A program made the translations under genes and the position numbers. From contig OZ249436.1 in the NCBI GenBank assembly GCA_965235115.1, forward strand, positions 37,574,001 through 37,638,000: DNA of 64,000 nucleotides. Direction: 5' to 3'. The stretch comes from Laetmonice hystrix. Its lineage: Eukaryota. Shown in pieces: positions 1 to 64,000 of the stretch (its first letter is position 1; every line of letters starts with the position of its first letter). A model generated the notes under the pieces. That model was not told the origin of the DNA, searched no databases, and saw nothing but the letters and a program-made list of their open reading frames with translations.

Positions 1-1959
1 ATAGGGGACCTCATTTTTAGCATCTCAATTCAGGGACTCGATCGGGAATCAACCGGGCAGTCGGGGTTCGACAGCATTGCAGACTTATCTTTTTCAAAGT
101 AAAACATGGAATATTCAGCCCCGCCAATTTCAGGATTTTCGTTTTTTTTTAATTAGAGATAGTCATTGTTTAAACTCTCGTAATAATTTTTCTTTACGCA
201 AAATGGTGGCATTTCATCACAAATTATAATCAAAAAGGTGGGCTGAAATTAGACATGATATTGTGTCCGTGCAATATAATATGCTGATGGATGGAAACAA
301 GGCCTTGACAACCTTGAACTTGCAACGTGGTACGGACACCAAAGCGTATCGTGGCACCAAAAGGTGTGTTTACATTCCTTGGACAAGCAGTCTAATCAGA
401 TTGGCTCTTGAGAACGCTGTGTGGTATGAAAGAGTTATTTGAAGTTCAGCTGTGCTCATTCGAGAGGCGACTGTACACGTGTGCGAATGAAATGTTGAAA
501 GCAAGGAATTGCGGCAGAGAATTATCGGCATGGTACGTAAAAATGTTGACTGGATAAAAAGGAAATATAATCATCGGTTACTCGATAGGTAGAAGGGGAA
601 AGCGCGAAAACATGCTTGCGTAAATTTCGGTTCTTATCTTAAACAATTGAAAATGTTTGTGCAACCGTGTGAAAATTTCAAATGAATTGGGAAGTCTTGC
701 TTACTCATTTATGACCAACTCAGGATTTGCAGATTTAGAAATCTATCTATGGGGGTTGGTCTTGGAGAATTCCACTGGATTTAGTTGAATCTGCACGACT
801 GCGTACACTACTGGATAAATTTGAACGGCCCAATTCTTTTCCAGTTCCTAGTTTATTCTGAGTTAGGGTACCAGTTTAACTAAGTCTGAAATTTATTTAT
901 TCTATTTATTGCAGACTTTCCTGAGTCGAACGGCTCTGGTGTATTGGCTGCTGTGATATGCACTACTAAACTGCCCAGCCTCCAGTCATATATCACTACA
1001 GTAAGTCGTGCAGAATACACACTTATGAGGCGCTTTAAGTATACACACCAACCAACCCAAAAATACAGTTCTATAGTCTTTCAGGTATTATCCGCAAACT
1101 TGAGACATTATATGCGTACTTGTTTATTCTGTCCGAATTGGTGAATGTTACAAAACATACCGAGTATACAATGCGCTTCTTTGCACTTGCTTTCCTTACA
1201 TTCGTACATTGCAAGATAACGCCACCTGCCTAGTTGTATTCTTGCTTTGGTTGATGAGTCTATTTAATATGCCTTATTCAGTACTATATATTGATTTTTT
1301 CTATTAACATTACGCCTCCTTGCTTGACAAATTGTAACCGATGGTCACTAGCAACGCCATGTGGTTTTACAGCCCTGTACAACTCTCGGGAAGCTGTTCG
1401 TGAATTAATATGCCCCTAGCTACAGGGGTGTTTTTGGGGCCCTTCAGCTTTCAAAATGTCCAGTGAAGTTCCATGCTGACAAATTAATATACAGGTGGCG
1501 CTAGCAGTCTGTAACTACGTATTGCAGTCGTAAATTATAGGGGAAAAATCAAGGATGGGAATTAGCCTATCTCCCGGAATTCAGCGTAACATTCCCTGTA
1601 ACATCGGGATATGAACCGGGTTATAATTGTAATTTTGTTGTATTTTAATTTTGGTCTTATTTGTAGTTTCAAGGCCAAAAACATTTTTAGGTACAAAATA
1701 CTGTATTGTAATATTTCTTTTTCTGCGAGTCTTCAAAACTTAACTTCGGTTTTGGATTTTCAGGGATTTTTCCTGGATCATCTCCTCGCTCTCCGTGCAG
1801 TTATTTGCAGAAGGGCTTCAGGGTTATCGCACAAGATGTACTTGATGATAAATGTACATTAAGGTAAGAATTTACTTATAATTCAAATCTGTCATATAGG
1901 GTGTTCAAAATAGGTTGTATGGCGACTATGCCGTCATCCGTTGTGGATTGACCATGCCA

Positions 1960-2135
1960 CTGCACAGCCACTGTAACGTGGCTAAAGATATTGCACAGTC
2001 ATGTAATGTGGCATCTTAGATACTATTGCCCAGAAATGCAATGTGACCTCCTAGATACTTTTGCCCAGTGGTGTAATGTGACCTGTTAGCTACTCTTGCC
2101 CAGCCAATGTACCAAGGCTCAGATTTAATTGCCCA
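1960..2135. repeat. Degenerate ~33-bp tandem repeat, same family as 11610-11897
   Basis: Recurring ttgcccag/gtaatgtgac units. Shares ccactgtaacgtggct-aagatattgc and ccaaggctcagatttaattgccc with the 11.6-11.9 kb array. Confidence 0.65.
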
Positions 2136-4084
2136 ACTACTCTGGGCAGCGACATTTACACAAAGGTGATTGTAAGCCTACTTTCTATATCTCTTGAACT
2201 CACCCTAGACCTAGTGAGACTGGAAGACTCTTAAATTTCCATATGCTTTTCCTTTTTTACCCTTAGGTTTTCGAGCGAGCGTTTCACTGAGGACGCCATG
2301 TCTGAGGTAATGACCTAAACCTGACACGGCACGTGACATGTGTTGCCATCTGTGCGTGTTATTCCTGCCCTTCTCCGCACGGATTACCTGGAGTGTGTGA
2401 GGTCTCATGGATACGAACCCATGAACCTGCGAAATTTATGTTTTGTTGTGAGCCGAGGATGTATGGCATCCTGGTGGACTTTAGCCTGATGAACTGATAA
2501 GCCTGATGAACTGATATGCCGTGTGGCATGACTTTATATGCCGTGTGGCATTTGCCAGGCTCCCATCAACCAGGTTCCCATCAGCTACGAGAAGCGGCAC
2601 CTGGACACTGGATCAGTAAGTGGGGTATTTTGATATTTTTGACTTAATTTGATTTTAATAATGTAGATAACGTTATCACCGATGAGTTCATCTGGCTTCA
2701 ATAGTTTTTGCCCCTGGTTCGCCCAACAACGTAGTATCGAATCGATAAAGTAATTTTAGAACTATTAATTGCAAAATTTCTCTTTTTTTATTTGACAGTA
2801 TGTGCCATGCCTCAGCGACAGGTAGGACCGGTTTCTCGTAGTCTACTAGTTAGCGATACATCTGGAGACGTCCAGGTATATCTCATTTAAGGAAACTAGA
2901 CCAAAATTGGTCTATTTAATGATGGACGTATTCATTGGGGACAGTGCTAGCCCTGGTGAATACATAAAGATGATGATCTAAATGCGCTTAAATGATTACT
3001 GCGATACAGAAATGTGTCACGCAGATCTCGATGCGAATTGTGCACACGCGAAAAAACTCTCAGATTGTTGACTTGGCACTAGGCCTATAACTTCAAACAA
3101 AAACAATATTGTTCAGGCGGTAAGAGTGAATAGGTGGATCTAGGTGGTCGATCATTATGGACATACTTTCCTTCTATACAAGGTACCATTTCCAAACAAG
3201 TGTTTTCATTGATAAGGTAATGCTATCTTCATCCATTCTTTACCCTCTTTACAACAGGTGATTCAGTTTCAAATGTCATCTTTGTCCCATGCACAGGTAC
3301 AGTAATTCAAAGATCAACGTGGCAGGACTACCTTGCCTATACCTGCTGACAGTAACGCTACAATACATTTCTGGCCGATACTTTTCTGGGACATGTATTC
3401 CAGATTTTAGGCCATTTCGCATCCGCGTATTTTCCCCCAATCGCGTACTTTTTGCGAATAAACTAATGTTTGGCGGGTTTAGTGGATGCTGGCAAAATGT
3501 CTGTATATTTGGTACAGTTATAAGAGGATCACAGATGGATTTCTCAAACCCCAGAGTATCTCGGTTTCCATCTCGCAAAAGTGCCTCATATCCAACAACC
3601 ATTTGTACCTACAAATATATGCAATGAGCCATTGTCCATACACATATGATATGTATCAAGAATGACTGAGGTGGAGTAGACATGTTTTTTTTTCACTAGA
3701 ATTAATTTTGTCACTGCATCCTATAGATGTTAAATCTGGTAATACATGTATATTGTTTGACCTATACACATATGGGTTCACTGACGAGCCAAGGCTGGAA
3801 CTGTTTTCCACATACAGATGGCTTCATAATACATCCAAGATTGCGTGATGTAGTTCATTTTAACCCATACATAGAGAATGTCAACATACAGCCAAGGCTG
3901 TCTCGTACATAAATTTAATCTTTACCATATAGGGCCTACACAGGTGGTTTTACAATACAGCAATTGCTGTCTTGTATATCTAAACTGTACGAAATACACA
4001 TGTGGTGGGACTACCCCATTCAGTTGGCGTGACAACAATGTATATATCCAATGTATCCTTGTATCCAATACACAAGTTTTCTAT

Positions 4085-7000
4085 TCTTTACCCCATACAC
4101 AGGTGGTTTGAAAACACGGCCAAGGCTGTGTAATATTTAATCTTTACCCATACACAGGTGGTTTAAAAACACGGCCAAGGTTATGTAATATTTAATCTTT
4201 ACCCATACACAGGTCGTTTGAAAACACGGCCAAGGCTGTGTAATATTTAATCTGTACCCATACACAGGTGGTTTAAAAACACCACCAGGCCGCGTACCGG
4301 TATATCTTTGCCCCGATACAGGTGATTCAAAGTTATAAAAAAAGGTATAGTATTCTAATGTTCAACTGACTCTTTGCCCACATCTTTACCCATAAACAGG
4401 TGGTTTGAAAACATGGCCAAGGCTATGTAATTTTTAATCTTTACCCACACACAGGTGGTTTGAAAACACGGCCAAGACTGTGTAATATTTAATATTTCCC
4501 CATACACAGGCGGTTTGAAAACACGACCAAGGCTGTGTAATATAAAATCTTTACCCATACACAGGTGGTTTGAAAACACAACCAAGGCTGTGTAATATTA
4601 AATATTTACCCATACACAGGTGGTTTGAAAACACGGCCAAGGCTGTGTAATATTTCATCTTTACCCATACACAGGTGGTTTGAAAACACCACCAGGCCAC
4701 GTATATCTTATCTTTGCCCCGATACAGGTGATTTAAAGTTATAAAAAAAGGTATAGTATTCTAATGTTCAACTGACTCTTTGCCCACATATTTACCCATA
4801 AACAGGTGGTTTGAAATCACGGCCAAGGCTGTGTAATTTTTAGTCTTTACCCACACAAAGGTGGTTTGAAAACACGGCCAAGGCTGTGTTATATTTAATA
4901 TTTCCCCATACACAGGCGGTTTGAAAATACGGCCAAGGCTATGTAATATAAAATCTTTACCCATGCACAGGTGGTTTGAAAACATGGCCGAGGCTGTGTA
5001 ATATTTAAAATTTCTACATACACAGGTAGTTTAACATGGCCAAGGCCGTGTAACATTTAACCTTTACCCATAGAAAGGTTGTTTGAGAACACAGCCAAGA
5101 CTGTGTAATATTAAATCTTTACCCATACACAGGTCGTTTGAAAACACGGCCAAGGCTGTGTAATATTTAATCTTTACCCATACACAGGTGGTTTGAAAAC
5201 ACGGCAAAGCTGTGTAATATTTAATCTTTACCCATACACAGGTGGTTTGAAAACACCACCAGGCCGCGTATATCTTATCTTTGCCCCAATACAGGTGATT
5301 CAAAGTTATTAAAAAAGGTATAGTATTCTAATGTTCAACTGACTCTTTGCCCACATCTTTACCCATGAACAGGTGGTTTGAAAACATGGCCAAGGCTGTG
5401 TAATTTTTAATCTTTACCCACACACAGGTGGTTTTAAAACACGGCCAAGGCTGTGTAATATTTACCCATACACAGGTGATTTGAAAACACGGCCAAGGCT
5501 GTGTAATTGAAATCTTGACTGAGACAGCCCAGGCTGCCACAATGTTTACTTTTGGCCTCACATACATGGGGTTCTCCAATACAGTTTCAAATGTCCAATC
5601 TTTACCCCGATACAGGTGATTCACAGTCGAAAGTGTCTTATATTTGCCCCATGCGCAAATGGTTCAAAGCTTAAGCCCACATTTAGGCAGGTAACGGGTA
5701 TAATACTGAACACCGTTAATTTAATGTGCCATTTCGCGTACGGGTATTTTCCTCCATCGCGTACATTTTCCGACTATTTAATTTCGTGAAACATGCGGAA
5801 CTTTTGAATGTTTTACAAATGTTGCATATTTGATACATGCATTTATTGACGACCATCGATCTTTGCCCTATACACAGGTGATTCACAAAGTGCAACCAAG
5901 GTTGCCAAATATAATTTGATTTTACCAATGTGGTTTACTTAGACAGCCAAGGCTGACAAAATGTGTGGTCTTGTAATATGAACAAAACTATCGTCCAAGC
6001 TTTACGTATACACACGTGGCTTAAATACATGCAAGGGTGTCAAATCTATCTACAATTTACCCCATTCACAGGTGGTGTCCTACCCCATTCACAGGTAGTT
6101 TTGACAGTCGTGGTTTTACCCACTTGACAAGGCTGGCTAATGTATCTTTACCCCTGCACAGGTGATTTGCTAAAACAACCGAGGTTGTAACAGAAATTTG
6201 ACTAATATTATATGGGGGTTCTCCTGATAACAAAAGGTTGCGGCATATATCTAGTTACGTCATACACACGTGGGTAATTTTCTGGGACATGTATTCCAGA
6301 TTTTAGACCAATTCGCGTCTGCGTATTTTTCTCCAATCTGTACATGTATTGTTGATTCTTTTCCCTAGACACAGATGATTCGAAAGTGCAACCAAGCTTG
6401 CCAAATATCTTAGACGGCCAGGCTGTCAAAAGGTGCTATCATTATTTTTACAAATGCTCCTATACATTATGATATGGATCAAGGATGACTCTGAGATTGG
6501 GGTGGAGAATGCATGGGGGTTTCATGATACATCCAAGAATGTCTGATATAGTTCCTTTACCCCATACATAGGAATGTCATCAGACATGCAAGGCTCTTTC
6601 ATACATAAATTTAATCTTTACCATATACACAGGTTTAACAATGTATATTCATCCTATACACAGGAGGTTTCTAAGCTTTACCCCATACACAGGTGGCTTG
6701 AAAAGACGGCCAAGGCTGTGCAATATTTTTTTTAATACACAGGTGGTTGAAAACATGGCCAAGGCTGTGTAATATTTTTTTAACCATAAACAGGTGGTTT
6801 GAAAACGGCCAAGGCTGTGTAATATTTAATTTTTACCCATACACAGGTGATTTGAAAACACGGCCAAAGTTGTGTAATATTTAATTTTTACCCATACACA
6901 GGTGATTTGAAAACACGACCGAGACTGTGTAATATAAAATCTTTACCCATACACAGCTGGTTTGAAAACACAACCAAGGCTGTGTAATATTAAATATTTA

Positions 7001-8950
7001 CCCATACACAGGTGGTTTGAAAACCAGGCCAAGGCTGTGTAATATTTAATCTTTACCCATACACAGGTGGTTTGAAAACACGGCCAAAGCTGTGTAATAT
7101 TTAATCTTTACCCATACACAGGTGGTTTGAAAACACCACCAGGCCGCGTATATCTTATCTTTGCCCCAATACAGGTGATTCAAAGTTATTAAAAAGGGTA
7201 TAGTATTCTAATGTTCAACTGACTCTTTGCCCACATCTTTACCCATAAACAGGTGGTTTGAAAACATGGCCAAGGCTGTGTAATTTTTAATCTTTACCCA
7301 CACACAGGTGGTTTTAAAACACGGCCAAGGCTGTGTAATTAATATTTACCCATACACAAATGATTTGAAAACACGGCCAAGGCTGTGTAATTGAAATCTT
7401 GACTGAGACAGCCCAGGCTGCCACAATGTTTACTTTTGGCCTCACATACATGGGGTTCTCCGATACAGTTTCAAATGTCCAATCTTTACCCCGATACAGG
7501 TGATTCACAGTCGAAAGTGTCTTATATCTGCCCCATGCGCAAATGGTTCAAAGCTTAGGCCTACATTTAGGCAGGTGACGGGTATAATACTGATCACCGT
7601 TAATTTAATGTGCCATTTCGCGTACGGGTATTTTCCTCCATCGCGTACATTTTCCAACTGTTTAATTTCGTGAAACATGCGGAACTTTTGAATGTTTTAC
7701 AAGTGTTGCATATTTGATACATGCATTTATTGGCGACCATCGATCTTTGCCCTAGACACAGGTGATTCACAAAGTGCAACCAAGGTTGCCAAATATAATT
7801 TGATTTTACCGATGTGGTTTACTTAGACAGCCAAGGCTGTCAAAATGTGTGGTCTTGTAATATGAACAAAACTATCGACCGAGCTTTACGTATACACACG
7901 TGGCTTAAATACATGCAAGGGTGTCAAATCTATCTACAATTTACCCCATTCACAGGTAGTTTTGACAGTCGTGGTTTTACCCACTTGACAAGGCTGGCTA
8001 ATGTATCTTTACCCCTGCACAGGTGATTTGCTAAAACAACCGAGGCTGTAACAGAAATTTGACTAATATTATATGGGGGTTCTCATGTTAACAAAAGGTT
8101 GCGGCATATATCTAGTTACGTCATACACACATGGGTAATTTTCTGGGACATGTATTCCAGATTTTAGATCAATTCGCGTCTGCGTATTTCTCTCCAATCT
8201 GTACATGTATTGTTGATTCTTTTCCCTAGACAGAGATGATTCGAAAGTGCAACCAAGCTTGCCAAATATCTTATCTTACACTTAGACGGCCAGGCTGTCA
8301 AAAGGTGCTATCATTATTTTTACAAGTGCTCCTACACATTATGATATGGATCAAGGATGACTCTGAGATTGGGGTGGAGAATGCATGGGGGTTTCATGAT
8401 ACATCCAAGAATGTCTGATATAGTTCCTTTACCCCATACACAGGAATGTCATCAGACATGCAAGGCTCTTTCATACATTTATTAATCTTTACCATATACA
8501 CAGGTTTCACAATGTATATTCATCCTATACACAGGAGGTTTCTAAGCTTTACCCCATACACAGGTGGCTTAAAAAGACGGCCAAGGCTGTGTAATATTTT
8601 TTTTCAATACACAGGTGGTTGAAAACATGGCCAAGGCTGTTTAATATTTTTTAACCATAAACAGGTGGTTTGAAAACGGCCAAGGCTGTGTAATATTTAA
8701 TTTTTACCCATACACAGGTGATTTGAAAACACGGCCAAGGCTGTGTAATATTTAATTTTTACCCATACACAGGTGATTTGAAAACACGGCCAAGGCTGTG
8801 TAATATTTAATTTTTACCCACACACAGGTGATTTAAAAACACGGCCAAAGCTGTGTAATATTTAATTTTTAATCATACACAGGTGATTTGAAAACACGGT
8901 CAAGACGGTGTAATTATTTTGATTTTTACCCATACACAGGTGATTTAAAA
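4085..8950. repeat. 55-bp satellite array with higher-order structure; degenerate flanks extend to about 3366 and 10200
   Basis: Monomer tttacccatacacaggtggtttgaaaacacggccaaggctgtgtaatatttaatc (accca at 4146 and 4201, period 55). An interrupting cassette (gttataaaaaaaggtatagtattctaatgttcaactg) occurs four times, and a ~1.88-kb block is duplicated (gagacagcccaggctgcc at 5521 and 7405). Confidence 0.95.
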
Positions 8951-11609
8951 ATATGGCCACCTGTTTTTAGGAAATCTTGTCTGAGACAGCCCAGGTTGCC
9001 ACAGTGCCTCATGCACATGGGGATCTCTGATACAACCGTCAAATGTCCAATCTTTGCCCTGATATAGGTGATTCACAGTATCAAATGTCTGATCTTGGCT
9101 CATGCACAAGCAGTTCAAAGGGTGCATTGCTTACCTTTTAAGTTTAGGCAATTAATGGCTATAATATTAAAAACCGTTAATTGTATGTGCCATGTATTCC
9201 AGATCTGTGGCCATTTCGCTTACGGGTATTTTCCTCCATCGCGTACATTTTCCGACTATTTCATTTCGTGAAACGTGCGGAACTTTTGAATGTTTTAGAA
9301 ATGTTGCAAATTTTATACAGTTTTGAGATTTGCGTCAGACAGGCGTAACGGGACGTGCACATGCATTGTATTGGTGATAATTGATCTTTGCCCTTCACAC
9401 AGGTGATTCACAAAGCGCAACCAAGGTTGCCCAATATAATATGATTTTACCGATGTGGTTAGACAGCCAAGGCTGTCAAAATGTGTGATCTTGTGATATG
9501 AACAAAACTGCTGACCGATCTTTACGTATACACATGGTTAAATACATCCAAGGCTGTCAAATCTATCTAATCTTTACCCCATTCACAGGTGGTGTCCTAC
9601 CCCATTCAGTTAGTTTGACAGTCATGGCTTTACCCACGTGACAGGTGGTTTCAATAATACATCCAAGGCTGGCTAATATATTTACCCATACACAGGTGGT
9701 TTGATAACACAGACCAGGCTGTGTACTGTTTTAAACTTAACAAACACACAGGTGGTTTGTTAAAACAGCCAACAGTTCCAATTTCAAAATGGCACATACG
9801 GAGGTTATATTGCTTACTGGCTTTAGCATGTAAGCAGGTTTTTGGTGGTGTGTACCCAACTTTTTTCATGAACGAATCACGGGTTTGCAGTGCTTATGCT
9901 GACAAACGGCTATATTCATGATACTTTAATGAGATGATCTACGTGTATTCGTGATCTTTGCCCTATGGACAGGTGAATCACTTTTACAACCAAGGTTTTC
10001 ACTGATACCGTCAAGGCTTTTAAAATGTCTGATTCTTTTCCTCCCCCATACACAGGTGATTCACTGATAAAGCCAAGGCTGTTTCAGTATATCTTATCTT
10101 TGCCCCTATACAGGTGATTAAAAGGTATTAAAATGGCTTGTCTTTGTCCCATGCACAGGTATAGTAGTCTAATAGTCTACTGACTGGATGGATTATTTGC
10201 TCTTTGCCCACATTTAGCCAGTTATGTGGCGTACTGTGACTTTTTCCCAAGTGCAGGTGGTTTACTATGGAATCAAGTGTGTATACTGATAACATTGCCT
10301 AGATCTAATTTGGACAGCTAGTTTGAGCACTTAAGACTGTCAACCAACTTCCCCTCCCCATTCAAAATTTGGACTAAGTATAAGCTCGGATTTTGACACT
10401 TCGGGATTTAAGTGAATTTTAGTATGCAATGTTTGCAAATTACCGAGTCATGTTTCAAGAAACAGGCCTTTTCGGATCTTTAGCCTGTGAAACACGGTTA
10501 ATGGCTTGGTGTAATCGTAGAACTCTTGGCCATCAATATCGGTCTCTCACAATTACGTCGAGCATTGTGTATATTTGTTTCAGGAAAGGTACGTACAAGC
10601 TCACGAGTGTGAAAGATCTTTATATGGACACATGTATAGTTTTTATTAGCCGGTTGAATTAGATTATTCCAAAAGCGGTGGTGATGAAATCAATGACACA
10701 TCGCAAAATGTAAAAAGACTACAACGTGAGGTTGCAGATCGAATCTGTGTGTAGCGATGGTCGTAGTCGTCATTGAAATAGTCACCAACCAAAGAAAATA
10801 TCTCCTACGTCATAAATTACAACCCCACCGAATGGTATATAAATTCACCCTCTATTTCCACGGTTAATCTGCATAGATGGCGCCGCGGATGTTTAAAGTG
10901 ATCTCAGAACCAAGTGCCTGTCAGACGAGTTCGACAAAATATAGTAGGCATTGGATGTATGTAACAGCCTATAGTTGTCAAATCTTGAATGATAAGTCAC
11001 GCCTAGGCCAATCTGATTGTGAGTTGTAGCAATTTCGGTTTAATTAGTTAATTCTGAGTTCAGGCGTTACCTTCACCTTCCGCTGCGGTATATTTGCTGG
11101 TGTTTTGACCATTCGGGAACCCTCGGGAAAGTCCGCCACCTCGAGGTAGCGCCGAGTGGTGTTTTGACCTCAGAACGGGGTCCCTGCTCGGCCCAAGGCT
11201 TGACATATACGGCCATCGCCCTCTAATGGTATCAATAAGGTAAGTTGTGCATATTAGTACACTTATGAGACCCTTTAAGTACATTCGGAAACAACCCAAT
11301 AATGTAATCTTAGGGCCTGAGTTCGATTCCTGTAGAGGACTATACAACTTTTCTCTTTAGGGACATTGTCAAAGTAATTGGGTTACCCCTGATGCCCGTG
11401 CATTTCAAAAGAAAAATACAGTTCTCCAACCTTTCAGTCTGATATTGCCCCACACTGAGCGTGGTTGTTTGTAAAGGCTTTCTTTCTGTGTGCGAGTCTG
11501 CAAAGCTGCACTTTGGTTTTTCTGTTTACACATCTTGGATACCTATACAAACCTAATATGTATAGTGAGTAGTGGAGGTTTTACGCCGGTCAGCATAAGG
11601 TTCCGATCT

Positions 11610-11897
11610 CATTGCCCGTCCACTGTAACGTGGCTGAAGATATTGCCAAGTGATGCAATGCGCCTCTCATAGTATAATTGCACAACCACTGTAACAAGGC
11701 TCAGCTGTAATTGGCCGGCCACTGTCCCACCTCTCAGTTGTAGCCTAATTGCCTGGCCAATGAATGTACAAAGGCTCAGATTTAATTGCCCGGCCATTGG
11801 GCCATGCCAAGGCTCAGATTTAATTGCTCTGCCATGGGACCAAGGCTCAGATTTAATTGCCCAGCCATTGGGCCAAGGTTCAGATTTAATTGCCCAT
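11610..11897. repeat. 33-bp minisatellite
   Basis: ccaaggytcagatttaattgc at 11807, 11840 and 11873 (period 33), with degenerate units to the left. Confidence 0.85.
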
Positions 11898-12039
11898 ATA
11901 GCGTCCGCCTAGATGTCGGCAGTTCCATGATGGCCGTAGAGTCTGGCAGGCAATATGGAGAGCAAAATCCGACCCTTTCTTCCTTCGCCCATCCCCTACT
12001 TTCCTCTCTCAATTTGTATGGTTACATGATTCTACTAGT

Positions 12040-12256
12040 AAGTTCCTTATTATATCTATGTCTATCCTTGATGAAATTGATTAAATTTGGGGAGGAGATG
12101 CCCATCTAGGTGGACACCTCAGTAAATCAAGCAATAATTGGGAAAATACATTGTCTGAACTTTATATCGTTTAAAATACCAGGGACTTTGGCAAATATGG
12201 GTAATTGGTCGTATAGAGTAGGGATCCATTGTGGTATCACCACAACGTGTCTAGTT
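12040..12256 (+). mobile_element. Fragment of the Helentron-type family, opposite orientation to the 57-64 kb copies
   Basis: 12221-12256 (gggatccattgtggtatcaccacaacgtgtctagtt) is the reverse complement of the terminus at 59604. About 12050-12200 is an inverted match to about 26820-26960. Confidence 0.7.
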
Positions 12257-12454
12257 CGCTCCTGGAATTTTCGCATAGTATTCGTATCGTACGTTCGCTC
12301 ATAGAAAAGAGACCATTCAGTCTTCAGTATTTAAGAGGCATCGAAGTATTTCTATATCAAAACCATGTAATATGATTACTTCTATCTGTTGGCATTGTAC
12401 AAATATCGTGTGCTTCTTGAAAGTATTCAAAATACATGCCAGTCCATACATGTA

Positions 12455-13050
12455 GGGAGCCCTCACAGTAGTCGTTGCAGGGTCGCAAGCGCTCGCAACC
12501 GGTGGCGGCTGGGTTTTTGACATGTCAAAAATTGAGAGGCGACTTGGTGCGACAAAAATTATCGCACTCCGTTGCACGACCGTCGCGCGACCGTTAAAGA
12601 CGGTCGTGCGATCGATCGCACGACCGTGTGCGACTGAAAGCTCACACATGATCGGCAGAAGATCGTGCAACAGTCGCACAAGTGCTAGCGACCACGATCA
12701 GTCGTGCGTCCTGGAAAATGTGTCCTGCGACCATGAGGCTGTTGTGCGACAAGTCGGACCTCATCGTGCAACGTTGTGCGACCATTGCGCGAGTGTATGC
12801 ATGCATCATGGCGGCCTGAGCGATCGCATGCTCGAGCAACAGGGCACCCGCACATAATCTTGCGACTAATCGCAAAGCAGTTGCGATTGCCGAACATGCG
12901 ATCGCAAGGTCCAAATCGCCGGAAAAAGTGTTCATAACAAAATTGCGATCGTGCAAATGTGTTCATCAAAATTTTGGAATCGTAACTTTGTGCAGAATTG
13001 TAAGTCATTTTGAACAGATATGGGGGTAAATTTGCGATCAGGGTTTTACC
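12455..13050. mobile_element. Non-autonomous DNA-transposon-like sequence rich in gtcgca/tgcgac motifs
   Basis: CpG-rich island of repeated tcgca/tgcga/cgacc motifs in both orientations, with the palindrome tttttgacatgtcaaaaa. Termini not resolved. Confidence 0.5.
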
Positions 13051-13333
13051 GGTCGGAAATTCTAATTTTAGCCCTGGCGGGTATTTGAGAGTCTAATATA
13101 CTACATTTGGTGTCCCCTGCAGTATACCGGGGTATATGTTGAGTACGGGCCTTGTCCACTGAGCTTGCGGCCGTGCGATTCCCCTTGCGACGGTCATGCG
13201 ATTTTTGATTTAATGGTGGAATTTCACTCTGAAATCTTTCCTGGCTGGCCTTCTCCGTTTCAGGAAATGGGTTCCATCCTTTAATCTCAAATGTATAGTA
13301 AAATAAAAGGGTGATATCAAAATCGCATGGGCG

Positions 13334-13828
13334 TCGCTACAAGGTACTGGCTGGCCTAGCACCCCAGCGAACACTACAGTGAGGCCAAAGAGTACAGTGA
13401 GGCCAAACAGTACACTGTGAGGCCAAGCAGTGTGGGAGGCCAACCAGTAGAGTGAGAAGTGCCTACATCTTACCGACTAGCCTAGTAGCCATGCAAACAC
13501 TGCAGTGAGGTAGTGGAAATGAAAGGTGCTGGCGAGGAGCATCTAATGTTAAAATCTGGAGAAGATACTCAAATGGGAAGTATACACATCACAACCATAT
13601 ATCTGTAGCGAACGTACGAGACCTATACGTTTGACAGTTACTCATCTGGCCTAAGAATCATAACTTTGGGGGGCGTAGTTTCAATTTGACGTATCAAAGA
13701 TGTAGCCATTTTTCGCTTCTCATTGCTTTAACCTAAGAGCCACAGGTGCCCGCCAGCCCGGCCAGGTATACGTGGTGATTCCACCGGTAGCCGGAAGATG
13801 GCAGTGCAGTCGCCGCCTCCGCCGCCGC
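13334..13828. repeat. ~500-bp direct repeat, copy 1
   Basis: tcgctacaaggtactgg...cgccgcctccgccgccgc, nearly identical to 14193-14694. A diverged inverted relative lies at about 29900-30150. Confidence 0.9.
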
Positions 13829-14192
13829 TTCAGTAGAGCTGCGCTGCACCCTGGTGTTTCTTGCCTGCAACATCTCTGTACTCTTTCTTTGTTTGTTTCT
13901 TACTTGGGGATGGGATATCTGATATACGAGAAGAGGCGTACAGCGTCATTTGCCATTGTTAACTAGACCTTTACGGCAAACAGTCATTGGGACGACCTGA
14001 CAACGTTGTCGCACGCTTACAGATGGTCTGTAGGGGACACAGATTAGATGGGAGTAGATGATAGACGAAACGTATGGCCTGCCTCCTGGACAATAAAGGC
14101 ATGGAAACATGAAACATGAGGCGTCCCTATATTACTGGCTACTGTTGTATTCAAGCAAACGGTACAGGGAGGACAACCAGTACAGTGAGGAA

Positions 14193-14694
14193 TCGCTACA
14201 AGGTACTGGCTGGCCTAGCACCCCAGCGAACACTACAGTGACGCCAAAGAGTACAGTGAGGCCAAACAGTACACTGTGAGGCCAAGCATGGGAGGCCAAC
14301 CAGTAGAGTGAGACGTGCCTACATCTTACCGAATGGCCTAGTAGCCATGCAAACACTACAGTGAGGTAGTGGAAATGAAAGGTAGAGAAATCTACTGGCG
14401 AGGAGCATCTAATGTTAAAATCTGGAGAAGATACTCAAATGGGAAGTATACACATCACAACCATATATCTGTAGCGAACGTACGAGACCTATACGTTTGA
14501 CAGTTACTCATCTGGCCTAAGAATCATAACTTTGGGGGGCGTAGTTTCAATTTGACGTATCAAAAATGTAGCCATTTTTCGCTTCTCATTGCTTTAACCT
14601 AAGAGCCACAGGTGCCCGCCAGCCCGGCCAGGTATACCTGGTGATTCCACCGGTAGCCGGAAGATGGCAGTGCAGTCGCCGCCTCCGCCGCCGC
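14193..14694. repeat. ~500-bp direct repeat, copy 2
   Basis: Near-identical to 13334-13828 apart from small indels. Confidence 0.9.
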
Positions 14695-14897
14695 AGTGGA
14701 CAGGGCCCTTAAAGCAGCACATTTTGGCGCCCATTTGGTTTCGTTTCCGCGAGGACGGAGAAGGTAAGCTTAATCATGAAATCCCACTCAATTTGTAAGA
14801 AACAACCGTAATGACAGTGCAGTTGTAACTAGTCAGATGAGGTTCCATTCAAGCTGTGTATGTCGTGCTAGGGGCCTATATCAAGTGTACTTCTTAA

Positions 14898-15237
14898 AGG
14901 TGCTATTCGTCTCGCACAGAATGGCATTTCTCCTATCATACATTGTGCACATAGTACTAGAAAAAATTCCTACCGATACCATTGGCCTGATAAACCTTCT
15001 ATTAGTTTGTGTGCAGCATTTGAAACCTATCTCGGTGCGCACCGAGATAGAGCCATTTCCTATGGTGGGGTGTGTCAGGGTTTCCACAGGCCTTCTGAGA
15101 GAGCCCCATTTGTGCCGTTATCCATGAAAAATTTTGATTTCCTTTGGTTTGAATCTATTTCCATGATAGGTGGGATCACATAAACGTCAACAAAATTAAA
15201 AATAAAAAAATTGAATTTTTTTTCACGAATAGCACCT
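14898..15237. mobile_element. Kolobok-like MITE (TTAA target, AGG termini)
   Basis: ttaa|AGGTGCTATTCGT ... ACGAATAGCACCT|ttaa: perfect 13-bp TIRs with TTAA on both sides. Internal perfect 24-bp palindrome at 15027-15050. Confidence 0.85.
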
Positions 15238-15253
15238 TTAAACGAGCAATTAT

Positions 15254-15324
15254 CAGGGCCGTAGCCAGGCCCTTAGAATTACCCACTTTGCCTCCTCTGC
15301 TTTTACGGTCTGGCTACGGCCCTG
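15254..15324. mobile_element. 71-bp micro-MITE with hAT-like termini
   Basis: cagggccgtagccag ... ctggctacggccctg, perfect 15-bp TIRs. No clear 8-bp TSD. Confidence 0.6.
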
Positions 15325-16171
15325 GTTATGAGCTTTTTAAAGTTTGTTAAATATGGTATTAGCCTACAGTCTTATATCAGGGGCGGATCCAGGATTTTCA
15401 AGACGGGGGGGGGGGGGTGCTATGGAAAAAAGGGCACTTTCGCAAACCGCCCCCAGTGAGTAGCAAATAAAAGTGGCATCGGTAGACATGCACATATCAA
15501 CAGGGCCGTAGCTTGAAATTTCCGAGTGTTATGTTATGTTATGCGGCAGCCATAAAATAATAGGGGATATTACACAGCTGTCTACTCATATTATGTGTTA
15601 ACAGAATCAATATAAAAAACATTCAGTGCCATAATGTACGTCAGTTATCAGGAGCCTAGCACAAATATGAAGATTCTGTCTGTTCTTATCTCAAGGCGCT
15701 TTTATTTATCATTGGACCTTTCTGGGAATCAAATGAAATTACAGTATCTAATGGGCCCTTATAGACCCATATAAATTTATTATTATTAATACTTTTATTG
15801 GTGTGAAGGGGTCTATTGCAAAACCCGCCATATTGAACATTATCATTGCATGTTTCAGGTAACAATTACATTTTATTAGCATCTAATATCATCAAATAGA
15901 GAACTTGAAAAGACCAGTCGGCACATTACGTTTGTTCTGGCATCTATTCATAAACTGCCCCCTCATTCATTTTTGTCGGTCAACGACAGTTCCACCTGCT
16001 GTAGCAATGAAGACCATGATCTTAGCTCTACAGTGGTGGTACTTTGACATGCTTTATAAGTAGTTCCTGGAATATTATCATTACATAGCCCTAAGTGAAA
16101 GGGAAAGTCTTTAAAATTGCTTTATGTTGGTCATTCACGTGTAGATCTGCCTCCCAACGTGAATAATGACT

Positions 16172-16410
16172 GGCTCCTCTCCTGACACCTCTCCCGGCAC
16201 CTCCCGGCTCCTCTCCCAGCACCTTTCGACACCTCTCCCGGCTCCTTTCCCCACACCTCTCCCGGCACCTCCCGGCTCCTTTCCCCACACCTCTCCCGGC
16301 ACCTCATCCAGCACCTCTCCCGGTACCGCACCCGGCACCTCACCCGACACCTCCCGGCACCTCTCTCGGCACCACACCCGGCACCTCACCTGGCACCTCT
16401 CCCGGCACCT
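16172..16410. repeat. C-rich ~12-bp minisatellite (cacctctcccgg)
   Basis: Direct tandem units visible. They account for the low-complexity ORFs at 16091-16417. Confidence 0.9.
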
Positions 16411-16439
16411 GACTTAAGTCACTCCCCACATGATTTAAC

Positions 16440-17325
16440 GTCACTCGCCTACCTCACTCAGGCCACTCGCCCACATCACTCACCTCACTCGCCCACATCA
16501 CTCACGTCACTCGCCCACATCACTCACGTCACTCGCCCACATCACTCACGTCACTCGCCCACATCACTCACGTCAGTCACGTCACTCAATTCACTACCCC
16601 ACATCACTGATCACTCGCCAACATCACTCACGTCACTCCCCCAGATCACTCATGTTAACCCAGATAGCACACAGGCTGTCACAGCCGATGGCCCACTGCT
16701 GGGCCACCCGTCAAAGCAGCGGCAGCCGTTGGTGGCCCACTGGTGGCGTGACCAGCTGGTAGCCGTGCCAACGTTGGCCCGCTGAAGACAAAATAGCACA
16801 CAGCTGATGGCCCACTGTTGGGCCACCCATCAAAGCACCAGTGGCTTGGTGTCGGCAGCCGCTGGTGGCCCACCAGTGGCTGACCAGCTGGTAGCCGGTG
16901 GGCTATCTGCAGCCAGTGGGCCAACGGCTACCAGCTGGCCCGCCACTAGTGGGCCACTAGCGGCTGCCGACAGTGGGCCATCGGCTGTGTGCTATCTGGG
17001 TTACTACCCCACATCACTGATCACTCGCCCACATCACTCACGTCGCTACCCCACATCAGTGATCACTCGCCAACATCACACACGTCACTTCCCACATCAC
17101 TGCACACTCCCCCACATCACCGATTACTCGCCCACATCACTGAAGTCACTCCCCCACATCACTGATTACTCGTCCACATCACTCACGTCACTACCCCACA
17201 TCACTGGTCACTCCCCACATGATTTCCCATCCCTCGCCTACATCACTCACGTCACTCCCCGTCATCTTCAGGTCACTTCCCACATCACTTACGTCGCTCC
17301 CCCTCATCAGTCAAGTCACTACCCC
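16440..17325. repeat. ~22-bp minisatellite (cactcgcccacatcactcacgt), split by a MITE
   Basis: Tandem units on both sides of 16658-17001. Confidence 0.9.
16658..17001. mobile_element. 344-bp MITE inserted in the 22-bp minisatellite
   Basis: TIRs acccagatagcacaca / tgtgtgctatctgggt flanked by TA on both sides. Removing the element and one TA restores a monomer (cactcatgttactaccccacat). Confidence 0.85.
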
Positions 17326-18334
17326 CGATAGGTGCCGGGTGAGGTGCTGGTTGTAATGTCGGACGAGATGTTAAAATACATTTTGCGTCAGTATTATATT
17401 TTGCAGTCCTACAAGAGCCCCTGTCTAACAAAAGTTGATTTAAGTCTGGAGGAAGGAAGTGAATCTATATAATAGGCCCTATACTGGCTACGTTTTCTTT
17501 TTATCTATTGAAATATCATTACCTAATGCGCACCTGGAATGCACACAGTAATTACTATTGTTTAAGATTGAAGTCCCGCAAAACCTGTTATGTAGGCCTA
17601 AACCAGACTAGGGTACCCACCATGAGTTCCTGCTATAGTTTGTATACAGTATTCTTCTGTGAGGCATCGTACCGATCTCGGAGCCAAAGGCGCATACATA
17701 TAACTCGCCTCGAGGCAGGCCAAGATGGGGACTGTATACATAACATGGCAACAGTGGCGGCCACGGCCGCAGGAATGTAAATGACAATTACCACGTAGTG
17801 AATTATCGCGAATCTCTTTATCTAGCACTAAATTCAAAATATTAAAAAAATCGTGTGGCAAAATCGATCGCGCAAGTCCTATAGTCTTTTTGCTCACATG
17901 ACCGATTCAACTGCATCACGTATACAAATTCATTATAAAGAAAAATCGGTCGTGTGAAAAGCCGCTTTGTGTAGATCTATACAGAAAAACAGAAAATCGG
18001 TTGAAACTTGTGTCGGTCGGTCGTGTGAAACTTTCACCCGACCGATGAAAAAATCGTGCACGTTTCGTCGGTCGTGTGAAACTCCAAGGCCCTTATAGCT
18101 TCTCAAAAGAAATAGGCCCAGTTCGGCGAGCTGTGCGTGGTCCCCTGCGGCTTAACCAGGCTCCCGTGCATGCTGCAGGATCTGTAAGCGTTCATTTCAG
18201 CAAATGGGCGCGAATGTGAGCGTGGCACCAACTTATATAGCCTAGTTACTGTCATATTTCTACATGTGTCGTGAAAAATTAGGATAGGGGCCTTAGTAAA
18301 TACCAAAGAACTCTTTAACGTGATCTTAAATTCA

Positions 18335-18671
18335 TTAGAAGGCCATTCCACGTCGACTCAGATCCTTCAGAAGAGAAACGAACCGACGTTTGTCTTCGTT
18401 TTTATCGGCAGACACGTTGAGAAGTTGAACACACAAATCTGCCACCTGTTCCGTCGGCTCCTGCCCAGTGATGACATGGACGATTCGCTTGAATGATTCT
18501 ACCGAGATGGCTTCCTGGGCCGGGTGGTTGAGGTGAACTTCCAAGGCCAGGTCAAGGTCATCGAGTTCATCGTGGAGGCGGAACAGGTCTGTGAAATCGG
18601 TCACCGTAAAACCGGGACCACCCCACGCCACTCCCCGCATGTGCACCATGACCCCAGCCTTTTCGTCGTTG
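18335..18671 (-). CDS. MICU3-like: MICU2/3-like calcium uptake protein, coding exon 2 (terminal)
   Basis: GFTVTDFTDLFRLHDELDDLDLAL...ISVESFKRIVHVITG...FVSLLKDLSRRG matches the MICU C-lobe pattern. Acceptor tttcttttgtaaacag precedes 18671, and phase 2 joins in frame with exon 1. Confidence 0.85.
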
Positions 18672-19026
18672 CTGTTTACAAAAGAAATTGTAAAGTATGT
18701 GAGGGAGGGAACGGCACAAGGACGATCCCGTTAAGTTTTCTGTTTGCTTGTCACAGTGCAAGTCACTGCAGGTGAAGTTTGCTGTAGGATAGGTCTGTCA
18801 GGAAAAGTAAACAAGCACAGCAGACTCGTGTTGTATTTCGTGCATCGATATATATACTCCGTGTGTCTGCATAATGGGAACGCTGAGAAAGAAAAGAACT
18901 TCAGGAGAAATCCCCATGAAATTGATACTTGTTTCTTTCCCTGATTCGAAGAAAGCTTGGAGGTCAGTGCTAAAATAGATTTCTGTGCTGATTTTGAAAT
19001 GTCCAGGAGTAGACTATAATGGAGTA

Positions 19027-20632
19027 TAGTATAGACCTCGCATTATAACGGCCTTGCATATACCAGACAATCGCCTATAACGTACTGAAACTGGAAGTCT
19101 CGGTCCCTTCTAACTATAATTCAAACTAGAAACTCTGATTGCCAAGCAATACAGGTAGGATCCCATTTCCCCAATGGTTTTTTATCATTACCTACATTTT
19201 TCTCTACTTCAATTTCACTGTCATGTGATTCAGCCAACTGTGGAACCATCCACACCAACCTGCTGGCTCACTCAACCAAGGGCAGAGCTGACCAAGAGTT
19301 CTCTTGTAACTTCAAGAAGACCGCTTAATATAGGCCTAATCTTTTATTCCACTCTCCTCCAATATAAGATTCAAGAATATAATATACTCTTCCAATATAA
19401 GATTCAAGAATATGATATCTTATACAGTTACACCCACAGTTATAAATACAAAGGCCCAGCTATTAAATTAAGTCTGTTCCCAGCAAGCGTCCGTCAACGC
19501 ACCCTGACTGAGAGGAATGGGGAGTCCCTGCCGTCCCCGACCTTATCAGCAGCAGTTACGTAACGCTGCCAACAAGGGGCTGGGAGAGGCGGCCGGCCTC
19601 ACAGCAGGCGCTTTGTGTATTCAGAGATGCTAACCGTCAGAGGGAAAACATATTATTGTGGAGACTATACCCATTAAAACTTACAATTGTGACCATATTA
19701 CCTTTCCAAGAAAAGAACTAAACGATCAGCGGTATGCCTGACTCTATACACTTTGTAACTGTCATATTTGTAGATGGCTATCACACACACGTTTCAAGAT
19801 AGAGCCTGTCTACGTCAGATTACATATTTCATCATAAATGAAAAGATATTGGTAAATTTATGCAAAAAATTATGCAAAGTGACCAATCTTCAATAGGAGC
19901 ACACATCTAGTGACCAAATATATGATTCCTATCTCGTCGAAGCAATTTTAGCAAAAAGTGCCAAAAGTGCCACTTTTTAAAGTCACGTGACTCTCTTAAT
20001 ATTAGTCAAATTCTTTATTTCTAAACGTCCCCATAAAGAGCCACCTTATGAGACTCTTCAGACACACTTTGCCTACATATTGCAAAATATTGAGGGAGGA
20101 CATGCTATTTAAGCTGTTAACATCTTTGACCTAGATCTCACAAAGGTCAAAGGTCAGAGGTCAAATTCAGGTGCATGACGATTAATGCCCAAGTGCCTAA
20201 TTAGGAATTATCATCGAGATAGCTCCTACTTTTCCAGAAATTCAAGAAATGAGCCCTCCTTTGAGAAACTTTAACACGTCATAAGTTATTGACGTGACGT
20301 CATATGACGTAATCAGTCAATAGCTGATCATTTTAGTGGATGATCAATGTTCCCTGCAAGTTACATGACGATACCTCCATAGATAACCGAGATACAGCAA
20401 AAGGTCACTACACCAATAATCAGAAGAAGAAGAAGAAGAAGAAGAAGAAGAAGAAGAAGAAGAAGAAGAATAGTGTAGACGAAACCAAGTGATTTCAAAA
20501 TCCCATTTCCCCCTTCGGGGGGGGGGGGGGGGATGGGATAATTAGCCTATGACGTTATGCGTATAACAGACTTCGCATATAACAGACAAAAATCTCTGGT
20601 CCCAATCAGTACGTTATATGCGAAGTCTACTG
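19027..20632. mobile_element. Tigger/pogo-like MITE interrupted by a Helentron-type element (in the MICU intron)
   Basis: Right end cgttatatgcgaagtctactg|ta; degenerate left end ta|tagtatagacctcgcattataacg. Confidence 0.5.
19124..20540 (-). mobile_element. Helentron-type non-autonomous element
   Basis: aactag terminus, atcccatttcccc motif near both ends, terminal hairpin (tcccatttccccc...ggggatggga), (GAA)n at about 20422-20470, and the aaaggtcaaaggtca / gacgtgacgtca module shared with the 57-64 kb copies. Confidence 0.7.
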
Positions 20633-20959
20633 TATTTCTAAGCCTACTATTAATGTTCAGGTTTGTTTTCGGAAAAAAATATGCATTATATGTATTCAGT
20701 GGGGATCCTGGGGGGCCCGGGCTCCCGTAGATTTCCTTTTTCTTCTTTTATAGTCAAAATAAAAAAAATGTAGGTGGGCCCCCCTTATCAAAATCCTGGA
20801 TCCCCCAATGTGTATTATATTTTCATGTTATTATGAATTCCAGCCAGATATAGGCCTACAGACAAACTGGGGCCCATACATGGGGATGTTACAAATTAAA
20901 TGCCAGTCAACATGGGGATGAGAAGCCCGTAATATTATTTAGCGTTCTTTATAACCAAC

Positions 20960-21858
20960 CTTAAGTTCGACCGTCGCAGAAGCACCCAGACAACGTCTGG
21001 GGCTGATACCGTTTTCTGTCCGCCTGACAACCTCTCAAACTCCACCTCAGCCATCTCAGTTCGAAAGTCTCCAAGAAACCGGCGGAGGTCAACAAAACGG
21101 AGAACGTCACTGCCCTTCACACCGAACAGATGTACTTCGAGAGTCGTCAGTGGTTTCCTATTGTCAACTTCTAACCGTTTGGCCTCGGAGTTCTTTTCCT
21201 GGATTACACTGTTTAGTTTGGAGCGGTCGGTAGGCTTGACGCTATCAATTATTGGGGAGAGACCATGTGCCAAGACCCCTCGCATCAGGCAAAACCGCTC
21301 ATAATCCAAATAATGTTTATCATTGGCCAAATATGAAAACATGGGACGGAAGGAGTAAGGATCCTTCATGAGCGCATGCGATAAAAGTACAAAATCTTCG
21401 AAGGAAAAAAGTCCGTCTTTGTCGAGACTCCTGAAAAAGGACGTTGAACCTTTCCACCTTCGTGGTGTGTGTTTTACCAAGCCCGTGTTGTAGCTGAGAT
21501 GATTAAGCCTACCGGTTCTGACTGGTTTTTCCTCCGTAACATACTCCATGAAATCTCTCGAGGACATGTATCTCCTACCGTCAATTTCTAGTGAAGCATA
21601 CGCGAGGAAATTGTTTTGTAGCTCTACTATATGCCAGGAATGAGCTTTTTCACCCCGGATTGATAGAGCACCGAATTCGCCACAGTCCTGTCCATCTTCC
21701 GTCAACGTCTCTTCTGTGACACCGCACGGATAGAAGTTATGTTCACCTATTCTTTTCTTGGACGATTTTACAGCAAGATCGTGTCCTTTGATTGTTGCCC
21801 CCGTGCCGATGACCAGTACAACCACTGAACGTGTCCTTCCCCACGCTTGTCTGAACAT
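20960..21858 (-). CDS. MICU3-like: MICU2/3-like calcium uptake protein, coding exon 1 (411 aa after splicing)
   Basis: FLAYASLEIDGRRYMSSRDFMEYVTEE, FFRSLDKDGLFSFEDF, TTLEVHLFGVKG and FRTEMAEVEF match MICU-family blocks. Basic N-terminus compatible with a mitochondrial presequence. Donor AAG|gttggt at 20960/20959. Confidence 0.85.
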
Positions 21859-22122
21859 TGTGGGAGAGGGGTAGGCCTACTGCATTTTATGATCTCCCCT
21901 GTAGATCTAAATATTGCCATCCATGTCCATGGGGAAATTTCCTTGAACACTGGTGCCTTTAACAGTAATAAATTCTAGATCTATAACTCCCTCAGTTTAC
22001 CGTACTCGGTTTTATAAGACTAAATATACAATACCTCGGAGTATGTGTACCTAGTCCAATGCCACGAGCCACACTGACAGTTGAACGGTAGCAGGTACAT
22101 GTAAAGTTTACATGTTTTAAGA

Positions 22123-22152
22123 CCACGTGACGGAGAGGCGGCGCATGCGCGG
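22123..22152. promoter_or_regulatory. Candidate promoter motifs for the MICU-like gene: E-box and NRF1-like palindrome
   Basis: ccacgtgac at about 22123 and gcgcatgcgc at 22141-22150, in a CpG-rich patch about 280 bp upstream of the ATG. Confidence 0.4.
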
Positions 22153-23780
22153 TAGGAACTAGTTTGGCGGCATGCATGCAGAAGTTTCCGCCAGCAGCGA
22201 CAGTGGGCGACTCGTAAAAATCTTGTTCCGTATGGTGGCAGCACTGTCGCACTGGTCCTCGCTCCAACAACGTAGCATAAGATTAGGCTTAGATACATGT
22301 AGGTGTTACCACTTTTTGTCATGGAAAATTACAGTGTGTAGGACTTCCTGGGTCCTGTTTTATAAACCACGACCAAAAAAGATCGATAATTCTTAAAAAA
22401 TCGTAGCAGGAACGATAATCGTTACGATATATCGTCGGTTCCGTTTCATAAAGTGCATCGTTGAAGAAAACCAAAATCGTTACATATTTGAAAATCGTTC
22501 CTCGTCGACCCTGGGTAACACAACCGGGAACCAGTTTAATGAACTGAATAGTGACGTCAGGAGGGGAATTCCGGGAATACCCCCTTGACACATGCTTGTT
22601 CTGCCGTAGGTACGTACGTCCGTATACGTCCGTAGACAGCGATTTCTCAGAAGTGTATGGGTCGATTTCTTTAAAACTTCACACAATGATCAGGGATGAT
22701 CTGAGTATGATTTTTGATAACAGCGATATCATGGCCACGTGACCTTTTGACCTCTGGTGACCCTGATAATTAATATACACATAAAAAACATATATCATCT
22801 AAAAGTACTTTGTTTGGGCTTTCAAATGATACCTCATTTGCAAAAATAGGATGAAGTACACGTTCTCTATAAGCGTTTATGTTACCCCACCCGCCATTAT
22901 TCAGGGTCATAATTTTTGCATTTTGAAAATTGGCGATTTCCCCTAAAATGATGCCACACACCCAAATCCAGCAGTTTCGACTTGTAACACACTCAGATCC
23001 AGGTGAGTAACAACATTTCGCATCTAAAACCACCTTCAGACCTTTTGGCCTCGAAACTGCAAATAAGCCCCCCCCCCCTGGCTCCCGGACTTGAGGGAGG
23101 ATGGGAGCAGTTAGATTTTCACAGACACATCGCCACGCATTGATGCATTGATGCAGTATGAGAATATGAACTGCTCCCTGACTGACTTTGCCCCCAGCCT
23201 CGTTTTGGGAGAGACAGCTGCATGACCAGCGATGGCCGCCATTATGTTCACAGATTCAAACTTCAGCTTCGGTGAATACTCATTCAGTAACAGCCAGTGC
23301 TTAAAGAATGGTAGGGAAACCTTCATTAAGACTTTATGTACGACTGGAAACTATGTGTGGGGGAGCTATACAGGGAGGTACAAGGAGATGCAAGGACCCA
23401 CCGATTTTGAATGGAAGCAATCCCAAGCCGAAGGTCGCCATGATCGGGGGTGGGGTGACGAAAATGGAAAAATCCCCATTAAAGGCTCATGCTAAGAAAC
23501 ACGTTTTGGAGGATTTCCGGCAATTATCCAACATGACCGTGTACTAGGGATCGAAGTAAATAATCCTACCACAGCATTTTGTCCCCAAATGTGTTTTCGC
23601 TGCGTGTGCAGCACAAGTTGGTTCCATAGGAAAAAACGTATAGATTTCTCCCGATGGCACTGTGGCAACCATAAATGTCGTCGTAACCGTAAATGTCGTT
23701 TGACGACATTTATAGACGCCTAAATGTCGTCAGCGACATTTACAGACGGCTAAATGTCGTCAACGACAAATATGGACACT

Positions 23781-24003
23781 TAAGGGGTGTTCACACTGGC
23801 GGCGCGGTGCGATGCGGTGCGAATTTTCCGCGCCTGAACGCTCCCCACGTTTAACCTATTTGGTGTTCACATCTGCGGTGCGGCGCGATGCGGTAGGACG
23901 CGGTAGGTGGCGGCTAGCGGTTCCAACCGCGCCCGATCGCTCCTGCAGTCTCTCTCTCTCTCTCTCCCTCTCCCTCTCTCTTTCCCTCTCTCTCTCCCTC
24001 TCT
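23781..24003. mobile_element. Harbinger-like MITE end followed by a (CT)n microsatellite
   Basis: taa-ggggtgttcacact terminus, gcggtgcg-rich body, (ct)n at about 23948-24003. Confidence 0.45.
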
Positions 24004-24544
24004 CATTTCAAAGGCTTTAATATGTTTTAGGTTCATGTTGAAATTTGCATGGGGGAAACGATGATCGATTACCTATTATTCATACTCATACATTCAGTTA
24101 TTGTTTATGTCATTTACTTAATTTCACGCTTCAAACAATTTACTTTCCATACAGTAGAACCGAAAATATGTTGTTGAATTTTTTAACCTCAAAACCAGTA
24201 TTACTCTCATGTATTTTTGAAACGGATAGTGAGCGCATGCCGTTTACAACTGATATGTAAAAATAATCTCATTTACGACAGCAATGACACTGTGACGTCA
24301 TCGGTACTTTTCAAAACCTTGAGCGCTCTTCTACTATGCTGTTTTTTTCTACCTCGGTTCATCAATTAGGTTTCAAGTCAGGGGCTCCCCCTTCAATAAA
24401 AACACATGGATTATTCTAGAATGACCAACTCTGCATCGAGTAAAAACAATTTCATGCCTCCGTTGGGTTAGGCCATGATGATACCTTTGGTTTACGATGA
24501 GACTGATCTGATACAATTAAAATATTGTTTGCTCGTTCATCCCA

Positions 24545-24725
24545 TTCGGCAAGTGCTTGCAGACAGGATAAGGAATCCGAGAAAATGAGGAAGTACTTTT
24601 TGCCAGAAACTTCAAGATTTTGAAGGGCAAGAAGCAGGGCCCGGGCCTCTGCTGAGAAGATGGAACTTTGCCCTGAGATGCGGGTGCCGAAGTTGTGCTT
24701 GCCATGAACTGCTGCAGCAGTGATT
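24545..24725 (-). pseudogene. RNase H domain relic of an I/Nimb-type non-LTR retrotransposon
   Basis: AAAV...SIFSAEARALLLAL...FLIFSDSLSCLQAL is the characteristic non-LTR RNase H pattern. No reverse transcriptase is adjacent. Confidence 0.8.
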
Positions 24726-24751
24726 CTGGAGACCAACCGTTATACCTTATA

Positions 24752-25566
24752 CCCTAGTCACACTAGAGGCGGAATGAGCCAGAATGCTGTCGGAATGAAA
24801 ATTCTTGGTATATTCCTGGATATTCGAAGTACATTCTAAAAGTTCTGACTGCATTCTGAGTGCATTCCAAAATCGGGCCCATTCTTGTGGCCGGCCCGAA
24901 TGTTTTGCTCATGCTCAAAACTTTCGAGGTGCATTCGAAGTGGAAAAATATCGAACGGCATTCGAAGTGTATTCTAAATGCACTCTGACTGCATTCTAAA
25001 TATTCTTACGACATTCCAACAGCATTCGAAACATTCTGATCGCATTCGAGGAAAAATCGAAACGGCAAGCCACTTCAAATCCTGCCAGAATGTCCCCAAC
25101 GCGCCTCGAATGAGCCGGAATGCACCTCGAATGCATCTCGATTGCTGCCGGAATCTATACTCGGAACATTCGTGTTACATTCTAAGTACATTCGAAGTGC
25201 ATTCTAAGTATTCGAGCTGCATTCTGTTTGAATTTTTGGACGTTCGAATCATATTCGGCGGCCATTCCGGGAGCGTTCTGACTGCATTCGAGGTGCATTC
25301 TAAATATTCTGACTGCATTCTAACAGCATTCTAAATATTCCTACTGTGTTCCAACTACATTCGAGCTGCATTCGAGAGCTAATACACCCGGAATGTGCAA
25401 GAATCATTCGAGGCGGGTTCGAAGCGCATTCTAAGTATTCTAACGCCATTCTTACAAAGCTTTAAGAATTTTGGTCAATTTGAAATTCCCTCCCGAATGT
25501 GGCGAGAATTCTTCATTCCGGCTGGTTCTGCTTGATTCCTGCTGATTCCAATAAGTGTGACGAGGG
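24752..25566. mobile_element. 815-bp MITE rich in gcattc/gaatgc motifs
   Basis: TIRs ccctagtcacact / agtgtgacgaggg (1 mismatch), flanked by TA on both sides. Confidence 0.8.
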
Positions 25567-28020
25567 TATGACCTCGTGTGAAGCAAAGAGTGTAGAGGAT
25601 TCCAGTGTCGCCCGGATTGCTTTTATTCGTCTCAGGTACTTGGCCTGAAATATTTGATGGATATCTGCATCCATTCAACCAAGCTGTACACCTCTGGTAT
25701 AACACACATCAGACACACATTAAACCCAAACTCTGTCGGAGGTCACATTATGGCACGCCAAACCCGAAAACATCACGTGGCCCTACAGGGGCCTGACACA
25801 AAGGGGTCCGGGGAGGGCATATGCCCCCAACACACACACACACACTTTAAAATGTCGGGGGTGGGTGGGTAGGGAAAAGAACGTCCCTGCCAAATAGGCA
25901 TAGGAAACGCTCCCGACGGGTCCCTAGGGAATAAATCGCACGATTTATTCCCTAGGGGCCACATGGGGCCCTGGTAGAACCCTGCATTTTATAACACAAA
26001 ATAATGTAGGCCTATGCCCATTTGGCAGGGACGTCTTGAATATATATTTTGAATATCTTGAATACATTTTGTAAATGTTTTGTAAAAATTTTACTTCTTG
26101 AAAAATATTTTCGAGTGTTGAATATTTTCGGGATTGGCGTGGACCGTAAAATATATGTAGGCATACCGCGTACCTACTGGAACTGAGCTTTATTGATTGA
26201 ATAGAAAATGGGCGACTTCTCATGCTAGATATGGATTACTTCTGGACCCTTTCTTGAACAAAAAATTGGATTTCTTTTGTGGATATCATCCTATTATTGC
26301 TCGTCTATTAATGAGAGTTAAGTGGATTAGGATGACTGGCTACTAGAGTTGACTGACTGACCTCAATGGATGTGTCTGCCTCTGAAAACGTTCTAAAGGC
26401 TTGCTTCACTTGTTCCCGCGACCTTGTCGTCTTGAAGTCCGTAGTATGGCTATCATTTTTCTGATAAATATAAGGTAATCGACATTTCAATTAAATACAA
26501 CATAAGAAATGATATTTAGTACTTAACCAGGTTACGCTACTATAACCAACAGGCATTTATTTCATTCATTTCAAAATAATGAATCATTGCCCCTTGTTTA
26601 TCCTAAAATCTGGCATTTTTGTCATCCGAGGCCTTATCTTATAACATAGCAGTGCATATGCCTATTCTTTGAAAAGACCAGAGATATTCAAATATGTGTT
26701 CATAGCAAATGAGACATAGCTCATGGGCATGGTTCCGATGCTTGACCCTACCATCTCTTATTTTGTAGTCCTACCATCAGGTCATTACTCAACCTTAGAT
26801 CTACCAGAGCCAGTCCCTATAATGACCAAGTGCCCATATGTGCCAAAATCCCTGATATTTGAAACGATATAAATTTCTAACAATATATTTTCCCAATTAT
26901 TGCTTGATTTGTGTCCACATAGGTGAGCATCTTCTCACCAAATTTCATCAAGATATCTCAAAAACTCACCGAGTTATGAGTATTGCCTTACAAGTAACTA
27001 AATGAGATACATGTACAACCATGCAAGATGTTGCGAAAAAGCAGAAGAAAAAAAAGATTCCCATTGCACACGAAAGAGAAGCAGGGCAATCTATCGGATG
27101 GTTATATTAAACTGGAAACTCTAAAGGGAAGAGTGGGATTCTGAAATGTCGGTTTTCCCAATGTATGTTTTCAGAAAAAGGGTTTTAGAAGAAAAAGAAA
27201 TGGATGATGTAGGCCTATGTTGGATTGATCTGCTCTTTTAAACTTTTCTAATTCTAAATGACCCCACTTTTGTATACAGTGATTCAAGGTTGGTGACCGA
27301 CACGAATGGTGTCTTCATTACAGAGAGGCACACGTCCAGATGGGATATCAAAAGAGGCCTATTATGTCAGTGTTGAGAGGACGCCTTTTAGATGTGTGTA
27401 TGATTTAGGAGTTGTTTTACGCACTGAGCTTCCGTACTTCAGATTTCAAAATAACTTTATAGCCAAATAATGCGAAAATACAAAGATATGATCAACATAT
27501 ACGGATGCTGGGGAGTTGACGCCTGCCCCATGTTTGATAAGTGGCATGGCTAATTATGCATACGTATGTGCCTGAGCTTCAACATCTCAGCTTATCATAA
27601 ACTTTGCCCGGTACGCGCTGTGGCGTCCCTATACATTTGTATATCTGGCCAGTGCAAAATTTTAAGGGGGAAGTGAGTGAGTGAGTAGTGGTGGTTTTGC
27701 GCCGTGTCGGCATCTGGGGCCATCTTCGCGGCGAAAACACGAGTTATAAGACCATAAAACTGTGACCGTCCTGGGACCGACAGGGATTTGGGAAGGGGAA
27801 AAGAAATAACGGGGAATATGGTAACGCTGTGCTGTTAACACGTGGGGTAGCTATACTATGGCCAAAAGCTAATTGCGTAAGGGTAACGGTGAATACCCTG
27901 CTTTACACTGATTCCAAGGCGGGCAGTTTTATCCTGAAAAGGGAACTAGAGCGTTACCTAACAGGACGAAAAAAAATAAAAACGGGATATGGGCGAATTA
28001 TCCTGGATCTGGACTACGGT

Positions 28021-29563
28021 TGTAAAACTGGACTTCAGTATGTACAAATTAAAATGATTTTATTACTGACGTCGATACATCGTTCTGGTAGACTCCTGGC
28101 TGCTGTCCTCAGGTGGAAGTAATCACAATACCTTCATTAACCTCACACGTACCTGTGGCATGGATTACCTTACCATGACACAATGACCCCTAAACATTAC
28201 CTGGTTTTCTACCAAAGTAGTCGAATACACTCACCAATGTCTAGTACATACAATAGTTCATACACCCTAGCTATACACACCTCCTGTGCTAAACTAGATA
28301 TCTAATGAGACTAATCTACTCTAATCAGATCTCACTTCCTAATCATGCTTTCCCTGACCACACAAAACCGGTGAGAGAAATCCTATTGAACCAATGTGCA
28401 CTTGATTGACCCTAACTCATCACCTGGGCTATGGTGATGCAATTCTTCAGGTGATCAATTATCACACTGGACTAAAACATATCACTCATTTATAGTGATG
28501 TAATTCCTCAGGTGATCAGTATCACACTGGACTCATCACTTATAGTGACGTAACTCCTCAGGTGATCAGTATCACACTGGACTCATCACTTATAGTGACG
28601 TAACTCCTCAGGTGATCAGTATCACACTGGACTCATCACTTATAGTGACGTAACTCCTCAGGTGATCAGTATCACACTGGACTCATCACTTATAGTGATG
28701 TAACTCCTCAGGTGATCAGTATCACACTGGACTAAAACTAGTCTTAATTATCCAATCTAGTTTAACTCTAATTGTTCATTCATGCCCACGGTTTCATTAG
28801 CCGACTCTGAAAGGTATAAGACACTTCGGTGTATAGACAAAGAAATGGGCAGGTGAGAGTCATCACGTGACCACCGTGCCGGTTGTCCAGTAACCAACCG
28901 CATTGGTTGTTAATCGCCAATAAACAACCTATTGGTTGTGATTTAACTAAATTGGTGGTTAAAACAACCAATTTAGGTCCAATCAATGAGATTGGTTACC
29001 CACTAACCAACGTATCGGTTGTCATTTAACCAAATTTAACCAATTTAGGCTAATCCAATGACATTGGTAGTTTTTTCAACTAATCTGTTTTTAGAGTGTA
29101 GTTCTCATTACTTCAATGTTTTCCGGTAAACATGATAGTCTCTTTACGTCCTGAGTAAGGTCTTGCAGCTTAGAGTAAATCATATCTAGGTTTACCTGTT
29201 GCCTTGTTTCGTGTGCCATTGTTCCGTCGTTGTCGCCATATTGGTGGTGTCCGGTGGTGGTGTTACCTCTTGGAAAACCTGTTTTTATTTTTGTCCTTGG
29301 ATTTATCAGCTTTCCTATTTGTCATCCCTTCCGTTTCTTGGTACCTTTCGACAACAGTAGGTGTACTTTAGAACGTAAAATCTCGCTTTTTCCGCGATAT
29401 TTCGTTCTTCCGTCTCCCGCCACGCAACACACGTGTTTCGTAATCGACCCCTTACTTTGGCTGCAAAACAGGGTGTGCGTGTACTGAGCTATGCGGCACC
29501 GCCTCGTCTAGCGTGCCGCCATCTAGTGGATTTTACTAACATCAAACTACACATACTGTAACA
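28021..29563 (-). mobile_element. Probable 3' LTR of an LTR retrotransposon, with secondary insertions
   Basis: Bounded by TGTAA...TAACA. On the minus strand it is preceded by a polypurine tract (aaagaaaaaaggaagga, 29564-29580) and has AATAAA about 40 bp before its end (28059-28064). Confidence 0.55.
28433..28733. repeat. 50-bp tandem repeat, about 6 units
   Basis: ggtgatcagtatcacactggactcatcacttatagtgacgtaactcctca, exact period 50 in the central units. Confidence 0.95.
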
Positions 29564-30669
29564 TCCTTCCTTTTTTCTTTTGAATGATAAAGTCATTGTC
29601 CATCTTTAGTATAGTGTCCTGCTTGTGGAAGCATATGAATTTGACCCTGCTTTTACTCTATTACTCTGTTATGAAATAATCATTATCCGTTACTTCATCG
29701 AGAACAACTCAGATATGATGTTAGACGTTACTTAGTTTACATTTACACTGATATGTCATTCAGTAGGAAAGGATGTCCTTGGCAGATATAGCAGGTTTTC
29801 TACCAACATCTCCATATGACTACCTTCATCTGTTGGCATTGTATAAATATCGTGTGCTTCTTGAAAGTATTCAAAATAACTATAAAACATTTCCATCGCG
29901 TAAGTTTGCTCCAGATAAATGGTTGTGAAATGTATACTTCCCATTTGAGTATCTTCTCCAAGTTTTAACAGTAGATGCCCCTCGCCTAGATACCTTTCAT
30001 TTTCACTGCTTCACTCTACTGTTTGTTTGGCTACTAGGGCAGTCAGTACCATGTAGATACTCCTCACTGTACTGTTTGGCCTCCCTTGCTGTTTGGCCTC
30101 ACTGTTTGGCCATACTGTATTGTTTGGCCTCACTGTACTGTTTGCTTGGGTACCTTTTTAAAAAGAAAATTTTCTAGTTCTTTATCCCGGACAGCAGCTG
30201 GGCCATATGCGTTCTTCCGCGCTTCCAGCAGAAAAGTTAGAATAGACTACAGATTTTCCTAGTGAGCGGCGTGGCCTTATATAGGTCGCCCTCGGTGGCA
30301 TCCTCATAGTCATCGTTACATCATCTTCTCCACTGCTTTCAAAAAAGTGAAGGGAAACTTAGGAAAGATGGTCAAATGGGCCGGTAACTGGAAAGTAGCT
30401 TAGATTTCTGAAACGGCGAGTTCATACATGGCTGCTGATTGGCCTATGCGTAACACGTGACGGCGGCAGCCTGCCCGGCGACTGCAGCGCCAAGGCTGCT
30501 CCCTAACAGGCACGGCGTCGGGGTATACGGGATACGTTGGCGCCACCAACGGAACGCGAATGAACCAGTTATAAACAGTATTGTTTCATTTCGGTACATG
30601 CAAGCCACTGACCGGACCGCTTTGCTCACTGTGCCGGTCAGCTCTGCACGATCGGCATTCGGTGACCGT

Positions 30670-30810
30670 TAAGTAACCTCCCCACCTGACTTAGGCAAGT
30701 AATGGTTAAGACAGGCTCGGCATATCTTAACGCGACTGAGGAACGGTTAAGTAACATTTTTGGATGATATCTTGACTAAGTAATACTTAGCGCGACTGAG
30801 GAACCGGCCC
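30670..30810. mobile_element. DNA-transposon (Harbinger-like) terminus abutting the truncated transporter copy
   Basis: Repeated cgcgactgaggaac and ttaagtaa motifs ending in gaggaaccggccc, followed directly by ctg of the transporter sequence. Confidence 0.55.
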
Positions 30811-31110
30811 CTGGTCATTCCCACACGGGCAGTTGATATAGTATTGATTATGGGTCACTGTTTGAGCGCTACATTCACTATCATTGGATATTTCTACGCG
30901 AGCCAAGCGATTGGTCCCATGCGTGCAAACCTTGTGCGCTTCTTTGAAGTTGTAATGTTACTTCTGCCACAGTACACAGTGTTAAAAGACATTATACCGG
31001 GACACAGGAATGTTCTAGAAGTGTTCGGAGCCGTCCTGACGACGGCTGGGGTCGCGCTCACGCCGGCAGTTGATCTGATCGCCAAAAGAGGCGGACGGAA
31101 CTATTTATAG
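30811..31110 (+). pseudogene. 5'-truncated EamA/SLC35G-like copy (last 99 codons plus stop)
   Basis: Near-identical to 34335-34634, starting at the CTG (Leu) codon of EELVIPT. Upstream sequence is unrelated. Confidence 0.9.
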
Positions 31111-31120
31111 GCGTCCAACA

Positions 31121-32144
31121 CCCAGCGGACACACCACGTGGAAACCACGTGGACAACTGGTGGAAAACTCGGTCCCATGGAAAGACAAAGTTATATTAAA
31201 ATATGTAAATGTCTATGATAACATTTCCCCCAAAGAAAAACTGGCTAGCTCTGTACGACGATTGACTTTGAGAAAGAACCGTTGTGAGAAGCAGAAGGTC
31301 TAACAGTACTGGCAACTGGATCAATCGTAGCCAACTCGTCAGCTCTGTGTGTATACAGACCTGACGCTAGGGTGGCCAAAAAATCTAGTGAATATGTTAT
31401 ATTGCAACCTCAAAAGCAAAACATATATTTGTTTTAGGAAGTTACGAACTTTGCTTAGTGTTGCGGTGGTGTAAATCTTTAAGGCAGTGGTGTAAATCTA
31501 GATGAATCTAGATGGTTTTCCAGACGATTTCTTTTTTCTAGCGAAATACGTCCCATTACCTTACGGGTTCTATCACTGAACGCCCCGAGCGTTAGCGAAG
31601 GGGTTTATGGTAAATGTTCTGAATTGACAAATAGAGAAAAAAATTCGAGACAAAGTCGAGGATTTTTATTGAGAGAGAAAAATAATCAACCGAGGGGTGC
31701 TATCAATACACCCCCTTAGTAACGCGCGGGGATTTATTGATAGCAACACAAGGAAAAACAGGATTCCAACCATGAAAGATATAAGCTACAAGCGTGGCCG
31801 AATGGGCAGAGACGCGGACCTGTGATCAGGAGATCCACCGTTCGAGTCCCACCAGTGCCCGGCAGCTGTGCGAAAAAGGCATACGGGTCTCGGAGTCAGT
31901 GACCACTCAACCATGGCGGCCATATCATGGCTAAAAATAGCCGGATATCAGACCCACTTTGTGTATGATGTGGAAACCTGGTGAAATGGAAAACTGGGTG
32001 ATATGACATGGAAAATGACACTTGTAATCCACATTGACATGTCCACATGGATTACTCTTTCAAATTACATACAGTTTCCCACCTGTATTCCACGGGTCAT
32101 ATCCACGTGAATTCCACGGGAAATCCACGAGTTTTGCCTGTGGG
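31121..32144. mobile_element. CCCAG-terminal non-autonomous DNA transposon with nested SINE, copy 1
   Basis: Imperfect TIRs cccagcggacacaccacgtgg / ccacgagttttgcctgtggg, with many ccacgtg subterminal motifs. Confidence 0.6.
31785..31860 (+). mobile_element. tRNA-derived SINE head
   Basis: A box tggccgaatgg (31795), B box gttcgagtccc (31840), GTG anticodon-like loop. No intact cloverleaf. Confidence 0.6.
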
Positions 32145-33617
32145 TGATGGGAAACTGGTGGTGAATTCAAGTGATTTTGCCACGTGTATTCAACGTGAAG
32201 AAATCACGTGAATTTAGTTTACACATACCACCAGTTTGCCACGTGATTTCTACGTGGCAAATTCACGTGCATTACACGTTATTTCTACGTGCTGTGCCCT
32301 GGTGAATTCACGTGATTTTGCCACGCGTATTCCACGTGAAGAAATCACGTGGATTTAGTTTACACATACCACCAGTTTGCCACGTGATTTGCACAAAACA
32401 AAAGTTCATGTCTGACTTCCTATCTGTCAATAATAGTAACTATTGCGTTATCTTGCACCGTTTTCGAGATATGAGCCAAAAAAGTGTTATGGGGGATACA
32501 AATATGGCCGCCATGTCGCCATATTTTCTCTGATCTAAGAATACATTGGCATATACCATTGCCTCTCATGCCTTCTTTCCACCGAATTTGAAAGAAATCG
32601 GGATTGTTTTGAGTTATTGCTCCAAAAGTGTTTATATCCAAGATGACTGCCAAGCGGCTATTTTGAGCCATATCAAAAAAACCTTCATGGTGTGTTCATT
32701 ACACAGAGGCACACTTCCAAACAGGATATCTAAAAACCTATTATGTCAGTGTTGGAAGGACCCTTTTGAGAGTTGCGTATGATGTTGGTGTAATCTGGCA
32801 TTCCTCTAAATATCAAGCAGTATACTTGTCATAACAAGTCAACTGTCGGTAACTGAACTATTCATACCTCTGCTGATTAGAAGTTTAACTACTCTCACGA
32901 TCAACTTGAAATTAACAGCTTAGGTAAAATACTGGAATAAACATACTGATAAATTTCAATGTCTTTGACACGGTTGCAGGAAATTGCTTACTACTGACAC
33001 GGTACACTGTCAGTAGACACTTACTATAATTTATCAACAAATCTCCTAATACATTAATATTTTTCTCTTCTCTCCCTCATTTTATTATCACCCCTCTACA
33101 TTTCAAAACTTGTGTCCAGCCCTGACATAGACAACGCACATGGACTTTGATATGAATAGTAGGCCTATTAATCCTCATTGACACAGTAGTATCCAATTAT
33201 AAACCCACATATCAGTATGAGGGGGTGTAACACACTGTCTTATTGGTACTGTGCAGCTTATTGACACTGTGCATTTGAGTTTGACACTAACCGGCCACCG
33301 TACTTGTGAATTAATATGCTAATAGTGAGAATTAATGTTCTTTCTGTTATAATAATGTTCCTGTTTATTGTTGTAAATATAAATAACACAAGAGTTGTGT
33401 TACAATATGACGATCTTTGTGCTCTAGAAATTGGCAGTTAATTTCAACGTTTTCACCAGGTATATATCGACAAGTTGGACATTTGTACTATAAATGCATC
33501 TTAGTGAGTCTCTACTCTACATGTATATTGGCGAGGCACTGCATGAACTAATTACCACTACGCTTCGAGCTCCTGTGACAAACGGTAACACCGGGAACTG
33601 CACGGAGTAATCGCGCA

Positions 33618-34634
33618 ATGGCAGACAAGACGGAGACCTGGAGATCCTTGCTGGGATATCTGGCAGCTATTGGTGTCGTTATCGCTGACTGCATTGGGAT
33701 CTCATGTGTTCAGGCCTTGCGTCGGTTGATACCTGACTTCCAGCTTAACGTATTTAGGTACGTCATTCAAGTAAGCATAAGTTTTGTCATCATGAAGACA
33801 CAGAGGATTCCGTTTGCGACTGACCAAACCAACTATGGCTGGATATGCCTTTTTGTCTTCTCCGGCATTGCCAACAATGCTGCCTACTTTGGGGGAGGTG
33901 CGATTATTGCTGTCTCCGCTGCCGGTGCAACCCTTAACCTGTCAGCAGTTATAGCGGTAACACTTCTGTGTAAACTATTCCTGAATACCCGGATTGGACT
34001 CGTTCAGTGGATTGCCATATGTGTTTGTGGGACTGGTGTATTCTGTATCAGCCAACCTGAGCCGTTTTTCCAGAAGGAACTTCAAAATAACAGTTTGTGT
34101 CTTCAAAATGACTTCAACATCACGGAAACCAGAGGCAACACTTGTGAACACGGTACTCTTGACTCGACTATTCTCTTGGGCTATATACTGGTTGCCGTAG
34201 GTGGCTTTTCACTTGGCACAGTATCTATCATTTCTGGGCTCGTACTCACCCATATAAATCCAGTGAGCCAAGTCGTCTGGATTTCTTCCCTTGGTGCTTT
34301 AGCATCAATGTGCATATCTTTTTACTTTGAAGAGCTGGTCATTCCCACACGGGCAGTTGATATAGTATTGATTATGGGTCACTGTTTGAGCGCTACATTC
34401 ACTATCATTGGATATTTCTACGCGAGCCAAGCGATTGGTCCTATGCGTGCAAACCTTGTGCGCTCCTTTGAAGTTGTAATGTTACTTCTGCCGCAGTACA
34501 CAGTGTTAAAAGACATTATACCAGGACACAGGAATGTTCTAGAAGTGTTCGGAGCCGTCCTGACGACGGCTGGGGTCGCGCTCACGCCGGCAGTTGATCT
34601 GATCGCCAAAAGAGGCGGACGGAACTATTTATAG
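33618..34634 (+). CDS. SLC35G-like: EamA/DMT-superfamily multi-pass transporter, SLC35G-like, 338 aa, intronless CDS
   Basis: About 10 hydrophobic segments in two halves separated by a Cys/N-glycosylation loop. Motifs IPDFQLNVFR, G(V)FCISQP, A...IGP..ANLVRSFEVV and EVFGAVL are typical of SLC35G-type EamA proteins. Confidence 0.85.
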   Translation: MADKTETWRSLLGYLAAIGVVIADCIGISCVQALRRLIPDFQLNVFRYVIQVSISFVIMKTQRIPFATDQTNYGWICLFVFSGIANNAAYFGGGAIIAVSAAGATLNLSAVIAVTLLCKLFLNTRIGLVQWIAICVCGTGVFCISQPEPFFQKELQNNSLCLQNDFNITETRGNTCEHGTLDSTILLGYILVAVGGFSLGTVSIISGLVLTHINPVSQVVWISSLGALASMCISFYFEELVIPTRAVDIVLIMGHCLSATFTIIGYFYASQAIGPMRANLVRSFEVVMLLLPQYTVLKDIIPGHRNVLEVFGAVLTTAGVALTPAVDLIAKRGGRNYL

Positions 34635-34644
34635 GCGTCCAACA

Positions 34645-35666
34645 CCCAGCGGACACACCACGTGGAAACCACGTGGACAACTGGTGGAAAACTCGGTCCC
34701 ATGGAAAGACAAAGTTATATTAAAATATGTAAATGTCTATGATAACATTTCCCCCAAAGAAAAACTGGCTAGCTCTGTACGACGATTGACTTTGAGAAAG
34801 AACCGTTGTGAGAAGCAGAAGGTCTAACAGTACTGGCAACTGGATCAATTGTAGCCAACTCGTCAGCTCTGTGTGTATACAGACCTGACGCTAGGGTGGC
34901 CAAAAAATCTAGTGAATATGTTATATTGCAACCTCAAAAGCAAAACATATATTTGTTTTAGGAAGTTACGAACTTTGCTTAGTGTTGCGGTGGTGTAAAT
35001 CTTTAAGGCAGTGGTGTAAATCTAGATGAATCTAGATGGTTTTCCGGACGATTTCTTTTTTCTAGCGAAATACGTCCCATTACTTTACGGGTTCTATCAC
35101 TGAACGCCCCGAGCGTTAGCGAAGGGGTTTATGGTAAATGTTCTGAATTGACAAATAGAGAAAAAAATTCGAGACAAAGTCGAGGATTTTTATTGAGAGA
35201 GAAAAATAATCAACCGAGGGGTGCTATCAATACACCCCCTTAGTAACGCGCGGGGATTTATTGATAGCAACACAAGGAAAAACAGGATTCCAACCATGAA
35301 AGATATAAGCTACAAGCGTGGCCGAATGGGCAGAGACGCGGACCTGTGATCAGGAGATCCACCGTTCGAGTCTCACCAGTGCCCGGCAGCTGTGCGAAAA
35401 AGGCATACGGTCTCGGAGTCAGTGACCACTCAACCATGGCGGCCATATCATGGCTAAAAATAGCCGGATATCAGACCCACTTTGTGTATGATGTGGAAAC
35501 CTGGTGAAATGGAAAACTGGGTGATATGACATGGAAAACGACACTTGTAATCCACATTGACATATCCACATGGATTACTCTTTCAAATTACACAGTTTCC
35601 CACCTGTATTCCACGGGTCATATCCACGTGAATTCCACGGGAAATCCACGAGTTTTGCCTGCTGGG
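34645..35666. mobile_element. CCCAG-terminal non-autonomous DNA transposon with nested SINE, copy 2
   Basis: cccagcggacacaccacgtgg ... ccacgagttttgcctgctggg (16/21 inverted match). Confidence 0.65.
35309..35384 (+). mobile_element. tRNA-derived SINE head (duplicate of 31785-31860)
   Basis: A box at 35319, B box gttcgagtct at 35364. Confidence 0.6.
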
Positions 35667-37139
35667 TGATGGGAAACTGGTGGTGAATTCAAGTGATTTT
35701 GCCACGTGTATTCAACGTGAAGAAATCACGTGAATTTAGTTTACACATACCACCAGTTTGCCACGTGATTTCTACGTGGCAAATTTACGTGCATTACACG
35801 TTATTCCTACGTGCTGTGCCCTGGTGAATTCACGTGATTTTGCCACGCGTATTCCACGTGAAGAAATCACGTGGATTTAGTTTACACATACCACCAGTTT
35901 GCCACGTGATTTCCACAAAACAAAAGTTCATGTCTGACTTCCTATCTGTCAATAATAGTAACTATTGCGTTATCTTGCACCGTTTTCGAGATATGAGCCA
36001 AAAAAGTGTTATGGGGGATACAAATATTGCCGCCATGTCGCCATATTTTCTCTGATCTAAGAATACATTGGCATATACCATTGCCTCTCATGCCTTCTTT
36101 CCACCGAATTTGAAAGAAATCGGGATTGTTTTGTCTGAGTTATTGCTCCAAATGTGTTTATATCCAAGATGGCTGCAAGCGGCTATTTTGAGCCATATCA
36201 AAAAAACCTTCATGGTGTCTTTGACATTACACAGAGGCACACTTCCAAACAGTAAAAACCTGTTATGTCAGTGTTGGAAGGACCCTTTTGAGAGTTGCGT
36301 ATGATGTTGGTGTAATTTGGCATTCCTCTAAATATCAAGCAGCATACTTGTCATAACAAGTCAACTGTCGGTAACTGAACTATTCATACCTCTGCTGATT
36401 AGAAGTTTTACTACTCTCACGATCAACTTGAAATTAACAGCTTAGGTAAAATGCCGGAATAAACATACTGATAAATTTCAATGTCTTTGACACGGTTGCG
36501 GGAAATTGCTTACTACTGACACGGTACTCTGTCAGTAGACACTTACTATAATTTATCAACAAATCTCCTAATACATTAATATTTTTCTCTTCTCTCCCTC
36601 ATTTTATTATCACCCCTCTACATTTCAAAACTTGTGTCCAGCCCTGACATAGACAACGCACATGGACTTTGATATGAATAGTAGGCCTATTAATCCTCAT
36701 TGACACAGTAGTATCCAATTATAAACCCACATATCAGTATGAGGGGGTGTAACACACTGTCTTATTGGTACTGTGCAGCTTATTGACACTGTGCATTTGA
36801 GTTTGACACTAACCGGCCACCGTACTTGTGAATTAATATGCTAATAGTGAGAATTAATGTTCTTTCTGTTATAATAATGTTCCTTTTTATTGTTGTAAAT
36901 ATAAATAACACAAGAGTTGTGTTACAATATGACGATCTTTGTGCTCTCGAAAGTGGCAGTTAATTTCAACGTTTTCACCAGGTATATATCGACAAGTTGG
37001 ACATTTGTACTATAAATGCATCTTAGTGAGTCTCTACTCTACATGTATATTGGCGAGGCACTGCATGAACTAATTACCACTACGCTTCGAGCTTCTGTGA
37101 CAAACGGTAACACCGGGAACTGCACGGAGTAATCGCGCA

Positions 37140-38150
37140 ATGGCAGACAAGACGGAGACCTGGAGATCCTTGCTGGGATATCTGGCAGCTATTGGTGTCG
37201 TTATCGCTGACTGCATTGGGATCTCATGTGTTCAGGCCTTGCGTCGGTTGATACCTGACTTCCAGCTTAACGTATTTAGGTACGTCATTCAAGTAAGCAT
37301 AAGTTTTGTCATCATGAAGACACAGAGGATTCCGTTTGCGACTGACCAAACCAACTATGGCTGGATATGCCTTTTTGTCTTCTCCGGCGTTGCCAACAAT
37401 GCTGCCTACTTTGGGGGAGGTGCGATTATTGCTGTCTCCGCTGCCGGTGCAACCCTTAACCTGTCAGCAGTTATAGCGGTAACACTTCTGTGTAAACTAT
37501 TCCTGAATACCCGGATTGGACTCGTTCAGTGGATTGCCATATGTGTTTGTGGGACTGGTGTATTCTGTATCAGCCAACCTGAGCCGTTTTTCCAGAAGGA
37601 ACTTCAAAATAACAGTTTGTGTCTTCAAAATGACTTCAACATCACGGAAACCAGAGGCAACACTTGTGAACACGGTACTCTTGACTCGACTATTCTCTTG
37701 GGCTATATACTGGTTGCCGTAGGTGGCTTTTCACTTGGCACAGTATCTATCATTTCTGGGCTCGTACTCACCCATATAAATCCAGTGAGCCAAGTCGTCT
37801 GGATTTCTTCCCTTGGTGCTTTAGCATCAATGTGCATATCTTTTTACTTTGAAGAGCTGGTCATTCCCACACGGGCAGTTGACATAGTATTGATTATGGG
37901 TCACTGTTTGAGCGCTACATTCACTATCATTGGATATTTCTACGCAAGCCAAGCGATTGGCCCCATGCGTGCAAACCTTGTGCGCTCCTTTGAAGTTGTA
38001 ATGTTACTTCTGCCACAGTACACAGTGTTAAAAGACATTATACCAGGACACAGGAATGTTCTAGAAGTGTTCGGAGCCGTGCTGACGACGGCTGGGGTCG
38101 CGCTCACGCCGGCAGTTGATCTGATCGCCAAAAAAGGCGGACAGAACTAG
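37140..38150 (+). CDS. SLC35G-like: EamA/DMT-superfamily transporter, SLC35G-like, 336 aa, intronless CDS
   Basis: Identical to the 33618 copy except one I>V change (SGVANN) and the C-terminus (KGGQN versus RGGRNYL). Confidence 0.85.
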   Translation: MADKTETWRSLLGYLAAIGVVIADCIGISCVQALRRLIPDFQLNVFRYVIQVSISFVIMKTQRIPFATDQTNYGWICLFVFSGVANNAAYFGGGAIIAVSAAGATLNLSAVIAVTLLCKLFLNTRIGLVQWIAICVCGTGVFCISQPEPFFQKELQNNSLCLQNDFNITETRGNTCEHGTLDSTILLGYILVAVGGFSLGTVSIISGLVLTHINPVSQVVWISSLGALASMCISFYFEELVIPTRAVDIVLIMGHCLSATFTIIGYFYASQAIGPMRANLVRSFEVVMLLLPQYTVLKDIIPGHRNVLEVFGAVLTTAGVALTPAVDLIAKKGGQN

Positions 38151-38171
38151 GCGACCAACAGTAATAGAGGT

Positions 38172-40514
38172 CTATATTGACTGAGTGTGGAAAACGAAAG
38201 ATGGACCTGGATCTGGACTTCTGTATCCGAACTCATTTATGACGCCTGCATGTATCAAATTTTCTTTGTCGTCACCATCATCTACCGACATCCCGACGGT
38301 GCCACAAGAGTTTTCCTCGGGGGAGAATCCATCCCGACTCATTATGTATCCCTCGAAAACAACCGACTCATTATGTTCCCCAGGTGTACCCAGTTTGTTT
38401 ACAGGGAGACAGTACAAGAGTTGGTCCCAGAAAACCTTCGACTCTCTTTCTACATAGGTGAAACGCCGAAGATAATTTTGTATGGTGTTGTCAAGGTTAC
38501 TCATGTCAAGATTGGTGTCCTTGATGATCACCAGGCGGTGCGTACCATCCTCCATATCTGTGTTTAAGGCGACGGCAAATTCCCAGATACAAAAATAGCT
38601 GGTATTGAATGAATCCGACAGAAACACCAGAGTACGTTTACTTTTCTGCACAGCTTGTTCAATATTATCCATTATTGGGGTACCGGGCATGAAGTGTTGC
38701 CGATGGAAACACACCTTGAACGCGAGGGATCGAAGTTTTGGGATGAGATAATCCTCTATGTATGCTTCATCTTCAGTCGCATAAGACACGAAGACGTCGT
38801 ATTTCTTATCTTCACCCTGACACTCGTCCCAGTCGAGTGGATGCCATTTTAACATTTTATATATCCAAATCCTTTTCATATATAACATAAATATGGGGAG
38901 CATCAACAGAATAATACAGAGGATTAAAGTTCCACTGACTGTAATTACTATTGTTCGTGTCTTTTCATTAGCTGGTTCTCCACATATCAATTTGTCGTCT
39001 TCTAATGAGAGCAGGCTGCTTCCTTTGAGCCTTTCCGGATATGCGCACATGATGGTCTTCCAATCTTTGACGACAGCTTGGTGATTGACGAGCCAATGTT
39101 TTGTTTTCAGAGCATGACAATCACATATCCATGGATTACTATGAAGTGATATTTCTGTCAGTGACACCAAGCCGAAAGAAAAATTTAAATCAGCAATCGG
39201 CAAACGTTGGAAAGAATTATGATCTAGGAAAAGATACTTCAAATTTGTTAAATTCTGCATCGTTTCCCAACCCAAGTCACTTATTTTGTTGTGACTGAGC
39301 GACAATGTTTCTACGAACTCCAAATATGGTCGATATTCAATGGTTGTTAAGTTATTGTTTTGAAGGAAGAGATGGTAGCGGTAATTGTTCCGTGGTCTTG
39401 GCGGCAGAGCCCGTGGTAAGTCTTTCATACCGATATCTGGACAATTGACAGTCATGTTAAGCCAAACGGATGTATCTATACACTTACATCCGGTCGGGCA
39501 CTGATCCTCCACCGTACAGGTGAACGCAGAAACTGGGATATCTCCGAGGTCGTTATTGTTTAGTATCTCAGAGGGAGAGCATTGGAGTCCCCGAGTCTTA
39601 TAAACCTCATCATAGAGGAGAAGAAGATTATCAGTGTCCATAGGCTCCTCACATATGCAAGTAAATGGATTTTCCGTTATGTCTACTTTCTTGCTTAAGA
39701 GGATAGCCAATGCGGTAACAAAAGTAAGATTCCATCCCTGTAGGATGTCCGAGATGTGGGAAATGTTGTTGTGAGTTGCACTGAATGCACCAGTCCATTG
39801 ACTTGAAAATCCCGTACCACTGGGAAATATCCAACCAGGCCGGTTTGTGAATACTGAAATATAGTTGTAGTCGAAATTCATTGTCATTTGGCGCCCAGGA
39901 AACATTAAAATCCATGGGTCAAGGCTGATTAACCGATTTCCAGATAGGTCTAAAAAATTGAAATGTGGTAGCTTGCTAATGTTGCTGAATACGTCCTCTT
40001 CAATTTCAGTTATTTTATTAAAACTGAAATCCAGGGATATAATGTTTTTGAAACCATAGAAGATCCCGTTTTTTAGTATGGTAAATTCATTATTGGAGAC
40101 GAAGAGCACCCTTATATCAATATTCCAGAGATCCACCCAAGGAAGCTCCAGAAGATTGTTGTAGGATAAATCCAGTACCTGGAGATATTTTAGATTGCGG
40201 AGGCTCTGAATCACTTCGACGGGCAACACGGACAAGTGTGAGCTTTTAACACCAATGGCACTTATATTTTTGTTGATATGCAGCAGAGAACTCATATTGT
40301 GTGCGGGATCCCTGACGCAATCTGTAATCCATAACCATCGCAGGCCATAAACAACTTCCAAAGTACAGTTGCAGTAACTGATACAGGACGTTTTTAAATG
40401 TATATTATGTTTTATTGAAAGAATTGCCGTAGCGCCCCTGTATTGGTGGTCTTCCGTATCAAAGAAAACACTGAGGACAAAGATCAGAAGTGGCGAAACT
40501 CGGCGGGCCAGCAT
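38172..40514 (-). CDS. TLR: Toll-like receptor, multiple-cysteine-cluster (protostome) type, 780 aa, single coding exon
   Basis: Signal peptide; LRRs (LQVLDLSYNNL, LDFSFNKITEI, LDLSGNRL); internal LRR-CT NPFTCIC plus LRR-NT CPTGCKC; second LRR block; LRR-CT NPWICDC; TM helix; TIR domain with YDVFVSY, BB-loop HFMPG and FW box. Confidence 0.97.
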   Translation of the reverse strand: MLARRVSPLLIFVLSVFFDTEDHQYRGATAILSIKHNIHLKTSCISYCNCTLEVVYGLRWLWITDCVRDPAHNMSSLLHINKNISAIGVKSSHLSVLPVEVIQSLRNLKYLQVLDLSYNNLLELPWVDLWNIDIRVLFVSNNEFTILKNGIFYGFKNIISLDFSFNKITEIEEDVFSNISKLPHFNFLDLSGNRLISLDPWILMFPGRQMTMNFDYNYISVFTNRPGWIFPSGTGFSSQWTGAFSATHNNISHISDILQGWNLTFVTALAILLSKKVDITENPFTCICEEPMDTDNLLLLYDEVYKTRGLQCSPSEILNNNDLGDIPVSAFTCTVEDQCPTGCKCIDTSVWLNMTVNCPDIGMKDLPRALPPRPRNNYRYHLFLQNNNLTTIEYRPYLEFVETLSLSHNKISDLGWETMQNLTNLKYLFLDHNSFQRLPIADLNFSFGLVSLTEISLHSNPWICDCHALKTKHWLVNHQAVVKDWKTIMCAYPERLKGSSLLSLEDDKLICGEPANEKTRTIVITVSGTLILCIILLMLPIFMLYMKRIWIYKMLKWHPLDWDECQGEDKKYDVFVSYATEDEAYIEDYLIPKLRSLAFKVCFHRQHFMPGTPIMDNIEQAVQKSKRTLVFLSDSFNTSYFCIWEFAVALNTDMEDGTHRLVIIKDTNLDMSNLDNTIQNYLRRFTYVERESKVFWDQLLYCLPVNKLGTPGEHNESVVFEGYIMSRDGFSPEENSCGTVGMSVDDGDDKENLIHAGVINEFGYRSPDPGPSFVFHTQSI

Positions 40515-41417
40515 GATGTTTACGATTTCAGCCCACTCTGAAACATATTACATGTTGTGTTTGAGTAACGGTTGAAATGCTTCATCACCAACACCACTAC
40601 AACAACCACCACAACCACCAAATAATAATAAAGTTTCGTCTGTCTCCAACTGCGTCAAGTTTTTAGCCCCCAACCGGAACCCAGATTAAATTTAAGTGTT
40701 CAAGATAACTACATTCTGTTATAAACGAAGGTTAGGAAATTATATTATTTTTTGGTTGTCACTATTTCCCTTTACCTTGTGAGGTCCATCAAGGTCGAGG
40801 ACATTTTTTCAACGTTTCATATCTAGAAAACACTTCAAGATGACCACTTTACTACAAAGAGATATATAAAGTTTTATTATTTTAAATACGAAGTACACAT
40901 ACACCCTGACAAATTTATATTCTCTCTATCCGGCCAGTTGAGGGATGTGGCTCCGAGGGGTCTTTTATTGATTATAAACTAATTAAAGGTGACGAAAAAG
41001 TTCAAATTATCAATATAAGGGTGTTCAGCATGAACAAGCTTGTTCATACCTACAATACTGTGATGGTCTGATCTTTAATAAAGGAATAATCAACTGAAAT
41101 GTAGCTAGGCATTCTCCCGCTGGCTTCGTCTGCTTGTCAACCCTACTTGTCCACGAATTGTTATGTGGCCGCCAGGCGGAACGAACCACGCAGATTCCCA
41201 GCCAGAGTGCCGCTATTCAAGTACCGCCGCGATTCCACTTTTACCAGAAACATGCCCATGATGGCGACAGATTCATTGGCGATTTCAGAGAGGGTTGCAA
41301 ACGATAGCCGCACACAAACTCTGTATTCGTTAACATGCCCCAATAAGGGTGTGAAGAGAGAGAAAAAAGTTGTCTGCTGTCACCGGTAAGAGTACACAGT
41401 CAGTAATGCAGTCGTAG

Positions 41418-41455
41418 TGAGTGAGTGAGTGAGTGAGTGAGTGAGTGAGTGAGTG
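41418..41455. repeat. (GTGA)n microsatellite
   Basis: Direct reading. Confidence 0.95.
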
Positions 41456-42839
41456 TCCGATGAAGCCAGTGACGGCGTAACGCGTGTGAAAATAGCGCAT
41501 GACCCATACGGTATTTTTAAAAGTCGCCTTATAGACAGTGTTCCACTTATCGGCGCGACCTTGGACACTTCAAAGGTACGTTAGTGAGGAACTTTGCCTG
41601 CCTCTTTAAGTAAAAAATATAGGCGGACAGTTTGTTTTCTCAAAATATCATGTTTAGATCCTAATATGAAGTATACAGCCCGTGGGCCGGACATCCTTTC
41701 GGGCGGCCGTTTTTTCCCCCGGCTGTCTGACCAGTGCCCAAATGGTCAGCAGTGCCGTGCCCCATTGAAAGGTTGTGGGGAGCGGGGATTTAACGAATTC
41801 CACTGGGTCACCCTGGGAGTCGGACACGCCACCGACTAGGTCACCAAGGTGGTTCGATGGTTGCCCTCCCTTCTCGTGTTGATATGGCCTTTAAACCTAT
41901 AGCTGCTCTTAAAAGGGATATATATGCTGCCTTGCCGAAGGAATATTCTTTCACACGAATGCTTAGGGTACGAGCTTTGGAAAATTAATTAATTGTCATA
42001 TGACTGCAATAACTAGGATAAAAAAAGTAAATAGGTCTATTTCTTATTTTCTGAGTACTTTATTTGAGACGATATAAAAAATAAAGAAAGAACCAAAAGA
42101 AAGGAATAAAAAATGAAGAAATGAGAGAGAAAAAACATAACGAGGATCATTCCAAATTTTCTCGGATTTTCAATCAAATATCCTAACTAACTGAGCTATA
42201 CAGGTCGGTTCAAAAATTTGTTCTATCGGCAAAACACAATTAATATTAAAATAAACGTTATAAAATAATAAATGAAATAAAAATCAACCGAGGATCAATC
42301 CCGATACTTACCAATAAGCTTTCCACTACGGTATAGTGGATGTTCCATAGGGCATGGAGCTTCATGAAAGTATTTATTTAAAGATCCTTGCTCTGCTTGT
42401 GTGTTCATCACCTCGGACGTTTACAAACGTTGGGACTCCAAACATCGTGTAGACAAGGCCTGTGAGCAGAGTAACACGTAATGTTACGCAATAATGCCGT
42501 GGTGTGCAGCATTCGGCTCTGATGAACACCTCCAAAACGTGTTTCATAGCATGCCCCTTTAAAAGTGAAAAACAAGAGTGCTTCAGCAAAATCGAGCAGC
42601 CACGATTCGAGCTAGGTCAGGTCAGGGGTCACTCAAACGGCAGTACCCAATGTGTGACAGAGATTGAAGGAAGGGAACGATCTCTGTCCGGAGAGTGCTG
42701 GAGCCAGTCTCTGCTTGTTGGAATGAAAGACTAGTGTCTAGTAAAACGGCCTTGACCTTGATCCTCGACCTAGATACTGTCAATATAATGGCAGATTCTA
42801 TGCAGCGTGAGCGGGCAATGAGCCGGTGTGCCATGAAAT

Positions 42840-43535
42840 GTTGCAGTCATTGGCTATGAAATACGGCAGTTATGAAATATTGCCACATTGCGCTTCGTAC
42901 TGCAATATTTCATGACTGCAATATTTTATAGGCGGCATTATTCCATAGCTATAGGCTATGAAATATTGCAGTCCGTGGAACATTGCAGCATTTCATGACT
43001 GCAATACATTAGGCAGCATTATATAAAATATTGCAGTCCGTGGAATATTGCAGTAATAGGCTATTTCATGACTGCAACATTTCAGAGGCGGCATTATTCC
43101 ATAGCTATAGGCTATGAAATACTGCTGTCCGTGGAATATTGCAGATTTAATATGTGAAGAGCAAATAAACAACATAAATAATGCTATTTTAATATTTGCT
43201 TAACTCAACAATGAAAACAAATCCGCCATTGGTCTAGGCTTTACCATGTATAGGCCTACTACCACTTAGTCCTACTCCTACTACTATACCCCCACCCCCA
43301 CCCACTAAAAAAGGCGCAATTCTGCAATTTTTAATGGGAAGCATTAGCTACAGGCTATGAAATAATGCAGTCCCTTATTTCATAGTCAGCAATATTTAAT
43401 AGCTACAGTCTATAAAATAATGCAGGCTATGAAATAATGCAATATTTCATAGGCAGCAATATTTCATAACTACAGGCTACGGAATAATGCAGTGACACAA
43501 TGCGGCAATATTTCATAGGCAGTAATATTTCATAG
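42840..43535. repeat. Cluster of atgaaatattgca / tgcaatatttcat motifs in both orientations (foldback-like)
   Basis: Many degenerate copies on both strands. The right part lies within the 680-bp duplication. Confidence 0.7.
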
Positions 43536-43872
43536 TAGGCCTACATCAGATATAATTCCAAGAACGAACGGTTGAGAAGGTTCTCAATACCTCAGTTTGA
43601 AGGACAAACAGTCAGACGTTGTACTGAAATGTTGTCAAGGAGATGTGGTTACGGCGTTACCGACTGATTATGGCAAAACCGTCATCATCCACATGCTGCC
43701 CTGCAAAAAAGGCTACATACAATCGACTGCAGGCGCCTGGCCCCTGCGGGCCCTCTCCAGCCCAGTCTGAGTTATGTATAGCTTTAGAACATAATGGACT
43801 TTTGTATGTGGCAAGCTTGATAACGATTCGTAGCACCTGTAGTGTAAATTACGAGTTGAAATTGAATCTTGT
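43194..43872. repeat. ~680-bp dispersed direct repeat, copy 1
   Basis: Near-identical to 53119-53797, offset 9925. Confidence 0.95.
43591..43704 (+). pseudogene. RecQ-like SF2 helicase N-terminal relic
   Basis: This frame reads LSLKDKQSDVVLKCCQGDVVTALPTDYGKTVIIHMLPC (Q-motif plus degenerate motif I, LPTGxGKS/T). Stops bound it on both sides; it is not in the ORF track. Confidence 0.65.
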
Positions 43873-45249
43873 GTAAATGATGCGGGCGTTATCACTCGAC
43901 TTTATCATATTGTAATTCATTGTAATTATCCACTGAATAGGCCTACATAAACAGAAATTGCTATAACATAACATATAACATGAAAAGCAAGCTGCCATTC
44001 GTGTGGACTGACCAGTCACACCACAACATGGCATCAGTGCCATCAGCCTCAGGCAAATAAAGGCCCTTCACATCAATGTTTAGAAGATGAACGACTGGTC
44101 GAGGAGGGTTGGAAATATCCGTGACTTGCCTACTAGGCCGGGTGATCAGGGCTCAGATAACTAGGTCCATCCATAATATAGTCAGGGTCCGTTTGCTTCT
44201 TTTTACATGGCCTACGTAGTAAGCCTCAGCCAGTGAGGCTTACGACCACTCAATGTTAAAAATTGGTGTGTCACGGACACCTCCAAATTAGCCTCTAACA
44301 TAGGCCGTGTGTATACACGGCCTATCCTCTAGCGAACGGGCTACGAGACCAAACGTTCAACCCGCAAAATGAATGTGTGCCATCACCTCTTCCATCACTT
44401 CAAATAAAAGATTGCCTTTACCTTCAGCTACTGAGCCCAATGAAGTTACTTGGTGTTCCTCTAAGCAACAGATTCGGCCAATTTTCCAAACCAAGCGACC
44501 ACTTTTCATAGTCTTACAACCGGCGCCATTTCTGTAAATCCACATCCGGGGTCAAGCTCACGAAGGGAGCAGTCATTTCAAACGTTGGCTATTAGTTTGG
44601 CGCCATAATGGAGGAATTGCTGTTTGGTCTAGAATAATGAATGTTCCCTTGCTGGTCGCCAGTGTGCGTGTTTTGAACATGCGCAGTAGAACAAACAGTA
44701 TGGCGGCTAACGGCGGTGAACCAGCGCGATTCGCAATTTCGGAAGTCTGATTTATTAAAACTTTGGGCAAAAATCCTCGGAAAAGTGTGCAGCATAGGAA
44801 CAGAAGATGGGCTGCGTTAGAATTGACACCTCAACTGGCAGTAGTTACGATGGATTTTGCACAGCGAGTGATTGACATGGGAGGTAGGGTTTTTCGCGTT
44901 AACGCTGTCCGTCCCTACACTGGGGACGATACTCCGTCTACTCCAAATCAGTCCAATTCATGTACCGATCAACTCGCCGGCATCCATTTGTCACAGGCGG
45001 AGTCTTCTTTGAGTGGTCTTTTTAATGATAAAACATCAGATTCAGAAGTGTTGTACAGCTCGGTCGTGCTATGGCTTCCATTGCCTGTTGATGTCCCAGC
45101 ATGCATCTCTCTGACCTCGCAAGGTCCCCTGCTCTACCATCCTCCCCCGCTCGGGGTTGAACCGCTTGCACTTGCAGTTGATTCATCCCCCTCCCGCCTG
45201 CCCGTCTATTCTTAGAAACGCGTTCCTCGCAGCGCCACCTGTTTCCCCC

Positions 45250-45853
45250 CATTCGGGACTCCCTCGGGCATATGACGTCACTTCCTGCTATTCGAATATA
45301 CCCTCGGGTGGAATAGCGGCCATGTTTGGCAACCAGATACACCGCCAAATGGAGGTGTGTAGCGAGGCACTGAGTGAACCGTCATATCCCATCGAGCCAG
45401 GAAGTAGTGCATTATTGACACCCGCTCCTTCGGCGTTGTATGTGCAAATATAAATTTCTGGTATGAAGGGGAACGTTTGAAGAAGAAAAATGAATCACCC
45501 AATTTACCTAAATGGGCGTCAATACGGTAATTTATTAAATTCTGGGAAGCAATATGGCCGCGCCCATGTACGACACGCGTACGACACTGGCCCGACACAT
45601 GGTAGGACTACTTGTAATCATGTTGTAATTTAAGTTGTATCATGACATGATACTATTGTAATATTGACCACTGACTTCGGGGAAAGCATTGTAGGCCTAT
45701 TTTAGTTGCTTCCATGCCTGATGCAGACAAAATACTGCAAGCACTGCCATGCTGTCGAGAGTCCCGGCTAAATGTACCCGAGATGCAATGCTCAAAATGG
45801 CACCTGTTTCACCCGAGGCTACTTTCGAAGATATGGCCGAGGATTCCCGAATG
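45250..45853 (+). repeat. ~600-bp interspersed repeat, inverted relative to 54187-54770
   Basis: gtagcgaggcactgagtgaaccgtcatatcccatcgagccaggaag and ttcgaagatatggccgaggattcccgaatg both occur reverse-complemented at 54.2-54.7 kb. Confidence 0.85.
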
Positions 45854-46090
45854 GTTTCCCCCTTGCTGCCGTCTGCGGCCGCGCCATGAGATTGGAGCAC
45901 TGCCTGTGGCGCGATTAATAAAAATTAGAGTGCATTTCTGGTTAGCCAATGGGAACGTTCCCACGGTTGTCGAAGCAATGGCGAAGCCAACGATAGCAGA
46001 GCAGCAACGGGTAGGCATTTAATCCTGACACTATAGTGACAGTGAGAGGAACAACTTTGAGTTGACAGGGCTGCAAGGACACACACTATA

Positions 46091-49000
46091 TAGTCGGGGA
46101 TCCAGACACCCAAAATTTGAGAGGACCTGACATGGCTTGCTATACTTTTTGTTTGTGTTTTTTCTATTAAATTGGTCATTAAGGTCCACTGAATGAGAGG
46201 TCTGCTCTGCTGGAAACCTTGCGAAAAAAAATTGTGGCCATTTTTGTATATGCGCCCTTTGTTTTTTTAGCGAAAAATGTGAAATATGTATTTTTTATTA
46301 GAATCTATGGTGGGTTGTGCAGGCTGTCAATAAATGCATCCCAGATACAGAGAACACATGTGTTGACAACATTAAGTTCAGAAATTCACTTACAAAACCT
46401 TTCCAAATGATTTAGCATCATTTTTGTGCAAAAGCGCCCCTGATTTTTTGGCATTTTTTCATTATCTTCATCTTTACTTCATTATTAATCAAATATAAAC
46501 CCTAAGTTATGACATAAGGCAATGTGTTATTCTTTTCAGCAAACATTATAGTCATTCCACAGTAAACATTTTGAAAATCAAACCAAAATCAGTGGATCTG
46601 TGGCGATTTCATTAACCCTACCCCCCAAACTGCAAATTGTGTCCGAGACATCAATGTATTTGATTTGACTACTATTTCGTTTTATAGGCTATTAACAGAG
46701 GCATCCTTGGAGCTTCCAGTTATTTTCTACTTAATTTCCAGATGTTTCAGGTTAAAGACAGGGACCAAAAGACTTACTATTACCCTTACTCCCAGAGATT
46801 CCACGTATATTTATATCAATTTAGCATCATGCAAAGGCGGATCCAGAAGGGGGCACAGGCCTTTAGCTTCACTAATTAGGCCTATACACGGCTATAGCCT
46901 ACTTATTTTGAATTAATTTTAACACTGACGGTGTACCGCAGGGAAACCCCGAGCTATTATGTAGGCCTATACCTCTAAAACTCTAATTCAAGAGCATGAG
47001 CTTTAATTAGTAATGCAAACAATCATGAATTGTTTTTCTGTGCCCCCCTTTAGTGAAATCCTGGATCCGCCAGTGTCATGGTATGTCCATCTTATTAAAC
47101 ATCCTGGCCAAGGCATCTTTTTATTTTTAACAGAACTCCATGCTCCCAAAGAAAATACAAGTAACACAAGAAATGCAAAACAACAAAATGAATTCATAAT
47201 TTCAAAATGTACACAAGATAACAAGCAAACAAAACAATCGTAACACAGCTGGTATATTTGGATAGATTAGTGACCAGGGTCAATAAAAGATAAAATTGTA
47301 CTTTATTTGAACAAAATAACTGAACATAACAAAATAGAAAATTACTTGGCAACAACGTCTGTAATATCACATGAAATTAACATTGCACTGAACAAAATAA
47401 CTTATGGACTGTAATGTGTAATGCATGATAGCATACATAATACTGTAACATTAAAATATAATACTGCAGCAGTAAATCATAATTATATATATAAATAATG
47501 TCCCCAGTCCTAATTAAATTGGCAAGCCAACTGGGCAAGCCAGATCCTTATCTACCTTACCACTATATATGATTGCAACATCTCGAATCCTACAGAACAA
47601 ACACAGGAGTTTATCATAAAGATAGGTAAGGTGGGGCAATATGAGCACCTTAACAATTTTGACCTGGTAAAACTGCTGGTACTGCCCAATGCATTCATGT
47701 AGTATTTCATCATCAAGAGTCTAGTATAGGCTGTATTTCTGACATAAAATAACTGTAAGGTCCTATTAAAAAATTAAGTAAATCACAATAAACAATTTAA
47801 TCAAATATGCTCATATTCCCCGTCCTGATGGGTAATATGAGCACATGCTCATATTACCCCAAAATGGCAAAAATAGATATCGAAATGGTATGTTAGCAAA
47901 CTTATTAAAAAAGATGACGTCAAAGTTATCGTCTAGGCTACAGCTGTTATCATTCCCAAGTCCAAATGTGGTCGGTAAATGACGTTTGGTTACCAATATT
48001 TAAAATGTCAAGAAATAATCCTATATTAACATATGCTCATATTACCCCCAGTCGTGCTACTATGCCAATAAATGAAAATATTATTGTTTAATTATCAAGA
48101 AATTACACACATCAATATTTCATGGGATCATTAATTTTATTAATAAAATATGATCCAGAGGTGTTTTAGAGGGGACCGGGGGCTCGGCCCCCCTTGGTAC
48201 AAATTCTGGATTTTTATGGTGGATTGCAGGCCCTTCATTATGGGAATCCCTATGCTCATAATGCCCCATCCTAGGTGTGCTTATATTCCCCGCACATGTA
48301 TTCGTCGTGTTTCTCCCAAGGTCTGACATTATGCAATGTCTCGTGCCCTGCTATCGTTTATTTAACGCTGACAAGAGACATCGAATTGCCAATAAAATAT
48401 GAAGTTGTGTCTACCAGGGTAGTCTTGCGAAGGCACCAGAACATGAAACATATGTGTAAAATGTTAAGAAAATGGGGCTTAAAATTTAATCTTCTCTTTT
48501 CTTCAAACTGTGCCACCGAGGGCTACGAAATTTTCGTATGCTATCGGCCTTAGTTAGTGCTGCAAAAAAAAACACCAGGGGGCCCTACCCCCTGCGGTTC
48601 TGGGTTTCTGTACTGGAGGGTGCTCATATTCCCCGTGTGCTCATATTACCCCGCTTTACATCTTTTGTTCCCTGCCTTTACCCTGAAACAACCGGTAATT
48701 AAGTAGAAAAAATACTGGAAACTCCAAGGATACCTCTGTAGATCACCTATAAAATGCAATAGAAGCCAAATCAAATACATTAAAAAATGTTGACGTTTCA
48801 GCCACAATTTGCAGTATGGGGGTAGGGTTAATAAAATCATTACAGGTCCATTGATTTTGGTTCGATTTTCATAATGTTTACTGTGGAATGACTATAATGT
48901 TTGTTGAAAAGAATGGCACATTGCCTCATGCCATAACTTAGGGCGTAGTTGATTAATGATGAAGTAAAGATGAAGATAATGAATAAAATGCACAAAAATC

Positions 49001-49361
49001 AGGGGCGCTTTTGCATAAAAATGGTGCTCAATCATTTGGAAAAGTTTTGTAAGTGTATTTTTTAACTTGATGTTGTCAACACATGTGTTCTGTGTATCTG
49101 GGATGTATTTATTGACAGCCTACACAACCCACTGAGGATTTTTAGGAAAAATACATTTTTCACATTTTTCGCTAAAAAAACAAAGGGCGCATATACAAAA
49201 ATGGCCACAATTTTTTTTCGCAAGGTTTCCGGCAGAGCAGACCTTTCATTCAGTGGACCTTAATGCCCAAATTAATAGAAAAAACACAAACAAAAAGTAT
49301 AGCAGGCCATGTCAGGTCCAACCCATTTTATTGAGGTTTTGGGCCTGTGGATCCCCGACTA
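46091..49361. mobile_element. Academ-like non-autonomous transposon with ~680-bp TIRs
   Basis: ata|TAGTCGGGGATCCA ... TGGATCCCCGACTA|ata: TAG/CTA termini and a 3-bp TSD (ATA). Inverted arms at about 46091-46772 and 48661-49361. Confidence 0.8.
47626..48659. mobile_element. Nested TIR element (pogo-like) with repeated gctcatattaccc motifs
   Basis: gtaaggtggggcaatatgagcac / gtgctcatattaccccgctttac inverted ends. The motif recurs internally, including a palindrome at about 47830-47860. Confidence 0.6.
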
Positions 49362-49635
49362 ATAACTAACTGTATTGTTAGAGAGCGACACATTTGTTTA
49401 TCAGCGACCGGGGCAAGGCTATCAGGCATTTTTGCGAGAAGTAAGCCTTCGGTGGGACCGTTAGTGCAGGTGGAGCGCCGATGACAGGTCCTATTAATAT
49501 TCATAAGGTTGACCTCAGGGTCAACTTCTGCCCAGTTAGCATGGGCTGCGCTCAAGGGGTAGAATGCAGGATGCGCGATGCCCCTTGACAACTCGAGATG
49601 CTGCTCTACGTATGTCGTAACATAGCGGACGCGTC

Positions 49636-50790
49636 TATTTCAGAGTCGGCCGAATATAATTTTGAGTCGGCCGACTGCTAGACTGCCGAATTTCGCACAA
49701 TGGGAGCACACCAGTCGGCCGATTTTTCTCAATCGCTGGGGAAATTCGGCCGATCAGAAAAGCTTGACATGTCAAACTTTTTTCGGCCGATTCAACGATC
49801 GGCTGATAAAATTTAATAGGCTGACCAATCAAACAGCGAGTACGAATCATGTGACTAGGCCTGCCATGTGATGAGGCACTTGTGTATCATCATGGCGGAT
49901 TTTAAGTGGGACAGGACATCAGAGGACAACTTGATGGAACTCTGGGGGCAGTAGCCCCCCCCTCCCAATCTTTATGACTACACACACCCCGCCTACTACC
50001 ACAAGAACGAGAGCAAAGCTCTCACTCAGGGAAATAGCTGACAGGATTGGATGTAGGCCTACGGCTACAGACCTGTTGTCTGGTTAGGCCTAGGCCTAGG
50101 CTATAGCCTAGATCTATAGAAACTGCCTCTCGGCCGGCTCGGCATTAGAGTGTAATGTGTAGGGCCTAGCCCCCCCCCCCCCCCCGCAAAATTGACACAA
50201 AATTCATCAAGAAACGTGTAGATTTCCTTCAACAGTAGACTATATTCCGGGATTTAGATTCAGAGTGGGCGTGCACGAGACAGGTCAGTGCCCGTGCGGA
50301 GGTCAGGGTGGGGGCCGGCGGCATGATCGAGCTCCGTCAGCATAGCCCTACGAAGCACAGGCAGGCGTATCCAGGGGGTTTCCACGTATCCCGGACCCCC
50401 CCCCCCCCCCAAAGGGGGTGCATTATTTTAACCAAAGGAAACCTTCATATTTCCACACAAGATGTCCCGAGATTGCATTATTTGATGTCTTTTTGTTAAA
50501 TTTCCTAGAGGAGCATGGCCTAGGCTAATGGCCATCTCTGAAGTAGACCTACCTAAACTTCGGAAACCCCCCTTTAAAAATTCTAGATAGGCCCTAGGCC
50601 TAGCCTACGCCAGGTGGTGCTGCAGGCACACGGACCCCGGCGACCTGCCGACCTAAATTCCCGCGCGAATCGTAGAATGGGAGCGCCCAAGTCGGCCGAT
50701 AATCGGTTAGCGGTAATCGGCCGAACATGACAGGATCGTACCCAAATATTCGGCCGACTCTGAAATAATCGCACAGTGGGAGCGCGGCTT
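49636..50790. mobile_element. PIF/Harbinger-derived element with a broken MADF/Myb-SANT ORF
   Basis: Perfect 22-bp inverted repeats at 49636-49657 and 50746-50767. 49892-50053 reads MADFKWDRTSEDNLMELWGQ* / PNLYDYTHPAYYHKNESK / LREIADRIGC, with a stop and frameshifts. Confidence 0.7.
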
Positions 50791-53118
50791 AGGCAGGGTA
50801 CCAGGCTACAGTCTGACCCGGGAGGTCAAAATGACCGTTAGCCAGAGATCGAAATTCATCGATTCCAGACTTTGTGCTGCCCTTATTATGTCTCATTGGG
50901 CCTTCCAAGCTTGGAAATAAGTGACATAAGTTATTTTAAGTGTGTTTATCAATATTAAGTTCAGATATATGGGCAGGATAGGGGTTTTCATTGTGGTCCG
51001 GGGATTCGACTGAACACATCAGGAATTTGCATTCAGTGGCGTTCGTCTCTATACGGTAGTACAGAGACTGATACTTTGTCTAACTTTTACAAACATGGAA
51101 TAGCGCTAATGAACAGAGGCCAAAATTACCAACAATAGCAGGACTACAAAGTAGGACAAACAGTACGGTATGTGAATAAATAGGACAGTAACGACAGGTG
51201 AAAATGTTTATCAAGGTTTAAATCTGCACCAAGTAGGCCTATCAAAGAGTAAAAGTGGCTGATTTGAGTGCAGTATGACTTTGGTAAGGCGTATTTCATT
51301 TTCTGTTCATAATGCTACCAACATCTGTTGAACTTGCGATGTTGCAAACAACGGTAGCCGGTAGGACAGTGTTTGTCCTATCCCGATGACGTCTTCACGA
51401 ACAAACGTTATTAGACAAGGTCATGCCTATAACACCTCATCACCATTACATATCGCTAACCCTCGGCCCTAACCTTGGCCAAAAACTTCCACACACAAAA
51501 TTTGTACATAGGCTAGCTCTAGTCGTGCCCCGTAGGAGTCTATGCCTACAGGCTTAATGCGCCACACCTGCGCAGCATTTTACAGTGCAATAAAGCTGTA
51601 CGCCGGTAACACCAGCGGCACTGGCAAGGGAAGCGGAAAGGTCAGACAAGGGGACAGGCATCGACCCTTGGTTAAACAGAGTTAAACACAACGTAGAGCC
51701 AGTGAAAAGGCAACTTTGAGGGATCAGTATTTCAATAAGAATTTATCAAATATGTACGGTGATGGTGCCAAGGAGAAGTTGGGCTACATATAATCTGCGA
51801 TTAACAGATTCTAGTTCATGGAACACAGCCACAGGTTGGCTCCATACCTCCATGGGTTATTACCCCATGGCCATGGTAACCGCCCCACAAAATCTCTGGG
51901 CAGGGGTTCGGGTTAAAGATAGGGAAAGCATATGGATATGTTTTTGGGAGGTGTAGGGACTGCTAGGGCTTAGTGATAAGGTCAGGGCTATGTATCTTTA
52001 CTTTCGACCAAATTTCGTGGGACTGAAGTTATCACGGGCGATGTATACCCGTCCCTGCCATAGCTACGGTTATGGCACGGACACAGTCGAGGAGACGTTG
52101 CAAAGACTGAATGTAGGCCTGGTTAACATATAGGCTAGGTCTCTGTGTTTTAACAGAACAGTACAACTAAGTTGAGCCTCTCTTAGTCTTTAGTTAGAAT
52201 AACATTTCTAGGAACTTAAGCAAGAGTAAAGGTAGAGGTCTCCCGGTAGCCAGCAGCTAACCCATTAAAATAAAAACAAATCAAAACAAATAACTGCATA
52301 CCTCACCAAGCAGTCTTCACAGCGATCCTGGCTCTGCGCTGTCATTTTCTAGGTCAAGGTGTGCCACTCGGGTAGACTGGAGCCACAATCTCCCATAGTT
52401 CAGAGGGGCTCGCTCCACTACCCCTCTACCAAACATGACTTTTCAGTTACGGGCAAAATCGGGCCCCTACGCGTTTAACCACGTTTTTGCAAAGTCGGCC
52501 GTCCTGTATGGTATCTGTAAAATTTAACGTACCTCTAAATCCCCAAACCGAGATTATACCGAGTGACATTCGTCGTACAAGACAAGAGAAATACCTGATG
52601 AAATAATAGGAACTACATTTGCGGAGGGAATTCAGCTATAGTCGCAAGTCGGTTGGCCAAATTCGGGATGATTCGAAACACTATTCTAGGTACTTCCGTT
52701 CCAACACAGCGGCTGCAGATGATTTCGAAGATTTGGTTGTTTGTGTGCGCATTAATGGGACATATTATGAGGAAACGTGAAAAATCGGTATTTCAAAAGA
52801 ACTTTTGCTGTTTTCATAAAGAGATCCTTCATTAATATTGCTTGGTAAACAAAGACAGACTTATCAGTTTATTTTGTGTGAGAAATCGAAGTTTATGAAG
52901 CTCCCTTGCCCGCTTTTCTGCCGACTTCGTAAAATATTTTTTGGGTGGCATTCTGGTGCCGGACGATCGAGTGGACACGCAGGATCGATGTGACACAGTA
53001 TGCAATTACACGGGTTGATGGGAGGTTGTCTATAGCAAATTATGGCGGGAGATGTGCTATGTGGAGAAATCTATAGGTTTGGTCGTATAGAATCTACTTG
53101 TGCTGCATACGCATTTGC

Positions 53119-53797
53119 ATTTGCTTAACTCAACAATGAAAACAAATCCGCCATTGGTCTAGACTTTACCATGTATAGGCCTACTACCACTTAGTCCTAC
53201 TCCTACTACTATACCCCCCACCCCCACCCACCAAAAAGGCGCAATTCTGCAATTTTTCATGGGAAGCATTAGCTACAGGCTATGAAATAATGCAGTCCCT
53301 TATTTCATAGTTAGCAATATTTGATAGCTACAGTCTATAAAATAATGCAGGCTATGAAATAATGCAATATTTCATAGGCAGCAATATTTCATAACTACAG
53401 GCTACGGAATAATGCAGTGACACAATGCGGCAATATTTCATAGGCAGTAATATTTCATAGTAGGCCTACATCAGATATAATTCCAAGAACGAACGGTTGA
53501 GAAGGTTCTCAATACCTCAGTTTGAAGGACAAACAGTCAGACGTTGTATTGAAATGTTGTCAAGGAGATGTGGTTACGGCGTTACCGACTGATTATGGCA
53601 AAACCGTCATCATCCACATGCTGCCCTGCAAAAAAGGCTACATACAATCGACTGCAGGCGCCTGGCCCCTGCGGGCCCTCTCCAGCCCAGTCTGAGTTAT
53701 GTATAGCTTTAGAACATAATGGACTTTTGTATGTGGCAAGCTTGATAACGATTCGAAACACCTGTAGTGTAAATTACGAGTTGAAATTAAATCTTGT
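53119..53797. repeat. ~680-bp dispersed direct repeat, copy 2 (RecQ-like relic at 53516-53629)
   Basis: Near-identical to 43194-43872. Confidence 0.95.
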
Positions 53798-53810
53798 TTA
53801 ACTGAGTAAC

Positions 53811-54030
53811 TACGGTGGCCCAGAAGTCCAAACTGCTGTACTTCACAGACAATTCCTTCTCTTCACAGTAAAATTCCTTTTCTTCACAGCGAAATCTCTG
53901 CGCTTCACAGACAATTCCTTCTCTTCACAGCCAATTTTGTTGCCTTCACATTGGAATTCCTGAGATTCTCAGGCGATTGCTTGTATTCTCAGTTAATTCA
54001 TTGTCTTCTCGGACAATTCCTCGAAAACGC
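53811..54030. repeat. ~21-bp cttcacag tandem units behind a tacggtggccc terminus (possibly IS3EU-like)
   Basis: cttcacag recurs about every 20-21 bp. The family assignment rests only on the TAYGG start. Confidence 0.5.
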
Positions 54031-54186
54031 AGGTGGCGCCATCTTTAGAGGAATAGGCCGACTCAAAGTATTTCCGGGTTAGCATTTCGAAAGAATGAAT
54101 TAACCAATATTGCTTCCGGTACGTGGTGGGCGAGACTTCTTCAGATACTGGAAAACAAATAAAAAGCAAAGCCTAACGTCCTAAAG

Positions 54187-54770
54187 CATTCGGGAATCCT
54201 CGGCCATATCTTCGAAAGTAGCCTCGTGTAAAATCGGCGCCATTTTGAGCATTGCATCGCGGGTACATTTAACCGGGACTCTCGCCAGCACATCAATGCT
54301 TGCAGTATTTTGCCTGCATCAGGCATGGAGGCAACTAAAATAGGCCTCCAGTGCTGTCCCCAAAATCATTGGGCAATATACAATAGTATCATGTTCATGA
54401 TACAAGTAGTCCTACCATGTGTCGTGGTGTTGTCGTTCATGGCCGCGGCCATATTGCTTCCCATAATTTGACAAATTACAATATCACGCCCATTCAGGTA
54501 AATTAGGTGATTCATTTTTCTTCTTCTAACGTTCCCCTTCCCCGTTCCCCGTTCCCCTTCATACCAGAAATTTATATTTGCACATACAACGCCGAAGGAG
54601 CAGGTGTCAATAGCCACTTCCTGGCTCGATGGGATATGACGGTTCACTCAGTGCCTCGCTACACATGCCCATCTCGTCATGTATCTCGTCGCCATGATGG
54701 CGCTCAAATCACCCGAGGGTAATTTCGGATAGCAGGAATTGACGTCGAATGCCCGAGGGACTCCCAAATG
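54187..54770 (-). repeat. Inverted, diverged copy of 45250-45853
   Basis: See the partner feature at 45250-45853. Confidence 0.85.
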
Positions 54771-55233
54771 ATACAGGTTAGTGTGACAGATCTTGTAACC
54801 AAAAATAACTATAACTTAAAGGCGTCAGCCTCTAAGATCTAACTATTCCACTGGGGGGGTGCAGGGGGGCAAGGGGCCCGCCCGCCCCCCTTAGATGTTC
54901 CTTTTTCCCGCTTCTTTTAAGAAGATGCTCTATTCGGACCCTGAAACCAGTATTCCAACAAAATTCTGTAAAGAAAAGCCTCCTATATTGTACGTGAAAG
55001 TAACATCGGGCCCAATATGGCCTCCTCAGTCATCCAGGAGCAACATAACTCTGGGTCATGCAGCATTGAAATAGACCAAGAAGGGGCCCAAAATGGCCAT
55101 GATTACAATAAAATCATGCAGAGCTGCCTTAGCGAGGCTAAAAAAAATTTAGGTGCCCCCCCCCCTATCAAAATCCTGGATCCCCCCACTGTCTTCAGTT
55201 TAGGTGAGGGTGAATAAGCCTCCAGTCAACTAA

Positions 55234-56001
55234 TCAAACCGGTTTACTGGAGTAGCGGTGTCCAAGCGTGTGACGTGGCATAAAATCACAGGCGGCATAG
55301 TTCGAAAGCCCGGAACTGCTGTCTGAACTGACTGTATCCGGTTCATCAACATGACCTCTGACCGAGTCTACGTCAATCGAGTTAAATGGTTGAGCTGTGT
55401 TATTATCTTCATAAACCTGCATGCTCTTGAACATCTCAGCAGGGGCATATCCATCGCTGAGATTGTCCTCCCCATAATCATCGCTCTGAGTCGGTTCTCC
55501 GGCAACTTCTGCTGAATCTAACTGAAGAACAGGAAGCTGGAAACTGCGGCGGGAGTCGTGTCCACGTTGGGGCGCGTTTGGCCATGTGAATCGAGACATG
55601 GAGGATCGGGACTCGGAAGTGTCGAACACAGCCGGACAGTAATTTGGGTAGTCAGATTCCTCATCAACGGTCGAAGTGCTGTCTGGATGGTCTCCTGCTG
55701 TTGCTAGGGAATCATCTTCACCATCTGAACTCTTGTTTGCGAGGGAGGTTGCCCCGTAATCATTCCAGTTAACGTTGATATTGGGGGGTAAAAGACTGAC
55801 GACGAATCCCTCGGTGTTGTCTGTACTCGACTGGCTGCTACTGGCGCCATCTATATCCCGCCACAGGAACCTTCCACCCTGGTTGGTCGTCACGACCCCT
55901 GGGTCAGTGATGTCATTTAGTTGGTCATCCTGGTGTATTGAAAGAACTGGGACGAGACGTATCCATTGTCGATTCCTTTCGGTTGGTGTTTGCTCATTCA
56001 T
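55234..56001 (-). CDS. Terminal exon of a single-pass receptor: acidic, Ser-rich cytoplasmic tail with several Tyr motifs
   Basis: 255 open codons after the acceptor gtttttgcag (phase 0). Motifs DYPNYCPA, DGYAPA, VYED and NYAAC; no catalytic motifs recognised. Confidence 0.75.
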   Translation of the reverse strand: MNEQTPTERNRQWIRLVPVLSIHQDDQLNDITDPGVVTTNQGGRFLWRDIDGASSSQSSTDNTEGFVVSLLPPNINVNWNDYGATSLANKSSDGEDDSLATAGDHPDSTSTVDEESDYPNYCPAVFDTSESRSSMSRFTWPNAPQRGHDSRRSFQLPVLQLDSAEVAGEPTQSDDYGEDNLSDGYAPAEMFKSMQVYEDNNTAQPFNSIDVDSVRGHVDEPDTVSSDSSSGLSNYAACDFMPRHTLGHRYSSKPV

Positions 56002-56119
56002 CTGCAAAAACTACCAACAGTGCGCAGTAATGATATATTAAACTTTTCTATCCTTTTCAGACAAGCTATCATCGATATATTCTATAAGTTTCAATGTTAC
56101 AATGTGAATAATCACTTAC

Positions 56120-56164
56120 CCTGGTTGCATCATTTTCTCTACCGTTTTCGACGTCATCAAGCAT
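56120..56164 (-). CDS. 45-nt internal exon of the receptor (MLDDVENGRENDATR)
   Basis: ttatag|...|gtaagt, phase 0-0, open frame. Confidence 0.7.
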
Positions 56165-56487
56165 CTATAATTGGTAAAATTATACAGATGGCAATTGAAC
56201 TTTAGTTAAAAGAATCCGTTTATTGTATAGGTGTAGGTTCCGCAAGAAAAGCCAGTCTACATAGAAAACCACGGGATGATTATTATGTGAGTGAAACTAT
56301 CTATCGACCCACAAACGAATACGGTGCATTAACTATTTGGTATTGGAATGTCAAAATGGCTTACATAAATTCAAAGAAAACTGTACACTGATTTCCCCCT
56401 AAACCTTACAGATTAAAACAGCAAGCAAGACTCGTGGGGCGAAAAAAAGGGATACAGCGAAAGGTATATCTTTTAGAGAATATCTAC

Positions 56488-56545
56488 CTGGTTGGAAACA
56501 CAAGGTTGAACAATGTGGATTTGAGGACTTTGATTGAAACATGTT
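56488..56545 (-). CDS. 58-nt juxtamembrane exon (R-TCFNQSPQIHIVQPCVSNQ)
   Basis: tatttttcag|...CAG|gtagat, phase 2-0, compatible with both neighbouring exons. Confidence 0.75.
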
Positions 56546-56782
56546 CTGAAAAATAGAACACGGCTGCTATAGAGATGGAACTATGCAGATAAATAAACAA
56601 TAACTTAAGTCATTTATTTTAATCTGTTTACAAGGTGTGCACTTAAATGTATCAGTTTAGTTCTTATTACTAGTATACTGAACAAGATGGCGCACTGGTT
56701 TACTGTGTGCCATTATACGCATATACACCCTTGCTCATAACCTAAACTTTTAATCTTTCTGAAATCGGGCACAGGACCTCAC

Positions 56783-56879
56783 CTCACACTGACGATAACA
56801 CCAACAATAAAGAGGGCTCCAAAAATGAGACCAAAAATAATCAGAACTGATACTGTTCCTTTCGTCAAGCCGCTTCTGG
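56783..56879 (-). CDS. Transmembrane exon (RSGLTKGTVSVLIIFGLIFGALFIVGVIVSVR)
   Basis: gatttcag|...AG|gtgagg, phase 1-2, with a ~23-residue uncharged helix. The ectodomain exons must lie further right, probably beyond the window. Confidence 0.8.
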
Positions 56880-57061
56880 CTGAAATCCAAGGTGGCAACA
56901 TATTGGTCAATATTATAATTTATCACGTGCCGGGGAGTGAAGCGTGACATTATACCGTCAAAAATCATGCATATATATTGACTGATATGCAAAAGTGCCT
57001 TTGCATCCCCTCCTGAGGCCATGTAGCCTAAATTTACTTCTTGCATTCAAATATATATTCC

Positions 57062-59603
57062 AACTAGATACGTTGTGGAGTACCACAATGGATCCCATCC
57101 CCGGGGTGTCCCATGTAACATGTTCTGAATAGGGATAACTATGGTACTATCTTGCACCCGTGACGACTTATGAGCCTTAGAAGATGGAAGTTACGTCATT
57201 ATGACCTTATGCTACGTCATAAATATTGATCTCAATGGACTTCCTATTCATGTTCAAAAATAACTATAGGTGTATCTATAGCGCGTGTCACCAAGTTAGG
57301 AACTAAAACATCATGTTGCCCTGACATTTTTTGTGCCGGTGCTAATATCTCAGCAACTATTGGGTCTACAGTATTCAAATAAACATCATTCTAGACCTTA
57401 GACTTAGATCTACGTAAATCACAACATGGCATCTGTCTATTCTTTAAATCCTACAAGCTAGCAGTGTGTGAAGAGCTACGAAAACTTGCCGAAATTTTCC
57501 ATTTTCCTTGACTCTGCACCAGTAAATGTGTCGCTGCAGTCATCGTATTCAACTTGACACATCCTAACTTGCATGCTGGTTTCAAAATTAAATTCCCGAT
57601 CGAATGGTACTACAGTCATCTTTATAGCTTCAATTTTGCCAGTTGTAGTAGCAGCACACTGTGAGATCGAAATTTGCCGTTTTTGTACGTTTATAGGTCA
57701 AAACGTCACAGATGCATTGTCAGACGTCACAGAAGAACAACGTCATTGTGAATTTTCAATGATAGGATAAGGTTCAAATTTTTTTACAACATAATATTAT
57801 ATGTCTTTGTAAAGGGAATCTTTTTCTGTTTTCCACTGTAATATTTTTTTCTAATACTGGGATATTTTGACCTTGCAAGAGCTTCCTGTTTGGCATAATG
57901 TTAACTGCCAGGATGTCGACCTCATCATGTTTATCATCCGGGTCACAGCTGTCAAAACGTGTCACAAAAAGTCTTATGTAAAGTTGATGTTTTCTCAGTA
58001 ACGAAGCGTGCGATTGAGCTAAAACTTTTTGGCCGTTTACCTGAGATGATTGTAAAGCTTTTAGTATAAGTTTGAATTATAGCAGATTTCCAGTTTTTGT
58101 ACAAGCAGCATTATGTCTGCTGCTGGCACTGCGAAGTCTGACTCTGCTGTGACGTCGGCGGCCATGAGATGGGCCATGTGCTTGACTAAAAGTCCGGGTT
58201 GTCATGGTGTTTTCTTATTAATATCATAAAATCTTGCATAATAAAACTTTTGAACTGGGCTATTATTATGATCATACACTATTTCATAATGTTAGAAGCT
58301 TTTATTGAAATTTAAGAATGGTAACCCTGAATTTGTTGGGGATCAAATGAGCTACCCGAGACAGTTCCTAACTTGCTGCAAAGAACTATAGCACCGTTTA
58401 CTAGTTACAGGCTTCTACCAATCCTTAGAAGGGCTCAGTTACGTCATAAGGATGTAATAGATCACACAACAGAATAAATCTTGGTGTCAATTGAAAGAAC
58501 ATAATGAGGACTTCCTGTTTATAAATATTCAATACTAACTATGGGTCTAACTCCTACCATTTACAAGTTAAAACCCTGAGAAAATATCGATGACATCGTT
58601 ATGTCATGGGTCACGTGTCCTAAGAAATAATGATGCCAAACGAAAGAGTATACATGACTTCCTATTCGTGTTCAATAGTAACTATGGGTCTAACTTCAAG
58701 CATTAACAAGTTATATCCCTTAGAAAATATCGATGACATCTTTACGACGTCACAGGTCACGTGACCTTAAGGATGACGATACCAAGTGATAGCAAGTTAT
58801 AGCCCTCACAAAATATAGGTTCACTGGCTGTGGTAATCAGTACCAGTTCAATCCAGTATTAGCTTGTCAGATTGCGTAGCACTGGCGATAAGTGTCTTGA
58901 CTCACATGCTATGGGTCGCCGGTTCAATCCCAGGCCGAGTCACCTATTTTTTTGGACTTCTACCGGAAGGGTCCCGCGTTCAATCCCAGGCCGAGTCACG
59001 TTTCTTTTTGTTTTTGTTTTTTCCCTCTAATTTTTAAAAATGGTCACGTGACCTGAAAAAAAATATCATAAAAGAGCATAATGACTTCTTATCTGTGTTT
59101 AATAGTAACCAATGCCAAATCTGGCACCGTTTACAAGTTCTAGAAAATTGACAATTTTTCGAAATTTCAAAGTCACGTGATTCAGCGAATATTAGTCAAA
59201 TCGCTTATCTTTTGATGATTTGAGACAAGCTCATGTTAGAGAGTCCTTCTGCCTAGTATTGTCGAATTTCACCAAAAAATGAAGAAGAAGTAGCGATTTA
59301 AGAGATTTGTGACTGAGGACCCAGTTCTCCCAAAGTTCAAGGTCAAATGACAAATGAAGGGTCCATGTTAGACTAGACCCTTGCCTGATTAAAACGCCAT
59401 GATGGGGTTTGGAAATTCCCAATATGAACGTCATGACGTGACGTCATACGTCACGTCACGTGATATGTCACAACTTATTGTCTGACCAGTCTTTGTCATG
59501 GTCAAGATGTGTGCCAAATTTGATTGAGATATCTTGAAAACTGACTGAGATGGACGCCACTGTTTACTACTACTACTACTACTACTACTACGACGACGCA
59601 AAG
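57062..59603 (-). mobile_element. Helentron-type element, unit 1 (older, with secondary insertions)
   Basis: aactag + gtggagtaccac hairpin + ggatcccatcccc; degenerate 146-bp units; conserved body module; (TAC)n at about 59564-59591. Confidence 0.7.
58872..58945 (+). mobile_element. tRNA-derived SINE head
   Basis: A-box-like tagcactggcg and B box ggttcaatccc at 58921. gttcaatcccaggccgagtcac is repeated at about 58978. Confidence 0.5.
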
Positions 59604-60826
59604 AACTAGACACGTTGTGGTGATACCACAATGGATCCCATCCCCTGGGTGTCCCGTCTGATATGTTTATAGTATAGTTAACTATCATGTATGACTTCCG
59701 ATTCGTATTAGATAGAAACTGGGGCTATATCTTGCATGGCTCACGGCTCATACACCTTAGAAGATTCCAATGATGTCATGATGACGTCATAGGTCACGTG
59801 ACCTGAAAAATGATGGTATCAAAGGAAAGAGCATATATGACTTCCTATTCATCTTTAATAGTAACTATGGCTCTAACTCCAACCATTTACAAGTGATAGC
59901 CCTGAGAAAGTATGGTTGACATCATTATGACGTCATAGGTCACGTGACCTGAAAAATAATGGTGTCAAGTGAAAGAGCATATATGACTTCCTATTAGTGT
60001 TTAATAGTAAGTATGGCTCTATCTTCAGCCATTTATAAGTTATAGCCCTGAGAAAGTATTGATGACATCGGCATGACGTCATAGGTCACGTGACCTAAAA
60101 AGAATGGTATCAAATGAAAGAGCATATATGACTTCCTATTAGTGTTTAATAGTAACTATGGCTCTAACTTCAACCATTTACAAGTTATAGCCCTGAGAAA
60201 ATATTGATGACATCGTTATGACGTCATATATCACGTGACCTGAAAAATATTGGTGCCAAATGAAAGAGCATATATGACTTCCTATTCGTGTTCAATAGTA
60301 ACCATGACCCTATCTGGCACCGTTTACGAGTTATAGCCGTAGATACCTAAACTGACCACTGTTCAAAACTTTATGGTCACGTGATTCAGCGAAAATAGGT
60401 CAAATCGCTTATCCGTGGAAATATCTGGTGAAGCTCTTGTTAGAGAGTCTTTCTGTGCAATATTGTCAAATTTGACCAAAAAATAAAGAAGGAGAAGCGA
60501 TTTAACCAATTTGTGACTTAGGACCCAATTCTCCCTAAGGTCAAAGGTCAAAGGTCAAATGAAGGGTCAGTTTTAGGCTAGACCGTTGCCTGATCATAAC
60601 ACTACGATATATCTTGGAAATTCCCAATATGATCTTAAGAAATGGCCCTTAATATCCCAAACACGTTTGACGTCATGACGTCATGACGTGACGTCACGTG
60701 ACGTCATAAATGATTATGTGACCTGACATTGTCATGGTCAAGCTGTGTGCCAAATTTGATCGAGATATCTTGAAAAATGACTGAGATAGAGGTACTGTTT
60801 ACTCCTACTACTACTACTACGCAAAA
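59604..60826 (-). mobile_element. Helentron-type element, unit 2, with about four 146-bp internal repeats
   Basis: aactag at 59604; gacgtcata at 59783, 59929, 60075 and 60220; (TAC)n tail. Confidence 0.8.
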
Positions 60827-62428
60827 AACTAGACATGTCGTGGCTAGACCACAATGGATCCCATCCCCTGGGCGACATGTCCTTTCCGTCATGTTCTGAG
60901 TAGGGTTAACTATGGCTCTATCGACTAAATGATGTCATTATAATGTATGATGTCAGGATATGTATTTATGACGTCATACGTAATGCTATGTCATCTAACA
61001 ATTGAAAGAGCATGACTTCCTATTCACGTTCAATATTAACTATGGCCATATCTTGCGACGCCTTTGAGTTATAGGCCTTACAAGATGCCAATGACGTCAG
61101 TATGACGTGATACATCACGCTACCTAATGAATATTGGTGTCAATTGAAGGAGCATGTATGACTTCCTATTCATGTTCAATAGTAACCATGGCTTTATCTC
61201 CCACCGTTTAAGAGTTATAGGCCCTAGAAAATATTGATGACGTCACTATGACGTCATACATCACGCTACGTCATCAAACTTGGCTTCAATTGAAAGAGCA
61301 TGTATGACTTCCTATACATGTTCAATAGTAACTATGGTCCTATCTTGCACTGTTTTCGACTTATAGGCCATAGAAGATACCAATGACGTCGTTATGACGT
61401 CATACGTCACGCTACCTAATAAATGTTGGTGTCAATTGAAAGAGCATGTATGGCTTCCTATTCATGTTCAATAGTAACCATGGCGTTATCTCCCACCGTT
61501 AAAGAGTTATAGGCCCTAGAAAATATTGATGACGTCATTATGACGTCATACGTCACGCTACGTCATCAAACTTGGCCTCAATTGAAAGAGCATGTATGAC
61601 TTCCTATTCGTGTTCAATAGTAACTATGGGCCTATCTTGCACTGTTTTCGACTTATAGGCCATAGGAGATACCAATGACGTCATCATGACGTCATACGTC
61701 ACGCTACCTAATCAATGTTGGTGTCAATTGAAAGAGCATGTATGGCTTCCTATTCATGTTCAATAGTAACCATGGCTTTATCTCCCACCGTTTCAGAGTT
61801 ATAGGCCCTAGAAAATATTGATGACGTCATTATGACGTCATACGTCACGCTACGTCATCAAATTTGGCCTCAATTGAAAGAGCATGTATGACTTCCTATT
61901 CGTGTTCAATAGTAACTATGGCCCTTACTGGCACCGTTTATGAGTTATAGCCATAGATAGCCAAATTGACCACTGTTCAAAACTTTGAGGTCACGTGACT
62001 CAGCGAATATAGGTCAAATCAATTGTAGCAAGGGGGATTCCTTTGGAACTCTCATTAGACACCATTCCTGTGCAATTTCATAAAATTTTAATGAAAATTA
62101 AGGAAGAAGGAGGGATTTAAGCATTTTATGACCTTTGACCCAGATTTCAGACATGTCAAAGGTCAAAGGTCAAAATATTTGCAAAAACATTATTAGGCCC
62201 TTGCCCAATTCTGACAGTGTCATCAGTTCCTGGAAAGTATCCATATTGACTTTGAAAACCGTCTTAATAGTCACAACACGAATAACGTCATGACGTCATG
62301 ACGTTACGTCATGTGACGTCATGACTCATTGTCACATCAGAGTTGGTGACTGGCAATATGCCCACCAAGTTTGACTTAGATATCTTGAAAAATGACCGAG
62401 TTATGACCCCTGTTAACAATTGTTAACA

Positions 62429-62469
<41 letters not shown>

Positions 62470-62622
62470 GCAAATAATAATAATAATAATACGGAAACCG
62501 AAACCACACAATTTCTAGATCCCATCCCCTGGATAGGGGATGGGATAATAATAATAATAATAATAGGGAAGACGAAACCACACAATTTCTAGATCCCATC
62601 CCCTGGATAGGGGATGGGATAA
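60827..62622 (-). mobile_element. Helentron-type element, unit 3, with a 146-bp array in A/B dimers and two stacked terminal hairpins
   Basis: atg(a/g)cttccta at 61012, 61158, 61304, 61450, 61596, 61742 and 61888. Hairpin atcccatcccct-ggat-aggggatgggat at 62519-62546 and 62593-62620. Confidence 0.85.
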
Positions 62623-62623
62623 T

Positions 62624-64000
62624 AACTAGTCATGTCGTGGCGAGACCACGATGGATCCCATCCCCGGGGTGACATGTCCTTTCTGATATTGAGTTTGAGT
62701 AGAGTTACGTTCAAGGCAGACACTTCCCGACACATCTGTAATAGGCAGTGGTGTTTGGGAAGTGCCAGGTAAGGTGTCAAGTTATGACCCTGAGAGAATA
62801 TTTATGACATCCTTATGACGTCATAGTAACTATGGCTGCATCTTCAACCATTTACAAGTTATAGCCCAGGGAATATATAGGTGTCCTCCTTATGATGTCA
62901 TAGGTAACGTGACGTACAAAACAATGGTGCCAAATGAAAGACCATATATGACTTCCTATTCGTGTTCAATAGTAGCTATGCCCCTATCTGGCACCGTTTA
63001 CAAGTTATAGCCCTGGGAACATATTGGCGACCTTGCTATGACGTCATAGGTCTCGTGACTTAAAAATTATTGGTGCCTAATCAAAGGGCATGTATATATG
63101 ACTTCATATTAGGGTTTAGTAGTAACTATGGCTCAATCTTCAACCATTTACAAGTTATAGCCCTGAGAAAATGCCAGTGACATTCTCATGACGTCATAGA
63201 TCACGTGACCTGGAAAATGAAGGTGCATAATGAAAGAGCATACATGACTTCCTATTCGTGTGTAATAGTAACTATGGCTCTATCTTCAACGATTTACAAG
63301 TTATAGCCCTGGGAAAATATTGGCGACGTCGTTATGACGTCATAGGTCATGTGACCCACAAAATAGTGGTGCCAAATGAAAGACCATATATAACTTCCTA
63401 TTCGTGTTCAATAGTAACTATTGCCCTATCTGGCACTGTTTACAAGTTATAGGCTTGAGAATATATTGGCGACCTTGCTCTGACGTCATAGGTCACGTGA
63501 CCTGGAAAATGAAGGTGTATAATGAAAGGCTACATATGACTTCCTATTAGTGTTTCATAGTAACTATGGCTCTATCTTCAATCATTTACAAGTTATGGCC
63601 CTGGGAAAATATAGGTGACGTCGTTAAGACGTCATGGGTCACGTGACCTACAAAACAATGGTGCCAAATGAAATATCATATATGACTTCCTATTCGTGTT
63701 CAATAGTAACTATGGCCCTATCTGGCACAGTTTACAAGTTATAGCCCTGGGAAAATATTGGCGACCTTGCTGTGACGTCATAGGTCACGTGACTGAAAAA
63801 TTATGGGTGCATAATGAAAGAGCATGTATATATGACTTCATATTAGGGTTTACTGGTAACAATGGCTCAATCTTTAACCATTTAGAAGTTATAGTCCTTA
63901 GAAAATGCCGATGACATTCTTATGACGTCATAGGTCACGTGACCTGGAAAATGAAGGTGTATAATGAAAGGGTACATATGACTTCCTATTACTGTTTAAT
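62624..64000 (-). mobile_element. Helentron-type element, unit 4, with a ~146-bp array running off the window
   Basis: aactag + gtcgtggcgagaccacga hairpin + ggatcccatcccc, then tandem gacgtcataggtcacgtgacc...gacttcctatt...aatagtaactatgg units. Confidence 0.8.

Follow-up and report, generated by a model that had tools for sequence, protein, structure and literature searches.

Cooperation between Toll-like receptors (TLRs) and solute carriers is known from SLC15A4, which acts together with the endosomal receptors TLR7, TLR8 and TLR9. This is a partnership at the protein level, the genes are unlinked, and the transporter has a fold other than the one found here. TLR sets expanded by tandem duplication have been described in bivalves and some annelids (PMC10279657), an expansion of TLRs has been described in certain tubeworms (PMC10192322), and SLC35G1 has been described as a citrate carrier (PMC11542916). 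Convergent (tail-to-tail) cis-natural antisense pairs are likewise already known (PMC1524920).

Here we analyze a locus of Laetmonice hystrix in which a TLR gene and a gene for an EamA/DMT-fold transporter lie end to end. The locus is part of a stretch of 64,000 nucleotides (assembly GCA_965235115.1, contig OZ249436.1, positions 37,574,001 to 37,638,000), called the window throughout. Judged from their sequence, the two genes probably constitute a convergent cis-antisense pair.

Structure of the locus and of its two genes

The transporter ORF on the plus strand (stop codon TAG, 38148-38150) and the TLR ORF on the minus strand are both open and single-exon in our reading, and their stop codons are separated by 21 bp in tail-to-tail orientation (Table 1). 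The sequence-only reading of the window had described this arrangement; ORF coordinates and Pfam agree with it, and its view that both coding sequences are intact and intronless is borne out by the open frames. Convergent orientation and integrity of both genes are features expected of convergent cis-natural antisense pairs; transcription of both with overlapping 3' ends would be a further one. Around the gene pair, no Pfam family scored above the cut-off in the 61 (of 71) longer stop-to-stop frames that were scanned. Elsewhere, the window has a MICU-like gene at 20935-21858.

Table 1. Coordinates of the features discussed in the text (positions in the window).
Feature	Position	Strand	Basis or remark
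Third transporter copy, 3' fragment; 5' part absent from the window	30811..31110	+	
Second transporter CDS, 338 aa, 99% identical; 3' flank enters a dispersed repeat, not a TLR	33618..34634	+	
Dispersed repeat opening the 3.52-kb tandem unit	34642..35908		First 359 bp: 275 candidates, 40 scored
First canonical AATAAA downstream of the TLR; inside the paralog-conserved segment 36837-36963	36886..36891	-	
EamA/DMT-fold transporter CDS, 336 aa, intronless, third tandem unit	37140..38150	+	ORF, Pfam, predicted structure
Transporter-derived 3' flank: 21-bp spacer and last 5 nt of the TLR CDS (TLR stop)	38151..38176	+	Paralog alignment
Candidate 7-nt deletion in a second allele; would remove AATAGA	38163..38169		Position deduced from contigs
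26 TLR codons past the acidic dileucine-like motif (38253-38270); genome-unique DNA	38175..38252	-	Probable read-through extension
TLR CDS, 780 aa: LRRs, internal cysteine clusters, one TM (~aa 519-551), TIR, 72-aa tail; intronless	38172..40514	-	

The TLR gene shows the layout expected of a Toll-like receptor, with an LRR ectodomain, a single transmembrane segment and a cytosolic TIR domain. LRR_8, LRR_4, TIR and TIR_2 were found above the Pfam cut-off. Cysteine clusters interrupt the LRR array and adjoin the membrane, as in mccTLRs, and homologs have the same layout; the internal clusters are read from the translation, as Pfam scores just the juxtamembrane LRRCT, slightly below cut-off. The nearest named relatives are TLR13 and TLR14 of Arenicola marina (35-36% identity over aa 380-780). 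TLR genes of the host occur in tandem clusters and as dispersed copies, and the window gene is a dispersed singleton. Its seven closest paralogs have around 75% DNA identity, with dS of 0.77-0.95 and dN/dS of 0.35-0.42. Only 5 of 173 conserved columns are altered, all mildly, and among 11 variant sites listed in the contigs of the sample 6 change the residue and none creates a stop. The TLR ORF looks functional and is under purifying selection.

The TLR tail has a peculiarity. An acidic dileucine-like motif, scored by a loose pattern, stands 3 residues or fewer from the C-terminus in 14 of 20 paralog tails and in 5 of 10 outside homologs parsed (of 15); in the window TLR the distance is 26 residues. 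Motifs of this kind in TLR tails may mean endosomal sorting. A stop-free run of 26 codons has a chance probability of 0.29.

The transporter scores with Pfam EamA (PF00892, E 1e-13), and its structural model (pLDDT 91) has the two EamA repeats and the ten-transmembrane DMT fold that characterize the EamA/DMT superfamily. TM-scores against solved DMT relatives are 0.56-0.69, with identities of just 10-16%. The earlier label “EamA/SLC35G” thus stands in its first half, while no named homolog backs the second. The nearest outside proteins are unnamed and at most 45% identical among the matches listed; none of 20 representatives looked up, out of 150 listed, bears an informative name, and a profile search returned 13 matches, one of them named, as a DMT-like permease. 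Single-sequence search and phmmer against the PDB gave nothing.

The window transporter sits in the last unit of a tandem array (unit length 3.52 kb, 98.5% identity), which the earlier reading had missed. When its protein was compared with the genome, 120 scored candidates yielded 134 matches. At least 46 of these are near full length with 77% identity or more, on 7 contigs, and include the window's own 2; 44 of the 46 have no stop, and 32 sit in one cluster on contig C5 (hand count). The paralogs (at least 44) are 85-90% identical in DNA, and dS between the window transporter and 22 open paralogs is 0.14-0.25. Median dN/dS in the family is 0.60 over 269 pairs, after dropping 3 broken copies of 27. 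The tree of 47 copies has the shape of a star, and the two window copies form a basal branch by themselves. That branch carries 36 non-synonymous and 23 synonymous changes (dN/dS 0.52, p 0.012), and the transporter departs from 1 of 24 conserved columns. The transporter ORF also looks functional and is under purifying selection.

The segment 36837-36963, which lies 180-300 nt upstream of the transporter start, is common to paralogs on contigs C1, C3 and C5, and this points to duplication of the family at the DNA level. Retrocopying or spread as a mobile element was considered and rejected: in 27 aligned transporter flanks neither poly(A) nor common ends were seen by eye, the copies have upstream sequence in common, and their 3' breakpoints differ. 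Shared ancestry of the window transporter and paralog L035 through 34642-35908 was discarded as well, as the match is a dispersed repeat and the tree keeps the two apart. No report of such a transporter expansion was found in the open literature, closed journals and supplements being outside the scope of the search. We regard the expansion itself (near-full-length, mostly open copies, dN/dS around 0.6, star-like tree) as a larger and better lead than the join.

Origin of the join

Our preferred reading, which we hold to be rather likely, is that the join is a one-off rearrangement junction and not a recurring module. Evidence for this comes from the spacer. Transporter DNA from paralogs aligns through the stop codon and the whole spacer into the TLR stop, and homology halts abruptly at 38176. 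The spacer is therefore a remnant of the last transporter codons and their 3' flank, and the breakpoint, which on the transporter side is resolved to a single base, falls at 38176/38177. In the frame of the paralogs the stop is TAA at 38162-38164, 12 nt before the cut; relative to them, the window transporter has lost 1 nt near 38128 and carries a C>A change, and together these create an earlier stop. Many paralogs share 60-250 nt more flank beyond the equivalent of 38176, and the window is devoid of that flank. Beyond the breakpoint, the TLR-side sequence 38177-38420 matches nothing in the genome but itself (1 match).

Cuts close to the stop are common in this family. In the tandem sister (unit 2) the cut comes 16 nt sooner than in unit 3, and a dispersed repeat follows. 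Overall, 19 downstream classes can be told apart among 56 transporter 3' ends (54 paralog ends, 7 of them from fragments, plus the 2 of the window); many break 0-130 nt past the stop and some within the last codons. The region is repeat-rich and the tandem unit opens at a dispersed repeat, and such instability supports the rearrangement reading. Paralogs also show, at the breakpoint, an inverted match of 7 nt and a palindrome of 12 bp, both within chance.

The TLR frame probably reads around 26 codons on to a stop supplied by transporter-derived DNA. As a less favored alternative, the 5 shared nucleotides may reflect microhomology with a stop codon that the TLR already had.

Genome-wide, we found 45 TIR loci and 112 EamA loci, both lower bounds because spliced genes are missed. 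Only the TIR locus of the window has an EamA locus nearby, and the next nearest pair is 175 kb apart. No second TLR-transporter pair turned up when 20 TLR loci and 46 transporter loci were inspected for long ORFs, and the 20 TLR paralog loci contained no transporter-like ORF reaching 180 aa. The partners also differ in age, the transporter subfamily (dS 0.14-0.25) being about five times younger than the split of the window TLR from its paralogs (dS 0.77-0.95).

Two observations can be raised against a one-off event. The first is that, with these numbers of loci in 627 Mb, random placement would give 0.016 TIR-EamA pairs at distances up to 1 kb and 0.32 up to 20 kb, figures to be taken with the caution that the pair was picked after the fact. 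So tight a join is unlikely for these two families by random placement, and easily reached if neighborhood is followed by deletion. The second is that the join appears to have persisted, with both ORFs intact, which is equally expected of a selected arrangement.

Persistence was examined in contigs from four runs, which belong to a single sample and study. A contig of run X2, built independently, bridges the join (38100-40208) and lacks 7 nt relative to the window; the contigs of X1 and X3 share a start at 38170. Both the shortfall of the former and the start of the latter are explained exactly by a 7-nt deletion that ends at 38169, so that a second allele, in this one individual, would also carry the join. 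Depth upstream of the transporter exceeds that of the TLR by a factor of 1.5-1.6, the ratio expected from three units over two haplotypes, and the tandem duplicate is probably heterozygous in the individual sampled. The join thus seems to be present on both haplotypes of this sample, with polymorphism of its own.

The one-off rearrangement can be pictured as follows. An old, dispersed, intronless TLR and a much younger, DNA-duplicated transporter copy would have been brought end to end, the transporter 3' flank being cut 12 nt beyond the ancestral stop, as seen in the alignment. Two small changes, earlier or later, would have set the distance at 21 bp: the frameshift that moved the transporter stop upstream, which is visible in the alignment, and the presumed read-through of the TLR. 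If both genes are expressed, each might borrow polyadenylation signals from the territory of its partner, and their 3' ends would then overlap. The overlap is most likely tolerated, for instance through expression in different cell types or at low level, and would not be the purpose of the arrangement. Under this scheme, the TLR as a pattern-recognition receptor and the transporter as a small-metabolite carrier probably do independent work.

Transcript ends and alternative readings

Twenty-one base pairs are too short for two cleavage sites, so the 3' ends must overlap if both genes are transcribed; an overlap is thus plausible on sequence grounds. Past the TLR stop, the first AATAAA or ATTAAA of the minus strand is 1280 nt away (36891-36886), beyond the whole transporter CDS, in accordance with the position of about 36886 given earlier. 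On the plus strand, the first ATTAAA lies at 38923, inside the TLR CDS and 772 nt past the transporter stop, and the first AATAAA at 40627. The window has 44 AATAAA hexamers on one strand and 48 on the other, around 1 per 1.4 kb, and the hexamer distances at this locus are therefore ordinary. Weaker variant hexamers are found at the join itself: AATAGA on the plus strand (38163-38168) and AATATA on the minus strand (38178-38173), overlapping the TLR stop. The candidate overlap would span tens of bases if the variants are used and 0.8-1.3 kb if the canonical signals are.

Comparison with paralogs gives hints in both directions. ATTAAA or AATAAA is found within 600 nt in 14 of 21 TLR paralog ends, and its absence near the window TLR favors a long overlap. 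By AATAAA alone, the window TLR is ordinary: in 19 of 21 ends the first one stands at 778 nt or more, or is missing in 1500 nt. Among transporter paralog ends, 44 of 54 have no AATAAA within ~660 nt.

In one of the runs (X4, a small share), contigs differ from those of the other runs. A 918-nt contig belongs to a transporter paralog, with 80 differences, and short exact pieces cover 39327-39538 and 36591-36806, the latter fitting tandem unit 2 equally well. Position 36591 is 12 nt beyond the second AATAAA of the minus strand. The X4 contigs could be RNA, but as kind, strand and ends are unreadable from contigs, they carry no weight in the readings below.

Several alternative readings were weighed. 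They can be summarized as follows:

(i). Both transcripts may stop at the weak signals of the join and overlap by tens of bases without regulatory weight, a situation compatible with a one-off origin. Both hexamers are in place, and the scarcity of AATAAA behind the transporter paralogs suggests that transcripts of the family may end at non-canonical or remote sites. Variant hexamers are, however, frequent by chance, AATATA coincides with the TLR stop, and the presumed second allele would be devoid of AATAGA. We consider this reading possible, though on the unlikely side.

(ii). An arrangement of accidental origin could have become functional. A TLR mRNA extending 1.3 kb antisense over the transporter CDS and upstream DNA would allow TLR induction to repress the transporter, by transcriptional interference or dsRNA, and possibly its 87-90% identical paralogs in trans. 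The 1280 nt free of canonical signals, the selection acting on both ORFs and the probable presence of the junction on both haplotypes are consistent with this view. On the other side, the pair is unique in the genome, the tandem sister is intact with no TLR as neighbor, and the AATAAA belongs to a segment that is also conserved in front of paralogs with no TLR, and hence was not made for the TLR. Regulation of this kind is, in our opinion, unlikely.

(iii). One partner, most likely transporter unit 3, might be silenced by loss of its 3' flank, with selection acting on the tandem sister, in which case no true antisense pair would exist. The native flank is indeed lost at 38176, and the end branch of unit 3 is longer than that of its sister (0.0054 versus 0.002), on very few changes. 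Nevertheless, unit 3 retains the ancestral flank, which makes it the source of the array; the depth ratio suggests a single unit on the other haplotype; and dN/dS of the branch is 0.52. We regard silencing as unlikely.

(iv). A bolder speculation, to which we attach a low probability, is that a chance join has made the TLR mRNA an antisense copy, 1 kb long, of the transporter, and that TLR induction generates dsRNA or small RNAs that tune at least 44 transporter paralogs of a fast-evolving family in trans, a lineage-specific coupling of pathogen sensing and metabolite transport born from a rearrangement. If it were true that the TLR transcript covers the transporter CDS and yields small RNAs, immune induction would be linked to a whole carrier family.

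(v). The sequence-only reading had proposed a co-inherited module of sensor and transporter, with SLC15A4 as precedent. Adjacency in itself and the dileucine-like ending of most paralog tails, with its possible endosomal meaning, are compatible with a conserved module. The genome-wide search argues otherwise, as convergent TIR/EamA adjacency is unique to the window locus in this genome (1 of 45 TIR loci), which is one half of the outcome that the sequence-only reading had itself named as refuting, and so do the age mismatch and a spacer made of cut transporter flank. In addition, the DMT fold is unrelated to that of the SLC15 family, and no TLR-EamA or TLR-SLC35G linkage was found among the papers listed (titles and abstract openings, with closed journals and supplements outside the scope). 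A conserved module is thus very improbable.

(vi). An assembly artefact fusing two contigs is largely refuted, despite the repeat-rich region, the multi-copy gene and the chance that the contig sample is the assembly's own source, by the independently built X2 contig across the join and by the private frameshift common to the window copy and its tandem sister.

Comparison with known systems

The one-off rearrangement remains our preferred reading, and under it the TLR-transporter join is a scar between two expanded families and not evidence of a new immune module. It also offers a dissectable case of the birth of a convergent overlapping pair, as paralogs of both partners show the state before the join.

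The locus resembles, and departs from, several known systems. Compared with known convergent cis-natural antisense pairs, the stops are here 21 bp apart, so that a UTR would cover the coding sequence of the partner, and the overlap is deduced from the nucleotide sequence. The receptor is like the lineage-expanded mccTLRs of invertebrates in its LRR array interrupted by cysteine clusters, single transmembrane segment and TIR domain, and in belonging to a set of tandem and dispersed copies; unlike them, it is a dispersed singleton with a tail that extends 26 aa beyond the usual terminal motif and ends in transporter-derived DNA. The transporter shares two EamA repeats and the ten-transmembrane DMT fold with solved EamA/DMT carriers (5I20, 7PAF LicB, SLC35B1 and Vrg4), but it differs from them in having at least 46 near-identical copies in a single genome. 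With the SLC15A4-TLR partnership, the locus has in common a solute carrier and a TLR; the pair of the window consists of adjacent genes, and its carrier has the DMT fold.

Expansion of the EamA/DMT carrier

When the host genome was examined, at least 46 near-full-length matches to the intronless EamA/DMT carrier were detected, 44 of them without a stop, and EamA loci of all kinds number about 112 (a lower bound). The carrier expansion is young and star-like. The copies form a cluster on contig C5 and occupy dispersed sites on seven contigs (see Table). Their dN/dS is around 0.6; measured against the majority state, values near or above 1 are found in some copies.

Features of the window and of the host genome
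Feature	Location	Strand
Carrier cluster	C5:26.56-27.84 Mb	
Dispersed carrier copies	C1, C2, C3, C4, C5, C7, C12	
Tandem TLR cluster	C12:21.12-21.49 Mb	
Coding-like stretch beside a carrier copy	L009:842-1372	-
MICU2/3-like ORF	window 20935-21858	-
Segment downstream of that ORF	window 18335-18730	-
Repeat-like sequence	window 30500-30810	
Segment skipped in X1 and X3	window 40832-41296	
Minisatellites and duplication	window 3800-10100, 57000-64000	

Flanks of the transporter copies

Upstream of several intact transporters (loci L005, L006, L007, L009, L043, L065 and L070), a short 3' fragment of a preceding copy lies about 100-200 nt before the ATG. Such fragments may be read as a sign of collapsed tandem arrays. 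Some 230-400 nt beyond the stop, several C5 copies (L043, L056, L065, L070, L009 and L005) have a pyrimidine-rich tract in common. After this tract comes a coding-like stretch, which in L009 contains a 177-aa open frame. A Pfam search of this stretch gave no match; it is perhaps a piece of another gene, co-duplicated with the transporter.

In the window, the first transporter fragment starts abruptly after repeat-like sequence, and paralogs L050 and L071 are broken at their last codons by similar ends. This sequence appears to resemble a DNA transposon end.

The TLR and other features of the window

The closest paralogs of the window TLR belong to a tandem cluster whose members, TLR genes and fragments taken together, number at least 13. 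Just upstream of this TLR, a 465-bp segment is absent from the contigs of sequencing runs X1 and X3, which skip across it, thus suggesting a polymorphic repeat insertion near the promoter.

Elsewhere, the window contains a 1.9-kb duplication and long minisatellite arrays, in which the repeat unit measures about 55 bp or about 146 bp.

An uninterrupted 307-aa ORF, not picked up by the Pfam search, matches MICU2/3, proteins of calcium uptake in mitochondria, with an E-value of 3e-22, and the segment listed downstream of it is likely a further exon. This MICU2/3-like gene provides a serviceable synteny anchor.
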